Source: an uncultured Gemmatimonadota bacterium (lineage in GTDB: Bacteria > SM23-81 > DAOVCL01). From it: a stretch of 64,000 nucleotides of DNA. The notes beneath the pieces were generated by a model. It was not told the DNA's origin. It saw nothing but the letters and a program-made list of their open reading frames with translations, and searched no databases. Of this stretch, positions 1-64,000 are shown piece after piece. Within the stretch, counting starts at the first letter, position 1. Each line of letters begins with the position of its first letter. The stretch lies in contig CAZVGK010000007.1 in NCBI GenBank assembly GCA_964626665.1, positions 24,505 through 88,504 on the forward strand, given 5' to 3'. A program made the position numbers and the translations under genes.

Positions 1-47
1 GGATTTCCGTGCTCATCGATAAATCCCTTGACCATTCGTCTCGTCAT
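1..47 (-). CDS. 5' end of a gene running off the window (M T R R M V K G F I D E H G N...). By position it partners the upstream small ORF; by analogy with the 57711-58420 pair it may be an aspartic-protease-like gene.
   Basis: ATG at 47 lies 2 nt after the stop of ORF 50-292 on the same strand. Only 15 codons are visible. The function is assigned by analogy only. Confidence 0.2.
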   Translation of the reverse strand, partial: MTRRMVKGFIDEHGN

Positions 48-49
48 TA

Positions 50-292
50 TTATCGAAAGGAAACACCCGCCTTAGCGCCAATTCTTGCAAAGTAAAAAAT
101 CTTATCCGGATATCTACGCTTAGCTTTGTCTCCTGCCTCCGAATGAGTTCTACCGAGAAAATAATCACCACTTTCTATCTCTATGGCTACTATTTCCCCT
201 ATGTGTTCTGGCTTTAGCTTTTCCTCGATACTTTTGAATATGGCCTCCCCCTTCTGAGCAAATAGCTCTTTATCAACTGGCTGTATTTTCAT
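50..292 (-). CDS. small hypothetical protein, DUF5678-like (resembles the 84-aa protein at 57711-57965)
   Basis: 80-aa ORF with visibly lower G+C than its surroundings. Shares a motif pattern (KYPD/KPEH..IVAI/FVAV..D) with the ORF at 57711. It is immediately followed by another gene start. Confidence 0.45.
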   Translation of the reverse strand: MKIQPVDKELFAQKGEAIFKSIEEKLKPEHIGEIVAIEIESGDYFLGRTHSEAGDKAKRRYPDKIFYFARIGAKAGVSFR

Positions 293-336
293 AACTGGGC
301 ACCTCCACTATTTAGAATTACTAACCTAAATTATTT

Positions 337-380
337 ATGCCACAAAGACACCAAGCCTCAAAGTGTTGATAGAATGAGGA
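337..380 (+). repeat. solo terminal copy of the MITE-like element found complete at 28865-29025
   Basis: ttatgccacaaagacaccaagcctcaaagtgttgatag matches the reverse complement of 28980-29022. Confidence 0.5.
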
Positions 381-419
381 TTAAAAAATAATAATGGGGT
401 CACATCTTTATTCTTGATT

Positions 420-870
420 TTCCAATCCTCGGTCTCCTGACCTCAACATCCATCGGCATCAGGAGATGCCTCCCACAATACGCTCTTCTACCCAGCTTTA
501 GCTGGGGTAACCGCTTTAGGGCTTTAGCCCCTTTTGGAGTGCTATGACAGGGTCACAGCCTACGTCAACAGGAGTTACCACACTTCATAGTAACTCGCAC
601 TAAAGTGCGGTAGAAATTAAAATTCGCCCCCGAGATGGCGGAAGCCCTCTTCTGTCACCCTTCCCTTTTTGCCGTCAGAATCGGGGTTCTGACGGCTCGG
701 GCAGGGGATCTGACCGCTCAGCAGCTTAGATGTAGGGACAGACATTTATGTCTGTCCGCTTCCTTCGGACAGGTCTAAAGACCTGTCCCTACAGTTCATT
801 ATCTATGTAGGAGAGGTCTCCAGACCTTTCAAGAGCTGTCAGGAGGTAACTCCTGACAGCACATTTTTGC
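420..870. repeat. dense array of at least nine distinct short hairpin/palindrome modules (REP/BIME-like mosaic)
   Basis: Hairpins read directly: ggcatcaggagatgcc (455-476); cccagctttagctggg (488-507); gggctttagccc; gtcacagcc...gtcaacagg; cgcactaaagtgcggtagaa (594-615); gccgtcagaatcggggttctgacggc (671-697); nested gtagggacag..ctgtccctac (731-800); aggtctccagacct; gctgtcaggaggtaactcctgacagc (836-866). Each family recurs in other intergenic regions of the window. Confidence 0.85.
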
Positions 871-943
871 AAATCATTAAACTGACCGCTGCCCGCTTCA
901 GTGTAGCGACCACCTCTATTATAATGAAATTTTTCCCTCCCTG

Positions 944-2932
944 TCAAGGGCATTCTTCCACCCTAAGGGGATTGAACTCCCCTATGTAATCGGCCATCTG
1001 CTCGGTCCCCAGGACCTCCCTCAGGGCATCATCCTGGAAATTGGAGGGGAGATAACGGAAGAAGGAACCAAGGTTAAGCTGCTCCAGCAATGGGCCCCTA
1101 AACCTTTCTAAAACCCTGTCCATCTCCTCGCCCGGAAGCCAAAGGAGCTCCTCCAGGTTAGGGTTCCCCTCTAAGGTGATGAGTATGCCCCCAGAATCCT
1201 CTGCTTTTATCCCCTTAACCAGGCTGATATACTTGGCCCAAATCCCTCCCCACATAGGCCCTAAGAAATGATAGACCTTGGTAATCCCCCCCGCATAACA
1301 GAAGGGAAGGTCATCCTCCTTGGCCCCCACAAAAAACTTCCTCTTCAGTTTTGCCCCCAAGGAGTGGCCCCAAATCCGGCCTCCCCCCCCACAGAACACC
1401 CCCTTTGCCCCCACCCCTTGGTAATCCAAGGGGCGGACATAAACCTTGGAGCCATCCTTTCTCTCCACCTCCCAACTCCTTCCCTTGAGGACGAACTGGG
1501 GGCTTAAAGTCTCTATCGAGCCAATCTCCCTCCCGGACTTCAGGTCAAAGACCTGATAGCTCCCCTGGCTGCGGTCTATATTGGAATGGATAAACCCCCT
1601 CTCCGCTATAGCCTCGGCTCTGGGACCCAGCCAGTACACCCCCCCACCTGGCGACTGCACGAATTCGACCTTCTCCAAATGAATGAGAAGTTCCATAACA
1701 TCGGTAAGCTCTAAACCCAAGGGGGAGAGAGCCCTTTGGATGGCTTCTGGGGTGGCCCCTATCCTTCTCTTCTGATAAAGATAAGAGAGTATCTGCTGCA
1801 CCGCCACCGAGAGATAGAGGGGAGGATCCTCCTCCTCCAGCCACCCTAATTGGGCAAGTTCAAAGAGAAGCTTAAAGAAGGTTAACTCCCAATTATCCTT
1901 ATAGAGACCGTAAGCTACCAATTCTCCCCTTCTCCTGTTGCCTCGTCCCAACCTCTGTAGCAAAGCACTCAGCGAAGGGGGCGGGGAGATGAGAACCACC
2001 GCCTCAATGTCACCTATGTCCACCCCCAACTCCAGGGTCATCGTGGCCACACAGATCCCCACCCTCTCCCGATTCATCCCCCTCTCCACCCTTTCCCTCT
2101 CCACCCTGCTCAGGCTGGCATGATGCACCCATATCCTCTCCGGGTATTTCCAGAGCCTCTTTAGGAGCAAGGCTACCTCCTCCACCTTCTTCCTGGTGTT
2201 GCAGAAGACCAGGGCCTTCTTGATCCCCTTCCCCTCAAGCTCCCTGATCAACCCCTGCAGGTTATCGTCAAAGGGAAGCAGGGTATGTTTAATCACCCTC
2301 TTCCCCTTGGCCTGAACCACCTCAAAGGGGAAGAAATACCTCTCCCCTAAGGATATGGGATCAGCTATCGTTGCCGAAATAGCATAAAAGCGGAGGGGTT
2401 CCCCCCGCAGAAGCCGCAGCCTCTGCAGGAGCACCCGCAACTGATCGCCCCGATAGGTTCCATCTAAGAGGTGGATCTCATCCAGGCAGACGGCCTGCAG
2501 AGACTCCAATGCCTGGGGCGCCCGACAGAGGAGGGAGTCGAAGGACTCCGGGGTGGTAACGAGAGCAGGGGTGGGTTTCTGGGGGCGAAAATCTGGGTGA
2601 TCCATCGTCTTCCTAGACAGGCCAATCCTCAACCGCTCCAAAGGGCCTTTTAACCTCTTGTAGAGGTCGTTAACCAAAGCCCTGGTGGGGGAGACATAGA
2701 GGATGCTCAGCCCCCCCCAATCCTCCTTGAGGAGAAGCTCGGCCAAGGGGGCCATCACGGCCTCCGTCTTCCCGGTGGCCGCAGGCGAGGAGACGACCAG
2801 GTTTCTCCCTTGTAACACCCGGGGTATGGTCAGCCTCTGAATGGGGAGAAGATGGGGGAATGGGGAGAAGAAAGCCCCCCAAGAATGGCTCAGAAGCTCC
2901 CTGACCTCCCGCTCAGACCCCTTGAGGTTCAT
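944..2932 (-). CDS. superfamily-2 DEAD/DEAH-box helicase, Lhr-core-like (BrxHI-like?), last gene of the four-gene operon
   Basis: Walker A AATGKTEA, DEAH-type box CLDEIH, helicase C domain (VFCNTRKKVEE..), followed by a winged-helix-like and ~250-aa C-terminal region. It overlaps the upstream gene by 20 nt. Confidence 0.8.
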   Translation of the reverse strand: MNLKGSEREVRELLSHSWGAFFSPFPHLLPIQRLTIPRVLQGRNLVVSSPAATGKTEAVMAPLAELLLKEDWGGLSILYVSPTRALVNDLYKRLKGPLERLRIGLSRKTMDHPDFRPQKPTPALVTTPESFDSLLCRAPQALESLQAVCLDEIHLLDGTYRGDQLRVLLQRLRLLRGEPLRFYAISATIADPISLGERYFFPFEVVQAKGKRVIKHTLLPFDDNLQGLIRELEGKGIKKALVFCNTRKKVEEVALLLKRLWKYPERIWVHHASLSRVERERVERGMNRERVGICVATMTLELGVDIGDIEAVVLISPPPSLSALLQRLGRGNRRRGELVAYGLYKDNWELTFFKLLFELAQLGWLEEEDPPLYLSVAVQQILSYLYQKRRIGATPEAIQRALSPLGLELTDVMELLIHLEKVEFVQSPGGGVYWLGPRAEAIAERGFIHSNIDRSQGSYQVFDLKSGREIGSIETLSPQFVLKGRSWEVERKDGSKVYVRPLDYQGVGAKGVFCGGGGRIWGHSLGAKLKRKFFVGAKEDDLPFCYAGGITKVYHFLGPMWGGIWAKYISLVKGIKAEDSGGILITLEGNPNLEELLWLPGEEMDRVLERFRGPLLEQLNLGSFFRYLPSNFQDDALREVLGTEQMADYIGEFNPLRVEECP

Positions 2933-4262
2933 AGCGGTAATGGCGGTAATGATCCAGCAATTCCACCGCCTCCCTGAGGAACATCCTCACCCCCCTCTCC
3001 TTCAAATCCTTGGTCAACAGGGCTCTCACCCCTTGGTCCGCCCGAAATGAGGGGAAGGCCTGGCCGTAAAGTTCAATGACCTTCTCTAACATCAGGGAGT
3101 ACTCGGAGGTGGAGAGGGGGGAAAGGGTAATGGTTTTCCCCTGAGGGACAAGCTCCTCTATCCCCTGGTAGTAAGGGGAAGAGGAGGGGGTATAGCCGAG
3201 GACCAAAAATATATGGGAGGGACGCTGATAAAGGTAGGGGAAGGGACGCATACCGGAGTGAATGTACCCCTCCTCATCAACCCAACCTACATTTAGGCCT
3301 GGGTCCCTCTCCCCATCCCCCTTCTTTATCGCGGTCAACCGAGGAAGGTTGAGGGCGGTGCCCACCAGGCCCTTAAAGAGATAAAGGCCAATCCTCTGAT
3401 AGGGGGTCCACCAGAGGTGAAAGAGGGTCTCAGCCTCATCGATGACCAGCACCAACCCCTTTCCTCCTAATCCCTTAATCAGGTATCCTAAGCCGCTAAG
3501 CAGGTAACAGTAGATGTCCACTGCCGGGGTGTGATCTAAGAGGACCGGCAATTTCCAATATCTAAGGTAGTTTAAGTAATCCCTCCCCATCTCTTCCCCC
3601 CCGATCCAATTCCAGAGGGCAGGAAGGTCCTCATCCTGGGAGAGGAGCCAGAGGGCCTTGGAGAGGAAGAAATGGGGGGAGGGAAGGTCCATCCCCTTGG
3701 CTCTCCTCAATATTTCCGGGAAGCCTATCTCCTCATTCCCCTGGATAAACCTCAGGGTCCTGGTCAATTCCCGGTAGATGTGCTTGGGGCGATATGGGGT
3801 GACATCAAACCTATCGAGTTGCGCCCGGCCCACAGCGTATCCCTGCCGCAGGGCCCAGCCAAGGATATAGTCCAAGAGGTGGGTCTTCCCTGACCCATAC
3901 TCTCCCTCTATGGCCAGAACCTCACCGCCCTTGTGGGAGAAACCCTCAAAGGCCTGCTCCACCTCCCGCAGCTCCTTATCTCGGCCAAAGGTGAAGTCAC
4001 TGATGGCCAAGGAGGGAACCACTCCTAATCTGAAGGCCTCGATCATCCTTCGTGATCGGAAATCCCCCCCCTTGGTGGGGATATGCCGGGGCTGAGCAGG
4101 TGGTTTCTTCCTCTCGACCGGGGTAAGCAGCTTTAAGGTCTCCCGGTTCATCCAAAGGGTGAGGCCATTGGCAAACTCCACCAAGAGATGCATCCCTCGC
4201 CATCTGGTATCCACAACCTTCCCCTCACCTAAGCCTTGATGATAGACCTTACTCCCAATCAT
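2913..4262 (-). CDS. P-loop NTPase paralog 2 (GEYGSGKTHLLD Walker A; VLVIDEAE Walker B), BrxD/DUF2791-like
   Basis: 449-aa ORF with Walker A/B motifs and an N-terminal KOW-like region. It is a paralog of the preceding gene. Its start abuts the stop of the upstream gene (4262/4263). Confidence 0.75.
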   Translation of the reverse strand: MIGSKVYHQGLGEGKVVDTRWRGMHLLVEFANGLTLWMNRETLKLLTPVERKKPPAQPRHIPTKGGDFRSRRMIEAFRLGVVPSLAISDFTFGRDKELREVEQAFEGFSHKGGEVLAIEGEYGSGKTHLLDYILGWALRQGYAVGRAQLDRFDVTPYRPKHIYRELTRTLRFIQGNEEIGFPEILRRAKGMDLPSPHFFLSKALWLLSQDEDLPALWNWIGGEEMGRDYLNYLRYWKLPVLLDHTPAVDIYCYLLSGLGYLIKGLGGKGLVLVIDEAETLFHLWWTPYQRIGLYLFKGLVGTALNLPRLTAIKKGDGERDPGLNVGWVDEEGYIHSGMRPFPYLYQRPSHIFLVLGYTPSSSPYYQGIEELVPQGKTITLSPLSTSEYSLMLEKVIELYGQAFPSFRADQGVRALLTKDLKERGVRMFLREAVELLDHYRHYRYEPQGV

Positions 4263-5540
4263 TTAATACTCCTTATGATTCGCCTCTTCCTGAAGCTCCA
4301 TCTCCAAGGTCATCAATTGATCCCGAATAATCCTTCTGGCCATCTCCCTTCCTATGGGCTCAGCGGGATTGTTTCTCAGGAGGTGAAAGGCCTGAATTAT
4401 CCCCTTCACAAAGACCCGCCTATGGCCCACATCAGCATACCTCTCCTCATAGGCCACCTGGGCCAGGTGGGAGATGGTCTCCCTAAGGTTATCCCGGTGG
4501 AAGCTAAAGGGGGGATAGGCAGCCTGGTAGATAGCGGAGAGCTTCTCCCCCACTTCCCTGAGGAACTCCACCGGCTCCATCCCCAACTCCTCCAGGTTTA
4601 TCCTCACCCCACTGGGATTAAGCCCAGTGAGAACCCCGGAAAGCCTCTGACGCAGGGCTTCATAGACCTCCAATCTCTCCTCCAAGAGCTGCCTTTCATC
4701 GGGAATGGCATAGAAGATCATCACCCCGGGGAGCCTGCTGTTTCCACATTCATCTATCAGTTGCCTGAGGTTATCCATAGCTGCCCTCCTCTCCCGGGAG
4801 GAGGCAATGCTTAAACCTCTCTCCGCCTCATCAAAGAGGAGGACCAGGCCTGCATAGCCAATGGCCTTGATCCACTGGGCCAAGGATCTGAGCTGGCGGA
4901 AGGCGGTGGGCTTGTCCACCCTTTCGGTGATCCCATACTCATTGCGGATGGGGCGATCGATCTCTTCCCCCTTCAACCACTGGAGTATCCGTTCATAGTC
5001 CTGACCTCCCCTCTGCAGGGAGAGAAAGGCCTCCTTGACCGCATTGGCAAAGCTGGAGGACTCTATCCCTGCCAGGGAGCGGACATAGGAGGTGAGGTAC
5101 TCCTCCCCTTTCTCCCCAAACTCCTCCACCTTCTCCATATACCAGTTGCGGAGGAAACCATCGATCCCCCTCTCCCAGGGCTTTATCTCTCCCTCCCCCC
5201 TCATCGGATACATCAGGTTGGCCATCGTAGCCTTATAGACAAGCTCCAGCTTGTTGAAGGGGCATTCCACCGGGGAGAGGGCCACATAACTTACCGCATA
5301 ACCTCGCGACCAGCCTATATCCCTCATCCGGTAGAGGAAGTGGGTCTTCCCCCCTCCGTAATTGCCAACTACTAACTTGAAGGCCGAACCTCCTAACTTG
5401 ATAAAACTCTCTAAATACTCCTCATCTATTATCCCCAACCAGGGGTCCAACCCCACGGTAAAGGACTCTACCCCAAACTCTGGGGGGGTCCCGGTCCCCC
5501 CCAACCTGTTTATTATAGCCTTGGCCAACCCTGGTTTCAT
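4263..5540 (-). CDS. P-loop NTPase paralog 1 (GNYGGGKTHFLY Walker A; VLLFDEAE Walker B), BrxD/DUF2791-like
   Basis: 425-aa ORF with the same motif architecture as 2913-4262. It lies 4 nt downstream of the first gene. Confidence 0.75.
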   Translation of the reverse strand: MKPGLAKAIINRLGGTGTPPEFGVESFTVGLDPWLGIIDEEYLESFIKLGGSAFKLVVGNYGGGKTHFLYRMRDIGWSRGYAVSYVALSPVECPFNKLELVYKATMANLMYPMRGEGEIKPWERGIDGFLRNWYMEKVEEFGEKGEEYLTSYVRSLAGIESSSFANAVKEAFLSLQRGGQDYERILQWLKGEEIDRPIRNEYGITERVDKPTAFRQLRSLAQWIKAIGYAGLVLLFDEAERGLSIASSRERRAAMDNLRQLIDECGNSRLPGVMIFYAIPDERQLLEERLEVYEALRQRLSGVLTGLNPSGVRINLEELGMEPVEFLREVGEKLSAIYQAAYPPFSFHRDNLRETISHLAQVAYEERYADVGHRRVFVKGIIQAFHLLRNNPAEPIGREMARRIIRDQLMTLEMELQEEANHKEY

Positions 5541-5544
5541 TGGC

Positions 5545-6378
5545 TTACCCCCTTATGGAGAGATAGGCATATCTCGTCCCCTTCTCCTCATCATCAGGGA
5601 CAAAGATTACTTTGTCTCTCCTCTTTGTTGCCTCGAAAGTAGCCACCCAGAGGGATAACTCCTCCCCCCTTATCCTCCTTAAGCGGTAGAGATCGTAGCC
5701 AAATTGTGCCCTTCCGTAACCAATATAATTCGACTTGATGGGATTTGCCTTAAACCTATCCCCTTGCCTGAGAAAGGCAAGCTCTCCCAAAACCCCAACA
5801 ATCAGTGCCCTCTCCCCTTCCCCTCCCCTTAAGGCCCGGTGGTAGGCCTCCTTGAGCAGGGAGAGATAAGAATCGGGCTCAAATGGGCTTCCCTTAAGCT
5901 CCTCCTCAAACCTGAGGATGGAATCTACCACCTCCTGGGGGTTAAGCCTTATCTTCTTCACCGGTTCCGGCCCCCAGGAGATGGCCACCTCCCCCTGCAG
6001 GAAGTTGGGCTTCAGGGAGTAGAGGCCAGCATAGAGGTTAGGATACTGCCCACGCAGCTTAAACCCCTTAGCCTGCAACTCCCCCTCTAACTTCCGGCCA
6101 AAGTCGGATTTAAACTCCTCCTTCCACCGCTTTAACCTCAGCCTCTGATCATCCAGCCAGCGGCTCAAATTGGGGATAAGCTGGCCAGGTTCCAACCCAG
6201 CCTTGAGCTTCTCCATCTTCAAAAGGAGGGCCTCCATAACAAAGGGATTGGAAGAGGGCTCCCCCTCCATTCTCCCATATCCAGCCAGAAGATTGGCCAA
6301 CTCCTTGGCCCTCCTCTGAAACCTCAAAAGCCTATCCCTTAACTCCTTCATATTCCCCCTTCTATGGCCTTCAGTCAA
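5545..6378 (-). CDS. hypothetical 277-aa protein, first gene of the four-gene operon (unrecognised family)
   Basis: Long ORF co-directional and nearly contiguous with the two ATPases and the helicase. I recognise no motif in it. Confidence 0.6.
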   Translation of the reverse strand: MTEGHRRGNMKELRDRLLRFQRRAKELANLLAGYGRMEGEPSSNPFVMEALLLKMEKLKAGLEPGQLIPNLSRWLDDQRLRLKRWKEEFKSDFGRKLEGELQAKGFKLRGQYPNLYAGLYSLKPNFLQGEVAISWGPEPVKKIRLNPQEVVDSILRFEEELKGSPFEPDSYLSLLKEAYHRALRGGEGERALIVGVLGELAFLRQGDRFKANPIKSNYIGYGRAQFGYDLYRLRRIRGEELSLWVATFEATKRRDKVIFVPDDEEKGTRYAYLSIRG

Positions 6379-7125
6379 CCTTTACTTGCTGTTGGGGTTG
6401 AAGCCAGAATCATCGAAGTGGGTTGGCAACTCCCCTCGCTATAATTATAACCTTTACCTTCCCGAAATCAAGCAAATTATTTTCTCGAAAATAGCTCCCT
6501 GGCTAAATCACTGCTTCCCTAACTGAACAACCATCTCCGTAGTTGCCGATTATATCAGGTAACTAACTCTTCAGAGCCGAGGGATTACAATTTGCCTCTG
6601 TTACTTGAATGGGGAACTGGCGTGGGGAGTAAAGAAAACAGCTAAAGAATTTCTAAAAATAGCCGATAATAGGATCAAACTGTAGTAGCCCACAACAAAA
6701 ATCAAACATAATCGTTGCTTCTGTCGTTATGGATGATGAAATCCATAAGGAGACAAGATGTGGAGGACATCTCCCCTGGGCGGAGCCTCGGGCAAGCCTG
6801 ATGTCGACTTTACCTCTCCCTTGCAGGGAAAGGTTGGAGCCTACCCTGAGTCTTCGGCCCGAACTCAAGCCGAGAACTTGCCGAAGGATGAGGGTGAAAT
6901 TCCCCTCTAAGAAACCCCCTCCTTCTAACTCCCTCCCACCAGTGGAGGGAGAATTATAATCGAGGTCTGGAGACCTCTCCCACAACTGTGGTCAGAGAAC
7001 AGGGATCAGGGGAATCCATGGCAACCGACACCTGCCTGCCGTGCTCCCTGACCTCCGTAAGCTGTCAACAATTGGATAAAATTTTTTGTGAGCCACTATA
7101 GTTGCTCAAATTATCAATTTTCCCC

Positions 7126-7154
7126 TTGACAGACCTTTTGTAATCTGATAATCT
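7126..7154 (+). promoter_or_regulatory. sigma70-like promoter (TTGACA - 17 nt - TAATCT) upstream of the lipoprotein gene
   Basis: TTGACA at 7126-7131, 17-nt spacer, TAATCT at 7149-7154. An AGGAGGA ribosome-binding site (RBS) precedes the ATG at 7184. Confidence 0.4.
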
Positions 7155-7183
7155 TGAGAACAAAATCTAAACCAGGAGGAAAA

Positions 7184-9292
7184 ATGAGGGGCAAAAAGCT
7201 TATATTCTCCATATTTACCCTAATCCTGATGTTCGGGCTCTGGACAGGCTGTGGGAAGAAGGAGGGCCTTAACCCCGTCCAGGAAACCACTGGCACAGTT
7301 TTCATAGATACCCTTTACGCTTCCTCTGATACCCTGCAGGCTGGCGATACCCTGCTCATCACCGCCAGGGTAGTGGATGAGGACAACCTGCCCCGGCAGG
7401 GGGAGACGGTCAATTTCACTACCTCCTATGGAACCATAAGCCCAGGCTCGGCTACCTCGGATAGCCAGGGAGGGGTTTGGACCAACCTCATTGCCCAAGC
7501 CGATACCGCCGATCATCTGGCCAGGGTAACGGCAACGGTCACATCAAGTGGGGACAGCATGGGGCTCACCATCCCCGTTAAAGGAAGAAGGGAGGTGACC
7601 CCAGGCGCACCCTTTAATATCAGCCTAAAGATAACCCCCACCTCCCCCCTGTTGGCCAATGGGGCGGACACGGCCACCGTTGTGGCCACTGTAACCGACA
7701 TCCAGGGTCAGCCTGTTCCTGATGGAACACCGGTCACCTTCGTTGCGGGGGAGAAATTTGTGGATATCAACGGCGATGGCTCCTTCACCTCAGGGGTGGA
7801 CTCCCTGGTCATTGATGCCAACGGCGATGGGGAGTGGAATGCAGTGGGGAGCATCCCCTCAACGGCAACCACCTCCGGTGGCCAGGCTACCGTCCACTAC
7901 ATCTCCGGAACAAGCCCTCAAGCGGTCTACATCAAAGCCACCGCGGGGGCCGCCCAGAGCGATGGAGTAATCACCCTCAAGCCCTTGAGGCAAATCTGGG
8001 GTATAGACATTGGGGTGGACAGATCCTTCATTCAGGTCAAGGGGACCGGAGGAAATGAGGTGTGCGAGATCACGGCAACCGGACTGGACATATTCAACAA
8101 TCCCGTCCCTCAGGGATTGGAGATCTCCTTCCGCATCCTCCAGGGGCCAGCGGGAGGCGAGAGCCTGGAGGACTCCGGCTACGGGCCGATAACGAAGCTA
8201 ACCGACTCCGGCGGCCAGGCCAAGGTTCATCTACACAGCGGCACCCTCTCGGGAACCGTGCAAATCGAAGCCTTCTCCGATGGGGTCTATTCCCAGGCAA
8301 CTCAGGTGACGATCTGCAGTGGTCCCCCTTATGTTATCTCCCTGAGCGCAGATCCGCTAAACATAAGGGGTTGGGACATAGATGATGTCCCTTCAAATGT
8401 TTTGGCAATAGTCAGCGACAGGTTTGGCAATCCAGTTCCAGACGGCACCGCAGTTTACTTCTCTACGGAGGAGGGGCAGGTAGAGACGAAGAACAGCGTT
8501 ACCACAAATGGAAAGACTGAAGTTACCTACATCAGTTCCACTGACCCTTGGGATGACGGCATAGCCTGGGTGGTGGGCTCCACCAGAACCACCGATCCCC
8601 AGACAAGAACCATCAAGGACAGCGTGGGAATTATCGTTTCCGGACCGCCGGTTACCATCAACTTTATCGGGTATCCCCCGAGCTTGGAAGCGGACGGAAA
8701 GGACAAGGGCAAGATATTTGTGGAGGTCTTAGATGTAAACGGCCACTATGTTGTAGGGGGGACCGAGGTTAAGTTCGAGACGACTCAGGGGACGATCAGC
8801 GGCTCGGCAACAACTGAGGATGGGGTGCATGCCAGCATAGCCGAGGCCGAGATAACCAGTGAGATATTGGATAAGGACTACTCACTCACTACCCCTGATG
8901 ATGGAATAGGAGCTGTTGCTGCTGTAACGGCAAGATCAGGGTTGCTCGGGGGGGCTAGTGCCACTGTAAACATCAACTTCCGCACTACCTCGGCCAGTTC
9001 AGAAAATTCCTCCATTGATATTCCCGCTACGGTGGATATTAGTTCTCAAAATGCCTTCTCGGTTAATATCGAGGACTACTATGGCAACCCCTTGGGGGGA
9101 CACCAATTAAATGTAAGCTCCCAAGGAGGAGGGTCAGTTGCTCCTCCTTCTGGGACAACAAATGAATATGGAGTGGCCTCCGGTTTCATCTTCACTGCTC
9201 CCCCTGATTCGGGGAAGGTCTCCATCATAGTGGAAGATGCTGATCCAGGCTATGGAGGGATTACCTTGAGCAAAACGGTTGAGGTCAAATGA
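7184..9292 (+). CDS. surface lipoprotein with tandem bacterial Ig-like (Big/invasin-type) domains
   Basis: Signal peptide plus lipobox (LWTGC). Repeated ~90-aa units with the pattern TATVTD..G.PV.DGT.V.F. RBS AGGAGGA. The start is chosen at the internal ATG 7184 rather than 7154. Confidence 0.7.
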   Translation: MRGKKLIFSIFTLILMFGLWTGCGKKEGLNPVQETTGTVFIDTLYASSDTLQAGDTLLITARVVDEDNLPRQGETVNFTTSYGTISPGSATSDSQGGVWTNLIAQADTADHLARVTATVTSSGDSMGLTIPVKGRREVTPGAPFNISLKITPTSPLLANGADTATVVATVTDIQGQPVPDGTPVTFVAGEKFVDINGDGSFTSGVDSLVIDANGDGEWNAVGSIPSTATTSGGQATVHYISGTSPQAVYIKATAGAAQSDGVITLKPLRQIWGIDIGVDRSFIQVKGTGGNEVCEITATGLDIFNNPVPQGLEISFRILQGPAGGESLEDSGYGPITKLTDSGGQAKVHLHSGTLSGTVQIEAFSDGVYSQATQVTICSGPPYVISLSADPLNIRGWDIDDVPSNVLAIVSDRFGNPVPDGTAVYFSTEEGQVETKNSVTTNGKTEVTYISSTDPWDDGIAWVVGSTRTTDPQTRTIKDSVGIIVSGPPVTINFIGYPPSLEADGKDKGKIFVEVLDVNGHYVVGGTEVKFETTQGTISGSATTEDGVHASIAEAEITSEILDKDYSLTTPDDGIGAVAAVTARSGLLGGASATVNINFRTTSASSENSSIDIPATVDISSQNAFSVNIEDYYGNPLGGHQLNVSSQGGGSVAPPSGTTNEYGVASGFIFTAPPDSGKVSIIVEDADPGYGGITLSKTVEVK

Positions 9293-9306
9293 GAAGGAGG
9301 GATGTT

Positions 9307-10077
9307 ATGGTCAAAAGGATAGCCGTTGGTGCCATTCTCTGTTTCCTCGTTTCTATCCCCAATATAAAGGAGAGCAGAGCCCAATCCTTGGGAAATGTGA
9401 TCGGGATAGAGGAGGCGAGGGGGGAAAGGGTAGCGGTTGAATATAACTATGTGGGAAGGATTGTGGAGGAGAGCGGGGCGACGTCGCCCAAGAAGTTTGA
9501 GATCGCCTCTCACCGCTTTTTCATCAAGGGAACCTATGGTCTATCCGATTATGCAGACTTTTTCCTGAAGCTGGGAGCGGCGAACCTTAAGGTCCCCTCC
9601 AAAGCCGCTGGTTTCAGTGATTTCCAGGGCGATACCCGCTTCGCCTATGGTGGGGGGATAAAAATTAAGCCCATAAAAATAGGGAGATCGAGGTTCCTCC
9701 TTATGGGCCTGGGGGTGGCCTTTACCTCCCAGGGCTCTGTCCAGAACAACCATTTTCGTATCAACAACAAATATGATTGGAGGGAATATCAGGCCGCCCT
9801 GGCCTTTGCCACTCAGATAAAGAAGGTTGACCTCTATCTGGGGTTGGAGAAAACCTGGCTTGATGGAAAGAAGGATTGGACCAAGTATCTAATCTCCTCC
9901 AACCAGTCGATGGCCAAAAGCAGCAATGACTTCTCCGACGACCAGCAATCCCTCCGTCCAGTCATCGGGCTGGATATCCAACTGCCCCAGGGTTATGCGC
10001 TATCCTTAGAGGCGGGAGGGGTGGGCAAGAACGAGATAACTCTGATGCTGGGCTTCAGTCAGAAATCATCAAGGTAA
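9307..10077 (+). CDS. secreted/outer-membrane beta-barrel-like protein (hypothetical)
   Basis: N-terminal signal peptide (IAVGAILCFLVSIPNIKESRAQ), an alternating hydrophobic pattern, and an AGGAGGG RBS before ATG 9307 (the ORF could also start at 9289). Confidence 0.55.
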   Translation: MVKRIAVGAILCFLVSIPNIKESRAQSLGNVIGIEEARGERVAVEYNYVGRIVEESGATSPKKFEIASHRFFIKGTYGLSDYADFFLKLGAANLKVPSKAAGFSDFQGDTRFAYGGGIKIKPIKIGRSRFLLMGLGVAFTSQGSVQNNHFRINNKYDWREYQAALAFATQIKKVDLYLGLEKTWLDGKKDWTKYLISSNQSMAKSSNDFSDDQQSLRPVIGLDIQLPQGYALSLEAGGVGKNEITLMLGFSQKSSR

Positions 10078-10114
10078 ATTCCCAACTACCAAGAACTGCT
10101 TAAAGGAGGTTTCT

Positions 10115-10411
10115 ATGACCGATCAACCGCCGAAATTCTTCAAGAACCCAGGAATTGCCACTGTTCTTTCCTTCTTCTATATGGGACTTGGTCAAATCTA
10201 TAACGGACAGATTGGCAAAGGGATTGGCTTCATCATCCTCTATGCGGCATCCATCGCCCTGATGTTTGTCATAGTTGGTTTCATCACCACGCCCCTACTC
10301 TGGATATGGGGGATGATTGATGCAAACAGATCAGCCAAGAAGATCAATGAGGAGTTAGCTGCGGGGTCACCACAAAATCAGACTCTAACCGAGGGCACAA
10401 ATAGCAGTTAA
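10115..10411 (+). CDS. small membrane protein (TM2-like, two transmembrane segments)
   Basis: 98-aa ORF with a GGAGG RBS and two hydrophobic helices. It is followed by a hairpin plus T-run terminator. Confidence 0.6.
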   Translation: MTDQPPKFFKNPGIATVLSFFYMGLGQIYNGQIGKGIGFIILYAASIALMFVIVGFITTPLLWIWGMIDANRSAKKINEELAAGSPQNQTLTEGTNSS

Positions 10412-10483
10412 CCCGGATTAGTCATAGGTCAGATGTTCTCATCCTCACCGACGGGCTATCAGGTGCCCAGACTTGAAGGCAAA

Positions 10484-10522
10484 CCAGGCGGCAGAACCGG
10501 AGTTCTGCCGCCTGGTTTTTTG
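10484..10522 (+). terminator. rho-independent terminator (ccaggcggcagaaccggagttctgccgcctgg + TTTTTTGT) built from a gcagaa..ttctgc family hairpin
   Basis: 12-bp perfect stem followed by a T-run, downstream of the small membrane protein gene. Confidence 0.6.
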
Positions 10523-10734
10523 TCTCCAAAGAAGTCCTCCAGCGTAGCGATAGAAAAGCCCGCCTTCCTTAACCACAGCAGGTCACACATCTTCTTACCC
10601 CCCTTACAGCTATATCATAGGGATTGGGTTGAGGCCCAAATCCATCGCCAACTCCCCAGAAATATCAGTGGACTCGGAAATTATCGGTTGACGGCCCCAC
10701 CCCTTTTTGCTAATTTAACCCCGAAAGGAGCAAA

Positions 10735-11700
10735 TTGCCGCGCATAAGAATAGGTGTAATTGGGGTTGGCCACTTAGGCAAGTATCATCTCCAGAGGCTT
10801 TTAGAGCTTCCCCTAGCCCAGGTGGTGGGCCTCTTTGATAAAGACCAGGCAAAGGGGGAAAGGGTAGCCAAAAGTCTGGGGGTGAGGGCCTGGCCCCACC
10901 TAAGTGACCTCCTCAAGGAGGCAGAGGCCGTAGTGGTTGCTGTCCCCACCAGCTCCCATTACGAGGTAGTTATAGAGGCCCTCTCTCAGGGGCTGGCGGT
11001 CCTGGTGGAGAAACCCCTTGCCGGTAGATTGGATGAGGGGGTGGAGATGGTGAAGATGGCCCAAAGCAAGGGGAAGGTCCTTCAGGTAGGACATATAGAG
11101 AGGTTCAACCCCGCCTTTACCTCGCTTAGGGGGTTGAAAATTGAGCCCCGGTTTATAGAGGCCCATAGGCTCTCCCCCTTCCACCCGCGGGGAATGGATG
11201 TGGCTGTGGTCTTGGACCTGATGATCCACGACCTGGACCTTGTCCTTGCCCTGGTCAACTCCCCTCTACAGTCCGTGGAGGCTATGGGGGTGGCTGTGGT
11301 CTCTGATCAGGAGGACATCACCAACGCCCGCCTTAGCTTTGAAAACGGCTGTGTGGCCAATCTCACGGCCAGCAGGATATCGGCCAAATCGATGCGCAAG
11401 CTGCGCATTTTCCAGAGGGATTCCTATCTCTCCCTCGATTTTATCCAGAAGAACACAGAGGTATACAGGCTTCTCCCCTCCTCAGGAGGGGTCAATGGCG
11501 AAAAGATATTTGACCTTGCTGGCCGGTACCTTATCCGCAAACTAATAACCGACAAGGGGGTTGATCCCCTCAAGGAGGAGCTCTCCTCATTCCTCTCGGC
11601 AATAGCAGGCCACCATCCTCCCCCTGTCTCTGGCCAGGAAGGGCTAAAGGCCCTAAGGTTGGCCCTGAGGGTGTTAGAGGCCATAAGATGCAGAACTTAG
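10735..11700 (+). CDS. Gfo/Idh/MocA-family NAD-dependent oxidoreductase (possible GnnA-like UDP-GlcNAc 3-dehydrogenase, by lipid A context)
   Basis: N-terminal Rossmann motif IGVIGVGHLGKYH. It lies immediately upstream of lpxB. Confidence 0.75.
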   Translation: MPRIRIGVIGVGHLGKYHLQRLLELPLAQVVGLFDKDQAKGERVAKSLGVRAWPHLSDLLKEAEAVVVAVPTSSHYEVVIEALSQGLAVLVEKPLAGRLDEGVEMVKMAQSKGKVLQVGHIERFNPAFTSLRGLKIEPRFIEAHRLSPFHPRGMDVAVVLDLMIHDLDLVLALVNSPLQSVEAMGVAVVSDQEDITNARLSFENGCVANLTASRISAKSMRKLRIFQRDSYLSLDFIQKNTEVYRLLPSSGGVNGEKIFDLAGRYLIRKLITDKGVDPLKEELSSFLSAIAGHHPPPVSGQEGLKALRLALRVLEAIRCRT

Positions 11701-11756
11701 CTCGCTTCGCTCGCAAAGTTCTCCATAGGGTCTCACGACCCTTCCCGACCTACAGT

Positions 11757-11815
11757 CGGGACTCGGATTGCCCATCTGTCACCCTTGAAGGGGGCTTACC
11801 CCCTTCAAACAACCC
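11757..11815. repeat. repeat containing hairpin gaagggggtaagcccccttc, shared with 57566-57620 and 19826-19858
   Basis: gtttgaagggggta(a/t)gcccccttcaagggtgacag..gcaatccgag occurs in both places. The spurious N-terminal extension of the lpxB ORF covers it. Confidence 0.6.
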
Positions 11816-11858
11816 CCAACCTATCGGAATTTCCAAGAAATCCCGATGGGTCAAGTTA

Positions 11859-12971
11859 ATGGTCCTGGCCGGTGAGGCTTCCGGGGACCTGCATGCCGCT
11901 GGCCTCATCCATCAACTAAAGAAGCTCCTCCCCTCAGTTACCTTCTTCGGAATGGGAGGGGCAAAGATGGAGGAGGAAGGGGTTGAACTTATCTACCACC
12001 TGCGAGATCTCTCCCTCATTGGGTTTACGGAACCATTGAGGAAGCTCCCCTTCTTTCGGCGGGCAATGGGGAAGATGACCAAGCTCCTCAAGGAGAGGGA
12101 GCCCGATCTGGTAATCCTGGTGGACTACCCTGGTTTCAACCTGAGATTTGCCCGCCAGGTAAAAAAGAGAGGGATTCCCCTTGTCTATTACATCTGCCCT
12201 CAGGTCTGGGCCTGGGGGAGATGGCGGATAAAGAAGATTGCTAAGCTGGTGGATAGGGCCATAGTCTTTTTCCCCTTTGAGCGTAATCTCTATCAACGGG
12301 CAAAGCTGAGGGCCGATTTTGTCGGCCATCCTCTGATAGAGATTATCAGGGAGGAGCAGAAGGGAGAGGTTTTTCGGCGGCAGATGGGGATAGAAAAGGG
12401 AGAAGAGGTTCTGGGCCTCTTTCCAGGAAGCAGGGAAGGTGAGGTAAGAAGAATCCTTCCCCTGATGCTGCAGGCTTACAGGTTGTTGGCAAAGAAGGTT
12501 AAGATGAGGGCCTTCTTGGCTCTCTCTCCAAATATCCCCCTTGATCTGGTCAAGGGTTATGAGGTGGAGATCCTCCAGGGGAGAAATTATGAGCTTATGG
12601 CTGGCTCATCTCTGGTCTTAGTGGCCTCAGGAACGGCAACCATAGAGGCCACCATCTTAGGGACGCCAATGCTAATCATCTACCGCATTTCCCCCCTCTC
12701 CTGGCTCTTAGGGAGGTTGCTGGTGAGGCTTCCCTATATAGGGATGGTCAACATATTGGCCGGGAAACAATTGGTCCCTGAGCTCATCCAGAGGAGGGCA
12801 AACCCCCCGCAGATAGCCGCTGCGGCCTGGAGATTGCTGAATGATGAGGGGAGAAGGGAGGAGATGAAGAGGGGATTAGAAAAGGTGAAAAGAGGGCTGG
12901 GAGAGCCAGGTGCCTACCTCAGAGCTGCCCAAATAGTGCACGAGGTCTTCAGGGGTGGCCGGCAAGCTTAG
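11859..12971 (+). CDS. lpxB: lipid-A-disaccharide synthase
   Basis: MVLAGEASGDLHAAGLIHQLKK is a typical LpxB N-terminus. The internal ATG at 11859 is chosen as the start. Confidence 0.85.
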   Translation: MVLAGEASGDLHAAGLIHQLKKLLPSVTFFGMGGAKMEEEGVELIYHLRDLSLIGFTEPLRKLPFFRRAMGKMTKLLKEREPDLVILVDYPGFNLRFARQVKKRGIPLVYYICPQVWAWGRWRIKKIAKLVDRAIVFFPFERNLYQRAKLRADFVGHPLIEIIREEQKGEVFRRQMGIEKGEEVLGLFPGSREGEVRRILPLMLQAYRLLAKKVKMRAFLALSPNIPLDLVKGYEVEILQGRNYELMAGSSLVLVASGTATIEATILGTPMLIIYRISPLSWLLGRLLVRLPYIGMVNILAGKQLVPELIQRRANPPQIAAAAWRLLNDEGRREEMKRGLEKVKRGLGEPGAYLRAAQIVHEVFRGGRQA

Positions 12972-13584
12972 CCTAAATCTGGCTGCCCTCTTGGGTCCTC
13001 CGCTTCTTTTGGCCTGGGGGAAGAGCCTGCGGATAAGATTTTTAAAAGAGAGATTAAAAAAGAGGAGGGTCATCTATGCCCTCTGGCATGGGAGAATGTT
13101 CATCCTCATCTATTTCTACCGAAACAGGGGGATAGATGTGCTGATTAGTCAACATTCAGATGGGGAGTTGGTAGCCAGGATGGTGCAGGGCTTAGGCTAT
13201 CTCCCGGTGAGGGGGTCAAGCACCAGGGGAGGACTGCAGGGGTTCTTTGCGCTATCCCAAGGGGCAAAGGGGAGAAGTTTGGCCATTACCCCAGATGGCC
13301 CGCGGGGACCAAAGGAGGTCGTGCAACCTGGGATCATCCTGCTGGCCCAAAGGACTGGCCTACCCATTGTCCCCTTAGGGGCATCCGCCCAGAATGGGGT
13401 GGTTCTTCCCAGTTGGGATAGCTTCCTCATTCCCCACCTCTTCTCCCGGGCAGTGGTCATTGAGGGTCCTCCCCTCCAAGTGGAGAGGGAGCTAAGGGAT
13501 GAAGGGCTGGAGGAGAGGAGAGGTGAGCTGGAGAGGAGGCTAAGGGTGGTTAACCGCCAGGCAGACGATTTCTTCTTAAGATGA
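12955..13584 (+). CDS. lysophospholipid acyltransferase-like / DUF374 protein commonly linked to lpxB-waaA
   Basis: 209-aa ORF translationally coupled between lpxB and waaA. Conserved gene order. Confidence 0.6.
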   Translation: MAGKLSLNLAALLGPPLLLAWGKSLRIRFLKERLKKRRVIYALWHGRMFILIYFYRNRGIDVLISQHSDGELVARMVQGLGYLPVRGSSTRGGLQGFFALSQGAKGRSLAITPDGPRGPKEVVQPGIILLAQRTGLPIVPLGASAQNGVVLPSWDSFLIPHLFSRAVVIEGPPLQVERELRDEGLEERRGELERRLRVVNRQADDFFLR

Positions 13585-14822
13585 GAGGCATATATACATT
13601 TACATTTTGGTTCGCTCTACTTAGCTTCCTCCCCATCCTTCTCCCCCTTTCCCTGCTCAAGGGGTATGGGATAAGGGAGAGGTTGGGGTTCCTCCCCCGG
13701 GGGATGAGGAGGGGCGGGATCTGGCTTCATGGGGCCTCCATTGGGGAGGTGAGCCTTCTGGTTCCTTTGGCCAGAGGGATAAGGGCTCAGACCCCCTTGC
13801 TTCCCCTTTTCCTCACGGCAACCACCCGCACCGGACTACAAAAGGCCCGCTCACTCCTCCCGGAAGCCACATCCTTCCTCCTCCCCCTGGACCTTCCCCC
13901 CCTAATGGCCAAACTGTTTAACTCTCTTAGACCAAAGGCCTTGATCATCGCGGAATCCGAGCTTTGGCCTAACCTCATATACCAAGCTAAACTGCACGGG
14001 TGTCCCCTTTTTTTAGTTAACGCGCGTATATCCTCTAAATATAAGCTCTTGAAGTCCCTTTTCCCCTACCTCTTTGGCTCATTCACCAGGATCTTCTGCC
14101 GAGAGGAGAAGGATAGGAGGAAATTTGAGAGCTTAGGGGTAAAGGGGGAGAGGTTGACCGTGGTCGGGGAACTTAAATTCAATCGCCCGCAAAAGTCCTC
14201 CCTATCCCCTAACCTCCGGGGAAACCTGGGGATTGGACCTGAGGAAAAGGTTTTGGTGGCTGGCTGCACCAGAAAGGGTGAGGAGGAGAGGGTTCTCCAG
14301 GCCTTCTCCCAGGTGGCTTCACCCCAGGTAACCCTCATCTTAGCCCCGCGGCATCTGAATAGGTTGGAGGAAGTGGAAAAGATCTTGCGGAAAGGGGGAT
14401 TTGATTATATCCGTCGCAGTCAGGCCTCCCAACGAGGAAAGGAGAGGGTTATCCTCCTGGATACCTATGGGGAACTTTCCTCCATCTATGCGCTCTGCTA
14501 CGCAGCATTTATCGGGGGGAGTTTGGAACCGCTGGGGGGACACAACCCCCTGGAGCCGGCTTTCTTTGGGGTTCCCGTTATCTTCGGCCCCTCTATGGAG
14601 GGTAACCCCGAGGGAGCAGAGGTCCTTTTAAAGGCCGGAGGAGGAATTAGGGTCGGGAATGAGGAGAAGCTAGCTCAGGTCTGGGGGAGGCTTCTCCAAA
14701 ATCCGCAGGAGAGGGAAGAGAGAGGGAAATCCGCCCTCAGGGCACTAGAGGAAAGGACGGGGAGAGCTGAGCGGGTAACTCAGGAAATCTTGAGGGAGAT
14801 AGGAGTTGCAGTCAAAGGTTAA
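13581..14822 (+). CDS. waaA: 3-deoxy-D-manno-octulosonic acid (Kdo) transferase
   Basis: GIWLHGASIGEV motif. 413 aa. Overlaps neighbours by 4 nt. Confidence 0.85.
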   Translation: MRGIYTFTFWFALLSFLPILLPLSLLKGYGIRERLGFLPRGMRRGGIWLHGASIGEVSLLVPLARGIRAQTPLLPLFLTATTRTGLQKARSLLPEATSFLLPLDLPPLMAKLFNSLRPKALIIAESELWPNLIYQAKLHGCPLFLVNARISSKYKLLKSLFPYLFGSFTRIFCREEKDRRKFESLGVKGERLTVVGELKFNRPQKSSLSPNLRGNLGIGPEEKVLVAGCTRKGEEERVLQAFSQVASPQVTLILAPRHLNRLEEVEKILRKGGFDYIRRSQASQRGKERVILLDTYGELSSIYALCYAAFIGGSLEPLGGHNPLEPAFFGVPVIFGPSMEGNPEGAEVLLKAGGGIRVGNEEKLAQVWGRLLQNPQEREERGKSALRALEERTGRAERVTQEILREIGVAVKG

Positions 14823-14823
14823 A

Positions 14824-15864
14824 ATGTCCCCCCTACCCCTTCTGGGCCTCCCCCTAGTTCCTTTCTACTTCTTGGGCTGGAGGTTGAGGTTGGCCCTCTA
14901 TCAAAGGAGGATTATCCCCAAAAGGAGGCTACTAGCCAAGGTCATCTCGGTGGGGAACCTCACCTTAGGGGGGAGCGGCAAAACCCCACTTGTCCTCTAC
15001 CTAAGCCAGGGGCTAGAGCAAAGAGGATACAATCCAGCAGTGCTCAGTCGCGGTTACGGCCGCAAGGGAAGGGAGCCTCTTCTAATGGAGAAGACAGGGG
15101 AGTTAAACCCGCAGGATGCGGGAGATGAACCCTTTCTTCTGGCTAAATATGGCATTCCGGTTCTGGTGGAAAAGGACAGATTCCACTCTGGAACGATGGC
15201 CCAGGCAAGGGGCTATTCCCCTCTAATCTTAGACGATGGCTATCAATATATAGGTCTTCACCGGGATGTGAATATTTTAATCATTGACTCCTCTAATCCC
15301 TGGGGCAACGGATTCCTCCTTCCCGCCGGCTCCTTGCGGGAACCCTTAAGTGAGGCGAAGAGGGCCGACATTATCATCATCAATAGGGCAGATCAGGCAG
15401 GTAACTTGACCTCTTTGAAGCGGAAGCTGAGGAACATCAAGGGAGATATCCCCCTCTTTGAGTCCCTCTATCTTCCTCACTCCCTCCATTGGCTGGGGGA
15501 AGATGAGGAGATCCCCCTAACGGAACTAAGGGGCAGAAGGGTTTATGCCCTCTCCGCCTTAGGGAATCCCACATCCTTTGAGAACGCCCTTGAGGGGCTG
15601 GGGGCAGTCTTAGTGGGTAAAAGGAGATTCCTTGACCATCACTTTTATAGCAAAGGGGATGTAGAGGAGGTGAGGAAGAGGGCAAAAAGGAAGGGAGCTG
15701 ACTGGCTGGTGACCACGGAGAAGGATGAGGTGAAACTCACTCATCTCCTCCCCGGTAATTTCCCCCTCCTCTCCCTGTGCATGCGGTTAACCATCAGGAA
15801 AGAGGAGGATTTTTGGCAGGCAATGGATGCCCTGTTAGCAGGAGGTTCTCTCCGAACAACTTAA
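14824..15864 (+). CDS. lpxK: tetraacyldisaccharide 4'-kinase
   Basis: P-loop VGNLTLGGSGKTP. The start is taken at ATG 14824 directly after the waaA stop. Confidence 0.85.
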   Translation: MSPLPLLGLPLVPFYFLGWRLRLALYQRRIIPKRRLLAKVISVGNLTLGGSGKTPLVLYLSQGLEQRGYNPAVLSRGYGRKGREPLLMEKTGELNPQDAGDEPFLLAKYGIPVLVEKDRFHSGTMAQARGYSPLILDDGYQYIGLHRDVNILIIDSSNPWGNGFLLPAGSLREPLSEAKRADIIIINRADQAGNLTSLKRKLRNIKGDIPLFESLYLPHSLHWLGEDEEIPLTELRGRRVYALSALGNPTSFENALEGLGAVLVGKRRFLDHHFYSKGDVEEVRKRAKRKGADWLVTTEKDEVKLTHLLPGNFPLLSLCMRLTIRKEEDFWQAMDALLAGGSLRTT

Positions 15865-15949
15865 CAGTTGTCGGGGATCAGTATACAGGGATCAGGGAAA
15901 ATACCTGACTGCTAACCACTGACTCCTGTGAGCTGCCTTAAGGGGAAAG

Positions 15950-16918
15950 ATGAGAGTGACAACATTACTCAATGATTTAAAAAAAGGGAAGATAGCCCCT
16001 TCCTACCTCTTCTTTGGGGAGGAAGAGTTCTTGCTTGAAGAGGCCATCGAGGCCCTTACCGAGAAGTTAATTGACCCTTCACTGCGACCTTTTAATCTCG
16101 ATCTAGCCTATGGAGACGAGGTTGATAGGGAGAAGCTCATCGACTCAGCCACTACCCTCCCTATGCTCTCGGGAAGGAGGCTCTTCCTGATTAGAAGGGC
16201 CAATCGACTCAACTTAGGGGTGAGAAATACGCTCCTCGAACTCCTGCAATCGCCACCTTCCACTACTTGTTTGGTGCTCATCGCCCCTCATACGGATCCG
16301 CGATCTGCTTTCATCAGGGATTTCTCTCAGGTATCCACCCCTGTTCAATTCTTCCCCTTAAGGGAGAGGGAGATCGGCCCCTGGATAATGAGAAGGGTAG
16401 GGAGATGGGGGAGACGGATAACAAAGGAAGCTTCCTATAGGCTTTGGCTTTTGGCCGGAGAGGACCTGATGGCCCTTTCCAACGAGCTGGAGAAGCTCTC
16501 CCTTTATGTCGGCCAGAGGGAGGAAATCGGCGAAGAGGATGTCCTCAAGCTATTCACCGGGGGGAAGACTTTCAACATCTTCAACCTGACCACTGCCTTG
16601 GGAAATGGGGAGCTGGGAAAGTCCTGGAGGATACTCGATGCCCTTCTAAGGGGTGGCGAATCTCCCGGAGGAATCCTATCGATGATAGCCAGGCACTTCA
16701 CTACCCTCTTGAAGATAAAATTAGGCGCCACCCAGAACTTGGGGGTCCATCCCTATTACCTCAAGGAATATGTCCATCAGGCCCAGGGATTTACGGCCCA
16801 AAGCTTAGAGAGAAAGTTAGAGCACATCCTCCGGGTAGAGGTGGAGATAAAGAGCGGTGGTTCCGAGCCAAGGTTGGCCCTGGAGTTCCTCACCTACAAG
16901 CTCTGCCGAGGTGAATAG
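15950..16918 (+). CDS. holA: DNA polymerase III delta subunit
   Basis: N-terminal SYLFFGEEEFLLEEA motif. 322 aa. Confidence 0.8.
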   Translation: MRVTTLLNDLKKGKIAPSYLFFGEEEFLLEEAIEALTEKLIDPSLRPFNLDLAYGDEVDREKLIDSATTLPMLSGRRLFLIRRANRLNLGVRNTLLELLQSPPSTTCLVLIAPHTDPRSAFIRDFSQVSTPVQFFPLREREIGPWIMRRVGRWGRRITKEASYRLWLLAGEDLMALSNELEKLSLYVGQREEIGEEDVLKLFTGGKTFNIFNLTTALGNGELGKSWRILDALLRGGESPGGILSMIARHFTTLLKIKLGATQNLGVHPYYLKEYVHQAQGFTAQSLERKLEHILRVEVEIKSGGSEPRLALEFLTYKLCRGE

Positions 16919-16919
16919 G

Positions 16920-17490
16920 CAACCAGGAGACAGTTCACGGGGCGGCAAAGCCGCAAAGTTTAAAGAAAAAGACTCACCACGGATTTACACGGAATAACAC
17001 GGGAAGAGAATAGAGACTGCCGTCAGAATCGGGATTCTGACGGCTCAGGAATTTCCATTTTCTATTTTCTTGGATATAGGTTTGTTTCTGTGTCTTTCCG
17101 TGAGATTCCGTGGTGAGTTGTTATGATCTTCTTATCTATTCGAGTAGATTCGTTTATTCGTGTCATTCGTGTTCCTTCTTTAAGGAGTTGTGGGAGGCAT
17201 CTCCTGATGCCAATAAAAATGGTGCTGTCAGGAGTTATCTCCTGACAGCTCTTAAAAGGTCAGGAGACCTCTTCCACAAAAGAGGGATCTAACAGACCCC
17301 AATGCCGGATAGAGAGATTCCTACCGCACTTTAGTGCGGGCCTTAAGTCAATTACTAAATCCGAATGACGAAAAAGGCTTAAACCCAATAAACCTATGAG
17401 TAACGAGCTATGATTGCATTTTCCCCAGCAGCGGAATCCGTGTAATCCGTGGCTATTGTTTATCCGTGAGGTTCCGTGGTAAACTCTGCG
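16920..17490. repeat. intergenic hairpin/repeat mosaic (ccgtcagaatcgggattctgacgg 17019-17044; ggaggcatctcctgatgcc 17194-17213; gtgctgtcaggagttatctcctgacagc 17222-17249; 20-mer 17321-17340; 65-bp repeat 17398-17462 shared with 21990-22056)
   Basis: Modules match those at 420-870, 34836-34878, 57106-57134 and elsewhere. Confidence 0.85.
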
Positions 17491-17494
17491 TTCT

Positions 17495-18199
17495 TTGCGA
17501 CTTTGCGCTGCTATGGTGATCAGTGGTGAGATTTTACCTATGAGCTCCCCTAAGGTCGAGAAAATATACCAACTCCTCCAGGCTGAATACGGTTATCCCC
17601 GCCGGAAAGAGAGGAGAGATCCCCTGGCAGAGCTCATTGCCACCATCCTCTCTCAGAACACATCCGACCTCAATTCCCATCGTGCCTTTAGAAACCTCAC
17701 ACAGAGGTTCCCTACCTGGGAAGATACGCGCAAGGCTCCCCAGGAAGAGATAGCCGAGGCCATAAAGCTCGGTGGCCTCTCCCAACAGAAGGCCCAGAGG
17801 ATAAAGGACCTCTTGGAGGAAATCCATCTGCGAGAAGGGGAATCCAACCTTAGCTTCCTGGCTAAGATGGAGGCCGATGAGGTCCAGAGATACCTTTTAA
17901 AGTTCAAAGGGGTAGGGCCAAAGACTGTCGCCTGTGTGCTGTTGTTCTCCTTGGGAAGGCCATCTATGCCAGTGGATACCCATATTTTTAGGGTATCCAA
18001 GAGGATAGGCCTCGTCCCCCAGAAGGCTAATGTCGTTCAGGCTCAAGCCATCTTAGAGGCAATTACTCCCTCCCAACTCATCTACCCTCTACATTTAAGC
18101 CTTATCGAACATGGAAGGAGAGTCTGTAAAACCCGACAGCCCCTCTGTGCAGGATGCATCCTCAGGGCCGAGTGCGATTACCTAGAAAAAACGAATTAA
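17495..18199 (+). CDS. nth: endonuclease III-type DNA glycosylase/lyase (HhH-GPD with a C-terminal 4Fe-4S cysteine cluster)
   Basis: HhH motif (GVGPKT) and a cysteine cluster near the C-terminus (CKTRQPLCAGC...C). The start may be the internal M at 17543. Confidence 0.8.
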   Translation: MRLCAAMVISGEILPMSSPKVEKIYQLLQAEYGYPRRKERRDPLAELIATILSQNTSDLNSHRAFRNLTQRFPTWEDTRKAPQEEIAEAIKLGGLSQQKAQRIKDLLEEIHLREGESNLSFLAKMEADEVQRYLLKFKGVGPKTVACVLLFSLGRPSMPVDTHIFRVSKRIGLVPQKANVVQAQAILEAITPSQLIYPLHLSLIEHGRRVCKTRQPLCAGCILRAECDYLEKTN

Positions 18200-18381
18200 C
18201 TAAAAAAAAGACTTGACACTGAAGAATTGGTGTGTTAGTTATTAAAGAAATTTGAGGCCGTTTCCTTAGATGAAGGAAAATCATATCGTAAAAGGGGGTG
18301 ATAAAATAAAGATAGAGGCAGCCTAAGAAGCAGACGCTCTTTTGGTTTATGAAGGGACATTATTAAGAAGGAGGTAGGGAA

Positions 18382-19797
18382 GTGAAAAGAATCATATTTT
18401 TTCTGATGGTCTCCATTCTGGCCCTGGGCTTAACCCTTCCTGCCCTGGGGGTTGATCTCACCGGTAAGATAGGGGTAGGGGGATTGGTTTCCCCGGTAAA
18501 GCCCGTGTTGAGCGATCACTCGGATATCTGGGCCGTTGGAGGACAAGGGAAACTACTGGTCAAGTATGGGATCAACAAGAACTTTGCTGTTGGATTAAGT
18601 GCTGGATTTGCCAGGGTCTGGAACGACACTACCACTGGCAGTGATGGGGTTGGCTTCACCTTCCCCAGCCCAAGTGATAAGGCTTCCTTAGTCTGGGATC
18701 TCATTCCTGTAGGGGTAAATGGCTATTACAGCATCATCCCTGACAACCCCAAATTAAACCCTTATGTAACCTTGGGATTAGAGGCCAACATCTGGAAGGT
18801 AACCGATTATAGCACAGGCAATGATGTCCCTATCCTTGACAAGGATGATAATCTCAGGCCGGACTTCAAGGCCACAGAGGTTACCGTTGGGGTCGGTGGT
18901 GGCTTGGAATATTTCGTCAAGGAGAACATAGGGATAAACGGTGGGGTCAAGTTTAACTTCCTCACCGGTTTAGGGGCTGACCTCAGCACTAACACAGATC
19001 TGGTAGACAGAAGCAGGGGCATTGTAGAGGGATTTGCTGGAGTAACCTACTACATCGAGATAAAAAAAGACTCGGATGGAGATGGCATAAAAGACGACCT
19101 TGATGCTTGCCCACTGCAACCTGAGGATTTCGATGGCTTTGAGGACGATGATGGCTGCCCTGACCCCGATAATGACAACGATGGCATCCCGGATATCTCC
19201 GACAAATGTCCCAACGAGCCTGAGGATTTAGACGGTTACCAGGATGATGACGGCTGCCCAGACCCAGATAATGACAATGACGGGGTCTTGGATGTGGAGG
19301 ATAACTGCCCCAATGAGGCAGGACCCGCCTCCAACCATGGCTGCCCCATTGTCGATTCCGACAAGGATGGGGTATTGGATCCAGATGACCGCTGCCCCAA
19401 CACCCCTATGAGGGTGAAAGTAGACAGGTATGGATGCCCCACCGCGGCCAAGATAGTGGGGAAGTTGGTCTTGGAGGGTGTGAATTTTGCCTCTGGGAAA
19501 ACAAAATTTACTCCTAGTTCAGAGGCCAAATTGGATGAACTGTACAAATCCCTGAAGGCCTATCCTGACTTAAGGGTAGAGATCCAGGGATATACGGATA
19601 GTTGGGGCAGAGCCAAGGCCAACAAGGCCCTTTCTGAGAAGAGGGCAAAGGCAGTGATGAACTACTTGATTAACAAGGGGATAGCCTCCTACAGGCTAAA
19701 AGCTGTAGGTTATGGGGAGGTCAATCCCATTGCCAGCAACAAGACCAAAGCTGGCCGTGCCAAAAATAGAAGGATCGAGATCCTTCCCCTGAAGTAG
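18382..19797 (+). CDS. OmpA-family outer-membrane protein with thrombospondin type-3 (TSP3) Ca-binding repeats
   Basis: GTG start with a GGAGG RBS. Signal peptide, N-terminal barrel, DxDxDGxxDxxD repeats, and a C-terminal OmpA domain. Confidence 0.85.
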   Translation: MKRIIFFLMVSILALGLTLPALGVDLTGKIGVGGLVSPVKPVLSDHSDIWAVGGQGKLLVKYGINKNFAVGLSAGFARVWNDTTTGSDGVGFTFPSPSDKASLVWDLIPVGVNGYYSIIPDNPKLNPYVTLGLEANIWKVTDYSTGNDVPILDKDDNLRPDFKATEVTVGVGGGLEYFVKENIGINGGVKFNFLTGLGADLSTNTDLVDRSRGIVEGFAGVTYYIEIKKDSDGDGIKDDLDACPLQPEDFDGFEDDDGCPDPDNDNDGIPDISDKCPNEPEDLDGYQDDDGCPDPDNDNDGVLDVEDNCPNEAGPASNHGCPIVDSDKDGVLDPDDRCPNTPMRVKVDRYGCPTAAKIVGKLVLEGVNFASGKTKFTPSSEAKLDELYKSLKAYPDLRVEIQGYTDSWGRAKANKALSEKRAKAVMNYLINKGIASYRLKAVGYGEVNPIASNKTKAGRAKNRRIEILPLK

Positions 19798-19799
19798 TA

Positions 19800-20030
19800 A
19801 CTCTTTGGGTAGAAGGGGGTGTCGTCTTCTTTAGCGATGCCCCCTTCTGTTATTGGTTAGACTCCGATTTTCATTTCGGGAATTGACTGAGCGGTCAAAT
19901 GTCCTCATCTGACCGTCCCTCCGTCAAGCCGTCAGGTGCCTTCACCTGAAGGCGATAGAGAAAGGTGGTAGAATTGGGGTTCTGCCACCTCGCTTTTGGT
20001 TTACTTTGAGTTTAAATAACAAAGAAAGAG
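19800..20030. repeat. composite hairpin element (gaaggggg..cccccttc 19826-19858; tgagcggtcaaatgtcctcatctgaccg 19888-19914; caggtgccttcacctg; ggtggtagaattggggttctgccacc 19965-19989)
   Basis: The same three-hairpin composite recurs at 36368-36434 and 60606-60706. Confidence 0.8.
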
Positions 20031-20037
20031 AGGGGGA

Positions 20038-20904
20038 ATGAGGAAGCTCGCACTCTTTCTACCTGTGATATTGGCTTTTCTAGGATGTGGTAAGGGGCCG
20101 ACAGGGCCACGAGGACCAGCGGGAGCAGAAAGAATCTATGTCCTTGGTCAGGTTGACAGCAAAAGCCAGGCTTGGGTGACGGTTTACTTCCCACCAGTTA
20201 TTCCCTGGGTCACGATAAATCAAGATACACTGAGTATGTGGGAGGACAGAATTGATCCAACCTATGATTATTACGGAACAGTTTTCATCGCGGATTCTGT
20301 GTCAGTAAGTGCAGGAGATTTAGCCAATCTTAAAGTAGATTACACCGAGGGTATTGCCATTGCCTCTGCTGGGGTACCAGGTAACTTTGATATCATTTCC
20401 CCCGATACATCACAGACAGCCCAGATTCCTGTGAATAGTTCTTTTACCGTTACCTGGTCTACCTCAAGTCACGCTGACTTCTATCCTGTCTATTTCCATC
20501 TTAACTATAGCTACTATGACACTTCAGGAAACTACGGATACTTCAATCTCTATGTGGACACTTCTATAACCTCCACTTCTATAACCTTCCCCGCTAGTAG
20601 ACTCTTCCCAGGCGATATTGATTCAATAAGGTATAGCGGGGGATATTTTGGTGTTTCCGCAATGAGTGGCCCAGAGGTAAAACCTGGTGCCCGTGGAAAT
20701 GTGACCGGCGATGGGAGCGGGTTCTTCTGGGGTAGGAATTATGGGGTAGAGATATATGTTGCAGTTCAGGGAACGAAGACGAAAGCTGCCAAGAAGCCAC
20801 CTAAAGAAGAGTTGACAAACAAGCTTTTTGAGAAGATAAGGGAGATGGATCCCAATTATCAGTTGTTGAAGGAGAGATGGTTGAGCAAAGGGTATAAAAA
20901 CTGA
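20038..20904 (+). CDS. hypothetical lipoprotein
   Basis: Signal peptide with lipobox LGCG. 288 aa. Confidence 0.6.
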   Translation: MRKLALFLPVILAFLGCGKGPTGPRGPAGAERIYVLGQVDSKSQAWVTVYFPPVIPWVTINQDTLSMWEDRIDPTYDYYGTVFIADSVSVSAGDLANLKVDYTEGIAIASAGVPGNFDIISPDTSQTAQIPVNSSFTVTWSTSSHADFYPVYFHLNYSYYDTSGNYGYFNLYVDTSITSTSITFPASRLFPGDIDSIRYSGGYFGVSAMSGPEVKPGARGNVTGDGSGFFWGRNYGVEIYVAVQGTKTKAAKKPPKEELTNKLFEKIREMDPNYQLLKERWLSKGYKN

Positions 20905-20983
20905 AAGCAGGTGGTTCATATCAATTCGTTGACATGCATGGTCTTTTAAGGATTGGTAAGCAAAAGGGTAAACAAAAGGAGAA

Positions 20984-21628
20984 ATGATGAAAAAGGCATT
21001 ATTTTTCTTAGTAGTGGCCTCCTGCCTTAGTTGGACTGTCGCTTTTGGTGGTGGCCTCGGAGTGGGGTTAGGTGTTGGAACTACAGCTTTTTTGGGTGAG
21101 GACGACTTAATGCTCCCCAAGACGGTTTCTGGGATGTTGTCAATGGATTTAAGTGACAATGTGATGGTGAGAGGCTCCATAGGGTTTGCCTATACCAGTA
21201 TGCACGAGGAAAGAACTCCCGTGACAGGGACAAAATCTACAGAGGACAATAGGTTAATCGGATTCCCCATAGAGTTGGAGTTTTTACCATTTTTTACCAG
21301 GGATGAGGGGAGGGTCAGAATATACCCAGGAGCCGGTTTTGGTTTCTACCATTACAGTTACAAACATAAGACAAAATATGGGAATACTTCCACGGAGCCT
21401 CCAACAGAGCATTACTCCGGTTTTGGCCAGTTTTTCGTGCTGGGAATAGAAGCTCAGTTGACCGAGAATCTGAGCCTTTTTTCGGAATGGTCTAAAATGA
21501 CCTTTGCCGTGATGAAACATTCATATGAACAAACTGACTATCTTGGCAATAAAATTGCTAAGGTGAAGGAAGATGTGATCCCTTTCAAGTATGGGATCCG
21601 CTTTGGGGTTAGAATGTCCCTCTTCTAA
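20984..21628 (+). CDS. small outer-membrane beta-barrel protein (ends in Phe)
   Basis: Signal peptide, alternating hydrophobic strands, C-terminal F. Confidence 0.6.
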   Translation: MMKKALFFLVVASCLSWTVAFGGGLGVGLGVGTTAFLGEDDLMLPKTVSGMLSMDLSDNVMVRGSIGFAYTSMHEERTPVTGTKSTEDNRLIGFPIELEFLPFFTRDEGRVRIYPGAGFGFYHYSYKHKTKYGNTSTEPPTEHYSGFGQFFVLGIEAQLTENLSLFSEWSKMTFAVMKHSYEQTDYLGNKIAKVKEDVIPFKYGIRFGVRMSLF

Positions 21629-21829
21629 AGGCGGACCGGCAATTTATAACGATAAAAGGCCAGCCAGAAGGTAGTTCCTGGTTGGCCTTTTGATAACGGA
21701 TCCATCCAAATTACTGCGAAAATTCGAAAAATCTCACTAAAGGATTTGTCTCTCTCTGCCGATATAGAAATAGAAGGGCATTCCAACCAGGATGACGTGC
21801 TAAAAAAGAATGAGACTTCAAAAGATTAT

Positions 21830-22095
21830 TAGATGACAGAAGAGGGCTTCTGCCACTCCCTGGGGAGCCTTCAACCACCCGTCCCGAACCGGAGCGGGTC
21901 GGGGAAGCTGGGTAGATGGGTTCTACCACACTTTAGTGTGGGTCTTCTATCCATGTCCGCTGAAGGGGCTTAAGCCCCGGGAACCCAACGAGTAACGAGC
22001 TACGATTGTAGTTTTTCCCATCAGTGAAATCCGTGTGATCTGTGGCTGTGCTTGGTTGCGGCCTTGTTGCACTGAGAATCCCTGGAAGAAAGGAC
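21830..22095. repeat. intergenic repeat cluster (20-mer variant ctaccacactttagtgtggg 21923-21942; 65-bp repeat 21990-22056; aatccgtgtgatctgtggctgtg..gttgcggccttgttgc 22035-22082, shared with 17437-17470 and 26597-26645)
   Basis: Direct sequence matches to the other regions listed. Confidence 0.8.
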
Positions 22096-22100
22096 ATCCT

Positions 22101-24140
22101 GTGGCTTTAAAAATTAAAGAATGGAAGGTTTTCCTCAAAACCGGTTTATTATTTCTTCTTCTCCTCCAGGTCTTCACCGCTTGTTCGGTGAAGAAGCCGG
22201 AGTCCCCTTCCTGGGATATAAATGTTATCCTCCCCCTGATGAACAAAACCTACAAGATGCCCAAGATAGCCGGAGATGAGGACTACCTCTCCATTATTGG
22301 CGATAGCCTCTTTTTCTCCCTGAGGGATACCCTGTCTGGCTTTAGGGTGGATGATAACCTCACGATCGATCCCACCACCAAGGGGTATCGTAAGGAGTTG
22401 GGATCTATAAAAGTCAGTGGAGCCCAGGCCGATACGGTAAATGTTAGACTGACGGAGGTCAATCCTTCCTTGGGTCAGTTTCAGGGGATGAGTATCCCTA
22501 TAGATCCCTTCACTTTTCCACCTTTGGAGAAGAAGAGCAGGTTCAGCACCTTCGATTATGTAACAGTGGACAGCGGATACTTTAGGGTAAATCTAATCAA
22601 CCACTTCCCCTTTCCCCTGGAGAATATGGTAATCTCTGTTACCGATAGCACCAGTGGAATAACCGTTGGAGAGTTGAACTTCGCTGGCCTTATCGACCCA
22701 GAGGAGGAAGCTATTGACTCCCTTGATTTGGAGGGCCAAACCATCCATTCCATCCAGATCCTGGGTATCTCCGGGCGAACACCCGGAACCAATGGAGAAT
22801 CTGTCCATATCGACACCCTCACCCAGATGATCGACCTCATGCCCAGCATCTCCAACCTTAAGGTGAGCGAGGCGCAAGCCCAGATCCCCCCTCAGATGAT
22901 AACCAAGGTCGATTCAATCGAAGTAGAGAGCGACAATCTCATCCAGGAGGCGGTGATAGAGGAAGGGAACATCCACTTTAACTTATTGAGTGAACTCAAA
23001 CTGAGTGGCAAGGCAACACTTACCCTTTTGGACTTTAGTAAAGAGGGCTCTACTTTTTCCGACTCCCAGGGGATAGAAGAGTATGGTAGCATCTCGAGGG
23101 ATATCTCCCTGGATAAGTGTATTTTTCGCCCCATCAGCTTGGATAAACCTCAGTTTATCCGTTTTAGGGTAGAGGTGAAAACAGACGATACAGGAGATGA
23201 GAAGGTTTATGTCTCCAGTTCACAGACAATCAGGGGTAATGTAGAGAGTAGTCGGATAATTTTCTCCCGCTTTGCTGGGGTCCTGGAGCCAACCAGGATA
23301 AGAATGGAACCTGAGGAGCTGTTGCTTGACCTGCCCAAAGGCTTGAAGGCGATTTCCCTCTCCACCGTCAGGATGGATCTGGAGGTGAGAAACGGAGTCA
23401 ACTTTCCTTTGGAACTCGATTCCCTATGTTTACAGGGATATGACCAGGAAGGCCTCCCCTTAGAGGAGCTAACTATACCGCCGGGCCAGGAGTATGTCCC
23501 TCCTGAGGCAGAAAAAACCATCCCGTTCACTAGGGATAACAGCAACATAGTCCCTTTTGCCAACTCCCTGCCCAGGAGGATCGAAACCCAGGGTAGCATT
23601 GTGGTAGGGGGTAGGGGATACAATGGTGATGCCGAGAGCTCTGATACAGTCCTCATCAGCTACCACATTTGGTCTCCGCTGGAGCTCATCCTTTGGCCCC
23701 AAACCATAGAGGGAGGCACCACCAGGGTAGAGATCGGGGAGGATACCAGGGATTTTGTTAAGAACCGTCTCCAATCGGGGGCAATCATCTCCGAGGTAAT
23801 GAATCATCTCCCCTTAGGGGCCTCAGTTACTTACTACTTCGATCCTGACTCCACCAATCTGGACAGCGGGGCTTCCCTTATTATCCCAACCCCCCCAGAC
23901 AGCCTTGAGCTAAAACCAGGCCATACCGATGCATCTGGGATAGTTGATCGGGCCGTAAAAAGCAAGCTCTCCATCCACCTCAGCCATCAGGACCTCCAGG
24001 TCTTTCAGGATTCACTTCTCTTCCTGCGCACCAAGATAGGGATCCCCGGCACCCAGGGAAAGTCGATAAAGATCTGCCCCGGAGATTACCTGCGGATAAC
24101 CGCCAGGCTGGAGGTAGGAGCCAGACTGGGGAAGGATTAG
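22101..24140 (+). CDS. large hypothetical lipoprotein (~680 aa)
   Basis: GTG start with a basic N-region, a hydrophobic core and ..FTACS. The upstream part of the listed ORF overlaps repeat DNA and is likely not translated. Confidence 0.55.
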   Translation: MALKIKEWKVFLKTGLLFLLLLQVFTACSVKKPESPSWDINVILPLMNKTYKMPKIAGDEDYLSIIGDSLFFSLRDTLSGFRVDDNLTIDPTTKGYRKELGSIKVSGAQADTVNVRLTEVNPSLGQFQGMSIPIDPFTFPPLEKKSRFSTFDYVTVDSGYFRVNLINHFPFPLENMVISVTDSTSGITVGELNFAGLIDPEEEAIDSLDLEGQTIHSIQILGISGRTPGTNGESVHIDTLTQMIDLMPSISNLKVSEAQAQIPPQMITKVDSIEVESDNLIQEAVIEEGNIHFNLLSELKLSGKATLTLLDFSKEGSTFSDSQGIEEYGSISRDISLDKCIFRPISLDKPQFIRFRVEVKTDDTGDEKVYVSSSQTIRGNVESSRIIFSRFAGVLEPTRIRMEPEELLLDLPKGLKAISLSTVRMDLEVRNGVNFPLELDSLCLQGYDQEGLPLEELTIPPGQEYVPPEAEKTIPFTRDNSNIVPFANSLPRRIETQGSIVVGGRGYNGDAESSDTVLISYHIWSPLELILWPQTIEGGTTRVEIGEDTRDFVKNRLQSGAIISEVMNHLPLGASVTYYFDPDSTNLDSGASLIIPTPPDSLELKPGHTDASGIVDRAVKSKLSIHLSHQDLQVFQDSLLFLRTKIGIPGTQGKSIKICPGDYLRITARLEVGARLGKD

Positions 24141-24144
24141 CGCT

Positions 24145-26148
24145 ATGATAAAGAAGATAATCCTATTTTCCCTGCTTTTTTTCTCCTTAACCTGTGGTAA
24201 GGCCTGGTCATTCCTGGGATTTCAGGCCAGAAGCTTAGGGATGGCCGGGGCTTACTCGGCCATAGCCAGAGGGGAGGAGTCGGTCTACTTTAACCCTGCC
24301 AACCTGGGTCTCTCAGATGGCCCCAGCTTCTCCCTTTCCTTTCCCTCCTTTGGCCTTGGCCTGGGAAACAACAGCTTTACCCTCTCCGATTACAACCGCT
24401 ACAACGGCAGCTACCTCTCGGATGGGAACAAGAGGACCATCTTACGCAAGATACCCTCAGCGGGCCTCTCTCTGGATAGCGGAACCGAAATCGGGCTTCT
24501 TGGCCTCTCCTACAAAAACTATGCATTCTTCATTCAAGGCTCAGGGGCAACCTATATCACCCTACCTCGTGACCCCTTTGAACTTATCCTCTACGGGAAC
24601 GAACTGAACAGGTCATACGAGATCGGCGATGTCGATGGGGAGGCCTTGGCCCAAGCAACCGCAGGTTTCTCTGCGGCTAAACGAATTAACCTTAAGGGGT
24701 TTAACGAATTCAGCGTAGGGGCGAGTCTGAAGTATCTCAGGGGACTATACTATGCAGAGGTGACCAGGTCAGGGGGGAGCATATTGACCACGGAGAGCTC
24801 GATTGAGGGGGAGGGGGAGATAGTCTATCGTCACGCTCAGGGCGGACAGGGGTTTGGTCTGGATTTTGGCGCTGCCGGCTCCTTCGGCAGGGGCTGGACA
24901 GTAGGACTAACCCTCTTCAACCCCTGGGGGTCCATCAAATGGAGCAGAGAAACCGAGGAGGGTTTTTTCACCTTTAAGGCTGAATCCTTAACCGTCAGCT
25001 CAACCAATAAGGATACCCTGGTGACTTCAGATGATTCCAGCTATGAGATCGGTTCCTTCAGATTACATCTCCCCTCTTACCTGAAAATGGGGGTTTCTCG
25101 CCGTTTTCGCAAGTTCCTCCTTGGCTTTGACTACGAGCAGGGGTTTAGAAACACAGCGGGAGTAAGCACCACACCAAGGCTGGCGGCTGGGGTCGAATAT
25201 AACCTCTTGAAGTGGCTGCCCCTAAGGGGAGGTCTGGCCATAGGGGGGAGGGAGGGATTCAACAGCGCGCTTGGTCTGGGCCTCCATTTAGGAAGCTTCC
25301 AGTTGGATGTCTCCACATCCAGCAGAGGACTGGTCTTTACCCCCTGGAGTAAAGGGATTGGCTTAGCTGCCTCCTTTGGCCTCAGATTTGGCAAAACTCC
25401 CCAGGCCATCACTGATCAGGACAAGGATGGCATCCCAGATAACCTTGACCTCTGTCCACTCCAGCCTGAAGATCTCGATGATTTTGAGGATACCGACGGA
25501 TGTCCAGACCCAGATAACGATAAAGATGGCATCCCTGACATCTCCGACAAATGCCCCAACGAGCCTGAGGACATCGATGGCTACCAGGATACCAACGGTT
25601 GCCCCGACCCGGATAACGACCGGGATGGGGTCTTAGATGTGCAGGACAATTGTTCCAATGAAGCAGGCCCAGCCTCCCATCAGGGCTGCCCTATACCTGC
25701 GGATTCTGATAGTGACGGAGTGCTGGACCCTGATGACCACTGCCCCCACACCCCAATGGGGGTGAAGGTAGACAGGTATGGATGCCCCACTGCAGGCAAG
25801 ATCGTGGGGAAGATGGTGCTGGAAGGAGTGAATTTTGCCTCTGGGAAGGCTAAATTTGCCCCTGGCTCAGAGACCAAGTTGGATGAACTATATGAGTCTC
25901 TGAGAGCCTATCCTGAGATAAGGATAGAGATCCAGGGATATACGGACAGTCGGGGGAGAGCCGAGGCCAACAAGACCCTTTCCCAGAAGAGGGCAGAGGC
26001 AGTGATGAACTATCTGATTAACAAAGGGATAGCCTCTTACAGGCTCAAGGCTGTAGGTTATGGGGAGGCCAACCCCATTGCCAGCAACAAGACCAAAGCT
26101 GGCCGTGCCACAAACAGGAGAGTAGAGATCCAGGTATTCCAACAATAG
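24145..26148 (+). CDS. OmpA-family outer-membrane protein with TSP3 repeats (paralog of 18382-19797, with a larger N-terminal barrel)
   Basis: Signal peptide. The C-terminal ~240 aa (TSP3 + OmpA module) are nearly identical to the gene at 18382. Confidence 0.85.
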   Translation: MIKKIILFSLLFFSLTCGKAWSFLGFQARSLGMAGAYSAIARGEESVYFNPANLGLSDGPSFSLSFPSFGLGLGNNSFTLSDYNRYNGSYLSDGNKRTILRKIPSAGLSLDSGTEIGLLGLSYKNYAFFIQGSGATYITLPRDPFELILYGNELNRSYEIGDVDGEALAQATAGFSAAKRINLKGFNEFSVGASLKYLRGLYYAEVTRSGGSILTTESSIEGEGEIVYRHAQGGQGFGLDFGAAGSFGRGWTVGLTLFNPWGSIKWSRETEEGFFTFKAESLTVSSTNKDTLVTSDDSSYEIGSFRLHLPSYLKMGVSRRFRKFLLGFDYEQGFRNTAGVSTTPRLAAGVEYNLLKWLPLRGGLAIGGREGFNSALGLGLHLGSFQLDVSTSSRGLVFTPWSKGIGLAASFGLRFGKTPQAITDQDKDGIPDNLDLCPLQPEDLDDFEDTDGCPDPDNDKDGIPDISDKCPNEPEDIDGYQDTNGCPDPDNDRDGVLDVQDNCSNEAGPASHQGCPIPADSDSDGVLDPDDHCPHTPMGVKVDRYGCPTAGKIVGKMVLEGVNFASGKAKFAPGSETKLDELYESLRAYPEIRIEIQGYTDSRGRAEANKTLSQKRAEAVMNYLINKGIASYRLKAVGYGEANPIASNKTKAGRATNRRVEIQVFQQ

Positions 26149-26149
26149 A

Positions 26150-27160
26150 AGATCTAGCGCAGCTTCGCCTCAAACCGACGAGGCGGGAAGCCTGCCCCGT
26201 GGGTAGTTTCACACCCTACGGGGCAAGTAAGGAAATCCTAAATCCGAATATCGAAATCCGAGACAAATCCCAATTCACCCCGTTAGATAGACAATTCTTT
26301 ATCTAACGGGGTGAACCAAATTCCAAATTCTCTAAACTAAGAACCCTTTGCCAAAAGCAGGTTTGCCTCAGGCTGCTTTCCACATTTGAATTTCGATGTT
26401 GCTCGCCCCGTTAAGTAGCTGGTTTTTCATTAGAACTCCTTGTGGTGAAAATTAGCAAAACCAGGGGAATCACTTACTGACGCATAAATAGATACTTAAC
26501 GGGGTAAAAATTTCGTGCTTCGAATTTAAAGGCAGCAGGGTTTATTGTTCAGCCCAAAACCTGACACAAATTTTAAGATCTTGCCTTATGAAGCCAGCTA
26601 GACATAGCGCAACAAGGCCGCAACCAAACAACAGCCACGGATTACACGGATAGAACATTCACCCTGCACTTATATTAAGTGCAGGGCAGGTGACACGAAT
26701 GGATGAATCTACACTAATAGATAGTTGTATAAATGCACCCCCTACATTTCTACCCGGCTTTAGCCCATTTGGAATGCTGTGACCGTGTCACAGCATGCGT
26801 CAACAGGGTTGACGCACTCTATATAAGGGCCTAAAGGCCCTGAACCCGCACTAAAGTGCGGTAGAAGTCTTCTACTCATCACAACCTGATAAACCTTGTC
26901 AAAAAAACAAGATCTTGCAAGATTGCAGTACAGCGGAGTAAGCAATCGGCTACGCGACTTATCAGGTGGTCATTCAGGACTTAAATTAGGTAGACCCTCC
27001 CCTTGGTATAATTAGGACGCAGATTTTCGCCGATAACCGCAGAAAATTAAAATCTTGACAATCTGCGTTCACCCCGTTAGATAAGATGTTAAAACTCATT
27101 AAATTTGATAAAAGACCTAATCTAATTATCTAACGGGGTTTATCTGCGTCCAAAAAAGGA
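26150..27160. repeat. 1-kb non-coding repeat mosaic: 14-bp-stem hairpin caccccgttagata..tatctaacggggtg 26275-26315; ggtggcagaa-family partial; caagatcttg element 26903-26930; hairpins 26775-26825; 20-mer 26845-26867; caccccgttagataa/ttatctaacgggg inverted repeat 27072-27150
   Basis: Read directly, with matches to other intergenic regions. Confidence 0.8.
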
Positions 27161-27165
27161 ATTTC

Positions 27166-27450
27166 CTATGCTTTCCAGTTACGCGCCCCATGCACGACTC
27201 CAGTAATCCAGACTTCATTGCCTTCAAGCCGATACATAATACGATAGGGTCTGTAAATGATTTCTCGGCAGGATTGATTGCCAATTTCAGGTATTACACG
27301 TCCAGAGAAGGGAAATTCCTGCAAACGATCCGTAACTTCCAATAACCGAGCTACAAAAAGAGTCGCTTGGTCAACAGAATCTCTCGCGATATATTCCGCG
27401 ATAGAATTGACATCATCTAATGCAGATGGTGCCCAAATTACTTTGCCCAT
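27166..27450 (-). CDS. parE: type II toxin, ParE/RelE family
   Basis: 94 aa with a typical ParE C-terminus (..EVWITGVVHGARNW). It overlaps the upstream antitoxin by 13 nt. Confidence 0.75.
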   Translation of the reverse strand: MGKVIWAPSALDDVNSIAEYIARDSVDQATLFVARLLEVTDRLQEFPFSGRVIPEIGNQSCREIIYRPYRIMYRLEGNEVWITGVVHGARNWKA

Positions 27451-27620
27451 TTTTGCAGCTTCTGCTTTGCCTCTTCGTGTGAAATGCCCTTCCCCTCTTG
27501 AACTTCACGTTCACCATGTTCAAACTTGATCTTGATGTACAGCGCATGGATAATGTCATCCATGGTTGCCTCATCTGGCAGAGTATCAATTACCTGTTTG
27601 GCTATGTCTTTAATGGCCAT
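27438..27620 (-). CDS. type II antitoxin (small helical, partner of ParE)
   Basis: 60-aa ORF upstream of, and overlapping, the toxin. Confidence 0.6.
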   Translation of the reverse strand: MAIKDIAKQVIDTLPDEATMDDIIHALYIKIKFEHGEREVQEGKGISHEEAKQKLQKWAK

Positions 27621-27957
27621 TTTATCCCTCCTTGTGGTGAAACCCCAGATATAATACCTAAGTTCCGCATTGCCAGACCCTTTTTAACCATCTAACAACC
27701 ACGCTATAGGGTGCAGTGGAGTAAAGTAAATTCCACAAGATCAGTATCAGTGCTTGGAAAATATTTGACCCTCATTTTCTAATCCTCCTTAAAAGACCTA
27801 TCGAAAAAGGCATTATGTACTGCTTCTCCATCCTCTAACAAGACAACTCTCAGATACTTATCCTCCTCTGATATTTTTGCCAACTTCTTAATCCTTCCAT
27901 CCGATTGGACTTCAGTTTTCGCAGGGTTGCGGAATAGCGATCAGGTGCAGCGATTTC

Positions 27958-28222
27958 TTAGGCCAATTCCCGTAGTAATCTGTCATATTCAGGATGAGTA
28001 CCAATCCAAAACCAGATTAAACCCTCATCTATTTCCACTGCCAGAGTTCGGTGCTTTCTGCCTACTCTGGCCGACCAGTACTTACCAGCTTTCTTGAGAT
28101 GTAAAGTAAGGATGTTTAGGGTTAGTTTTAAGAAGCTTGAAATTCTTATCTGCCAAGTCCTGAACAGATGATGGTAGTTGTTCATAGCAGGTCCAAAATG
28201 ACGGATTAGCAAAGTGTTTCAT
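27958..28222 (-). pseudogene. RelE/HigB-superfamily toxin interrupted by a +1 frameshift in a T-run
   Basis: ATG at 28222 overlaps the antitoxin TGA (ATGA). Frame 1 gives MKHFANPSFWTCYEQLPSSVQDLADKNFKLLKTNPKHPY.. then a stop. The C-terminal toxin core (LHLKKAGKYWSARVGRKHRTLAVEIDEGLIWFWIGTHPEYDRL) is in the +1 frame. Removing one T from cttt near 28100 restores a continuous ~87-aa toxin. Confidence 0.55.
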
Positions 28223-28419
28223 AACTCTTTGCACTTACCAGCCCGAAAGTCCGTTATGGCTTTATTGGCCAATTTCTCAAGCTTTCCTGATTGGACATCT
28301 TCCTCAAACTGGTTATCCCATATTTTTGCCTCAAACTCCTCAAACCATTCCCTCAAAGCCGCTAAGTCATCTTTTGGTAGCTGAGTAATTGCTTTTTCAA
28401 TTTCCTGTACTGTATTCAT
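28219..28419 (-). CDS. antitoxin, putative addiction-module component (TIGR02574-like)
   Basis: GGAGGTGA RBS 7 nt before ATG at 28419. MNTVQEIEKAITQLPKDDLAALREW.. motif. The longer ORF to 28545 is probably a spurious extension. Confidence 0.6.
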   Translation of the reverse strand: MNTVQEIEKAITQLPKDDLAALREWFEEFEAKIWDNQFEEDVQSGKLEKLANKAITDFRAGKCKEL

Positions 28420-28580
28420 CTGTATATCACCTCCTATGGGGCCTAACTTAACTTTTAAGCCGTATAAATCGCCAAAAAATACTTGATATAGCGTATATCT
28501 GTAAAAATTGTAGCCTAATCCCAAATTTTCTTTTATCTCTTCCAAGAAATTCTTATGTTATTACTAAATCATCGAGAATG

Positions 28581-28711
28581 CCCCGCAGCTTGCTGCGGGG
28601 ATGAATCGTGAGGTGGAGGGGTAAGCAGCGTCTTTAGGCGCTGCAAAGCAAATTCGAGTGACAAAGGTGCGAGAATTTGCATCACAGATACCCCGCAGCT
28701 CTGCTGCGGGG
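28581..28711. repeat. two 20-bp palindromic direct repeats (ccccgcagcttgctgcgggg 28581-28600; ccccgcagctctgctgcgggg 28691-28711) bracketing ~90 nt that contains a further hairpin gcagcgtctttaggcgctgc
   Basis: Read directly. The only ORF over it is an unlikely 81-aa reading frame. Confidence 0.6.
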
Positions 28712-28864
28712 AGATTCATTCCCTGCATGTTTCTGCATTTTTTCAATATACTAATTTCCCTTGGATGTGACAAGGATAAAATATGGGTAACCTGACTTAG
28801 AACTCCCAAAGACTATGCCATAGGGTGACGACAATAATACCCGTCAATGGCTCCTACACCCGGA

Positions 28865-29025
28865 TTATTCATAAATTTTAGCCACGAAGACACCAAGCAT
28901 GTCCTGAGCGAAGTTGAAGGATCACTAAAAATATAAAACATAAGAGAGTCGACCTGTTTAGTTTGTGCACTTTTCTTGTAACCTATATTTTATCAACACT
29001 TTAGGGCTTAGTGTCTTTGTGGCAT
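28865..29025. mobile_element. MITE-like ~160-bp element with terminal inverted repeats gccacgaagacaccaagc / gcttagtgtctttgtggc
   Basis: Inverted repeats at 28872-28889 and 28998-29020. The AT-rich interior has no ORF. A solo end copy lies at 337-380. Confidence 0.55.
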
Positions 29026-29108
29026 ATGAATCATTCAGGCTAATAGAAAATGCAGCCGAACGATCAGTTTTCTGAAGCCTTGAAGACGAAGGTTCTATCT
29101 GGGATGGA

Positions 29109-29816
29109 TTAAGATTTCTTTATTTTAGCCATATAATCCTCCACCTTCCTCCTTAGTGCATCCTCCGGGGAGAGCCCCAAAATCCGTGCCAGGCTCACCA
29201 AGGAGAAGAGCAAAGCACCCAAACTCCCCTCCTCCGCATCGACATCTCCCCTCCGAACAACCTCCCTTAATTCGGACAACTTTCCCTCAACTTCCTTATA
29301 TAACCCTTCAGTTTTGCCTTGGTCGGCCTTTACCCTGGAAAGCTTCTCCTGCACCCTGAAGGCTTTAAGAAGGGCAGGGAGGCTCTTGGGGACGCCGTCC
29401 AGAATTGTCCCTTCCCTTTCCTCTCCCTTTATCTTCTCCCAATTTTTCAAAACCTCCTGAGAGTTTCTCACCTTTACCTGACCGAAGACATGGGGATGTC
29501 TTCTGATCAGCTTCTTCACTATCCCATCAATTACCTCATAGATATCGAACTTCCCTTCCTCCCTGGCCATCTGGGAGTGAAAGACGATCTGCAGCAGGAG
29601 ATCCCCCAACTCCTCCTTAAACTTCTCATCATCCCCGGAATCAATGGTCTCTAAGACCTCATAGGTCTCCTCCAAAAGGTATGGTCTGATGCTTTGATGG
29701 GTTTGCTCTCTGTCCCAGGGGCATCCCCCAGGGCCCCTGAGTGTGGCCATTAATTCCACTAATTGGGTAAATTTACCCTCTTCCTCCAAGTTCCCTCCTC
29801 TATAACAGTTCACCAC
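29109..29816 (-). CDS. mazG: nucleoside triphosphate pyrophosphohydrolase MazG
   Basis: LVELMATLRGPGGCPWDREQTHQSIRPYLLEETYEV is the canonical MazG N-terminal motif. Confidence 0.85.
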   Translation of the reverse strand: MVNCYRGGNLEEEGKFTQLVELMATLRGPGGCPWDREQTHQSIRPYLLEETYEVLETIDSGDDEKFKEELGDLLLQIVFHSQMAREEGKFDIYEVIDGIVKKLIRRHPHVFGQVKVRNSQEVLKNWEKIKGEEREGTILDGVPKSLPALLKAFRVQEKLSRVKADQGKTEGLYKEVEGKLSELREVVRRGDVDAEEGSLGALLFSLVSLARILGLSPEDALRRKVEDYMAKIKKS

Positions 29817-29824
29817 GGAATCTC

Positions 29825-30250
29825 ACGGAGAAAGCAATTAAAATTGAGAATTAAACCTTCCTGCCATCAGGAGAGGACTTCTGATGAGGGGATGAAAATA
29901 GGAATTGGAAAATGGAAATTCCCTGAACTGGTAGGTCCCTCATCTAGCGGCTCTGAGGAATCCTTCTACCGCACTTTAGTGCAGGGTCCGTTTCCGTCAG
30001 GGCAGGAGCCCAGACGGCACACCCTCAGCTAAAGCCGGGTAGAAAGGGTTCTGCCACCTCAATCCATTTTCGGTGCCTGATGTTATGAATAATATGTGTT
30101 GTTTATCCTGTCTAAAAACGTAATTTCCTATAAGGTAGGGCAGTTGACGAATTGCTCCTACAACCTATGCAGGCCAATATATCTATTTGAGGCTTCAGAG
30201 GCAAGGGCAAAAAGGGCTTGATTTAGAGGATGTAATTTAATATATAAAGG
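29825..30250. repeat. intergenic hairpin cluster (gagattccgtggtgaac; aaaataggaa IR-family fragment; 20-mer variant 29966-29985; gctaaagccgggtagaa; ggttctgccacctc)
   Basis: Matches other arrays. Confidence 0.7.
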
Positions 30251-30253
30251 GAG

Positions 30254-32149
30254 ATGAGTAAGGATTATCGCTCCTGGGCCCAGATTGACCTCAAAGCTCT
30301 GGCCGAGAACATAGCGCAGATCAGATCCTTAGTGGGGCCAAATGTGAGGTTGCTTCAAGTAGTCAAGGCCGACGGCTATGGTCATGGGGCCTTGCAGGTG
30401 GCCAAGGTGGCCCTCTCCAATGGTGCCTATGGGTTAGGGGTGGCAAACGCCGAGGAGGGGATAACCTTAAGGCTGGGGGGTATAGAGGCTCCCATACTCA
30501 TCCTCAGCCCTTCCCTACCTGCTGAGGTCACTGAGATAGTAGAATATGGTCTCTCCCCTACCCTCTCCGACGACACCATTCTTTTTCTCCTCTCCCAAGA
30601 GGCCCTGAAGGCGGGTAGGGAGGTTATCGTCCATATTGAGGTGGATACCGGCATGGGCAGATCGGGCATCAGGCCTGAGGAGACAGGGGGATTGGCCAGG
30701 GAAATCCTCTCCCAGAATGGTCTAAAGCTGGGAGGCATCTTCTCCCATTTTGCCTCTGCTGACTTAGTGGATAGGGACTTCTGCTGGCTTCAGTTAGAAA
30801 GGTTTAGGGCGGTAATCGCCGAACTAAAGAGGGAGGGGATAAATTTTCCCTTAAAACATATAGCTAATAGTGCGGCCACCCTGGAGTTCCCCGATGCTTA
30901 CTTCGATCTGGTCAGGCCTGGGCTTCTCAGTTATGGCCTCTACCCATCTGAGAGGGTTAAAAAGAGAATAAAAGTTAAACCAGTCCTCAGCTTCAAGACC
31001 AAAGTAGCCCAGATAAAGGAGATCATTCCCGGTGAGTCGGTTAGCTATGGAAGAACCTGGAAGGCCCAAGCCCCCACTATGGTCGCCGTTATCCCCGTAG
31101 GATATGGGGATGGATACGATTTCCTCCTCTCCAATAATGGGGAGGTTCTGGTCAAAGGGAAAAGAGCTCCCATAGTGGGAAGGGTGACCATGGATCTGAC
31201 TATGGTGGATATAACTGGTATCCCTGGGGTTAAGATCGGGGACGAGGTGACCATCATCGGGAGGGATGGAGGAGAGGAGATAACTGCGGGGGAGGTGGCC
31301 GAGAGGGTGGGCACCCCGAGCTATGAGGTCCTCTGTCTTATTGGTAAGAGAGCGCCGCGGGTCTATACCCAGGGGGAGAGGGTTGGGGGGGTAAGGCGGG
31401 CTTTAAGGAGGAAGGATGTCTTAGACCAGCTTATCCCCCCTGGGGAGATGGAGGAGATGATCAAGGATTTCCTCCAACTGAGGTTGAATGAGGAGGTGGG
31501 GGAAGCCTTATACCATAGCCTCCTCAAGGCCATCTTTGGCCAGAAGGGGAGAGAGCTCCAGTATCGTCGGGACCTCAGGCATATAATCCGGTTTGCCGAG
31601 GAGGGGGAGGGATACAAGGTCAAAGCGAAGATCGAATATTATAAGATCCTCCGCTCTGACTCCTTCTATGTGGCCTGCGCCAGGGATGAGGCCAGTCTGT
31701 CCCGCTACTTTCAGGATCCCCGCTGTGAGTACAGATGGCTTTTGGAGAGCGGCAAGATAGGGGCCGCTGATTTCCAGGTCAAGGAGGTCAGGGTCGATGG
31801 CCGGAAGCTTGCCCCGCGCGAGGCCAAGCTAACGGAGAGGGGCTACGAGATCTACTTCCAGGAACCCAACCTCGGCCCTAAGCTCAACCAACCGGTAAAG
31901 ATGGAGATTGAGACCCAAACCTGGCAGGCCAAGGAGAACAGGGAACTTCCCATATATATCGTCTATCCCACCAAGGGAATGAAGGTAACCTTTGACTATA
32001 CGGAAACCGGCATTGCCGCCGTTAAAGCCATCAGCTTTTTGGCCGGCAAGGACAGATACCCGCAGAGAAGTACTTCTCAGGGGAAGTCAATTACCCTTTC
32101 CTTGGAGGGTTGGGTCTTCCCCAACAGCGGAATAACCTTTGTCTGGTAA
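30254..32149 (+). CDS. alr: alanine racemase fused to a ~260-aa C-terminal domain of unknown function
   Basis: The N-terminal 370 aa have the PLP-binding motif VVKADGYGHG and the racemase barrel. The ORF then continues a further ~260 aa (RRALRRKDVLDQL...GITFVW) with no stop. Confidence 0.8.
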   Translation: MSKDYRSWAQIDLKALAENIAQIRSLVGPNVRLLQVVKADGYGHGALQVAKVALSNGAYGLGVANAEEGITLRLGGIEAPILILSPSLPAEVTEIVEYGLSPTLSDDTILFLLSQEALKAGREVIVHIEVDTGMGRSGIRPEETGGLAREILSQNGLKLGGIFSHFASADLVDRDFCWLQLERFRAVIAELKREGINFPLKHIANSAATLEFPDAYFDLVRPGLLSYGLYPSERVKKRIKVKPVLSFKTKVAQIKEIIPGESVSYGRTWKAQAPTMVAVIPVGYGDGYDFLLSNNGEVLVKGKRAPIVGRVTMDLTMVDITGIPGVKIGDEVTIIGRDGGEEITAGEVAERVGTPSYEVLCLIGKRAPRVYTQGERVGGVRRALRRKDVLDQLIPPGEMEEMIKDFLQLRLNEEVGEALYHSLLKAIFGQKGRELQYRRDLRHIIRFAEEGEGYKVKAKIEYYKILRSDSFYVACARDEASLSRYFQDPRCEYRWLLESGKIGAADFQVKEVRVDGRKLAPREAKLTERGYEIYFQEPNLGPKLNQPVKMEIETQTWQAKENRELPIYIVYPTKGMKVTFDYTETGIAAVKAISFLAGKDRYPQRSTSQGKSITLSLEGWVFPNSGITFVW

Positions 32150-32156
32150 GGGAAAG

Positions 32157-33575
32157 ATGAAAGCCTATGTAAATGGAAGATGGATAGAGGGAGGGGGAAG
32201 CTTCCCGGTCCACAATCCCTATAACAACCAACAGATAGGATCTGCCCCTCTGCTCTCCCCTCAAGATGTGAGGGAAGCGGTACACGGAGCTAAAGAGGGC
32301 TTGGCCCAGATGGATTCCCTCTCCGCGTACCAACGTTACCAGATACTCCAGAGGGCGGCCTTAGGGTTAGAGGAGGCCACAGAGAAGTTCGCCCACCTCC
32401 TCTCCCTGGAGGTGGGTAAAACTATCAGGGAGGCCAGAGGGGAGGTCTCCCGGGCAATCTAGACACTTACCCTCTCTGCAGAGGAGGCCAAGAGGATTGG
32501 GGGGGAGGTGGTTCCCTTCGGCTCTGCCCCCGGTTCCGGGGAGAGGATTGGCTTCTACCTCAGGGTTCCCATTGGGGTTGTTGCGGCCATTACCCCTTTC
32601 AACTTTCCCCTTAACCTGGCTTTACACAAGGTGGCCCCGGCTTTGGCTGCCGGCAATAGCGTCATCCTCAAGCCCGCCTCGGCCACACCCCTCACCAGTG
32701 AGCTCCTCTGCCAGCTTCTCTTAGATGCTGGCCTCCCTTCCAGGGCGATTAGCCTGGTCACCGGAAAGAGGGAGGAGGTGGGGGAAGCCTTGGTCAGGGA
32801 TGAAGGGGTAAGGATGATTACCTTCACCGGATCTCTGGAGGTAGGGAAGAGGATAATGGGGGGATTGGGCTTGAAGAAGGCCACTATGGAGTTGGGTTCC
32901 AACTCTGCGGTAATCGTGGAACGGGATGCCCTCCTCTCAGAGGCCCTCCCCCGGATAAGGGATGGGGCCTTTGCCCTTGCCGGACAGGTCTGCATCTCGG
33001 TGCAGCGGGTCTATGTGCAGGAGGGGATATACGATGAATTCTTAAGTGGCTTTATCCCCTTAGCCCAAGAGCTAAAATCGGGAGATCCCTTAGATGAGAC
33101 AACCGATATGGGGCCGATGATCTCTCCCCAGGCCGCGCAGCGGGCCAGGGAATGGGTGGAGGAGGCCATGGAAAGGGGAGGGAAGCTCCTTTGCGGTGGG
33201 GAGATAGAGGGGAGTTTTATGCAGCCCACCGTGCTGGCCCAAGTCTCCCGGGACTGTCGGGTTTGCTCCCAGGAGGCTTTTGCCCCTCTGGTGGTGGTCA
33301 ATCCCTATACCGAGCTTGATGAGGCCATTGAAGAGGTAAACAATTCCATATATGGCCTGCAGGCAGGGATATATACACAGGATCTCGATCGGGCCCTCAA
33401 AGCAGCACGCAAAATAGAGGTGGGAGGGGTAATCATAAATGACATCCCCACTTTCCGGGTTGATCTTATGCCCTATGGTGGGGTAAAAGGAAGCGGCTTA
33501 GGCCGGGAGGGACCTAAATATGCAAGGGAAGAATTCACCCAGCCAAAACTTGTCTCCATCAAGCTCCATAAGTAG
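32157..33575 (+). pseudogene. NAD(P)-dependent aldehyde dehydrogenase interrupted by one in-frame TAG (32460-32462). It may be a pseudogene, a sequencing error or stop-codon readthrough.
   Basis: ORFs 32139-32462 and 32508-33575 are in the same frame, separated only by a TAG at the ALDH position ..EVSRAI*TLTLSAEEA. The rest is intact (catalytic-Cys region CISVQRV present; length ~472 aa). Confidence 0.7.
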
Positions 33576-34734
33576 GGTTCTGGTCATCGTCTTAGATGGA
33601 GTGGGGGTGGGAGAGCTACCCGATGCAGGGGAGTACGGGGATAAGGGCTCAAATACCTTAGGCAACCTGGCCCGAGCCGTGGGTGGGCTGAATCTGCCCA
33701 ACCTGGAGCTTATGGGCCTGGGGAACATCATCCAGATAGAGGGGGTGGCACCTCAACAATCCCCCCAGGCGAACTTCGGTAAACTCCGGGAGAGAGCCCC
33801 GGGGAAGGATTCCACCTCCGGCCACTGGGAGCTGATGGGATTAACCCTAAAGAGGCCTCTTCCCACTTATCCCCATGGCTTTCCCCCTGAGCTAATTGCT
33901 AAGTTTGAGTCGAGGATTGGAAGGAAAATCTTAGGAAACTATCCCGCCTCCGGAACCCAGATCATCCAAGAGTTAGGGGAGGAACACCAGCGGAAGGGAT
34001 GGCCCATCGTCTATACATCTGCGGATAGCGTCTTCCAGGTTGCCGCCCATGAGGAGATCATCCCCCCGGAGGAGCTATACCAAATCTGCTTACAGGCCAG
34101 GGAGATCCTCACCGGCGAAAATGAAGTGGGGAGGGTGATCGCCCGTCCCTTTTTGGGCCAACCCGGCTCCTACTTTAGGACGGAGCGGAGGAGGGATTTT
34201 TCCCTACCCCCCCCGGGGGATACAGTCCTCAACCTATTGAAGAGAAATGGCTATCCGGTGGTAGGAATAGGCAAGATCCCCGACCTCTTTGCCGGGAAGG
34301 GGTTTACCAAGACCGTAAAGGCCAAGAGAAACCAAGAGAATATGGCCAGGGTCCTGGAGACCTGCCGCCGGGTAGAAAGGGGCTTTATATTCACCAACCT
34401 GGTGGACTTCGATATGCTCTGGGGACATAGAAACAACCCTCAGGGATTTGCCCAGGGATTGGAGGAATTTGATAACTGGCTGCCCCATCTCTTAGAGATT
34501 CTCACACCCTCCGATCTTCTCCTCATCACCGCAGACCACGGCTGCGATCCTACCACCCCCAGCACCGACCACTCCCGGGAATATGTGCTCGTCTTAACTT
34601 GGGGTAAGGGGATAAGATCTGGGGTGGACTTAGGAACAAGGGATACCTTTGCCGACCTGGGAGCGACCATATCCCAGGCCCTGGGGATCAGGGGAACAGG
34701 GGAGGGAAGGAACTTCCTGGGGGAGATAGTTTGA
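33520..34734 (+). CDS. deoB: phosphopentomutase
   Basis: VLVIVLDGVGVGE metal-binding N-terminus, ~400 aa. The true start may be the TTG at 33550. Overlaps the ALDH end. Confidence 0.8.
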   Translation: MQGKNSPSQNLSPSSSISRVLVIVLDGVGVGELPDAGEYGDKGSNTLGNLARAVGGLNLPNLELMGLGNIIQIEGVAPQQSPQANFGKLRERAPGKDSTSGHWELMGLTLKRPLPTYPHGFPPELIAKFESRIGRKILGNYPASGTQIIQELGEEHQRKGWPIVYTSADSVFQVAAHEEIIPPEELYQICLQAREILTGENEVGRVIARPFLGQPGSYFRTERRRDFSLPPPGDTVLNLLKRNGYPVVGIGKIPDLFAGKGFTKTVKAKRNQENMARVLETCRRVERGFIFTNLVDFDMLWGHRNNPQGFAQGLEEFDNWLPHLLEILTPSDLLLITADHGCDPTTPSTDHSREYVLVLTWGKGIRSGVDLGTRDTFADLGATISQALGIRGTGEGRNFLGEIV

Positions 34735-34739
34735 CAAGA

Positions 34740-35000
34740 ATTACCATTTTGGACAGGATGAACAGGATAAATGAAAATCGTCCACCCACGCTCTCCTTGT
34801 ATGGGTTACATCTAAGCGAGTTAGGATGTAGGAGGCATCTCCTGATGCCGATCAAAAGTGTGCTGTCAGGAGTTGCCTCTTCTGCCTGGAATCCCGTCGG
34901 AACGGGGCTGACAGCTCTTGCAATAGACGGGATGGAGGGGATGAATAAAGATCCTGTAAATCCTGTTATCCCGTCAGAAAAGTCCCGCCGCAGAGCGTTA
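34740..35000. repeat. intergenic hairpin cluster (ggaggcatctcctgatgcc 34836-34856 + half of gctgtcaggag hairpin 34859-34875, same composite as 17194-17250)
   Basis: Direct match. Confidence 0.75.
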
Positions 35001-35005
35001 AGTTT

Positions 35006-35398
35006 ATGTCTCGAAAATTTGAAGAGCTAATAGAAAGGGCAAGCCAGGCCCAGAGCAAAGCCTATGCTCCCTACTCCGGGTTCAAGGTAGGAGCGGCTAT
35101 CCTCACCGAGGATGGCGAGATCTACAGTGGCTGCAATGTAGAGAACTCCTCCTATGGGCTAACCATCTGTGCGGAGAGAGTGGCCCTCTTCAAGGCAGTC
35201 TCCGCGGGTAAACAGAAGTTTAAGCAATTGGCTATCTTCTCCGATAGGCTGGCCTACCCCTGTGGGGCTTGCCTCCAGGCCTTGGCCGAGTTCTCCCCGG
35301 GGATGGAGGTCTGCTTAGCCAGCAGCCAGGGGGAGCTAAAGAGGTTCAATCTTAAGGATCTTCTTCCCCAACCGTTTAGAATGAACAATAACCAATGA
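35006..35398 (+). CDS. cdd: cytidine deaminase
   Basis: C..AE......CAERVALF.. zinc-binding motifs. 130 aa. Confidence 0.85.
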   Translation: MSRKFEELIERASQAQSKAYAPYSGFKVGAAILTEDGEIYSGCNVENSSYGLTICAERVALFKAVSAGKQKFKQLAIFSDRLAYPCGACLQALAEFSPGMEVCLASSQGELKRFNLKDLLPQPFRMNNNQ

Positions 35399-35399
35399 T

Positions 35400-36520
35400 C
35401 AATTAGCAATGCAAATGACACCCCTCCCCCCTTCCGTGAAAGAATAGTCTCCTTAATTTGTGTTGATGATAGCGGGGGCTACAACTAAGCAATCAAGGGG
35501 CTTTGGCTAGCATGTTGATCCTAAAAATGTGCTGTCAGGAGGCAACTCTTGACAGCACTTAAGGGAAACCTCTTCCACAAAATCCCCGAGCGGTCAGATC
35601 TCACATCTAAGCCATCAGAATCCCGATTCTGGCAGTGAAGATGGTAGAAAGAAACAGGGAACCGCAGATTTACGCGGATATGCGCTGGTAGGGCTCTGCC
35701 CTACCAGGCAAGGATTCCACCGCACTTTATTGCGGGTCCTTCTATGGAGCTAAAGCCCCATAACCCCAGCTAAAGCTGGGTAGAATGGAGAAAATAGGAA
35801 GTGTCCCTATTTTCTATTTAGTGTCTGTCCGGGAATCCAGTTTTGAGGGAGATGTCATTGCGAGGAGTGAGGGACGAACGACGAAGCAATCCCTTTATTT
35901 CCAGGAGATTGCTTCGCTCCTTTCAGTCGCTCGCAATGACGGAAATATTTCAATTTTGGTAGTTTTCGGACAGACACTATTTAGATATCCGAGCGTATTT
36001 CCCAGACTCTGAATCTGTGAATAGGGCTTTACGTTGTTTAATTCCACTGCTGCCCAAAAAACATAGAGCAAAGGATAAGAAAGCCTAACAAGGCGCTGCA
36101 CCTGACCGCCAACAGCGTGGCAGTTTTCTAAAGTTTTGTGCCCTATCAAAGTTTAGTGTTTTTTTTTCAAAGTTTGTGCTCCAAATTTTCAAACCACTAT
36201 TCAGTCTGAGGCGACACGGTATGCTTTGCGAATGAAGGGGTAAACTCTCCCCAATCATATGCTTCGGATTTCGAAATTGAACCTTAGCTGGTTTCATAAG
36301 GCAACATCTTAAAATTTGTGCCAAGTTTTAGGGTCAAAAAATAGACTCTACTGATTTGAAATCCTCCTGAGCGGTCAGATGCCCTTGGCTGACCACAGGA
36401 TGGAGAGGTGGCAGAATCGGGGTTCTGTCACCTCAAGCAAAATTTGTGTCAAGTTTTGCAGCTACCGATTTTCCCCGTCACTCAATCCTCGATTTGCTTA
36501 ATATCAGGTGCCTCCCTTCG
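35400..36520. repeat. 1.1-kb non-coding region of stacked repeats: gtgctgtcaggaggcaactcttgacagcac 35529-35558; cagaatcccgattctg; 20-mer variant 35717-35736; cccagctaaagctgggtagaa 35763-35785; MITE-like element with GTGTCTGTCCGG terminal IRs ~35822-35975; four copies of AAARTTTGTGYCAAGTTT 36130-36470; three-hairpin composite 36368-36434
   Basis: Read directly. ORF 35785-36012 lies wholly within the IR element and is considered spurious. Confidence 0.8.
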
Positions 36521-36526
36521 CTTTTT

Positions 36527-39500
36527 TCAATCACAGTTGGGGTTCCCTCTTTTTGTTAAGTCTACCTCTTTGGTTTCTCCCCCTCTCAGTTCAAAGACCT
36601 CATCCCTAACCTGTACCTTCATTGGTTCTGCACCGCCGGGAAGGGCTTTAATTTTCAGATTGTCGTTACCAATGTCCAGATCAAGCCAATGCCCCCGATA
36701 TCGAAGATGAAAACTCACCACCTTTATCTCATCAGGGAATGAAGGATTAAACCTCAGTATATCACCGCGTGTCTCCAATCCTGTATAGCCCCGGGCAAGC
36801 ATATCCACACAGCCGGCCATGGCCCCGAGATGGATACCTTCCGGAGTGGTGCCGCCCTGAATATCGGCCATGTCTGTCTTCAGGGCCTGATTAAAGAGTT
36901 CCCACGAGCGTTCCCTGTCCCGCCGAGCAGCCACCCAGGAATGGACAATCCAGCTCAGGGACGAGCCGTTGGAGGTGCGTTTCAGGTAATAATCGATGTT
37001 TTGGGGGATGGTTTCATATTCAAAGGGGTAGCCAAGTTGGTTGAATAGCTTTTCCAGTTCCTCCGCGCTAAGGAGATAAAAGAGCATCAGGACATCGGCC
37101 TGTTTGGAGACCTTGTAACGGTTGGGAGTGTCCCCCTCAGCCTCCAGTATACGGTCCAGACGCTGGATATTCCCATACTTCTTTTGATAACCTTCCCAGT
37201 CGAACTCCTCCAGGCGGTCATATCCCTCAAACTGGCTGATGATCCCGCCATCGTGAAAAGCAACCCGCATCTTGTGGCTCATCTCTTCCCATCTCTCTAT
37301 CTCCGCTTTTTTTATGTCGAGTTTTTCGCATAGCTGCCTCCACTGCTCTTTAGGGAGAAGGTGAGGCAGCTCCAGGGCGCGGTTCATCACAAAGGCCACC
37401 ATAATGTTGGTGTAGGCGTTGTTGTTCAGGCCAGGCTGATCGGCTCCGGGATAGCTGTCATGATATTCGTCTGGGCCCATGACGCCATGGATCTCGTACC
37501 GTTCAAGCTCCCGGTTATAGGTGGCTATACTGGCCCAGAAACGGGCGATCTCCAGGATCATCTCACCTCCGTAAAAGGACAAAAAATCTAAGTCGTTAGT
37601 GATCTGGCAGTACTGCCATATATTATGGACAATGGCAACATTTATGTGCCGCTGCAGATGCGAATTGTCCGGGTGCCAGCGGCCTGATTTTGGGTTGAGA
37701 TGGACCAGTTGGGTCTCCTCCCTGCCGTTACTTGCACTCTGCCACGGATACATAGCCCCTTTGTAGCCAAGCTTGCGAGCGGCCCGCCGGGCCTCTTTGA
37801 GACGGCGATAGCGATACATTAGCAAGGTCCGGGTAATCTCAGGAGCCCTATAGTTAAGAACAGGGAAAATAATCATCTCATCCCAGAATATGTGTCCCCG
37901 GTAAGCCTCGCCGTGCCAGCCCCGGGAGGGCATCCCCACATCAATATCGATGGAGTGCATAGAAGAGCTTTGCAGAATGTGGAAGCTGTATAAACGGATG
38001 GTTCTCTGTATTTCATGATCAACTGCGGAGGCACTGAATTTCGCCCTGATGTCAAACCTGCGCCATTGATGTTCCCAGGTAAGGCTATGAGACCGAAGCA
38101 AACCGGCGAATCTTTCGGCGGCCACAACCACCTTCTCCGCCTCCAGGGCGCACTCAGAGACAGCAGGATCCCGGGAGGTAAACAAGGAAACCGTCTTTTC
38201 TATGGTGAGGTCGGCCCCTCTGGTAAGCTCTACTATAAAGTGTTGGGCAATATAGCCGGGCTCCCTCACTGGTTTAGGTTCAACAACCCAGGGTTCGCTA
38301 TCACGGAAGATTTCAGTCCTTGCCCCCAGCGCCACTTCCAACCTAGATTGATTGGTGCGCACCTTCAAAAGCATGCTGTTCTCATTAATCCTCCTGCTTT
38401 CCACCGGCTTCAGGTGCTTGTTATTCAAGTTCTTATAACGTTCCACGCCGGAGTTGGTGATTCGACCATCCAAGGCGGAGCTAATCTCTAATTTTCCAGC
38501 CCAGTTTAACGGCGTAATAACGGTCTCCAGGCCCGCCAAATGCATGTCTCCTGCGTGGACCAGGCGGCGCTGGAGCAGCCTAGTTTCCCTGCCTTTCTGG
38601 TCCCGGAACCGCACCGTCCGGTGGAGTACCCCTCTCTTGATATCCAGATATTGATGGTAGCAAAGTATCTTCACCGCCTCCAAATCAAACCATTCCTCAT
38701 CCGGGATGCGGAAATTGAGGCAAAGCCAGTTAGGCATATTGACCAGGTCCTCGTTTTCTATGGTGCGGCCAGGCATTTTTGTCTTCAGGCGGTTGTAGCC
38801 TCCGGCCAGGTAGGTTCCGGGATAGTGGACATTACCCGCGTTTGCCTCTGGCGCTGCCCCCCGGGTGGCAAAATAACCGTTTCCCAGGGTACACAGCGCC
38901 TCCCTCAGACCTTCTTCCTGGGGATCAAACCCCTCATATGTCAGGGACCAACTCCTCCCTTCTTCCAGCGCTGGGGTCAGTTTCTGCAGAAACTCCAGAA
39001 CCTGATTGGGGGATTCCAGCCTGGACACAGCCTCCGTGGATCGGGAACCTTCCCCTACCACAATGGCTATGCCACGCCCGGCAAGTGCCTCAAAGGCATC
39101 CTCATCGGTGATATCATCTCCTATATAAAAGGGAAAGATCCCTGGACCAACAAGATCCAAGGTGTCCAGAAGCCAAAAGAGTGCTTCTCCCTTATCCCAG
39201 TCGATGTCGGGCCTCAGTTCATAGACCTTCTTCCCCTCTGCCTTGCGAAGCTTGGGATAAAGTCCAATCATCTGATCTACAACCTCTTCCACCGAACCAA
39301 CCTGTTTGGCCTCAACATTTCGGTAATGAACCGCAATGGAAAATCTCTTGCGCTCCACCTGGGCGCCATCGATACTCGTAAGTTGCTGTTTCAGTTTGTC
39401 TTCTACCTCATCGATCACCGGGAGGAGTTTTTTGGCTTCATTATGCTCCAACCTAAGACCTCCCGGTCCCTCTATCTCGAAACCGTGGCTGCCTGCATAA

Positions 39501-40501
39501 TAGAGGTTGTCAATATCCACCCTCTCTTTCACATCTTTAAGGCCTCTTCCACTTATTATCGCTACGAGGCATTGATCGGCCAAGCTGGTAAGCGTTTTTC
39601 GCATCTCTTCAGAGAGGATGGCATCCTCGGGATGGGAGACAATCGGGGTTAGTGTGCCGTCATAATCGAGAAAAACGACTACCTCTTTGCCTTCTATCTG
39701 CTCCTTGATTTTCTCAAAGGAGTCCAGGGCATGGGGAAGTTCCCTTATCTCGGCCGCCATTTCTATTTCCGAAAGGTCCTCGACTACCAGGTCGGCTCCC
39801 CCCTCTTTCAGCGCTTTTTCCTGGTGTGCACGATCTACTCCGATAACCAGGCCAAAGTTCCCTTTGCTTCCCGCCTGAACCCCGGAGACAGCATCCTCCA
39901 CCACCACGCTCCTTTCCGGTTTAACCTTCAGCCGCCGGGCTGCCTCCAGAAAGATGTCCGGGTCAGGTTTGCCCATAAGGTCAAGGCTCTCCGCGTCCAC
40001 CCCGTCCATCTTAGCATCAAACAGGCCAGTGATACGGGCCGCATCCAGGATATTAACACAGTTCTTGCTGGAAGAGACGATGGCAGTCTTAAAGCCTCCC
40101 TTTCTGAGCCGGTTGATCAAGTCTATGGTGGATTCATAGACCTCCACCCCTTCACTTTTCAGCCGCTTCAAGAACAGCCGGTTTTTCCTGTTCCCCAGTC
40201 CGCAAACCGTTTCTTCATCGGGTGAATCAGCAACATTGCCGTATGCAATCTCTATGCCCCGGGAGATAAGAAAGCTCTTCACTCCGTCATAACGGGGTTT
40301 GCCATCAACCCATTTGCGATACTCTACATCGGAATCAAAGGGTTTAAATGTTCCGCCCTCGCCGTGTTTCTGCAGATATTCATCGAACAGTTCCTTCCAT
40401 GCCTGAGCATGAATTTTGGCGGTTTTAGTAACTACTCCATCCATATCAAAAATAACCGCGTCATACCCACCTCTGGAGATTTTATGTTTCTTATTACTCA
40501 T
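36527..40501 (-). CDS. trifunctional fusion: HAD beta-phosphoglucomutase + trehalose-6-phosphate phosphatase (OtsB-like) + GH65 trehalose/kojibiose-type phosphorylase
   Basis: N-terminal VIFDMDGVVTKT (beta-PGM HAD motif I), a second HAD domain VVFLDYDGTLTP (TPP), and a large central/C-terminal GH65 region. 1324-aa continuous ORF. Confidence 0.8.
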   Translation of the reverse strand: MSNKKHKISRGGYDAVIFDMDGVVTKTAKIHAQAWKELFDEYLQKHGEGGTFKPFDSDVEYRKWVDGKPRYDGVKSFLISRGIEIAYGNVADSPDEETVCGLGNRKNRLFLKRLKSEGVEVYESTIDLINRLRKGGFKTAIVSSSKNCVNILDAARITGLFDAKMDGVDAESLDLMGKPDPDIFLEAARRLKVKPERSVVVEDAVSGVQAGSKGNFGLVIGVDRAHQEKALKEGGADLVVEDLSEIEMAAEIRELPHALDSFEKIKEQIEGKEVVVFLDYDGTLTPIVSHPEDAILSEEMRKTLTSLADQCLVAIISGRGLKDVKERVDIDNLYYAGSHGFEIEGPGGLRLEHNEAKKLLPVIDEVEDKLKQQLTSIDGAQVERKRFSIAVHYRNVEAKQVGSVEEVVDQMIGLYPKLRKAEGKKVYELRPDIDWDKGEALFWLLDTLDLVGPGIFPFYIGDDITDEDAFEALAGRGIAIVVGEGSRSTEAVSRLESPNQVLEFLQKLTPALEEGRSWSLTYEGFDPQEEGLREALCTLGNGYFATRGAAPEANAGNVHYPGTYLAGGYNRLKTKMPGRTIENEDLVNMPNWLCLNFRIPDEEWFDLEAVKILCYHQYLDIKRGVLHRTVRFRDQKGRETRLLQRRLVHAGDMHLAGLETVITPLNWAGKLEISSALDGRITNSGVERYKNLNNKHLKPVESRRINENSMLLKVRTNQSRLEVALGARTEIFRDSEPWVVEPKPVREPGYIAQHFIVELTRGADLTIEKTVSLFTSRDPAVSECALEAEKVVVAAERFAGLLRSHSLTWEHQWRRFDIRAKFSASAVDHEIQRTIRLYSFHILQSSSMHSIDIDVGMPSRGWHGEAYRGHIFWDEMIIFPVLNYRAPEITRTLLMYRYRRLKEARRAARKLGYKGAMYPWQSASNGREETQLVHLNPKSGRWHPDNSHLQRHINVAIVHNIWQYCQITNDLDFLSFYGGEMILEIARFWASIATYNRELERYEIHGVMGPDEYHDSYPGADQPGLNNNAYTNIMVAFVMNRALELPHLLPKEQWRQLCEKLDIKKAEIERWEEMSHKMRVAFHDGGIISQFEGYDRLEEFDWEGYQKKYGNIQRLDRILEAEGDTPNRYKVSKQADVLMLFYLLSAEELEKLFNQLGYPFEYETIPQNIDYYLKRTSNGSSLSWIVHSWVAARRDRERSWELFNQALKTDMADIQGGTTPEGIHLGAMAGCVDMLARGYTGLETRGDILRFNPSFPDEIKVVSFHLRYRGHWLDLDIGNDNLKIKALPGGAEPMKVQVRDEVFELRGGETKEVDLTKRGNPNCD

Positions 40502-40559
40502 TAAGTTGTCTCCATATAAAGGACTTACAAAAATTGAGTTTAAACCCCTCTCTCACCGG

Positions 40560-41790
40560 AAAGATGAAAACCTATTTTCTGGAAGATTCTTATATAATCT
40601 GCACTATAATCTTGCAATATCTTGTTTTTGAGCAAAGTTTCCCAAGTCGGCTTGAACAGTCAACTTCTACCGCACTTTAGTGCGGGTTAAAGGCCTTTAG
40701 ACCCCTCTTATTAAGGGCTAAAGCCCTTACCTACCCCCCGCTTTAGCGGGGGTAGAAGTGTAGGGGTCGCATTTATACGATCCGCCCGGGCTCCGATTCA
40801 TCGGAGCCCGCACAAGGAACCAAGGGATTTACATGACCTGACAGTGGCAGAAGCGGGGTTTTGCCACCTCAAAAAAGAACACTACAAGTAGAAGCAACGA
40901 TCCCCGAGCAACAATGGTCTTTTGGTTGCGGCTGCGCTGTGGGAATCTGCGTTCGCCCCGTTAAAGAATTTAGCGACCGTAAGGAGTTAATTTATCTCTA
41001 AATCCCTGTTTTTAAGACCTCATTAATTTCCTCAATCAATCCAAATGTCTGCAGAAATTACATAGCAATTCCCTTGCCATCCAATCATACCTAAAGGGGA
41101 AGATTTCACCCTTCAAATCATAATTTGTTCCTTATTAAGAGCTTAAACGGAAAGATTCTTCCCATAATGTTTAGTAGAACTGGATTTGACCCTGGCTTTG
41201 GGGATTGCAATTTACCCTAAGATTCTCGGAATGCAAAGGAAAAAAATAGAAAAAAATAGGAAAAATAGGGACACTTCCCATTTTCTCTGGGGGTTCTCTC
41301 CTGCGCGGGTTCGGAAGAGCCCTTCTCAAAGGGCAGGCATCTTAAGGGGAGATGGATCTGTGAGAATTTTGTTGGTAGAGACAGTACAAAGAAGAATGAC
41401 TCCTAACCAGGTAACAGCCTAAGAGGGATAGCCCCAAAAATGGGAAGTGTTCCTATTTTCCTAAGGTGGAGGGACTTTTCATCTTGACAGAGGGGGATGG
41501 CTTTACTAACTTGTAGCATAAGAATCTCCATTTTTAGACAGGATTGTCAGGATAAGCGAACCTCCCCGCCCACAAGGCGGGGCATCCAAAACAGTCTCCT
41601 CCCCCTTGATGGGGGAGGACTAAAGAGGGGGTGAAAATTATATCCGCTTTCCCCCTCACCCTAACCCTCTCCCACTAGGGGAGAGGGAACTATAAGGATG
41701 TCATTCATCCCCGTTCACAGAACGGGGTATTCTGATAGGTTTTCATAAAAATCATGTAAATCCTGTCCATCCTGTCAGAGAAACCCACCG
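40560..41790. repeat. 1.2-kb non-coding repeat region (caagatcttg element 40598-40630; 20-mer 40665-40686; gggctaaagccc; ccccgctttagcgggggtagaa 40733-40760; gtggcagaagcggggttttgccac 40844-40867; ttagcgaccgtaagg 40969-40990; IR pair aatagggacacttcccatttt / aaaatgggaagtgttcctatttt ~41262-41460)
   Basis: Read directly. ORF 41186-41422 lies inside the IR element and is considered spurious. Confidence 0.8.
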
Positions 41791-41793
41791 ATC

Positions 41794-44745
41794 TTGGTTA
41801 AGTTCGCAATTCACCCCTGGAGTGAAGAATTGGGCTTTGAACCAGAGGACATCTTAGAGGGGTTAAACCCCAAGCAGAGGGAAGCGGTGATCCATGGGGA
41901 GGGACCCCTGTTGATCATCGCCGGGGCCGGAACCGGAAAGACAAAGGTCATCACCCACCGGATTGCCTGGCTGGTGGCCACAAAGATGGCCAGACCAGAG
42001 GAGATACTGGCCCTCACCTTCACCGATAAGGCCGCCTTGGAGATGGAGGAGAGGGTGGATGTCCTTCTTCCTTACGGCTTTGCCAATGTGTTCATCAGCA
42101 CCTTCCATGCCTTTGGAGACAGGCTGCTCCGGGAGTATGCCCTGGAATTGGGACTATCGAGTGAACTTAAGGTCCTCTCCCGGCCGGAGCAGCTTATCTT
42201 CTTCCGCCAGCACCTCTTTGAATTCCCCTTGAACTACTATCGGCCCTTGGGCTCACCCACCAAGTTCGTGGGGGCTATGGTGAACCTCTTCAGCCGGGCC
42301 AAGGATGAGGATGTCAACCCCAGGGATTATTTAAGCTATGCCCAAGCACTAAGGGAAGAGGCAACGGGAGATCCCCAACTCTCCGAGGAGGTCCAAAGAC
42401 AGGAAGAGCTTGGCCGCACCTACCAGCTCTATGAGGAGCTGATGGCCAAAGAGGGGGTGCTTGACTTTGGGGATCAGGTTGCCCTGGCCCTCAAGCTCCT
42501 GCGGGAGAGGGGCGGGGTCTTACGGGAGGTGCAGGGAAGGTTCAAGTTCATCCTGGTTGACGAATTTCAGGATACGAACTACTCGCAGTTTCAACTGCTT
42601 AACCTTTTAGCCCAAAGCCATAAAAACCTCTGCGTGGTCGGGGACGACGATCAATCCATCTACAAGTTCAGGGGGGCGGCGATCAGCAACATCTTGGGCT
42701 TTGCCGATGCCTATCCCGGAGCGAAAAAGGTTGTCCTCACTAAAAACTATCGTTCCGCCCAGGTTATCCTAGACTCCGCCTATCGGCTCATCCAGAACAA
42801 CAACCCCGATAGACTGGAGGTAAGGGAGGGGTTGGAGAAGAGGCTGGAGGCGACCATCGAGGGAGCCAGCGAGGTCAAGCACCTTCATTTTGACACGCTG
42901 ACCACGGAGTCGGATCGGGTGGCCGGGCTCATCGAGGAGAAGGTAGAGGGAGGGGGATATAAATACTCCGACTTTGCCATCTTAGTAAGGTCAAACAACG
43001 ATGCCGATCCCTTCCTTAGGGCTTTGAATATGAGGGGAATCCCCTACCGTTTCTCCGGCAATCGGGGCCTCTACCAGAGGGAAGAGATAAGGCTCTTGAT
43101 CTCCTTCCTCCGCTGCCTAGCGGATTTTCAGGACTCGGTCTCCCTCTTCAACTTGGCCTCTTCCCCCATCTATCGCCTAAATATGGAGGATCTAGTCAGG
43201 TGTATGACCTCAGCCAAAAGGGGGAACCGCACTCTGCATTGGGTCTTTGCCCACCCCGATGAATTCCCCCTATTGGAGGAGCTATCCCCCCACTCCCGGC
43301 AGAGGATAGAAAGGATAAGGGAGGATATCCATCGTTTCCTGGAATACAGCCGCACCGACCCTACCGGAGTGGTCCTCTACAAGTTTTTGACCGAAACTGG
43401 CTACCTGGCCCAGCTTACCCAATCAAAAAACCCGCAGGACCATCTCAAGGTGCAGAACATAGCCAAGTTCTTTGAGCTGGCCCGCAGGTTCCGGGAGCTT
43501 GCAGCCGAGGACAGGGTGCAGACCTTTGTGGAGCATTTAGACTCCTTGATGGAAGCCGGTGATGACCCCGCGGCCGCCGAGGCCGACCTGGATGCCGAGG
43601 CGGTGCAGGTTTTGACCATCCATCAGGCAAAGGGCCTGGAATTCAGGGTAGTGATTATGGTAGGGTTGGTGCAGAACAAGTTCCCTCACTCTAAGAGAAA
43701 GGAACCCCTTCCCCTTCCTGAAGGATTCATCAAGGAGGTTCTCCCCTCAGGGGACTTTCATCTCCAGGAGGAGAGGAGGCTCTTCTATGTGGGGATGACC
43801 CGGGCCAAGAGGGAGCTCTGGCTGACCAGTGCCCGGGACTACGGCGGCCAGCGGCCCAGAAAGATCAGCCAGTTCGTGCTGGAGGCCCTGGATAAGCCCA
43901 GGGCGGACACCGACTACCTTTCCACCTCCGCCCTAGAGGCCATTAGGAGGAATGCCCCGCGGCCCCAGAGGATAGCCGAACACCTCCCCCCTTGGCCCCA
44001 GGGGAAGCTTCTCCCCTTGAGTTTCTACCAGATGGATGACTACCTCACCTGCCCCCTTAAATACAAGTATATCCATATCCTCAGGGTCCCCCTTCTCCCC
44101 CACCACACAGTCATCTATGGCCAGGCCCTCCACGAGGCTGTGAGGGAATACTATCGGCGGAAGATAAAGGGAAGGCCGGTGAGTTTAGCTGATCTCATCG
44201 GGATATTTGAGGGTGCCTGGAGGAGCGAGGGTTTCCTCTCCCCCCAACATGAGGAGCAGAGCCTGCTTTCCGGGAGGAGGGCCCTCTCCAGCTTCTTCGA
44301 GGCCCAGGAGAGGGAAAGGATCATCCCCATCTTGGTGGAGGAGGAGTTCAGCTTCATCCTCGATGGAAACAGGGTCACCGGCAGGTGGGATCGGGTTGAC
44401 CGGCGGGATGGGGGGATCTACATCGTGGATTTCAAATCCTCACAGGTAAGGGACCAAGAGAGGGCAGACAAAAGGGCAAGGGAGAGCACCCAATTGGCCC
44501 TCTATGCCTTAGCCTATGAGCAGATCTATGGGGAGGTGCCCCAGAGGGTAGAACTCCATTTCTTAGAGTCAGGGATGGTGGGATTGCACCCCATAGGTGA
44601 AAGGGACCTCAGTAGGGCCAGGGAACTGGTGCAGGAGGCCTCCAAGGGGATTAGAAAGAGGGATTTCCCCCCTCGCCCCAAGTGGCTGGCCTGCAAGTAT
44701 TGTCCCTTCTCCGGGATCTGCCCCCATTCATCCGATGGGGTTTAG
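41794..44745 (+). CDS. UvrD/PcrA-like superfamily-1 helicase fused to a C-terminal PD-(D/E)XK RecB/Cas4-type nuclease with an Fe-S cysteine cluster (AdnB/AddA-like)
   Basis: GAGTGKT Walker A, UvrD motifs. C-terminus has C..(LTCPLKYKY)..CKYCPFSGIC. TTG start presumed. Confidence 0.8.
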   Translation: MVKFAIHPWSEELGFEPEDILEGLNPKQREAVIHGEGPLLIIAGAGTGKTKVITHRIAWLVATKMARPEEILALTFTDKAALEMEERVDVLLPYGFANVFISTFHAFGDRLLREYALELGLSSELKVLSRPEQLIFFRQHLFEFPLNYYRPLGSPTKFVGAMVNLFSRAKDEDVNPRDYLSYAQALREEATGDPQLSEEVQRQEELGRTYQLYEELMAKEGVLDFGDQVALALKLLRERGGVLREVQGRFKFILVDEFQDTNYSQFQLLNLLAQSHKNLCVVGDDDQSIYKFRGAAISNILGFADAYPGAKKVVLTKNYRSAQVILDSAYRLIQNNNPDRLEVREGLEKRLEATIEGASEVKHLHFDTLTTESDRVAGLIEEKVEGGGYKYSDFAILVRSNNDADPFLRALNMRGIPYRFSGNRGLYQREEIRLLISFLRCLADFQDSVSLFNLASSPIYRLNMEDLVRCMTSAKRGNRTLHWVFAHPDEFPLLEELSPHSRQRIERIREDIHRFLEYSRTDPTGVVLYKFLTETGYLAQLTQSKNPQDHLKVQNIAKFFELARRFRELAAEDRVQTFVEHLDSLMEAGDDPAAAEADLDAEAVQVLTIHQAKGLEFRVVIMVGLVQNKFPHSKRKEPLPLPEGFIKEVLPSGDFHLQEERRLFYVGMTRAKRELWLTSARDYGGQRPRKISQFVLEALDKPRADTDYLSTSALEAIRRNAPRPQRIAEHLPPWPQGKLLPLSFYQMDDYLTCPLKYKYIHILRVPLLPHHTVIYGQALHEAVREYYRRKIKGRPVSLADLIGIFEGAWRSEGFLSPQHEEQSLLSGRRALSSFFEAQERERIIPILVEEEFSFILDGNRVTGRWDRVDRRDGGIYIVDFKSSQVRDQERADKRARESTQLALYALAYEQIYGEVPQRVELHFLESGMVGLHPIGERDLSRARELVQEASKGIRKRDFPPRPKWLACKYCPFSGICPHSSDGV

Positions 44746-45847
44746 GATCTTACACTTTGCGGACCTCCACCTGGGGGCCTCCTTTGCCGGGATCGGTATG
44801 CCCCAGGAGGTAGCCAGCAGGTATCGGGGGATGCTGCGCGAGACCCTGATCAGGATAGTCGATCTGGCCATCTCCGAGGGGGTGGACCTGATCACCTCAG
44901 GTGGTGACCTCTACGAGGGGGAGAGGTTTACCCCCCAGTTGGGGGAATTCCTCCGCGGAGAGTTTGAGAGGCTGGAGAAGATCCCCATCCTCTTAGTTCC
45001 CGGAAACCATGACCCCTTGGTGAAAGATTCCCTTTACAACCTGGTGAGCTGGCCTCCCAATGTCTGGCTCATTAGGTCACCCCAGCTTGCCCCCTTCCCC
45101 CTAAAGGATGGGTTGACCATCTGGTCCTTTGCCCACTTCTCCTTCTCCCAGAAGAAGCCCCCATTGCAGGGGTTTAAAGCCCCAGCCCAGGGGACCCACC
45201 TCCTCCTGATGCACGGCTCGGATACCTCCTCCCTCCCTCCCCAGAAGGAGGCCCACTCCCCTTTCAGGCCAGATGAGGTAAGGGAGGCCGGCTTTAAAAT
45301 TGCCCTCTTGGGCCATTACCACCGGGCCCACCTCTACCCTCCTCAGAGCCCCTTTCTGGCCTATCCGGGGAGCCCAGAGCCCTTAAGCTTTGATAACGGC
45401 CAACCTCATGGGGTAATCATTGCAGAGATCGGGGAAGGAGGGACCAAATGTGACTTTCTCCCTTTGAGTAGGTTCTCCTTCCTGCAGGAGAGGCTTGACC
45501 TGAGCAGTGAGGGCAGCCATAGCCAGCTACGAGGGAGGTTGGAAAGGTGGGCAAGGGAAAGGGGAGGAAAGGAGAGGGTTGTCCGGCTAATTCTGGAAGG
45601 CCAACTGAACCCAGATCTGGAAATTGACCCCTCCTCAATAGAGGAATCGCTCAGGGAGAGGTTCTTTTTCCTTAAGCTCGTCAACCATACCTACCCAGCC
45701 TATGACCTGACCGCTCTCTCCCAGGAGCAGACTGTGCGCGGGGCCTTTGTCCGCCGCCTGCTCCAAGAGGGCAAGGGGGAGGAGACCACCAACGCGCTCA
45801 TCTATGGCCTGCAGGCATTTGAGGGAAGGCAGATACGACAGAGGTGA
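44735..45847 (+). CDS. sbcD: SbcD/Mre11-like metallophosphoesterase nuclease
   Basis: ILHFADLHLG and GNHD phosphoesterase motifs. The start ATG at 44735 overlaps the helicase stop. Confidence 0.75.
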   Translation: MGFRILHFADLHLGASFAGIGMPQEVASRYRGMLRETLIRIVDLAISEGVDLITSGGDLYEGERFTPQLGEFLRGEFERLEKIPILLVPGNHDPLVKDSLYNLVSWPPNVWLIRSPQLAPFPLKDGLTIWSFAHFSFSQKKPPLQGFKAPAQGTHLLLMHGSDTSSLPPQKEAHSPFRPDEVREAGFKIALLGHYHRAHLYPPQSPFLAYPGSPEPLSFDNGQPHGVIIAEIGEGGTKCDFLPLSRFSFLQERLDLSSEGSHSQLRGRLERWARERGGKERVVRLILEGQLNPDLEIDPSSIEESLRERFFFLKLVNHTYPAYDLTALSQEQTVRGAFVRRLLQEGKGEETTNALIYGLQAFEGRQIRQR

Positions 45848-45982
45848 TAGTCCACCACAGAAGAAAAAGAACAATTATCAATTAGCAATTGGCAAGTCAA
45901 AATGAAAACTGAAGACTGTGTAGTGTCCTTTCCCATTGCTAATTGTTCATTGATCATTACTAATGATCCACAGAGGTGACCG

Positions 45983-48652
45983 GTGCAGATCCTTTCATTG
46001 GAGATAAAGGGGTTTGGCAACTTAGGCCAAAGGGAGCTGAGGTTAGGCCCAGGTCTTAACCTTTTCTTCGGCCCCAACGAAGCAGGGAAATCCACCCTCC
46101 AGACAGCCATTCTCACCTTGCTTTATGGCTTCTACTCCTCTAACCGGGCTAAAAAGGGCGAGAGGGAGGAGCAGGAGCGGCACCGCCCCTGGAAGGGGGG
46201 ACCCTATTGGGGAAGGCTGCGGTATCGGCTCAGGGAGGGAATGGAGGTAGAGATAACCAGGGACTTCTCCTCCTGGGATCTGCCCACCAGCCTACGGGAC
46301 CCGCTTACCGGCAGGGATCTAACCCAGCAGTTTAAGGTCGGTAGACACGGGAATATCCCCTTTGCCCAGGAGCACCTGGGGATGGCCAGGGAGATCTTTG
46401 AGGCCTCCGCCTTCGTGCATCAGGCCCAGGTGAGAGGGCTGAGGAATTCTGTTCACATAATTGACCAGGTAACCAGCCTTTTGGACACCGGTTCTCTGGA
46501 TATGACTGCCCAAAAAGCCATTGAAAATCTAAAGGAGAAGTTGGGAGAGGTAGGAGGAGAGAGAGCTCGCAAGGCCAGGCTCCCCCTTCTTTTCAAGAAG
46601 TTAGGCAACCTGCAATTGGAAAAGGAGAAACTGGAGGAGGCCAGGAGGTCCCTGAGCCAAGATGTGGAGAGAAGGGAAAGGGCAGAGGAGGAGTTGGCCG
46701 TGCTCAAGGGGAAGATTGAAAGGGCGGAATACCTCCTAACTGTTCAAGAGACGGAGGAGGTAAAAGCTCGGTTGAATAGCCTCAGGGAAGCCACCGAAAG
46801 GATCAAGCAACTGGAGAAGGAGGCCAGACCCTACAAACCCTATGCCGAATTTCCCCTCCATCTTAAGGAGGCCTTCCTGCGCCATCAGCAGGATCTGCTC
46901 AATGAGAGGGAGAAGATAAAGGAGATAGAGGAAAAGCTTGCCGGGGAGAGGGAGGAATTGCAGAGACTGGAGAATGCCCTCAAGGGTTACCAGGAGATTG
47001 CCGGGCTGGACCTGGAGAGGTTGCAGAAATTGGGAGTTAGGTGGGAAATGCTCGATCAGAGGTGTAGAGAGGGGGAGGAAAGGCTTGTCCAGATGAAGGA
47101 GGGATTCCCCGGTGATGAAGATGCCCTCTCGCAACTTAACCCTCAGGGAATGGAGGAGATAAAGGCACTAGAGGATGGCCTAGGCCAATTGGCCAGAGGG
47201 ATAGGTAGGGCTGTTTGGAGATGGAGATGGCTGGCCCTGGGATGGGCCGCCCTCAGCCTGGGTGGGGGGCTCTCTTCCCTCTTCCCCCTTCGCTGGGGGG
47301 GCATCGGCCTGTTGATCTTCTCAGGGCTCTGGCTTTGGGTCCAACTCAGGTTGCATCATCTCAGGGTTAAGATAGAAAAAATGCGCAGGGAGCTCAAGGG
47401 GAAGTTCTCTTCCTATGGGGTGGAGAGCTACCAGGAACTCTTGGAGGCAAAGGAAAGGTTCCACAGTTACCTCTCCAGCGCACAAGCCTTGGCCCAGGAG
47501 AAGAAGGAGAGGGAGGAGAGGGAGGGGGAACTCCTGGCCATGCTTAGTAAGATGGGGATAGCCGAGATAACTACCCAGGCTCTTGCTCTTGCGGAGGAAA
47601 GAATCCAGGATTACCAGGCCCAGAGGGGGAAATGGGAGGAGCTCAGAAGGAGGATAGATGAGCTGGAGAAGTCCTTAGCCCAGGCCAAAACCAAGGAGGA
47701 GACCACCGAGATTTCCCAGAGGGAGATCCTCTCCCAGGGAAAGATATGGGAAAGGGATTTGGGGAAGGGAGAGGCCACATTTCGTCAAGGGCTGGACCAT
47801 AGGGAGAGATGGGAAAAGATCAATGGTCAGAGGGAGAAGGAGGAGGCGAAGCTCAAGGGGATACTCTCCCTCAAATCCCAGGGACAGTTAGAGGAGGAGC
47901 TAAAGGAACTTAGCCTCAGGGCCTTAGAGCTGGAAGGGAGGAACCCCAAACTTAAGGGGATTCCTCCTCAGGGGGAGCTGAAGGAGATCCAATCCCGCCA
48001 CCAGGGGTTGCAGGCCCAAAGGGAGAAGTTGGAGAAGGAGTTGGAGAGGATAAAGGAGAGGATAGACAATAGGTTAAGAGGTTATCGTTCCCTCTCCGAG
48101 ATAGAGGAGGAGTTGACTCAGGTGGAGGGGGATGTAGAGTTCCTAAAGAGGTTTCGCGGGGGCCTGCAAAAGGCCAAGGAGACCATCGAGGAAGTCTCCG
48201 ATTCCTATCACCGGGATTTGGTTCCCCACCTGAATCAAGCCGTTAGCCAAGGGATAAAAAGGATAACCCGAGGGAGGTATCAGGAGGTAATGATTGATCC
48301 TCAGGATCTGAGGTTGCAATTGAGGGTGCCGGAGAGGGAGGAGCCCACTCCAGCAGAAAACTTAAGCCTGGGGACCCAGGAGCAGTTATATCTCCTCCTC
48401 AGGCTGGCCATTGTGCAACTTCTGAGCGAGAAGGGGGAGAAGATACCCCTCATCCTCGATGATCCCTTTGTCCACTTCGATCAGGCCAGGCTGGAAGCGG
48501 TTTTACACCTACTTGAGGATCTATCCGGGGAGAATCAGATATTGCTCTTTACCAAGGATGAGTTCATCGCCGATTGGCTAAAGGAAAAGGGAGGGAAGAT
48601 ATTTAACTTAGAAAGAGAAAATGGCACTGAGAGGGAAGGAGTTCGAATATAA
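45983..48652 (+). CDS. SbcC/Rad50-like ATPase with a long coiled coil and two internal predicted transmembrane helices
   Basis: N-terminal FGPNEAGKST Walker A. C-terminal LILDDPFVHFD Walker B/D-loop. Hydrophobic stretch WLALGWAALSLGGGLSSLFPL..IGLLIFSGLWLWV in the middle. Confidence 0.75.
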   Translation: MQILSLEIKGFGNLGQRELRLGPGLNLFFGPNEAGKSTLQTAILTLLYGFYSSNRAKKGEREEQERHRPWKGGPYWGRLRYRLREGMEVEITRDFSSWDLPTSLRDPLTGRDLTQQFKVGRHGNIPFAQEHLGMAREIFEASAFVHQAQVRGLRNSVHIIDQVTSLLDTGSLDMTAQKAIENLKEKLGEVGGERARKARLPLLFKKLGNLQLEKEKLEEARRSLSQDVERRERAEEELAVLKGKIERAEYLLTVQETEEVKARLNSLREATERIKQLEKEARPYKPYAEFPLHLKEAFLRHQQDLLNEREKIKEIEEKLAGEREELQRLENALKGYQEIAGLDLERLQKLGVRWEMLDQRCREGEERLVQMKEGFPGDEDALSQLNPQGMEEIKALEDGLGQLARGIGRAVWRWRWLALGWAALSLGGGLSSLFPLRWGGIGLLIFSGLWLWVQLRLHHLRVKIEKMRRELKGKFSSYGVESYQELLEAKERFHSYLSSAQALAQEKKEREEREGELLAMLSKMGIAEITTQALALAEERIQDYQAQRGKWEELRRRIDELEKSLAQAKTKEETTEISQREILSQGKIWERDLGKGEATFRQGLDHRERWEKINGQREKEEAKLKGILSLKSQGQLEEELKELSLRALELEGRNPKLKGIPPQGELKEIQSRHQGLQAQREKLEKELERIKERIDNRLRGYRSLSEIEEELTQVEGDVEFLKRFRGGLQKAKETIEEVSDSYHRDLVPHLNQAVSQGIKRITRGRYQEVMIDPQDLRLQLRVPEREEPTPAENLSLGTQEQLYLLLRLAIVQLLSEKGEKIPLILDDPFVHFDQARLEAVLHLLEDLSGENQILLFTKDEFIADWLKEKGGKIFNLERENGTEREGVRI

Positions 48653-49724
48653 TCTCCTCATCGTGGAGAAAGATGAGGAGGTAAGAGACTTGCTTATCAA
48701 GTCATTAGACGGGGAGGAGGTGCTCACCAAGGTGGGACGGGCCTTCTTAGAGGGGGATTCGGATAGCGGCGGGATTATGGAGGAGGCTACGGAGTATAAG
48801 GGAAAGATAACCTTTCGCTTAGAGGGTGAGAAGCTAACCAGGGTCCTCCACCTGCAAACCGCGGGTTCGGTGCTGGAGGCCCGCCAGAGGCTGGAGAACT
48901 ATCAGGATATCCTTCTCCTGGACCTTTCCCTTCCCTATCACCCCTTAGAGAAGGGAAAGATAGGGAGGGGGCTGGAGTTGGTGGAGGAGATCAAGGGGAA
49001 AAGCCCCAGCACGGAGATCATAGCGATGACCAGCTCCGAGATCCCTGACCTTGCCGAAAATGCTATATCCAAGGGAGCCTTCTACTTCTTGGAGAAGCCG
49101 GTGCGGAAGGGACTCTTCAAGGCCCTATTGGGAACCGTAATTGGTCGCAAGGAGTCCGAAAAGCTCTCCCATTACGATGCCCTCACCGGCATATACACCA
49201 GGGGGCTCTTTGACCTCATCTTAGAGAAGGAGATAGAGAGCTTAGGGAAGGGTTCACTTAAAGGGGAGCGCCAGGTGGGCCCCCTCTCGGTGATCATCTC
49301 CGATATTGATCTCTTCAAAACCTACAACGATACCTATGGCCATGTGGAGGGTGACCTGGCCCTCAAGGCCGTCACCCAGGCAATGGCTAACTCCCTGAGG
49401 AAGGGGGATACATTAGCCCGTTGTGGAGGAGAAGAGTTTGGGGTTATCCTCCCCAACACCTCCAAGCCTGAGGCCCTCAGGCTGGCCGAGAGACTGCGGA
49501 TGGCGGTGGAGAGGGTTGCCCTCCATCCCAAAGGGGTAAAGGAGGCCGGGTTAACCATCTCCTTGGGGGAAGCTACCTCCTCCGACCACCCCGCCGAGGA
49601 GCTTTACAAGAAGGCCGATGATGCCCTGGTCTACTTTGCTAAGAAAGGGAGAAACAGGACCTGTGGCTGGGACAGCCAGGGGGGGGTGAAAGAGGCCAAG
49701 GAGATCCTCCGGGGGGCTAATTGA
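48621..49724 (+). CDS. receiver-like domain + GGDEF diguanylate cyclase
   Basis: GGEEF motif in the C-terminal domain. N-terminal CheY-like fold. Confidence 0.75.
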   Translation: MALRGKEFEYNLLIVEKDEEVRDLLIKSLDGEEVLTKVGRAFLEGDSDSGGIMEEATEYKGKITFRLEGEKLTRVLHLQTAGSVLEARQRLENYQDILLLDLSLPYHPLEKGKIGRGLELVEEIKGKSPSTEIIAMTSSEIPDLAENAISKGAFYFLEKPVRKGLFKALLGTVIGRKESEKLSHYDALTGIYTRGLFDLILEKEIESLGKGSLKGERQVGPLSVIISDIDLFKTYNDTYGHVEGDLALKAVTQAMANSLRKGDTLARCGGEEFGVILPNTSKPEALRLAERLRMAVERVALHPKGVKEAGLTISLGEATSSDHPAEELYKKADDALVYFAKKGRNRTCGWDSQGGVKEAKEILRGAN

Positions 49725-50794
49725 GGATACTGGACAGATATATAGCCTCCTCCTTTTTTAAGGTCCTCCTCCTTTCCCTTCTGACCTTTTGGCTCATCTC
49801 GGTCTTAGTGAACCTGGTTGACAACATAGACATCTACATTGACCACAAAGCCCCCTTGGCCTCCATCCTCAAATATTACCTCTTCTCCGCCCCTTACACC
49901 CTCATCCTCACCCTGCCTATGGCCACACTTTTGGCCAGCCTCTTCTCCTTGGGCTACCTCTCCGGTTCAAACCAACTCATCGCAATGAGAGGGGCCGGGC
50001 TTAGCCCCCCCCGCATCCTCTCCCCTCTATTCATCGGCTCATTTCTCATCAGCCTTTTTGCCTTAAGCTTTGTCGAGTTGGTCGTCCCCCCCGCCAACAG
50101 CAGGATGGTCTATGTGAAGAGAGTGGAGATAAAGAAGAGGCCGCAGAGGAGGGCCGGACTAATCAAGGACCTCTACTTCCAAGGTCAGGGGGATAGGGTC
50201 TTCTACTTCCATCGCTGGGATGCGCAGCAGAAAAGAGGGGAAGGGGTCTCCATCCAGACCTATCGGGGAGAGAGCCTTAGCTCCAGGATTGATGCCTCCC
50301 AGATGTGGTGGGAGGATGGGGTCTGGGTGCTCAAGGATGGATACAGGAGAAGGTTCACCAAAAAGGGGGAAGAAGTAAACCACTTTACCGACCTCAGCTT
50401 AACCCTGCGGGAAAAACCCTCAGACTTCTCCCGCCTTCCTAGCGACCCCCAGGGGATGAACTTCTACAAGCTCAGGGACTACATCAGGGGGGCAAGAAAG
50501 GGGGGGAAGGAAGTGGCCAGGGAGCTAGTTGATCTCCACCTCAAGTTCTCCTTCCCCTTAGCCAATTTTATCATCGTCCTCTTTGGGGCCCCCATAGCCT
50601 GTCGGAAGAGGAGGAGGGGAATGGCGGTAAACATAGCCACCAGCTTGGGGATAACCTTTGTCTACTATGGCTTCCTGCGGGTGGGCCAGGTTCTGGGCTA
50701 TAACGGCTCTCTCTCCCCCTTCTGGGCCGCCTGGCTGGGAAACCTGCTCTTTGGGGGAGCTGGTCTGCTTCTCCTCTGGTGGGGGAGGAGGTAA
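49721..50794 (+). CDS. LptF/LptG-family LPS export permease
   Basis: MRILDRYI.. N-terminus typical of the YjgP/YjgQ family. Six transmembrane segments with a periplasmic loop. Confidence 0.8.
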   Translation: MRILDRYIASSFFKVLLLSLLTFWLISVLVNLVDNIDIYIDHKAPLASILKYYLFSAPYTLILTLPMATLLASLFSLGYLSGSNQLIAMRGAGLSPPRILSPLFIGSFLISLFALSFVELVVPPANSRMVYVKRVEIKKRPQRRAGLIKDLYFQGQGDRVFYFHRWDAQQKRGEGVSIQTYRGESLSSRIDASQMWWEDGVWVLKDGYRRRFTKKGEEVNHFTDLSLTLREKPSDFSRLPSDPQGMNFYKLRDYIRGARKGGKEVARELVDLHLKFSFPLANFIIVLFGAPIACRKRRRGMAVNIATSLGITFVYYGFLRVGQVLGYNGSLSPFWAAWLGNLLFGGAGLLLLWWGRR

Positions 50795-51202
50795 AAGTTC
50801 AGCATAACAGTTCACAGGGATCAGTTTCCAGGGATCAAGAAAAGTAGCAGACTTGGATACTCATATCCAAATAGCCGTTTCTGCAGGACAGGAAGAAAGA
50901 GAAGAACAAAGGAGTTGAGACTCAAACTTGGTTGTCTCCAGTCAACAGTCTCCCCGCATGCTTCTTGTGGATGTTATCATCCACAGCGAACTCAGGTGCA
51001 TGCTGATTAGCCGGCTTCATAAGGCAACTTCTTTAAATTTGTGTCAAGTTTCTGAAGCCATCAAGAACAGATTGAGAAATACATGCTCTGTGGGAGTGGA
51101 AGAGAGGAGAGAACAATGTGACTGAGGCCCAGACTCCGTTGCTCCGGGCCAATAGTTTCTTACATTTTTAATTCGTAACTATTTACCCAAGTGAAGTGCA
51201 AG

Positions 51203-51655
51203 GTAATCGGTGATCGGGTTATCGGTAATCGGTGAGAAGAAATGGAACATGCAAAAAGTTTTCGGGATTTAGAGGTTTACAAATTGGCTCGGCAGTTATC
51301 ACGAGAAATCTATGAGATCTCTAAGGACCTTCCTAAAGAAGAAATGTTCTCACTGACAGATCAAATCAGACGTTCATCGCGATCTGTCGGTGCACAAATT
51401 GCAGAGGCTTGGGCAAAACATCGGTATGAAAAACACTTTATCAGTAAGCTGACAGATGCTGATGGGGAACAGCAAGAAACACAACACTGGATTAAAACGG
51501 CCAGTGATTGTAATTATTTGTCAGCGAAGCAAACCAAAGATTGGCTGGATCGCTATGCTTCAGTGGGACGAATGTTGAATTCAATGATTAACAAAGCAAC
51601 TCAGTTCTGTTCTTAAGCGTTAAACCCGATCACTGATCACTGGTTACCGATTACC
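51203..51655. mobile_element. low-G+C cassette carrying a four-helix-bundle protein gene, flanked by imperfect inverted repeats (ggtaatcggtgatcgggtt... / ...aacccgatcactgatcactggttaccgattacc)
   Basis: IRs at ~51203-51240 and ~51620-51655. Interior G+C is visibly lower than the flanks. Confidence 0.5.
51242..51616 (+). CDS. four-helix-bundle protein (TIGR02436 / 23S-rRNA-IVS-protein / Avd-like family)
   Basis: 124-aa sequence with the characteristic ..EVYKLARQLSREIY...RRSSRSVGAQIAEAWAK.. signature. Confidence 0.7.
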   Translation: MEHAKSFRDLEVYKLARQLSREIYEISKDLPKEEMFSLTDQIRRSSRSVGAQIAEAWAKHRYEKHFISKLTDADGEQQETQHWIKTASDCNYLSAKQTKDWLDRYASVGRMLNSMINKATQFCS

Positions 51656-51870
51656 AAAGCTCCGCTTCAGATGGCTAAAATGTTAATTTAATTCTACATT
51701 TTGCATTCTAAGCTTCGCCCAGTTTATACTGCCAGACCTCGTCGGCTTGCCCGTCCCGGGCCAGGAAGGCGAAGCTTCGCTAGGGGAGAAGGAGATAGAG
51801 GGAGGGAGGGGTCTGGTGCGGAGGTCAGAACATATGCCTTGGTGCCATCTAAAGGAGGTGAACATCTCTT

Positions 51871-56236
<4,366 letters not shown>

Positions 56237-57071
56237 GATGAGGGAAGAACGGACAAAGCTCCTCCTGACCTGGCTGGGGTTATCCTTTATGGTTATCTTC
56301 TGCCTCACCCCCTTTTTCTTTATGATAATGGTCTCTCTGAGCAAAGACCCCACATTCCTATCCTTGCAGAAGGTTAAATATCTCCTCACCCTAAGGAACT
56401 ATATTCACATCCTGAGAGCGGGATCGCTTCACTTCCCCGCCTACTTGAGAAATAGCCTGATCATCTCCGCCCTGGTGGCAATCTTTGCCACATTTGTGGC
56501 CGGGCTGGCTGCCTATGCTTTTTCCAGGTATCGTTTTCCGGGAAGGGTTCTCATCCCCCTGGGAGTCTTGGGAATCTCTATGTTCCCCCAGATAAGCGTA
56601 GTGGGCTATCTTTTCAAGATAATGACGGGATTGGGCTGGATAAATACCTATAATGCCTTGATTTTCCCTTATATAGCCTGGGCCTTACCCCTTGCCCTCT
56701 GGATAGTCCTGAGCTATTTTATGCAGATCCCCCAGGAGCTGGACAGGGCCGCCTTGGTGGATGGGGCGTCCCGATTTCAAACCCTCTATAAGATAATCTT
56801 CCCCTTGGCATTACCAGGGCTCTTCTCCACCGCATTGTTGGTCTTTATCTTCTCCTTCAATGAGTTTCTCTTTGCCCTGATGCTTACCACAGACCAGGCG
56901 GCCAGGACCATTCCGGTGGGGATTGCCCTCTTCCAAGGCCTCCATGGAGAGATACCCTGGGGGCATATTATGGCGGCTTCCACAATTTCCTCCATCCCTC
57001 TGGTTCTGCTTACCGTTGGCTTTCAGCGCTATATCATTCAGGATTTAACCAAAGGGGCATTGAAGGGATAA
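56237..57071 (+). CDS. sugar ABC transporter permease (MalG/ThuG-like)
   Basis: ATG at 56237 directly after the TGA of the previous permease. Six transmembrane segments. Confidence 0.75.
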
Positions 57072-57074
57072 CCC

Positions 57075-57700
57075 CGGATTAGGCAACAAGGAACCACGAG
57101 ATAATGTGCTGTCAGGAGTTACCTCCTGACAGCCCTTGAGACCTCTGGTTGTGCTGGTAGGGCTCTGCCCTGACGGAAATGGTTCTACCGCACTTTAGTG
57201 CGGATTATTATGGAGTGCGTCAACCCTGTTGACGTGGGCTGTGACAGGAGTCACAGCACTCCAAATAGACTATCCGTCCGAGCCGTCAGAACCCTTGTTC
57301 TGACGACAAAGGAGAAGGTGGGAGAAAAGGGAAATAAGTTGGTAATTTGGAAAGTCAAGACTAAAGATGTGACCCCATATTTCACCATATTTCTCCACCT
57401 TATTTGCCCAAATGACCCACATTGTAGGGGTTTGATTCATCAAACCCGCTGCGGTGAACGAGGGGTTTGGAGTGAATCCCGAATTATCGGAATTCCACTT
57501 GACTTTTAATTGAATTTGTGGTAATTTTACGTTTCGGAATTTCTAAGAAATTCAAAAACGTAGGGGGATGTTTGAAGGGGGTATGCCCCCTTCAAGGGTG
57601 ACAGCGGAGCAATCCGAGCTGGCGTAGGATTGCGGAGCGCCATAGGGCCGGTGAGGCCCTCTGGAGAAGTTAGCGACCGTAAGGGAGCTAAGTTCTGGAT
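57075..57700. repeat. intergenic repeat cluster (gtgctgtcaggagttacctcctgacagc 57106-57134; gtagggctctgccct; 20-mer 57184-57203; gtcaacagggttgacg..gtcacag; 115-bp repeat 57283-57395, shared with 61021-61130; gaagggggtatgcccccttc 57581-57600; ttagcgaccgtaagg 57655-57680)
   Basis: Direct matches. ORF 57198-57509 is considered spurious. Confidence 0.8.
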
Positions 57701-57710
57701 AAGGAGGTGA

Positions 57711-57965
57711 TTGAAGATGAAAACTCAAACCCTGATGCAACAGCTTGAAGGTTTTGAAAAGGATATGGATTGGTTAAACAGTAGGTATGAGGAGCTGAAG
57801 AGTAAATATCCGGATGAGTTCGTGGCAGTTTTAAGAGAAAACATTGTAGATCATGATAGAGATTTGAGCAAGCTGATGGGCAGATTAGAAACCAGATTTC
57901 CCGAGGATTTCCCAAGAATTGCGATAAAGTTTGTGAGCACAAAGAGAGTTGAGTTGATCCTATGA
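57711..57965 (+). CDS. small protein, DUF5678-like, partner of the downstream aspartic protease
   Basis: 84 aa. Its ATGA overlaps the next gene. Lower G+C. Confidence 0.5.
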   Translation: MKMKTQTLMQQLEGFEKDMDWLNSRYEELKSKYPDEFVAVLRENIVDHDRDLSKLMGRLETRFPEDFPRIAIKFVSTKRVELIL

Positions 57966-58420
57966 AAATCAAAGGGAGCTGGGGTGAGTTTGATGCCCCT
58001 TACCTGAGGGGAGCGTTTATTTGTCACAAACTGAATCTTATGAGATATATCGATCTCTTGATTGACACAGGCGCAAGCAGCACAACTATTTTAGATAATG
58101 ACGCGCTAAGATTGGGTATAGATTATAACAAGATAGAAAAGTTGGCAGAAGGAACAATGGGAATAGGTGGGTCTGTTGACACTTATGTTATACCAGATGT
58201 AATGATAGCATTCAGAACTATGGAAGGGATCCACAGAGAGAAATTTGGTAATGTATTTGTTGTCAGACACATGCCCAGAAACAGAGAAGAGGAAGAAAGA
58301 ATAAAAAGAATACCATCACTTTTGGGCAGGGATTTTCTCAATAAGTACAGCTTATTTTTGAATAGGAAGGATAAGATCGTCACAATTAGTGATAAATCGG
58401 GGGCAGCTCTCAGAAAATAG
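57962..58420 (+). CDS. retropepsin-like (clan AA) aspartic protease
   Basis: LIDTGASSTTI active-site motif. 152 aa. Confidence 0.65.
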   Translation: MKIKGSWGEFDAPYLRGAFICHKLNLMRYIDLLIDTGASSTTILDNDALRLGIDYNKIEKLAEGTMGIGGSVDTYVIPDVMIAFRTMEGIHREKFGNVFVVRHMPRNREEEERIKRIPSLLGRDFLNKYSLFLNRKDKIVTISDKSGAALRK

Positions 58421-58440
58421 ATATTGGTATCTTTCTGAAG

Positions 58441-58700
58441 GTTACTTACTTATGGCAAAACCTCTGCGCATTGAGTTGGCCTGGAGCGCTGTATCACCTC
58501 ACAGACCGAGGGAACGGGCGGTAGGTGATCTTTCGCTATGAGCGTGATCGGCGACATCACATGCTTGCGTATGTCAGGGGACCAAGCTCATGTATCTGGC
58601 TCAGAGGTAGAATGGGAGATCAATGTGCCAATTGGCAAGGAGCTTAGGAGGAATAGATTCTGTGTTCTGGTGTTCTGGGGACACCATACTTGTTTTTTAA
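58441..58700 (+). pseudogene. decayed N-terminal remnant of a COG1943 IS200-like / RAYT-type Y1 (HUH) transposase
   Basis: Frame 1 gives MAKPLRIEL. The +1 frame continues PGALYHLTDRGNGR, then TAG. This matches the conserved (R)PLRIE.PGA.YHVT.RGN.R N-terminus of this family. Downstream, ..HHMLAYV..P...IWL looks like a degraded HuH (HAYVLMPNHVHLL) region. Confidence 0.5.
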
Positions 58701-58779
58701 CATAAGCGTAGAGTGAGAACACGGTCAGCTCTTGATATTTGACCAATACTTCTATAGGCTTGTTTAAGACTTAGAATTG

Positions 58780-59045
58780 ATCAGGAAAGGAGGAATCACC
58801 ATAAAATTGTAAAAACCTTTTTTCCCAATTTTCTCCATACTATTTCGTTATTTTCTCAAGCTCATCGGTCGTCCCTTCAACAAATCGCATATCTGTTGCT
58901 CGGACCTTTAAAATCTTCATACCTATCATCCGTCTAAACGCTTACCTTCCCTCTGAGGAATGCCCTCGGCGCAATCGGTTTAATCCTCTTCTTTCTACTT
59001 GTACTCAAGCAAACGGTCGCTTATATTTTACTCATAGGAAGATAT
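58780..59045. repeat. ~260-bp direct repeat, copy 1 (copy 2 at 60095-60545); the pair flank a toxin-antitoxin pair
   Basis: ataaaattgtaaaaacctttttcccaattttctccatactatttcg...caatcggtttaatcctcttctttct...cgcttatatt is shared with copy 2 at roughly 85-90% identity by eye. Confidence 0.7.
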
Positions 59046-59433
59046 GTCCCCAAGGGTTTTCGATCTTCCTCCTGTATTCGTTGACCAACTTTTGCCTGCC
59101 TAAATAGAGGAGAGAGAATCTATGCAGGATGGTTAATATGCGGGGTCATCGGCGAGGTTAACCCCAAAAGTTCCTTGACCGTGGGCTCCTGAAAGAGTAT
59201 ATTGGTATGTAGTTGGGAGAAAGATGGTGATAAGCAAATGCAAATGGATAATGAGGTGGCAGAAGAGAGCTTCTGCCACCTCAAACAGAATTTTTCCGCT
59301 GTTATCCAGTCAAGAGCGGGGTGTTATACGGAAACCATATGAGCCGTAGTTCGGTAAAAAATATACAACTTGCACACTGGCAGCCAAAAAATAAATTCGA
59401 GTATATGTGCTGCCCCACTATAAGGAGGTAAAA

Positions 59434-59658
59434 ATGAATCCAAACGATATTTCCGTATTCGACCTAAGTCCACCGGAGAAGTTACAGTTGGTGGAAGACC
59501 TCTGGGATGATCTCGCGGCTACGCCTTCAGAGGTTCCTGTGCATGAATGGCAAAAAGAAGAGTTGGCTCGCCGAAAAGCTAACTTGATGAGCAAGCCGGG
59601 TTCGGGGCTTTCGTGGGACGAAGTCAAACGCAGGATTCGAACTCGCTATGGCCGTTGA
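59434..59658 (+). CDS. antitoxin, putative addiction-module component (TIGR02574-like)
   Basis: GGAGG RBS + ATG at 59434. LSPPEKLQLVEDLWDDL motif. Confidence 0.65.
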   Translation: MNPNDISVFDLSPPEKLQLVEDLWDDLAATPSEVPVHEWQKEELARRKANLMSKPGSGLSWDEVKRRIRTRYGR

Positions 59659-59884
59659 ACTAATAATCGCGCAGGAAGCACAACAGGACGTCGATGAGGC
59701 ATATAGCTGGTATGAAGATCGTAGACCTGGCTTGGGGGAAGAGTTTCTTACCTGTGTGGACGCGTGTATTCAGGCGATCTGTCGTGTGCCCGAACTGTAT
59801 GCCAAAGTCCACGAGAAGATAATCGTCTACAGCATCTTTCATACATCCCGGGATTCAAAAAAGTGGAGGGATCGCTTGGTTTGA
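59648..59884 (+). CDS. ParE/RelE-family toxin, possibly carrying an internal deletion
   Basis: Overlaps the antitoxin by 11 nt. ParE-like N-terminus and a C-terminal ..IFHTSRD. About 12-15 residues expected before the final strand appear to be missing. Confidence 0.5.
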   Translation: MAVELIIAQEAQQDVDEAYSWYEDRRPGLGEEFLTCVDACIQAICRVPELYAKVHEKIIVYSIFHTSRDSKKWRDRLV

Positions 59885-59974
59885 CTTGCCAATCTTCGCC
59901 GAACCTGTCAGTCCACCTGACTGGTGTTCCGCTACGCCTCACACCGGCAGGTGACTTTATTGTTAGCAACTATA

Positions 59975-60010
59975 AAAAGGGGGAGTAAGTGAGCTCCTCC
60001 CTTTTTTGTT
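59975..60010 (+). terminator. rho-independent terminator (aagggggag..ctcctccctt + TTTTTTG)
   Basis: Stem-loop followed by a T-run directly after the toxin gene. Confidence 0.5.
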
Positions 60011-60094
60011 GGCTCCCCGGGTCAGTGGGGTCTGCCCTTGACATTGGATAAACACTTGCATAGACTTGTTTAAACTTACAAGTAATCAGAGAGG

Positions 60095-60545
60095 GGAAAG
60101 CCCCCCATAAAATTATAAGAACCTGTTTTCCCAATTTTCTCCACACTATTTCGTGTCTGTCCGGAAATACCCATATTTCTTGTCATTCCGGCGATCTTTA
60201 AGCCGGTATCTACTTAAAATCAGTAATGGATTCCCGCTAACGGTAGGCGGGAATGACAAATTGGGACAGACGATATTTCCTTATTTTCTCAGGTTTATCG
60301 GTTGTCCCTTCAACAAATTGCATATCTGTTACCAAGTATCCATTGTTTGAACCTTTAAAACCTTCATGCCCATCATCCGTTCTAAAGGCCCTCATCCCCT
60401 CTGACGTATGCCCTCTCCACTTTGATTAAACCCAATTCTTTGGGCTTTTTGGTGTGCTCAGAGTATGTCCTCAACGCAATCGGTTTAATCCTCTTCTTTC
60501 TGCTTGTGCTCAGATAAGCCGCCGCTTATATTCTACTCATTAGTG
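60095..60545. repeat. ~260-bp direct repeat, copy 2, interrupted by a ~125-bp hairpin insertion (60160-60285) with GTCTGTCCGG-type terminal inverted repeats
   Basis: Aligns with 58780-59045 on both sides of the insertion. The insertion has tgtctgtccgg...ccggcg / cgggaatgacaaattgggacagacg inverted ends, related to the element at 35822-35975. Confidence 0.65.
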
Positions 60546-60579
60546 AAATACGGCTTAAGTTCCCCCCTCAAATCTGCCG

Positions 60580-61700
60580 ATATTATATTTAAAGCCACCA
60601 ATGATTGAGCGGTCACATGCCCTCATCTGACCGTTATCGGCCAACCATTAAGTGCTCTTACTTGACGGCACGGGGGATGGTGGCAGAATCGGGGTTCTGC
60701 CACCTCGTCTTTGGGATCTTTACTACAATCTTGCAAGATCTTGTTTTTTGGGCAAAGTTACTTGGGTGGGTTTGAGTAAGGGCGCAAGGCCTTGCGCCCC
60801 TACGAAACCATATCCGTGCTGGTTCTAACGAGCCGTGAGAACCCCGATTCTGACGGCAAAGATGGAAGGGGGCGGTTTCTACCGCACTTTAGTGCGGGCC
60901 TTCAGTCAATGGCAAAATCCCAATATCAAATGATGAAAGAACTGTCAAGTCGCTCCGCTCTTCGCAATGACCCATCCTTTGCCCATCATTGCGAGCAAAG
61001 CGAAGCAAGCTTTCTCCCCACCGTCAGAATCCCTGTTCTGAAGGCAAAGAAGAAGGTGGGAGAAAAGGGAAATAAGTTGGTAATTGGAAAAGTCAAGACC
61101 AAAGATGTGACCCCATATTTCCGGAGGTTGTGGTTACGGTCTCCCACAAAACTTCCTTTAATGTCCCTCTCCCTCTAACTCCCCACCCCTGGTAGCCGCA
61201 GACTTCAGTCTGCCTATCTGTCAACCTACGAGGTTGTGACTACCCTCCCACCAGGGGAGGGAGGATTTGTGCTGTCAGGGCAGGAGTCCTGACAGCACCA
61301 AAAAGTAAGCAGGGGTCGCTTTTATGCGACCCAAATCCTGCGGGCTTGATAAATCAAGCCCCTACAAGCAGGTCAATTGCCCTCAGATCAGGAGATACAA
61401 CAGCTCAGTTAAAGAGACCACGGATAACCACGGAAAAGGAAGGCAGAAAACCGTCAGCGTAGAAGCCCTGACAGCACAAAAGGGGGGGAATTGCCGTCAG
61501 ATGAGGGAATCTGACGGCTCGCTACCATTCGGAGTTTAAAATTGATGGATTGCTTCCACCATGCTCCTTGTGGATGTTATCACCCACAAGGAGGTGTTCT
61601 TGGTTTATTATAGGAGCTGTAGATGATAACATCCACAGCGAGCTCAAGGAGGTTTCCTTCATTTTTAATTCTACATTTTTAATTCTACATTCGAAGCTTC
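60580..61700. repeat. 1.1-kb non-coding repeat mosaic (three-hairpin composite 60606-60706; caagatcttg element 60713-60745; 20-mer 60877-60898; 115-bp repeat 61021-61130; gtgctgtcagggcaggagtcctgacagcac 61269-61298; gggtcgcttttatgcgaccc; gccgtcagatgagggaatctgacggc 61493-61518; ttgtggatgttatcacccacaa 61566-61594; ttaattctacatt motif 61665-61702)
   Basis: Direct matches to other intergenic regions. ORFs 60792-61178 and 61324-61539 are considered spurious. Confidence 0.8.
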
Positions 61701-61715
61701 GATAGATTGTTATCC

Positions 61716-64000
61716 TCAAACAAATCTTCCGCAACAGTTCTTATACTTCTTCCCCGATCCGCAAGGGCAGGGATCGTTCCTCCCTATCTTCTTCTTGACC
61801 CTTAGCGGGGCTGGCTTGCCAGTAGGGGGAGTATGAGGAGTTGGGGTTGAGGAGACAACCCCTTGGGCCTGGGAATGCAGCTCCCTCATCTCCTCCGGCT
61901 GCAGGATGGGGGCGATCAATGGCCTTATCTGGGCCTTAAATATGACCTCTAACACCTCCTGATTTATCTGATCAAGAAGGCCCAGGAACATATCGAAGGC
62001 CTCTCTTTTGTATTCCACCAAAGGGTCCTTCTGCCCATAGGCTCTCAGTCCTATCCCTTCCTTCAACTGGTCGAGCTCGTAGAGGTGTTCCTTCCACCGC
62101 TCATCGATCACTTGCAGGGTAGCCAGTCTCTCCAGCTCCCTCAGTTGTTCCTCGCCCAACTCTGCCTCCCTACTCTTGTAGGTGGCCAACACCGCATTCT
62201 TTACCAACTCCTTTAACCCTAAATCCTTCCCCTTCTTCCTCTCCACCTCACCAAACTCCACCTCCACCAAGAAGAGCCTCCGCAGCTCCTCATTTAACCC
62301 CTCCAAATCCCACTCCTCTGGATAGAGCTTGGGATCCACATAGGAGGAGATCTTGTTCTCTATCCACTCGGCTATCATCTCCACTATATCCTGGCGGAGA
62401 TTCTCCCCCTCCAGGGCATGGAGCCTACGATCGTAGATCACCTCCCTTTGACGGTTCATTACATCGTCATACTCCAAGAGGTGTTTCCTGATGGAGAAGT
62501 TCTGGGCCTCTACCCTCTTCTGGGCCCTCTGGATAGCTCTGGTGACCATAGGGTGTCTGATCACCTCCCCCTCCTTCACCCCCAACTTATCCATCACCGC
62601 GGCTATCCTCTCCGAGCCGAAGAGCCTCATCAGGTCGTCATCTAAGGAGAGGTAGAAGCGGGAGGAGCCGGGATCTCCTTGCCGGCCACTTCTTCCCCGG
62701 AGCTGACGGTCGATGCGGCGGGCCTCATGCCGCTCGGTGCCGATGATGCGCAGGCCACAGGGGACATCCTCCTCACATCTGAGCTCATCGTAATAAGGAC
62801 AGACCTCCCCCTCTTCTGGAAGGGCAACAACCCGACAACCCGGGTGCTTGACCACCCCTGGCCCCAGCTTTATATCCGTTCCCCTACCGGCCATATTGGT
62901 GGCGATAGTCACTGCCCCCTTCTGGCCGGCCAGGGCCACTATCTCTGCCTCCCTCTGATGGTGCTTAGCATTGAGCACCGCATGGGGTATCCCCTGGTGG
63001 CGGAGCATGCGGGAAAGGGTCTCAGAGACATCTACGGAGACGGTCCCCACAAGCACGGGGTGCCCCTTCTGGTGGAGCCTGGCCACCTCCTTGATGATGG
63101 CATTATATTTCTCCCTCTTTGTGCGAAAGATCACATCATCATAGTCAATGCGGCGCACAGGCTCGTTGGTGGGGATAACTGCCACATCGAGCTTGTAGAT
63201 CTCCCAGAACTCGTTTGCCTCTGTCTCCGCTGTGCCGGTCATCCCAGCCAGCTTATCATAGAGCCGGAAGTAGTTCTGCAGGGTGATAGTAGCCAGGGTC
63301 TGGGTCTCCCTCTCGATCCTTACCCCCTCCTTGGCCTCCAGGGCCTGATGGAGACCATCCGAATATCTCCTTCCCGGGAGGAGGCGGCCGGTGAATTCAT
63401 CAACTATCATCACCTTACCATCCTGAACCACATAATCCACATCCTTTTCAAAGAGGGAATGGGCCTTAAGCAGTTGGTTGATGTTGTGGATCTTCTCGCT
63501 GCGCTCCGCATACTCCCTGTAGACCTTGTCCTTTAACCGCGACTTGTCCGTCGGGGAGAGGGAATCATCTGAATCGATGCGGTGGATCTCCACGCTCAAA
63601 TCAGGCAGGACGAAGAGTTCCCTCTGCTGAGGGGTCAAAAGCTGGATGCCCTGTTCCATCAGGTTGATGCTGTTCTCCCTTTCGTCGATGCTGTAGTAAA
63701 GCTGCTCATCGATCTCCCCCATCCGCTTATCCCGCAGATAGTCGTTCTCCACCTTCCCGATGAGTTTCTTTACCCCTTGCTCCTTCAAAAGCTTCATTAG
63801 CCTCTTGTTCTTGGGGGCCCCCCTGCTGGCAGTGAGAATTTCAATCCCAGCTTCATAATCCTTCCCCTCCTTAAGGAGCTCCTCTCCCTCGGCCACCAGC
63901 CGGTTAACCAGCACGGTCTGCTTCCTCACCATTCCCTTCACCTGGGGATGTAGCTCATCATACCGGTGGGTGGAGACCGAGACCGGGCCGGAGATGATCA
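61716..64000 (-). CDS. secA: preprotein translocase ATPase SecA, C-terminal ~760 aa (N-terminus beyond the window edge)
   Basis: SecA motifs throughout. C-terminal zinc finger ..CPCGSGKKYKNCCG. The ORF is open to the window edge. Confidence 0.9.
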   Translation of the reverse strand, partial: IISGPVSVSTHRYDELHPQVKGMVRKQTVLVNRLVAEGEELLKEGKDYEAGIEILTASRGAPKNKRLMKLLKEQGVKKLIGKVENDYLRDKRMGEIDEQLYYSIDERENSINLMEQGIQLLTPQQRELFVLPDLSVEIHRIDSDDSLSPTDKSRLKDKVYREYAERSEKIHNINQLLKAHSLFEKDVDYVVQDGKVMIVDEFTGRLLPGRRYSDGLHQALEAKEGVRIERETQTLATITLQNYFRLYDKLAGMTGTAETEANEFWEIYKLDVAVIPTNEPVRRIDYDDVIFRTKREKYNAIIKEVARLHQKGHPVLVGTVSVDVSETLSRMLRHQGIPHAVLNAKHHQREAEIVALAGQKGAVTIATNMAGRGTDIKLGPGVVKHPGCRVVALPEEGEVCPYYDELRCEEDVPCGLRIIGTERHEARRIDRQLRGRSGRQGDPGSSRFYLSLDDDLMRLFGSERIAAVMDKLGVKEGEVIRHPMVTRAIQRAQKRVEAQNFSIRKHLLEYDDVMNRQREVIYDRRLHALEGENLRQDIVEMIAEWIENKISSYVDPKLYPEEWDLEGLNEELRRLFLVEVEFGEVERKKGKDLGLKELVKNAVLATYKSREAELGEEQLRELERLATLQVIDERWKEHLYELDQLKEGIGLRAYGQKDPLVEYKREAFDMFLGLLDQINQEVLEVIFKAQIRPLIAPILQPEEMRELHSQAQGVVSSTPTPHTPPTGKPAPLRVKKKIGRNDPCPCGSGKKYKNCCGRFV

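Follow-up and report, generated by a model that had tools for sequence, protein, structure and literature searches.

The window, i.e. the whole stretch of 64,000 nucleotides that was analysed, carries on its reverse strand a gene for a protein of 1324 amino acids, which combines a beta-phosphoglucomutase (beta-PGM), a trehalose-6-phosphate phosphatase (TPP) and a GH65 module (Table 1). The gene is real. An independently made gene call of JGI gives an identical product of 1324 aa and the same protein, with 100% identity, is present on 13 contigs from several samples, so that an assembly artefact is ruled out. The frameshift which the earlier note had named as a danger to the fusion does not exist, as one unbroken frame spans all three domains. 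A separate OtsA-OtsB fusion and genes of a sugar ABC importer, also proposed in that note, are likewise real; the former reaches 1017 bits with the bifunctional TPS/TPP equivalog NF011071 (cutoff 634). In this operon no gene for an ATPase was found, and no further long ORF follows the permeases. Furthermore, the importer gave matches to MalE/F/G, GlcT/U and UgpA/E below threshold only, so that no substrate is assigned. The tri-domain gene is located 11 kb away from this group, with DNA-repair, GGDEF and Lpt genes between, and does not share an operon with it. The description of the locus as a "consolidated trehalose metabolism" is therefore not supported.

Table 1 Features of the tri-domain gene and of the otsAB/ABC region (positions of the window)
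Feature	Position	Strand	Basis and remarks
beta-PGM/TPP/GH65 fusion gene	36527..40501, stop codon included	-	single 1324-codon ORF, ATG start
Shine-Dalgarno-like GGAG	40510..40513	-	8 nt upstream of ATG; direct sequence reading
N-terminal HAD-IA domain, beta-phosphoglucomutase type	39752..40465, residues 13-250	-	Pfam, TIGR02009, PDB 8h5s match
Central HAD-IIB trehalose-6-phosphate phosphatase domain	38966..39688, residues 272-512	-	PF02358, TIGR00685, 5gvx match
C-terminal GH65 enzyme, (alpha/alpha)6 catalytic domain, predicted trehalose-6-phosphate phosphorylase	36572..38953, residues 517-1310	-	Pfam, 9lb6 match, fingerprint/loops
Glu1012 codon, GH65 catalytic acid, GPDEYH motif	37466..37468	-	aligned to 3wiq; codon verified
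Bifunctional OtsA-OtsB gene (T6P synthase + phosphatase)	51871..54084	+	GT20 E 1e-159; TPP E 2.5e-52; NF011071
MalEFG-like genes for sugar uptake by an ABC system, immediately downstream of otsAB	54087..57071	+	SBP_bac_1, BPD_transp_1
Solute-binding protein of ABC system	54087-55361	+	SBP_bac_1
Two ABC permeases	55358-56236, 56142-57071	+	BPD_transp_1

The three-domain composition, already read from the translation in the earlier note, is borne out by Pfam and NCBIfam. Pfam assigns HAD/HAD_2 to residues 13-214 (E 2e-25), Trehalose_PPase (PF02358) to 277-492 (E 1e-56) and GH65 to an N domain (521-777, E 9e-72), a catalytic domain (839-1232, E 3e-125) and a C domain (1242-1305, E 1e-15). The N-terminal domain passes the beta-PGM-family subfamily model TIGR02009 (161 bits, cutoff 153) but fails the strict beta-PGM equivalog (104 bits, cutoff 189), which counts against the assignment. 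Its match to the beta-phosphoglucomutase structure 8h5s is strong (194 bits, E 3e-56), compared with 80 bits for the Lactococcus lactis enzyme 1lvh; unlike lactococcal PgmB, it belongs to the actinobacterial Rv3400 type and has about 23 extra residues inserted in the cap. The key residues are D19 as nucleophile, D21, T27, H31, R70, S145, K178, E202 and D203. The commonest form of the 11-site beta-PGM motif, DDTTRSSNKED, occurs in 41 of 72 domains, and among 18 tri-domain proteins neither the catalytic nor the cap residues vary.

The TPP in the middle is genuine. It passes the equivalog TIGR00685 (187 bits, cutoff 68) and possesses motif I (D279-Y-D281-G-T283), motif II (S317-G-R319) and motif IV (G-D462-D463-I-T-D466-E467), which are conserved throughout the tri-domain family. 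The closest solved relative is the essential T6P phosphatase OtsB2 of Mycobacterium tuberculosis (Rv3372, structure 5gvx; 257 bits, E 3e-75), and the alignment continues into the final third of the neighbouring beta-PGM-type domain. In OtsB2, however, the N-terminal HAD is just a degenerate remnant (E-D of motif IV replaced by S-A) and a GH65 part is missing. In the GH65 domain, Glu1012 corresponds to E483 of the kojibiose phosphorylase of C. saccharolyticus according to the alignment with 3wiq and is invariant in the family; the role of this catalytic residue has been described (PMC11442529). In 18 tri-domain proteins of different phyla the catalytic residues of all three domains are invariant, and they are also kept in most of 80 related species loci. 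All three activities are therefore under selection.

Besides the catalytic acid, the GH65 domain contains the phosphate-site residues R860, Y867, S1180, S1181 and H1224, which set phosphorylases of this family apart from hydrolases (PMC11442529); judged by these residues, the domain is a phosphorylase and not a hydrolase. A published six-position fingerprint distinguishes T6P phosphorylases (DQGQDE) from trehalose (TRIGPP) and kojibiose phosphorylases (EEAPWS), and the Caldithrix abyssi enzyme with DQGQDE forms T6P from beta-G1P and G6P. The tri-domain protein reads DQAQDE (D585, Q921, A923, Q931, D945, E1122), i.e. with a single mismatch, A923 in place of G, that counts against the assignment. 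In 44 of the 80 related loci a MAFFT alignment gives exactly the string of L. lactis TrePP. In addition, the protein resembles T6P and kojibiose phosphorylases in its long loops 3 and 7. With TrePP of lactic acid bacteria it has 20 positions in common as well as 8 residues inserted behind the catalytic Glu, all of them absent from kojibiose and maltose phosphorylases. Among solved structures 9lb6, the orthologue of L. lactis TrePP from a lactic acid bacterium, matches best (442 bits), followed by the kojibiose phosphorylase 3wiq (340 bits). Overall identity is nearly the same for L. lactis TrePP (33%) and kojibiose phosphorylase (32.7%), which counts against the assignment; the call thus rests on the fingerprints, the bit scores and a bootstrap-free NJ tree. 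On this basis the domain is predicted to belong to the T6P-phosphorylase subgroup, with trehalose-6-phosphate as substrate.

The earlier note had suggested that trehalose is both synthesised and catabolised or recycled. In a degradation or recycling reading, the TPP domain would convert T6P to trehalose, a GH65 trehalose (or maltose or kojibiose) phosphorylase would cleave it to beta-G1P and glucose, and beta-PGM would yield G6P. This order also results in a linear three-step pathway; many homologues are named "alpha,alpha-trehalase" by JGI, and a metagenomic survey placed such GH65 matches nearer to trehalose phosphorylase than to maltose phosphorylase. However, that survey used two reference enzymes only, and the fingerprint differs from those of trehalose, kojibiose and maltose phosphorylases (KV[MF]NES for the last). 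The +1 subsite W-Q-N resembles TrePP and not trehalose phosphorylase (W-R-A) or kojibiose phosphorylase (W-E-T), the loops that are long here are short in trehalose phosphorylases, and in the same alignment the clade excludes a trehalose-phosphorylase-like paralogue from one related locus (L077). As the polypeptide also carries a TPP, it is unable to degrade free trehalose; the recycling reading is not supported and appears very unlikely. A substrate new to the family, such as another phosphorylated or a non-sugar acceptor whose product would be handled by the HAD domains in a different pathway, would agree with the identity of only about 33% to any characterised GH65 enzyme, the deviating fingerprint position and the many GH65 subgroups without assignment. 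It is nevertheless quite improbable in view of the passed TPP equivalog, the OtsB2 alignment with all motifs kept, the majority fingerprint of the clade, which is that of experimentally confirmed T6P phosphorylases, and otsA as a recurrent neighbour.

The fusion was thought to be uncommon, but nearly all of the best 120 protein clusters share the HAD-TPP-GH65 architecture, which is found in Archaea, Desulfobacterota, Actinomycetota, Chloroflexota, Planctomycetota, Nitrospirota and Proteobacteria. The closest genome relatives of the protein are archaeal (68% identity, as for the homologue in Ca. Ethanoperedens), and the family is annotated by NCBI as "trehalose-phosphatase". In the best 80 species genomes the modules are fused or adjacent without exception: one gene in 31, HAD-TPP plus GH65 in 21, three genes in 3 and other combinations in the remainder, with a nearly constant order HAD, TPP, GH65. 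The three modules are thus evolutionarily linked by fusion and fission. Nine of the 80 loci contain HAD-GH65 fusions without TPP, which would fit a purely catabolic TrePP/beta-PGM pair of the L. lactis style and count against a role in synthesis.

The architecture is of the mycobacterial OtsB1 type. OtsB1 of M. tuberculosis (Rv2006/MT2062) comprises 1327 aa, against 1324 aa here, and its naming as trehalose-phosphatase homologue/glycosyl hydrolase fits the HAD-TPP-GH65 order; full-length members from other Mycobacterium species, Rv2006 itself not being part of this comparison, are 44-50% identical. The protein is therefore a further member of a known, widespread and uncharacterised kind. OtsB1 belongs to the DosR regulon, is annotated as trehalose-phosphatase/glycosyl hydrolase and its function is still called unknown in papers. 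Actinobacterial loci possess dormancy-type neighbours (USP, DosS/DosR-like, nitroreductase, PfkB), whereas the gene described here, which the analysis placed in a diderm and probably deltaproteobacterial genome, has no dormancy-regulon neighbours. For OtsB1 an absence of TPP activity and a deletion without phenotype were reported, and both are counted against a synthetic function. If this held for the family, one or two domains could be catalytically dead scaffolds and the protein in effect one enzyme with regulatory appendages. Indeed, clear degeneration is seen in some mycobacteria: M. gastri, M. innocens, M. scrofulaceum, M. iranicum and M. basiliense have 1220-1250-aa proteins without the beta-PGM nucleophile and cap, and in M. 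gastri and M. innocens the TPP motifs are also replaced, by N-Y-D-S and G-G-D. However, every catalytic residue of the three sites is kept in the present protein and most family members, including the 1314-1327-aa mycobacterial ones, and according to a later paper the TPP inactivity of OtsB1 was claimed without published data. Dead domains are thus highly improbable for this protein.

The reading preferred here, to which about an even chance is given, is that of a single polypeptide whose three enzymes are all active and revolve around T6P, and which would synthesise trehalose independently of nucleotide sugars. The Rv3400-type domain would interconvert G6P and beta-G1P, the inverting GH65 phosphorylase would reversibly form T6P and Pi from beta-G1P and G6P, and the OtsB2-type phosphatase would irreversibly release trehalose and Pi. 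The three activities would therefore close a route from G6P to trehalose (2 G6P → trehalose + 2 Pi) with the phosphatase step as pull. From standard free energies this conversion is exergonic by roughly 15 kJ/mol. As the fusion lacks any trehalose-phosphorylating activity, free trehalose is not degradable by it, and the only sustained net flux possible is from G6P to trehalose or the removal of T6P. The substrates actually used, the direction of net flux and a channelling between the domains are what we infer from these arguments. The route would run parallel to the OtsA-OtsB enzyme encoded 11 kb away, which likewise makes and dephosphorylates T6P on one chain with the same TPP type; there, T6P is formed from UDP/ADP-glucose via GT20, whereas the donor here would be nucleotide-free beta-G1P derived from G6P.

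The same two chemistries are known from L. lactis TrePP (EC 2.4.1.216) and PgmB, with the same fingerprint, phosphate site and partner beta-PGM (orthologue structures 9lb6/9lb7), despite an overall identity to TrePP of only 32-33%. In Lactococcus, however, these are separate proteins for the catabolism of PTS-imported trehalose without a TPP; with the TPP fused in, the logical direction would be reversed. A 2026 paper describes that TrePP strongly favours T6P synthesis and terms ATP-free T6P synthesis "new-to-nature". Engineered ATP-free cascades of maltose phosphorylase and TrePP, optionally with beta-PGM for making G6P or beta-G1P in situ, use the same step from beta-G1P and G6P to T6P and prove TrePP-based chemistry and thermodynamics feasible. 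They are in vitro mixes of separate enzymes starting from maltose, with no TPP step, and not a natural single protein. In cultures of Ca. Ethanoperedens trehalose accumulates to 75% of the extracted metabolites and added trehalose is not consumed, which is counted in favour of synthesis.

Several points count against synthesis. No assay of any enzyme from the fused family was found in the reachable literature, and, next to the OtsA-OtsB which the organism possesses, a second synthetic route looks redundant. Such an enzyme, if unregulated, would also drain G6P. Clearance or buffering of T6P, made by OtsA and then converted to trehalose by the TPP or to two G6P by GH65 and beta-PGM, would keep the level of T6P, a toxic or regulatory intermediate, down and feed carbon back into glycolysis. 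T6P would be the substrate of both the TPP and the T6P-phosphorylase domain, the characterised lactococcal pair runs catabolically, and a 2025 review gives TrePP solely as a degradation route. Clearance would also agree with the fusions lacking TPP, the dormancy-type surroundings in actinobacterial loci and otsA as direct neighbour in several loci; otsA or otsAB lies 7-342 bp from the module in five relatives and 1.6 kb in a sixth. However, with OtsA as the sole T6P source an energy-wasting cycle would result, in which UDP-glucose is spent to regain G6P. Moreover, phosphorolysis is thermodynamically disfavoured. It requires a T6P concentration far above equilibrium, and both the fused TPP and the OtsB part of the OtsA fusion would prevent this. 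In 14 of the 80 loci, which represent six lineages or more, the module is adjacent to a bona fide PEP synthase, an enzyme of gluconeogenesis; this points to supply of G6P, not to its recovery. The clearance reading is thus rather unlikely, and the anabolic neighbours of the module are counted in favour of synthesis.

If the preferred reading, nucleotide-sugar-free synthesis, is true, one natural protein would make trehalose from glucose-6-phosphate without a nucleotide sugar, a coherent interpretation as far as the sequence can tell.

The tri-domain gene encodes a protein in which Pfam finds a HAD domain (residues 13-214), a Trehalose_PPase domain (residues 277-492, E 1e-56) and the N-terminal, catalytic and C-terminal domains of GH65 (residues 521-777, 839-1232 and 1242-1305; E 9e-72, 3e-125 and 1e-15, respectively). 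This is the tri-domain layout of about 1300 aa, with HAD-IA followed by Trehalose_PPase and by GH65 N/catalytic/C, and the three-enzyme content that the earlier note had read from the sequence is correct according to both Pfam and NCBIfam. The same 1324-aa product was found in a JGI gene call (metagenome 3300031365, contig Ga0307443_1000042), and 13 contigs from several samples encode an identical protein. Since there is a single ORF and the identical protein recurs on these 13 contigs, the fusion is neither an assembly artefact nor the result of a frameshift between separate genes, a possibility which the earlier note had raised itself.

Features of the tri-domain gene and of other loci in the window
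Feature	Position	Strand	Remarks
Tri-domain fusion gene	36527-40501	-	single ORF, 1324 codons, ATG start
GGAG, 8 nt 5' of the ATG of the tri-domain gene		-	read from the sequence
ORF-poor flanks of the tri-domain gene	35399-36526 and 40502-41793		full of GC-rich hairpins
AAAATRGGAAGTGTYCCTATTTT, copy	35791-35813	+	
AAAATRGGAAGTGTYCCTATTTT, copy	41262-41284	-	
AAAATRGGAAGTGTYCCTATTTT, copy	41437-41459	+	
Bifunctional trehalose-phosphate synthase/phosphatase (otsA-otsB)	51871-54084		equivalog 1017 bits vs 634
Solute-binding protein and two permeases, MalEFG-like sugar ABC	54087-57071		downstream of otsA-otsB
Two BrxC/BrxD-like ATPases and a DEAD/Cas3-like helicase in a row	944-5540	-	
701-aa ORF	22035-24140		no Pfam match
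Long ORF-poor stretches	26000-30000 and 57100-61700		lower GC (0.44-0.48)
Alanine racemase ORF	30254-32149		631 aa; ~260 extra C-terminal residues without Pfam match
Aldehyde dehydrogenase ORF	32508-33575		covers only profile positions 116-461; N-terminus absent

The gene appears to be monocistronic and is flanked by ORF-poor regions of 1.1 and 1.3 kb. No Rfam match reached the gathering threshold anywhere in the window, so no regulatory RNA was found in these flanks, and scans for promoters and terminators gave no more sites there than in shuffled sequence. The 23-nt palindromic unit AAAATRGGAAGTGTYCCTATTTT has exactly three copies in the window, all in the two flanks (0 expected). Further short sequences from the flanks appear again between genes at about 0.5-0.9, 17.0-17.3, 26.5-26.9, 51.0, 57.1-57.2, 59.25 and 60.7-60.9 kb, and the repeats look like a genome-wide REP-like family. 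The separate OtsA-OtsB fusion and the sugar ABC genes which the earlier note had pointed out do exist; a common operon with the tri-domain gene is ruled out by a distance of 11 kb with unrelated genes in between. No ATPase gene for the sugar ABC system was found at the locus and no family model assigns a substrate to it. It is unusual for an operon to combine a trehalose synthase fusion with an importer. Elsewhere in the window the alanine racemase and aldehyde dehydrogenase ORFs may be a pair of genes affected by a frameshift or a rearrangement, and the row of ATPase and helicase genes looks like a phage-defence locus.

The C-terminal part of the tri-domain protein is a complete GH65 enzyme. 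GH65 phosphorylases possess phosphate-binding residues in place of the catalytic-base Glu of the hydrolases. In an alignment to the kojibiose phosphorylase of C. saccharolyticus (CsKP, 3wiq), with residue roles taken from a review of the family (PMC11442529), the catalytic acid is E1012 in GPDEYH, which is equivalent to E483 in CsKP and invariant in the family. The phosphate site comprises R860, Y867, S1180, S1181 and H1224 (K330, Y337, S631, S632 and H675 in CsKP), and its pattern R-Y...S-[ST]-H is kept across the GH65 members of the module, that is, of the HAD, TPP and GH65 units encoded by one fused gene or by adjacent genes. F872, W873, D874, K1133 and Q1134 map to the -1 subsite. The full phosphate site marks the enzyme as a phosphorylase and not a hydrolase. 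A hydrolase had been considered due to the depositors' label 'trehalose-6-phosphate hydrolase' for 9lb6, a structure from lactic acid bacteria; this reading is refuted by the phosphate site and by a database search in which 9lb6 is 63% identical to the 769-aa trehalose-6-phosphate (T6P) phosphorylase of Lactococcus lactis (TrePP). The 9lb6 entry probably belongs to the 2025 TrePP structure paper cited by a 2026 bioprocess paper. The GH65 domain scores 442 bits against 9lb6, 340 against kojibiose phosphorylase, 210 against glucosylglycerol phosphorylase and 178 against maltose phosphorylase.

Specificity in GH65 can be predicted from six co-evolving positions (64, 392, 394, 402, 416 and 585 in CsKP numbering), and the T6P phosphorylases (EC 2.4.1.216) form subgroup 22 with the fingerprint DQGQDE, verified by assay of the Caldithrix abyssi enzyme (APF18594.1); trehalose phosphorylases have TRIGPP, kojibiose phosphorylases EEAPWS and maltose phosphorylases KV[MF]NES (De Beul et al. 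2021). T6P phosphorylase activity has also been confirmed by experiment for an enzyme of Ca. Kuenenia stuttgartiensis. In the window protein the positions are D585, Q921, A923, Q931, D945 and E1122, so that five of six match DQGQDE and Gly is replaced by Ala; position 416 is W or D, three residues apart, depending on the alignment, and WxPDNS is common to TrePP and the window protein. In a MAFFT alignment the fingerprint string is identical to that of L. lactis TrePP in 44 of the 80 best related loci, and clearly different in a trehalose-phosphorylase-like paralogue of one locus. T6P phosphorylases are described with long loops 3 and 7 and a short loop 11, and trehalose phosphorylases with all three short. 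In the window protein, loop 3 aligns gapless to the long CsKP loop and exceeds that of maltose phosphorylase by about 10 residues; loop 7 exceeds that of CsKP by 4 residues, and loop 11 belongs to the short type. Kojibiose phosphorylases, too, have long loops 3 and 7. Furthermore, the clade and TrePP have in common 20 positions and, right behind the catalytic Glu, an insertion of 8 residues, none of which is shared by kojibiose or maltose phosphorylase. A neighbour-joining tree without bootstrap and without trehalose and nigerose phosphorylase references groups the window protein with TrePP, to the exclusion of kojibiose and maltose phosphorylases and of the paralogue.

The features of trehalose phosphorylase (EC 2.4.1.64) are absent: the fingerprint is DQAQDE and not TRIGPP, the +1 subsite motif is W-Q-N in place of W-R-A, and loops 3 and 7 are long. 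On the fingerprint and the loop lengths, a trehalose, kojibiose or maltose phosphorylase was rejected. The GH65 domain is predicted to be of the T6P phosphorylase type, an assignment which rests on the fingerprint, the overall identity to TrePP being only 33% and no higher than to kojibiose phosphorylase. That the domain acts on a substrate so far undescribed for GH65 would be in keeping with this low identity; with a fingerprint of the T6P type we regard it as quite improbable. A single-sequence structure model of the domain was discarded (pLDDT 35.5).

The N-terminal domain passes the model of the beta-PGM-family subfamily (TIGR02009, 161 bits vs cutoff 153) and misses the threshold of the equivalog for beta-PGM, EC 5.4.2.6 (TIGR01990, 104 bits vs 189), and is therefore named only beta-PGM-type. 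Its best solved match is the beta-phosphoglucomutase 8h5s (194 bits, E 3e-56), with which it has in common an insertion of about 23 residues in the cap, absent from L. lactis beta-PGM. HAD motifs I-IV, including the Asp nucleophile and Asp+2, and the cap equivalents of L. lactis T16, H20 and R49 are present; the domain carries D19, D21, T27, H31, R70, S145, K178, E202 and D203, and these key residues are invariant or nearly so across the tri-domain family. The structure 8h5s is probably M. tuberculosis Rv3400: its two catalytic Asp are 27 and 29 in chain numbering, which fits the D29A mutant made of Rv3400, a protein with beta-PGM activity supported in vitro and in vivo.

The case considered in the earlier note that the middle domain is not a TPP (EC 3.1.3.12) is removed by the trehalose-phosphatase equivalog (TIGR00685, 187 bits vs cutoff 68) and by intact HAD-IIB motifs, D279-Y-D-G-T, S317-G-R and G-D462-D-I-T-D-E (pattern DxDGT, SGR, GDDxTDE). 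It matches OtsB2 of M. tuberculosis (Rv3372, PDB 5gvx), the essential T6P phosphatase of this organism, with 257 bits (E 3e-75). The alignment to 5gvx spans residues 182-514 of the window protein and covers, beyond the TPP, also the final third of the beta-PGM-type domain, which is matched by OtsB2 residues 87-150 with S-A in place of the motif IV E-D. The N-terminal domain of OtsB2 seems to be what is left, in degenerate form, of a HAD-TPP gene of this module. In 18 of 18 aligned tri-domain proteins from different phyla the listed residues of all three active sites are invariant, and the window protein has three intact, conserved active sites of the beta-PGM, T6P phosphorylase and TPP types.

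An OtsB1-type protein has been known for more than 20 years from the M. tuberculosis genome. OtsB1 (Rv2006) has 1327 aa and is similar to the window protein, as compared by published length and annotation, the sequence comparison being with other mycobacteria; M. tuberculosis was not found among the listed matches. Over residues ~13-1310 the window protein shares 44-50% identity with proteins from Mycobacterium, Mycolicibacterium and Nocardia, one of which is named 'putative glycosyl hydrolase/MT2062'. OtsB1 has been described both as a large trehalose-phosphate phosphatase homologue and as a glycosyl hydrolase; it was reported to lack TPP activity and a deletion phenotype, with a function 'yet unknown' (Chem Rev 2024), and papers of 2024 still call the function of OtsB1-type proteins unknown or uncharacterised. 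Mycobacterial members of 1314-1327 aa keep all motifs. In variants of 1220-1250 aa (M. gastri, M. innocens, M. basiliense, M. scrofulaceum and M. iranicum) the beta-PGM nucleophile has been lost together with most of the cap. Two of these, from M. gastri and M. innocens, additionally show degenerate TPP motifs, with N-Y-D-S for motif I and G-G-D for motif IV; the degenerate subset comprises the species loci L026, L029, L033, L035, L037, L038, L040, L053 and L056 and the homologous proteins P0391 and P0398. The idea of a degenerate M. tuberculosis OtsB1 was withdrawn, degeneracy being seen only in the 1220-1250-aa variants of other mycobacteria. That domains of the fusion are dead, or that its GH65 domain is a trehalose phosphorylase after all, we hold to be still less probable than an undescribed GH65 substrate.

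Having all three enzymes on one polypeptide had been called uncommon, but the fusion is not rare. Nearly all of the best 120 clusters in a collection of 5.8 billion proteins are about 1310-1340 aa long with the same Pfam set, and a scan of one genome per species gave at least 600 matches. The clusters come from Nitrosococcus, Actinomycetota, Desulfohalobiaceae, Chloroflexota, Elusimicrobiota, Epsilonproteobacteria and archaea and bear names such as 'trehalose-phosphatase', 'beta-phosphoglucomutase family hydrolase' and 'alpha,alpha-trehalase'. The tri-domain gene is a new member of a widespread, routinely annotated family and not surprising in itself. Among the best 80 species loci of the at least 600 matches, to which all following counts refer, the module is one gene in 31, HAD-TPP plus GH65 in 21 and three separate genes in three; HAD-GH65 without TPP occurs in nine, TPP-GH65 in five and other combinations in a few, the order HAD, TPP, GH65 being nearly constant. 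A search of a representative library confirmed the range of fusion states, with counts that are not clean there, as tri-domain proteins merge into few clusters at 50% identity. This pattern of fusion and fission is strong evidence that the three predicted activities act together and cooperate.

In the proposed reaction sequence the beta-PGM would hold G6P in equilibrium with a small pool of beta-G1P, the GH65 phosphorylase would form T6P and phosphate from beta-G1P and G6P, and the TPP domain would remove T6P irreversibly. The net conversion, 2 G6P to trehalose and 2 Pi, is exergonic by about 15 kJ/mol according to our own estimate (hydrolysis of G6P about -14 and of trehalose about -12 kJ/mol). 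T6P formation from beta-G1P and G6P was found to be strongly favoured in the 2026 bioprocess paper. Whether the three activities form such a pathway from G6P to trehalose we judge to be an even call. More tentatively, the tri-domain protein may be a self-contained trehalose synthase that is independent of UDP- or ADP-glucose, as may its counterparts encoded by two or three genes, in hundreds of bacteria and archaea, mycobacteria among them.

The catabolic logic of the earlier note was not borne out, as the GH65 domain is of the T6P type and the fusion has no trehalose-phosphorylating activity, so that free trehalose would not be degradable by it. With a TPP present, the sole alternative role would be the removal of T6P made by OtsA. 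An otsA or otsA-otsB gene does lie 7-342 bp from the module in 5 of 80 loci and at a distance of 1.6 kb in one more; however, clearing T6P with OtsA as its source would be a futile cycle, and we consider this role unlikely. A PEP synthase gene (NCBIfam equivalog, 1080-1177 bits) stands beside the module in 14 of 80 loci from at least six lineages (an archaeon, Pseudomonadales, Dehalococcoidia, Desulfobacterales, Nitrospirales and mycobacteria; among them L008, L012, L020, L022, L024, L026, L029, L038, L044 and L068), in six of them less than 300 bp away on the same strand. Cultures of Ca. Ethanoperedens have been described with massive trehalose pools, and added trehalose was not consumed. Synthesis of trehalose fits both the PEP synthase link and these pools better than degradation. 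In addition, a PfkB-family hexose kinase is near the module in six of 80 loci, and actinobacterial loci have universal stress proteins, DosS/DosR-like regulators, nitroreductases and PfkB among their neighbours.

The top genome relatives among the matches listed are the ethane-oxidising archaea Ca. Ethanoperedens thermophilum and Ca. Argoarchaeum ethanivorans (loci L001 and L002), whose identity of 68% exceeds that of every named bacterial genome among these matches; the closest named proteins in the best 120 clusters are deltaproteobacterial. The genes for LpxB, LpxK, KdtA, LptF/G and OmpA in the window are those of a diderm bacterium. Since the archaeal relatives are closer than the named bacterial ones among the matches listed, the sequences suggest an inter-domain transfer of the tri-domain gene, in agreement with a proposal that trehalose genes have passed between alkane-oxidising archaea and their sulfate-reducing partners (PMC13597711). 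A 2026 survey of alkane-oxidising consortia gave these genes only the label TreP/MalP.

As a stress protectant and a carbon store trehalose is of major importance, and it is essential in mycobacteria. To our knowledge, none of the textbook routes of its synthesis (OtsAB, TreYZ, TreS, TreT and TreP) starts from G6P alone. A 2025 review of T6P treats TrePP solely as a route of degradation and makes no mention of the fusion, and the HAD-TPP-GH65 fusion is not discussed in the GH65 reviews. Our literature search found no published function of the fusion and no proposal of a G6P-to-trehalose route; most subscription journals were outside its coverage and prior publication is possible. If the proposed function is wrong, the tri-domain gene is just one more member of a large family with routine annotation. 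If it is true, it would add a natural trehalose pathway, give a function to the long-orphan OtsB1 family and explain the build-up of trehalose in energy-limited sulfate reducers, alkane-oxidising archaea and dormant actinobacteria. The protein would be a natural single-protein catalyst for the ATP-free production of T6P and trehalose, a T6P scheme recently termed new-to-nature by engineers, and the essential mycobacterial OtsB2 would descend from the module. That the GH65 part is of the T6P phosphorylase type and that the three units of the module go together in every fusion state leads to a directly testable hypothesis for OtsB1, and the value of the finding is this sharpened functional hypothesis for the whole OtsB1 family.

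Follow-up and report, generated by a model that had tools for sequence, protein, structure and literature searches.

Background

The 'TIRYT' genes have been described as residing in 'TIRtrons', in which terminal inverted repeats (TIRs) that share the sequence GGGGWSAS are placed at a constant distance (Di Nocera et al. 2013, BMC Genomics 14:522, PMC3733652). Solo or derivative TIRtron ends are also reported there from some genomes. A later phylogenomic study treats the TIRYT genes as subclass 2.1 of TnpA-Y1, a group of long proteins that end in a Bac_DnaA_C or other HTH domain (HTH_23- or HTH_28-like), with the TIR consensus GGGG[AT][CG]A[CG] (Quentin et al. 2018, BMC Genomics 19:475, PMC6006769). 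According to that study, neither automatic nor manual searches gave REP-like sequences for subclass 2.1, and the TIRYT/TIRtron concept is still in need of confirmation. In the TIRYT literature cited here, no experimental demonstration of TIRYT transposition or of TIR mobilisation is reported.

The canonical REP-associated tyrosine transposases (RAYTs) and their REPtrons, exemplified by E. coli TnpA-REP (YafM) and the Pseudomonas RAYTs (Nunvar et al. 2010, PMC2817692; Bertels & Rainey 2011, PMC3116915), are shorter, and their genes lie between hairpin REPs with a GT[AG]G tag, a type of sequence present in many copies across the genome.

The present locus lies in a 64-kb stretch of DNA, hereafter the window, in which an initial annotation had recognised the relic of a Y1 transposase gene and had suggested that a RAYT once disseminated the palindromes found around it. 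We consider it very probable that a TIRtron is seen here of which only the left end persists, in decayed form: its TIR, its leader and the first ~40-45 codons, in which one nucleotide is inserted and one codon has become a stop. The stub is an ordinary pseudogene, a dead member of a described transposase class.

Results

A degenerate Y1 transposase gene

The coding part of the relic opens with an ATG (58452-58454, + strand) and reads MAKPLRIEL, of which MAKPLRIE represents codons 1-8 of the transposase. The similarity then continues in the +1 frame as (S)WPGALYHLTDRGNGR*, and VIFRYERDRRHHMLAYV is read beyond the stop codon without a change of frame; that segment is also given as VIFRYERDRRHHM. 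DNA alignments to two related genes, L019 and L008 (see below), trace the frameshift to a single extra T (GAG-T-TGG, 58476/58477), the corresponding site being GAGTGG in L019 and GAATGG in L008, and show that the stop codon, a TAG at 58522-58524, corresponds to CAG in the relatives. Because both lesions are visible in these alignments, the joining of two frames into one N-terminus of a Y1 transposase, as made in the initial annotation, is correct. With both lesions corrected the peptide reads MAKPLRIEWPGALYHLTDRGNGRQVIFRYERDRRHHM... The coordinates of the relic and of the neighbouring features are collected in Table 1.

Table 1. Positions of the relic, its probable left TIR and nearby repeats within the window
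Feature	Position	Strand	Evidence
Probable left TIR, GGGGGCAGCTCTCAGAAAATAGATATT	58399..58425	+	Position, consensus, end of protease homology, likeness to L050
Conserved 5' leader and ribosome-binding region, TCTTTCTGAAGGTTACTTACTT	58432..58451	+	DNA homology starts here
Transposase codons 1-8 (MAKPLRIE)	58452..58475	+	Translation, profile, DNA alignment
Frameshift lesion, extra T	58476..58477	+	Alignments to L019 and L008
Codons 9 to ~41, shifted frame, WPGALYHLTDRGNGR*VIFRYERDRRHHMLAYV	58477..58575	+	hmmsearch, tblastn, sliding identity
DNA in place of the rest of the gene	58586..58714	.	Similarity comparisons
Repeat copy A, ~320 nt, non-coding	58715..59037	+	Self-BLAST, alignment to copy B
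Repeat copy B, same element as copy A with three nested insertions	60020..60545	+	Alignment, nhmmer
Repeat D1	57310..57383 (or 57283-57383); 61045-61121 (or 61021-61121); 394-426	-; -; +	Self-comparison

A Y1 profile of 156 positions was built from 120 independent PF01797 proteins, collected with the L008 protein, and was run on six-frame translations of the entire window, divided into 3198 pieces. Its sole match is at 58474-58563 (E = 9.3e-9; next best E = 3.6), and the same single match in the window is obtained with a full-length profile of 337 positions made from 62 complete proteins. With the frame corrected, the peptide matches positions 1-37 of the Y1 profile with 51.8 bits, and tblastn recovers the relic over residues 7-40 (E = 5e-10). 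At the DNA level the relic is 86.6%, 85.6% and 79.4% identical to L019, L008 and L017, respectively, from 58432/34/48 to 58554/58. The alignment to L019 spans 127 nt (58432-58558) and includes 20 nt of the leader; at the amino acid level the identity to L008 is 77%.

Searches of the generic libraries with the 41-64-aa relic peptide gave zero matches in Pfam, NCBIfam and PDB, and a word-indexed protein search gave no candidate, since the peptide is too short for them. Against plasmids, tblastn of the peptide yielded weak matches only (E = 4e-3 to 1e-2), all to genes annotated 'transposase' that encode PF01797 Y1_Tnp proteins. The profile search that had been proposed as a check for Y1 similarity therefore divides: the generic profiles are silent, while the subfamily profile and tblastn both recover the relic. 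By sequence similarity, that is by the subfamily profile and by nucleotide identity to L019, whose product scores 53.8 bits on the generic PF01797 model, the relic belongs to the Y1 superfamily (PF01797/COG1943), and its identification as the remains of a dead HUH Y1 transposase gene is upheld.

Only the beginning of the gene has survived. Similarity at the protein level ends at residue 37-41 (58563-58575), and the DNA identity to the intact gene, 16-19 per 20 positions in a sliding comparison, drops to background by ~58585, beyond which the local alignment score is 20 vs a shuffle mean of 19.4. The DNA that follows up to copy A shows no similarity to the transposase, to any repeat of the window or to any of the fetched loci, and contains one further GGGGACAC motif at 58682. 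On the profile the HUH motif lies at positions ~58-62 and the catalytic Tyr at ~118, and the similarity of the relic stops before both. Profiles and tblastn found no HUH motif, catalytic Tyr or C-terminal domain in the 64-kb window or in 4.4 kb beyond it, indicating a pseudogene fragment and not a functional member of the family. The surviving part amounts to ~12% of the gene (~40-45 of ~335 codons), so that membership of the class rests on the relatives and not on catalytic motifs or a right end of the relic itself.

A faint echo of the HuH motif that had been suspected downstream (HHMLAYV..P...IWL) proved to be noise, as DRRHHMLAYV is colinear with residues 32-41 (DRQYLLQCFE) of the intact protein and not with the HUH at 58-62. 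Profiles detected no second copy of the transposase in the 64 kb and the adjoining 4.4 kb. A minus-strand tblastn match at 58945-59127 (residues 44-101) was rejected as a composition artefact: it reaches 25.8 bits without composition correction, a score attained by 0/100 shuffles, and falls to 13.1 bits (E = 9) with composition-based statistics and to -1.1 bits on the profile. Repeat copy B has no counterpart of this match.

The gene neighbouring the relic is carried by 14 contigs. In five of these, which come from different samples and were built with different assemblers, the stretch 58421-59410 is the same at every position (100% identity). The relic is therefore not an artefact of assembly. 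All of the contigs with the relic come from one near-clonal population (99.8-100% identity).

Relatives and their terminal inverted repeats

A peptide-pattern scan of the genome collection produced nine loci, the best of which is L008 from a Candidatus Zixiibacteriota MAG; to judge from such DNA matches, the lineage of the window is probably akin to Zixiibacteriota. A scan of metagenomes produced 80 loci, with the best match in L019 (contig Ga0315552_1011142), which is from the same salt-marsh project as the window. The gene in L019 is uninterrupted, and its product passes the NCBIfam model NF047646 'REP-associated tyrosine transposase' (89.6 bits; cutoff 80) and fails the IS200 model NF033573 (18.4 bits; cutoff 55). 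Other relatives behave similarly, with 91.4 bits (P0002) and 79.4 bits (P0001, just under the cutoff) on the former model and 18.4-26.6 bits on the latter; the relic stub itself has no match to NF047646. On these scores the family is RAYT-like rather than IS200-like, which supports the RAYT-type alternative of the initial annotation.

The complete ORFs of the relatives encode 319-345 aa, mostly 331-340. An N-terminal Y1_Tnp domain (Pfam) was found in all three full-length relatives tested, and Bac_DnaA_C in two of them (34.6 bits, above the cutoff of 31.5, and 19.3 bits, below it), the third having a weak Xre-like HTH match instead. The region of the catalytic Tyr reads RYIHLNPV and not Y-x3-Q. 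As judged from the full-length profile, the C-terminal HTH domain is deleted in the relic, and for that part a TIRYT ancestry is presumed.

The flanks of the homologous genes show a striking regularity. Among 48 homologous loci with both flanks, 33 share a word of at least 12 nt between the two sides, in inverted orientation in 30 of the 33, and the shared word is mostly a motif of the GGGGTCAG/GGGGTCTG type. Mismatched flank pairs also share such words (34/240), because the motif recurs between loci. Variants of the motif are GGGGTCAGCCCTT..., GGGGTCTGATCTTCACATTTGA and GGGGTCAGAGCTTAATT, and the TIRs of the intact TIRYT relatives are also written as GGGGKCAGCTCT-type. Across 80 homologous loci the left motif is found at -45 to -86 of the ATG, mostly at -54 to -65. 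The right motif is its reverse complement and lies mostly at +5 to +16 after the stop codon, giving a left-right spacing of 1.06-1.11 kb. In some cases the motif is doubled beside the gene. GTAG-tagged hairpins are absent as flanks of the homologous loci. This survey (33 of 48 metagenomic loci) represents independent support for the TIRYT/TIRtron concept. The parent of the relic accordingly belongs very probably to the TIR-associated class (TIRYT/TIRtron, TnpA-Y1 subclass 2.1), in place of the canonical RAYTs from which it had been thought to derive.

The left end and the protease cassette

At -53 of its ATG the relic has a candidate left TIR, GGGGGCAG, which agrees with GGGGWSAS at 7/8 positions and has G in place of W; the left-end motif at this distance is GGGGGCAGCTCT. 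It resembles GGGGGTCAGCCCTTAAAATAGAA of L050 as well as the equally placed sequence of L019 and L008. An nhmmer TIR profile built only from TIRs of other metagenomes does not detect the 58399 copy at E < 10, and we hence call the left TIR probable, not proven. Inverted-repeat searches for a right TIR, whether of the relic or of repeat copies A and B, returned only chance-level pairs.

Upstream of the relic lies a pair of genes, DUF5678 and a clan-AA aspartic protease, which forms a conserved two-gene cassette in many contexts. The DNA homology of this cassette to its relatives ends at 58368-58396, just before the TIR motif. Relatives of the protease terminate in ...ISDEDG*, and the protein of the window in ...ISDKS-GAALRK*, being 4-6 aa longer; its last six codons and stop are supplied by the TIR (GGG GCA GCT CTC AGA AAA TAG = GAALRK*). 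The end of the cassette homology, together with these additional codons, argues that a TIRtron left terminus was joined to the 3' end of the protease gene. In the searched collections no sister lineage carries an intact transposase gene at the same locus, and identical proteins come from the same population only. Beyond these, the identity of protease homologues does not exceed 67%, and the nearest of them lie in unrelated contexts without a TIRYT in the vicinity.

Repeats tipped by TIR-like motifs, and hairpin arrays

Several repeats around the relic begin with sequences of TIRYT type. Repeat copy A, for instance, starts with (CAC)GGTCAGCTCTTGATATTTGAC, which resembles the TIRYT left TIR in the same orientation as that of the relic, and gives the second best match of the TIR profile in the window (58723-58743, E = 0.017), 140 nt 3' of the stub. 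The best match in the window falls on copy B (60027-60050, E = 5e-4), whose start, GGGGTCTGCCCTTGACATT, is identical in 18/19 bases to the left TIR of the TIRYT genes in L057 and L086. The copies of repeat D1 begin exactly at ATGGGGTCACATCTTTAGTCTTGAC, a perfect GGGGWSAS motif. Their nhmmer E-values of 2.6 and 7.7 are individually not significant, and a link of D1 to TIRYT ends, suggested by the motif, is tentative. From their sequences, copies A and B and repeat D1 may be solo or derivative TIRtron ends. Since two families begin with TIRYT-type motifs, some of the local repeats, not including the GTAG palindromes, may descend from TIRtron ends; the number of copies, two to three on a single contig, makes this no more than a lead.

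Other aspects of the surroundings were described correctly from the outset. The relic does lie in an islet of lower G+C (0.38-0.47 vs 0.50-0.55), a TA-like pair is present ~850 nt downstream (Unstab_antitox, E = 6e-18, and a weak ParE-like match), and palindromes are dense on either side, with some hairpins tagged exactly by TGTAG/CTACA. Two intergenic regions (57072-57710 and 60540-61715) consist of short hairpins of different kinds arranged in arrays. In the window the 19-mer CCGCACTAAAGTGCGGTAG, which ends in GTAG, occurs in 9 copies vs 0 expected, and the arrangement TGTAG-GG...CC or GG...CC-CTAC(A/G) is present in exact form in five hairpins. Rfam returned nothing for any repeat in 57000-61800.

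These palindromes seem to be unconnected with the relic. The nearest copies of the 19-mer are ~1.25 kb upstream and 2.4 kb downstream of it, and its own flanks are without GTAG-tagged palindromes. The palindrome families of the window occur in none of ~90 homologous loci. The absence of GT[AG]G-tagged REP hairpins at the flanks of the gene, a trait of TIRYTs, is thus shared by the relic and the ~90 homologous loci. Inverted REP hairpin flanks of the REPtron kind were not found, the relatives having GGGGWSAS TIRs and the repeats being counted within one contig. The view that a RAYT whose relic is seen here spread the GTAG/CTAC palindromes is not supported by this evidence.

A different connection between hairpins and TIRYT genes was observed in L008, where the orthologous TIRYT gene is split by a 167-nt element, with CAGTGC on one side of it and TTCGAAG on the other. 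The element is 93% identical to positions 57530-57696 of the window, with another copy at 11688-11846 (-), and combines five different hairpins in one mosaic (-81.5 kcal/mol, z = -7.3); it has no match in the plasmid collection. L019 represents the empty site for this insertion. The duplication at the filled/empty pair is at most 1 nt, the signature expected of a single-strand 'peel-and-paste' insertion. In this related genome the causality is reversed: comparison of the two sites shows that the hairpin mosaic inserted into the TIRYT ortholog and killed it. The truncation point of the relic was considered as the same site, being within ~20 nt of the L008 insertion, but the similarity in the window fades gradually past that site and the coincidence is not established.

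Discussion

The TIRtron from which the relic is thought to derive would be a unit of ~1.1 kb with one HUH/Y1 TIRYT gene between inverted GGGGWSAS-type repeats, and its left end abuts the very 3' end of the DUF5678/aspartic-protease cassette. The rest of the gene was presumably lost by deletion and/or by the insertion of other small repeats; the DNA 3' of the stub is a patchwork of repeat copies. The stub probably makes no functional protein. Intact TIRYT enzymes presumably act as RAYTs and IS200/IS605 TnpA do, cleaving single-stranded DNA and resealing it at the ends that they recognise. The ends so recognised would be the GGGGWSAS TIRs rather than the hairpins with a GTAG tag that crowd this region.

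The relic might alternatively stem from a canonical RAYT whose enzyme spread the GTAG/CTAC palindromes and the BIME-like arrays. Such an origin would agree with the score of an intact relative on the NCBIfam RAYT model, with the GTAG-tagged hairpins and the 9-copy 19-mer of the window, and with the location of the relic between two palindrome arrays. However, the relatives are flanked by GGGGWSAS TIRs and not by GTAG hairpins, and the palindromes of the window are missing both from the flanks of the relic and from all of the ~90 homologous loci. Moreover, searches reported in the literature (PMC6006769) gave no REPs for subclass 2.1, and in L008 a hairpin mosaic disrupts the orthologous gene. 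We therefore regard a canonical RAYT as a highly improbable parent. A fragment of an IS200/IS605 insertion sequence, with subterminal hairpins and possibly tnpB, would account for the Pfam description of Y1_Tnp as 'Transposase IS200 like' and for a fragmentary copy, which is typical of insertion sequences. With scores of 18-27 bits where the IS200 model demands 55, proteins of 331-340 aa with a C-terminal HTH instead of ~130-150 aa, RYIHLNPV at the Tyr instead of Y-x3-Q and no other copy in 64 kb + 4.4 kb, this derivation appears exceedingly improbable.

Chance resemblance in non-coding DNA, or a chimera of the assembly, would fit the empty searches of Pfam, NCBIfam and PDB. The probability of either is close to negligible in view of the E-value of 9e-9 in the window-wide profile scan, the match of 127 nt of DNA, leader included, to an intact gene at 86.6% identity, and the occurrence of the same sequence in five independent assemblies. 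It could also be supposed that the stub has been retained for a function, with the TIR and leader serving as terminator or 3' end of the protease operon, or with a promoter or small ORF acting downstream. The protease ORF now ends inside the TIR and the stub is fixed in all sampled contigs, as would be expected from such a role, but a frameshift and a premature stop speak for neutral decay, and the contigs are all from one near-clonal population (99.8-100% identity). We judge retention for function to be extremely unlikely. The decayed left end of a TIRtron thus remains the reading that we adopt.

Hence, the palindrome arrays of this genome are not to be credited to the gene described here, and if a RAYT did make them, the gene responsible must be another one, of canonical type, at some other place in the genome. 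The stub by itself matters little. More interesting are the mobile five-hairpin mosaic and the TIR-tipped repeats, and the filled and empty sites of the 167-nt mosaic provide a concrete example of a composite hairpin array that inserts as a unit. A wider proposition, by which the surroundings of the stub may bear witness to unusual repeat dynamics, would combine two claims, namely that the 167-nt mosaic (57528-57697) is one mobile unit and that at least two of the non-coding repeat families, having TIRYT-type GGGGWSAS termini exactly at their start, are miniature elements mobilised by TIRYT enzymes; taken jointly these seem to us rather doubtful. If both were to hold, the region would be a natural case of BIME-like arrays and TIR-tipped elements mobilised in trans, and of a hairpin array that killed a tyrosine transposase gene.

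Comparison with known systems

IS200/IS605 TnpA proteins such as those of IS608 and ISDra2 share with the family of the relic the Y1 HUH catalytic domain, which presumably acts on single-stranded DNA. They differ from it in being ~130-155 aa long, in having Y-x3-Q and subterminal hairpins, not TIRs, and in being multi-copy and often paired with tnpB; moreover, the relatives of the relic fail the NCBIfam IS200 model. The canonical RAYTs are more similar. They belong to the same HUH Y1 fold family, the intact relatives pass the NCBIfam RAYT model, and in both groups the gene is usually single-copy with inverted copies of a short cognate sequence on its flanks. The family of the relic is set apart from them by TIRs without the GT[AG]G tag and by the extra C-terminal HTH.

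The closest known system is that of TIRYT/TIRtron, and especially subclass 2.1.2 with its Bac_DnaA_C-like C-terminus (PMC3733652, PMC6006769). Common to both are the N-terminal Y1/HUH domain homologous to RAYTs and, in the relatives of the relic, the length of 331-340 aa with a C-terminal DnaA_C-like HTH and the location of the gene between inverted GGGGWSAS repeats at a fixed distance from the coding sequence. In both, copies of the TIR are sometimes doubled by the gene or form small repeat families. In contrast to the described TIRYT genes, what the relic retains is confined to ~40-45 codons, preceded by the leader and the left TIR, and its coding part is broken by a frameshift and a stop codon. 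The left TIR, GGGGGCAG, departs from the consensus at one position.

The element and its neighbourhood

An element of 167-170 nt, made up of five different hairpins in succession, looks like an entire BIME-like array that is mobile as a single unit. Folded as RNA it reaches -81.5 kcal/mol (z -7.3), and a second copy is present within the window at 77-78% identity. It also lies, at 93% identity, inside the TIRYT (TIR-associated tyrosine transposase) gene of a Candidatus Zixiibacteriota MAG (L008). The TIRYT gene of a salt-marsh contig (L019), 96% identical to that of L008, carries the empty site CAGTGC/TTCGAAG, and the insertion in L008 therefore duplicated at most 1 nt. Searches of Rfam and of plasmids gave no match to the mosaic.

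The window copies of the repeat families and gene pairs, together with the related loci elsewhere, are listed in the table.

Locations of repeats, gene pairs and related features
Feature	Location	Details
Five-hairpin mosaic	window 57528-57697 (+); window 11688-11846 (-); L008 3118-3284	
Composite block, two occurrences	window 57183-57383; 60877-61121	
Non-coding repeat, ~320 nt, copies A and B	window 58715-59037; 60020-60545	
GTAG-tagged hairpins, dispersed	window 595-61361	e.g. 736-757, 767-788, 57428-57447, 60780-60799, 61342-61361
DUF5678 and clan-AA aspartic protease, overlapping two-gene cassette	window 57711-58420	PF18929 (E 1e-6); DTGA motif
Addiction-module antitoxin overlapping ParE-like ORF	window 59407-59884	PF09720/TIGR02574 (E about 1e-18)
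Short ORFs in MAKPLRIE frame	L009, L010-L016; L017 5001-5420	
IS-like fragment	L019 3360-3880	ORF ending ...KQLSLFD*

Two composite blocks in direct order stand one on each side of a 3.5-kb islet of lower G+C, which contains two small gene pairs and the TIRYT stub. Each consists of the 21-nt TTCTACCGCACTTTAGTGCGG, a GTCAGAAC hairpin and the small repeat D1, in that order; between the blocks TTCTACCGCACTTTAGTGCGG is 100% identical and D1 92% identical, and the arrangement may mark the edge of an island or have arisen by local duplication. Among the genes enclosed, the DUF5678/protease cassette is conserved and recurs across metagenomes in many unrelated contexts, and its protease weakly matches PDC-M08B, a candidate defence component of PADLOC (E 2e-6). 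In the window, probable transposon-end sequence takes the place of the natural C-terminus and stop of this protease. The ParE-like ORF overlapped by the antitoxin gene (78 aa; E 0.0025, below cutoff) appears short, and its C-terminal end may be missing.

Both copies of the ~320-nt repeat start with a TIRYT-type terminal motif. Three insertions, of 57, 14 and 127 nt, are nested in copy B. The 127-nt one (about 60155-60265) has inverted ends of 31 nt, and L016 4264-4343, from a Nitrospirae MAG, matches it at 75%.

Possible truncated TIRYT genes in other genomes

In most of the loci that the MAKPLRIE pattern retrieved from the genome collection, the ORF in that frame is short (26-118 aa), suggesting that the TIRYT gene there is truncated or interrupted. 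The protein of L017 (P0001) ends at 139 aa, directly after the tyrosine helix. N-terminal TIRYT stubs may therefore be common in MAGs, an impression that is biased by the N-terminus-anchored search pattern. Relative to L008, an IS-like fragment is inserted in L019 ~80 nt upstream of the intact TIRYT gene, a further sign of heavy mobile-element traffic near this gene.

Likeness to REP sequences

The dispersed hairpins of the window have stems of 8-9 bp that differ among members and a loop of 4 nt, and every one is tagged exactly, with 5' TGTAG or 3' CTAC(A/G). The 19-mer CCGCACTAAAGTGCGGTAG occurs 9 times in the window, against 0 expected. A canonical RAYT cognate to such sequences, if any, is absent from the window; the tagged hairpins and CCGCACTAAAGTGCGGTAG are candidate REPs of the GTAG type.
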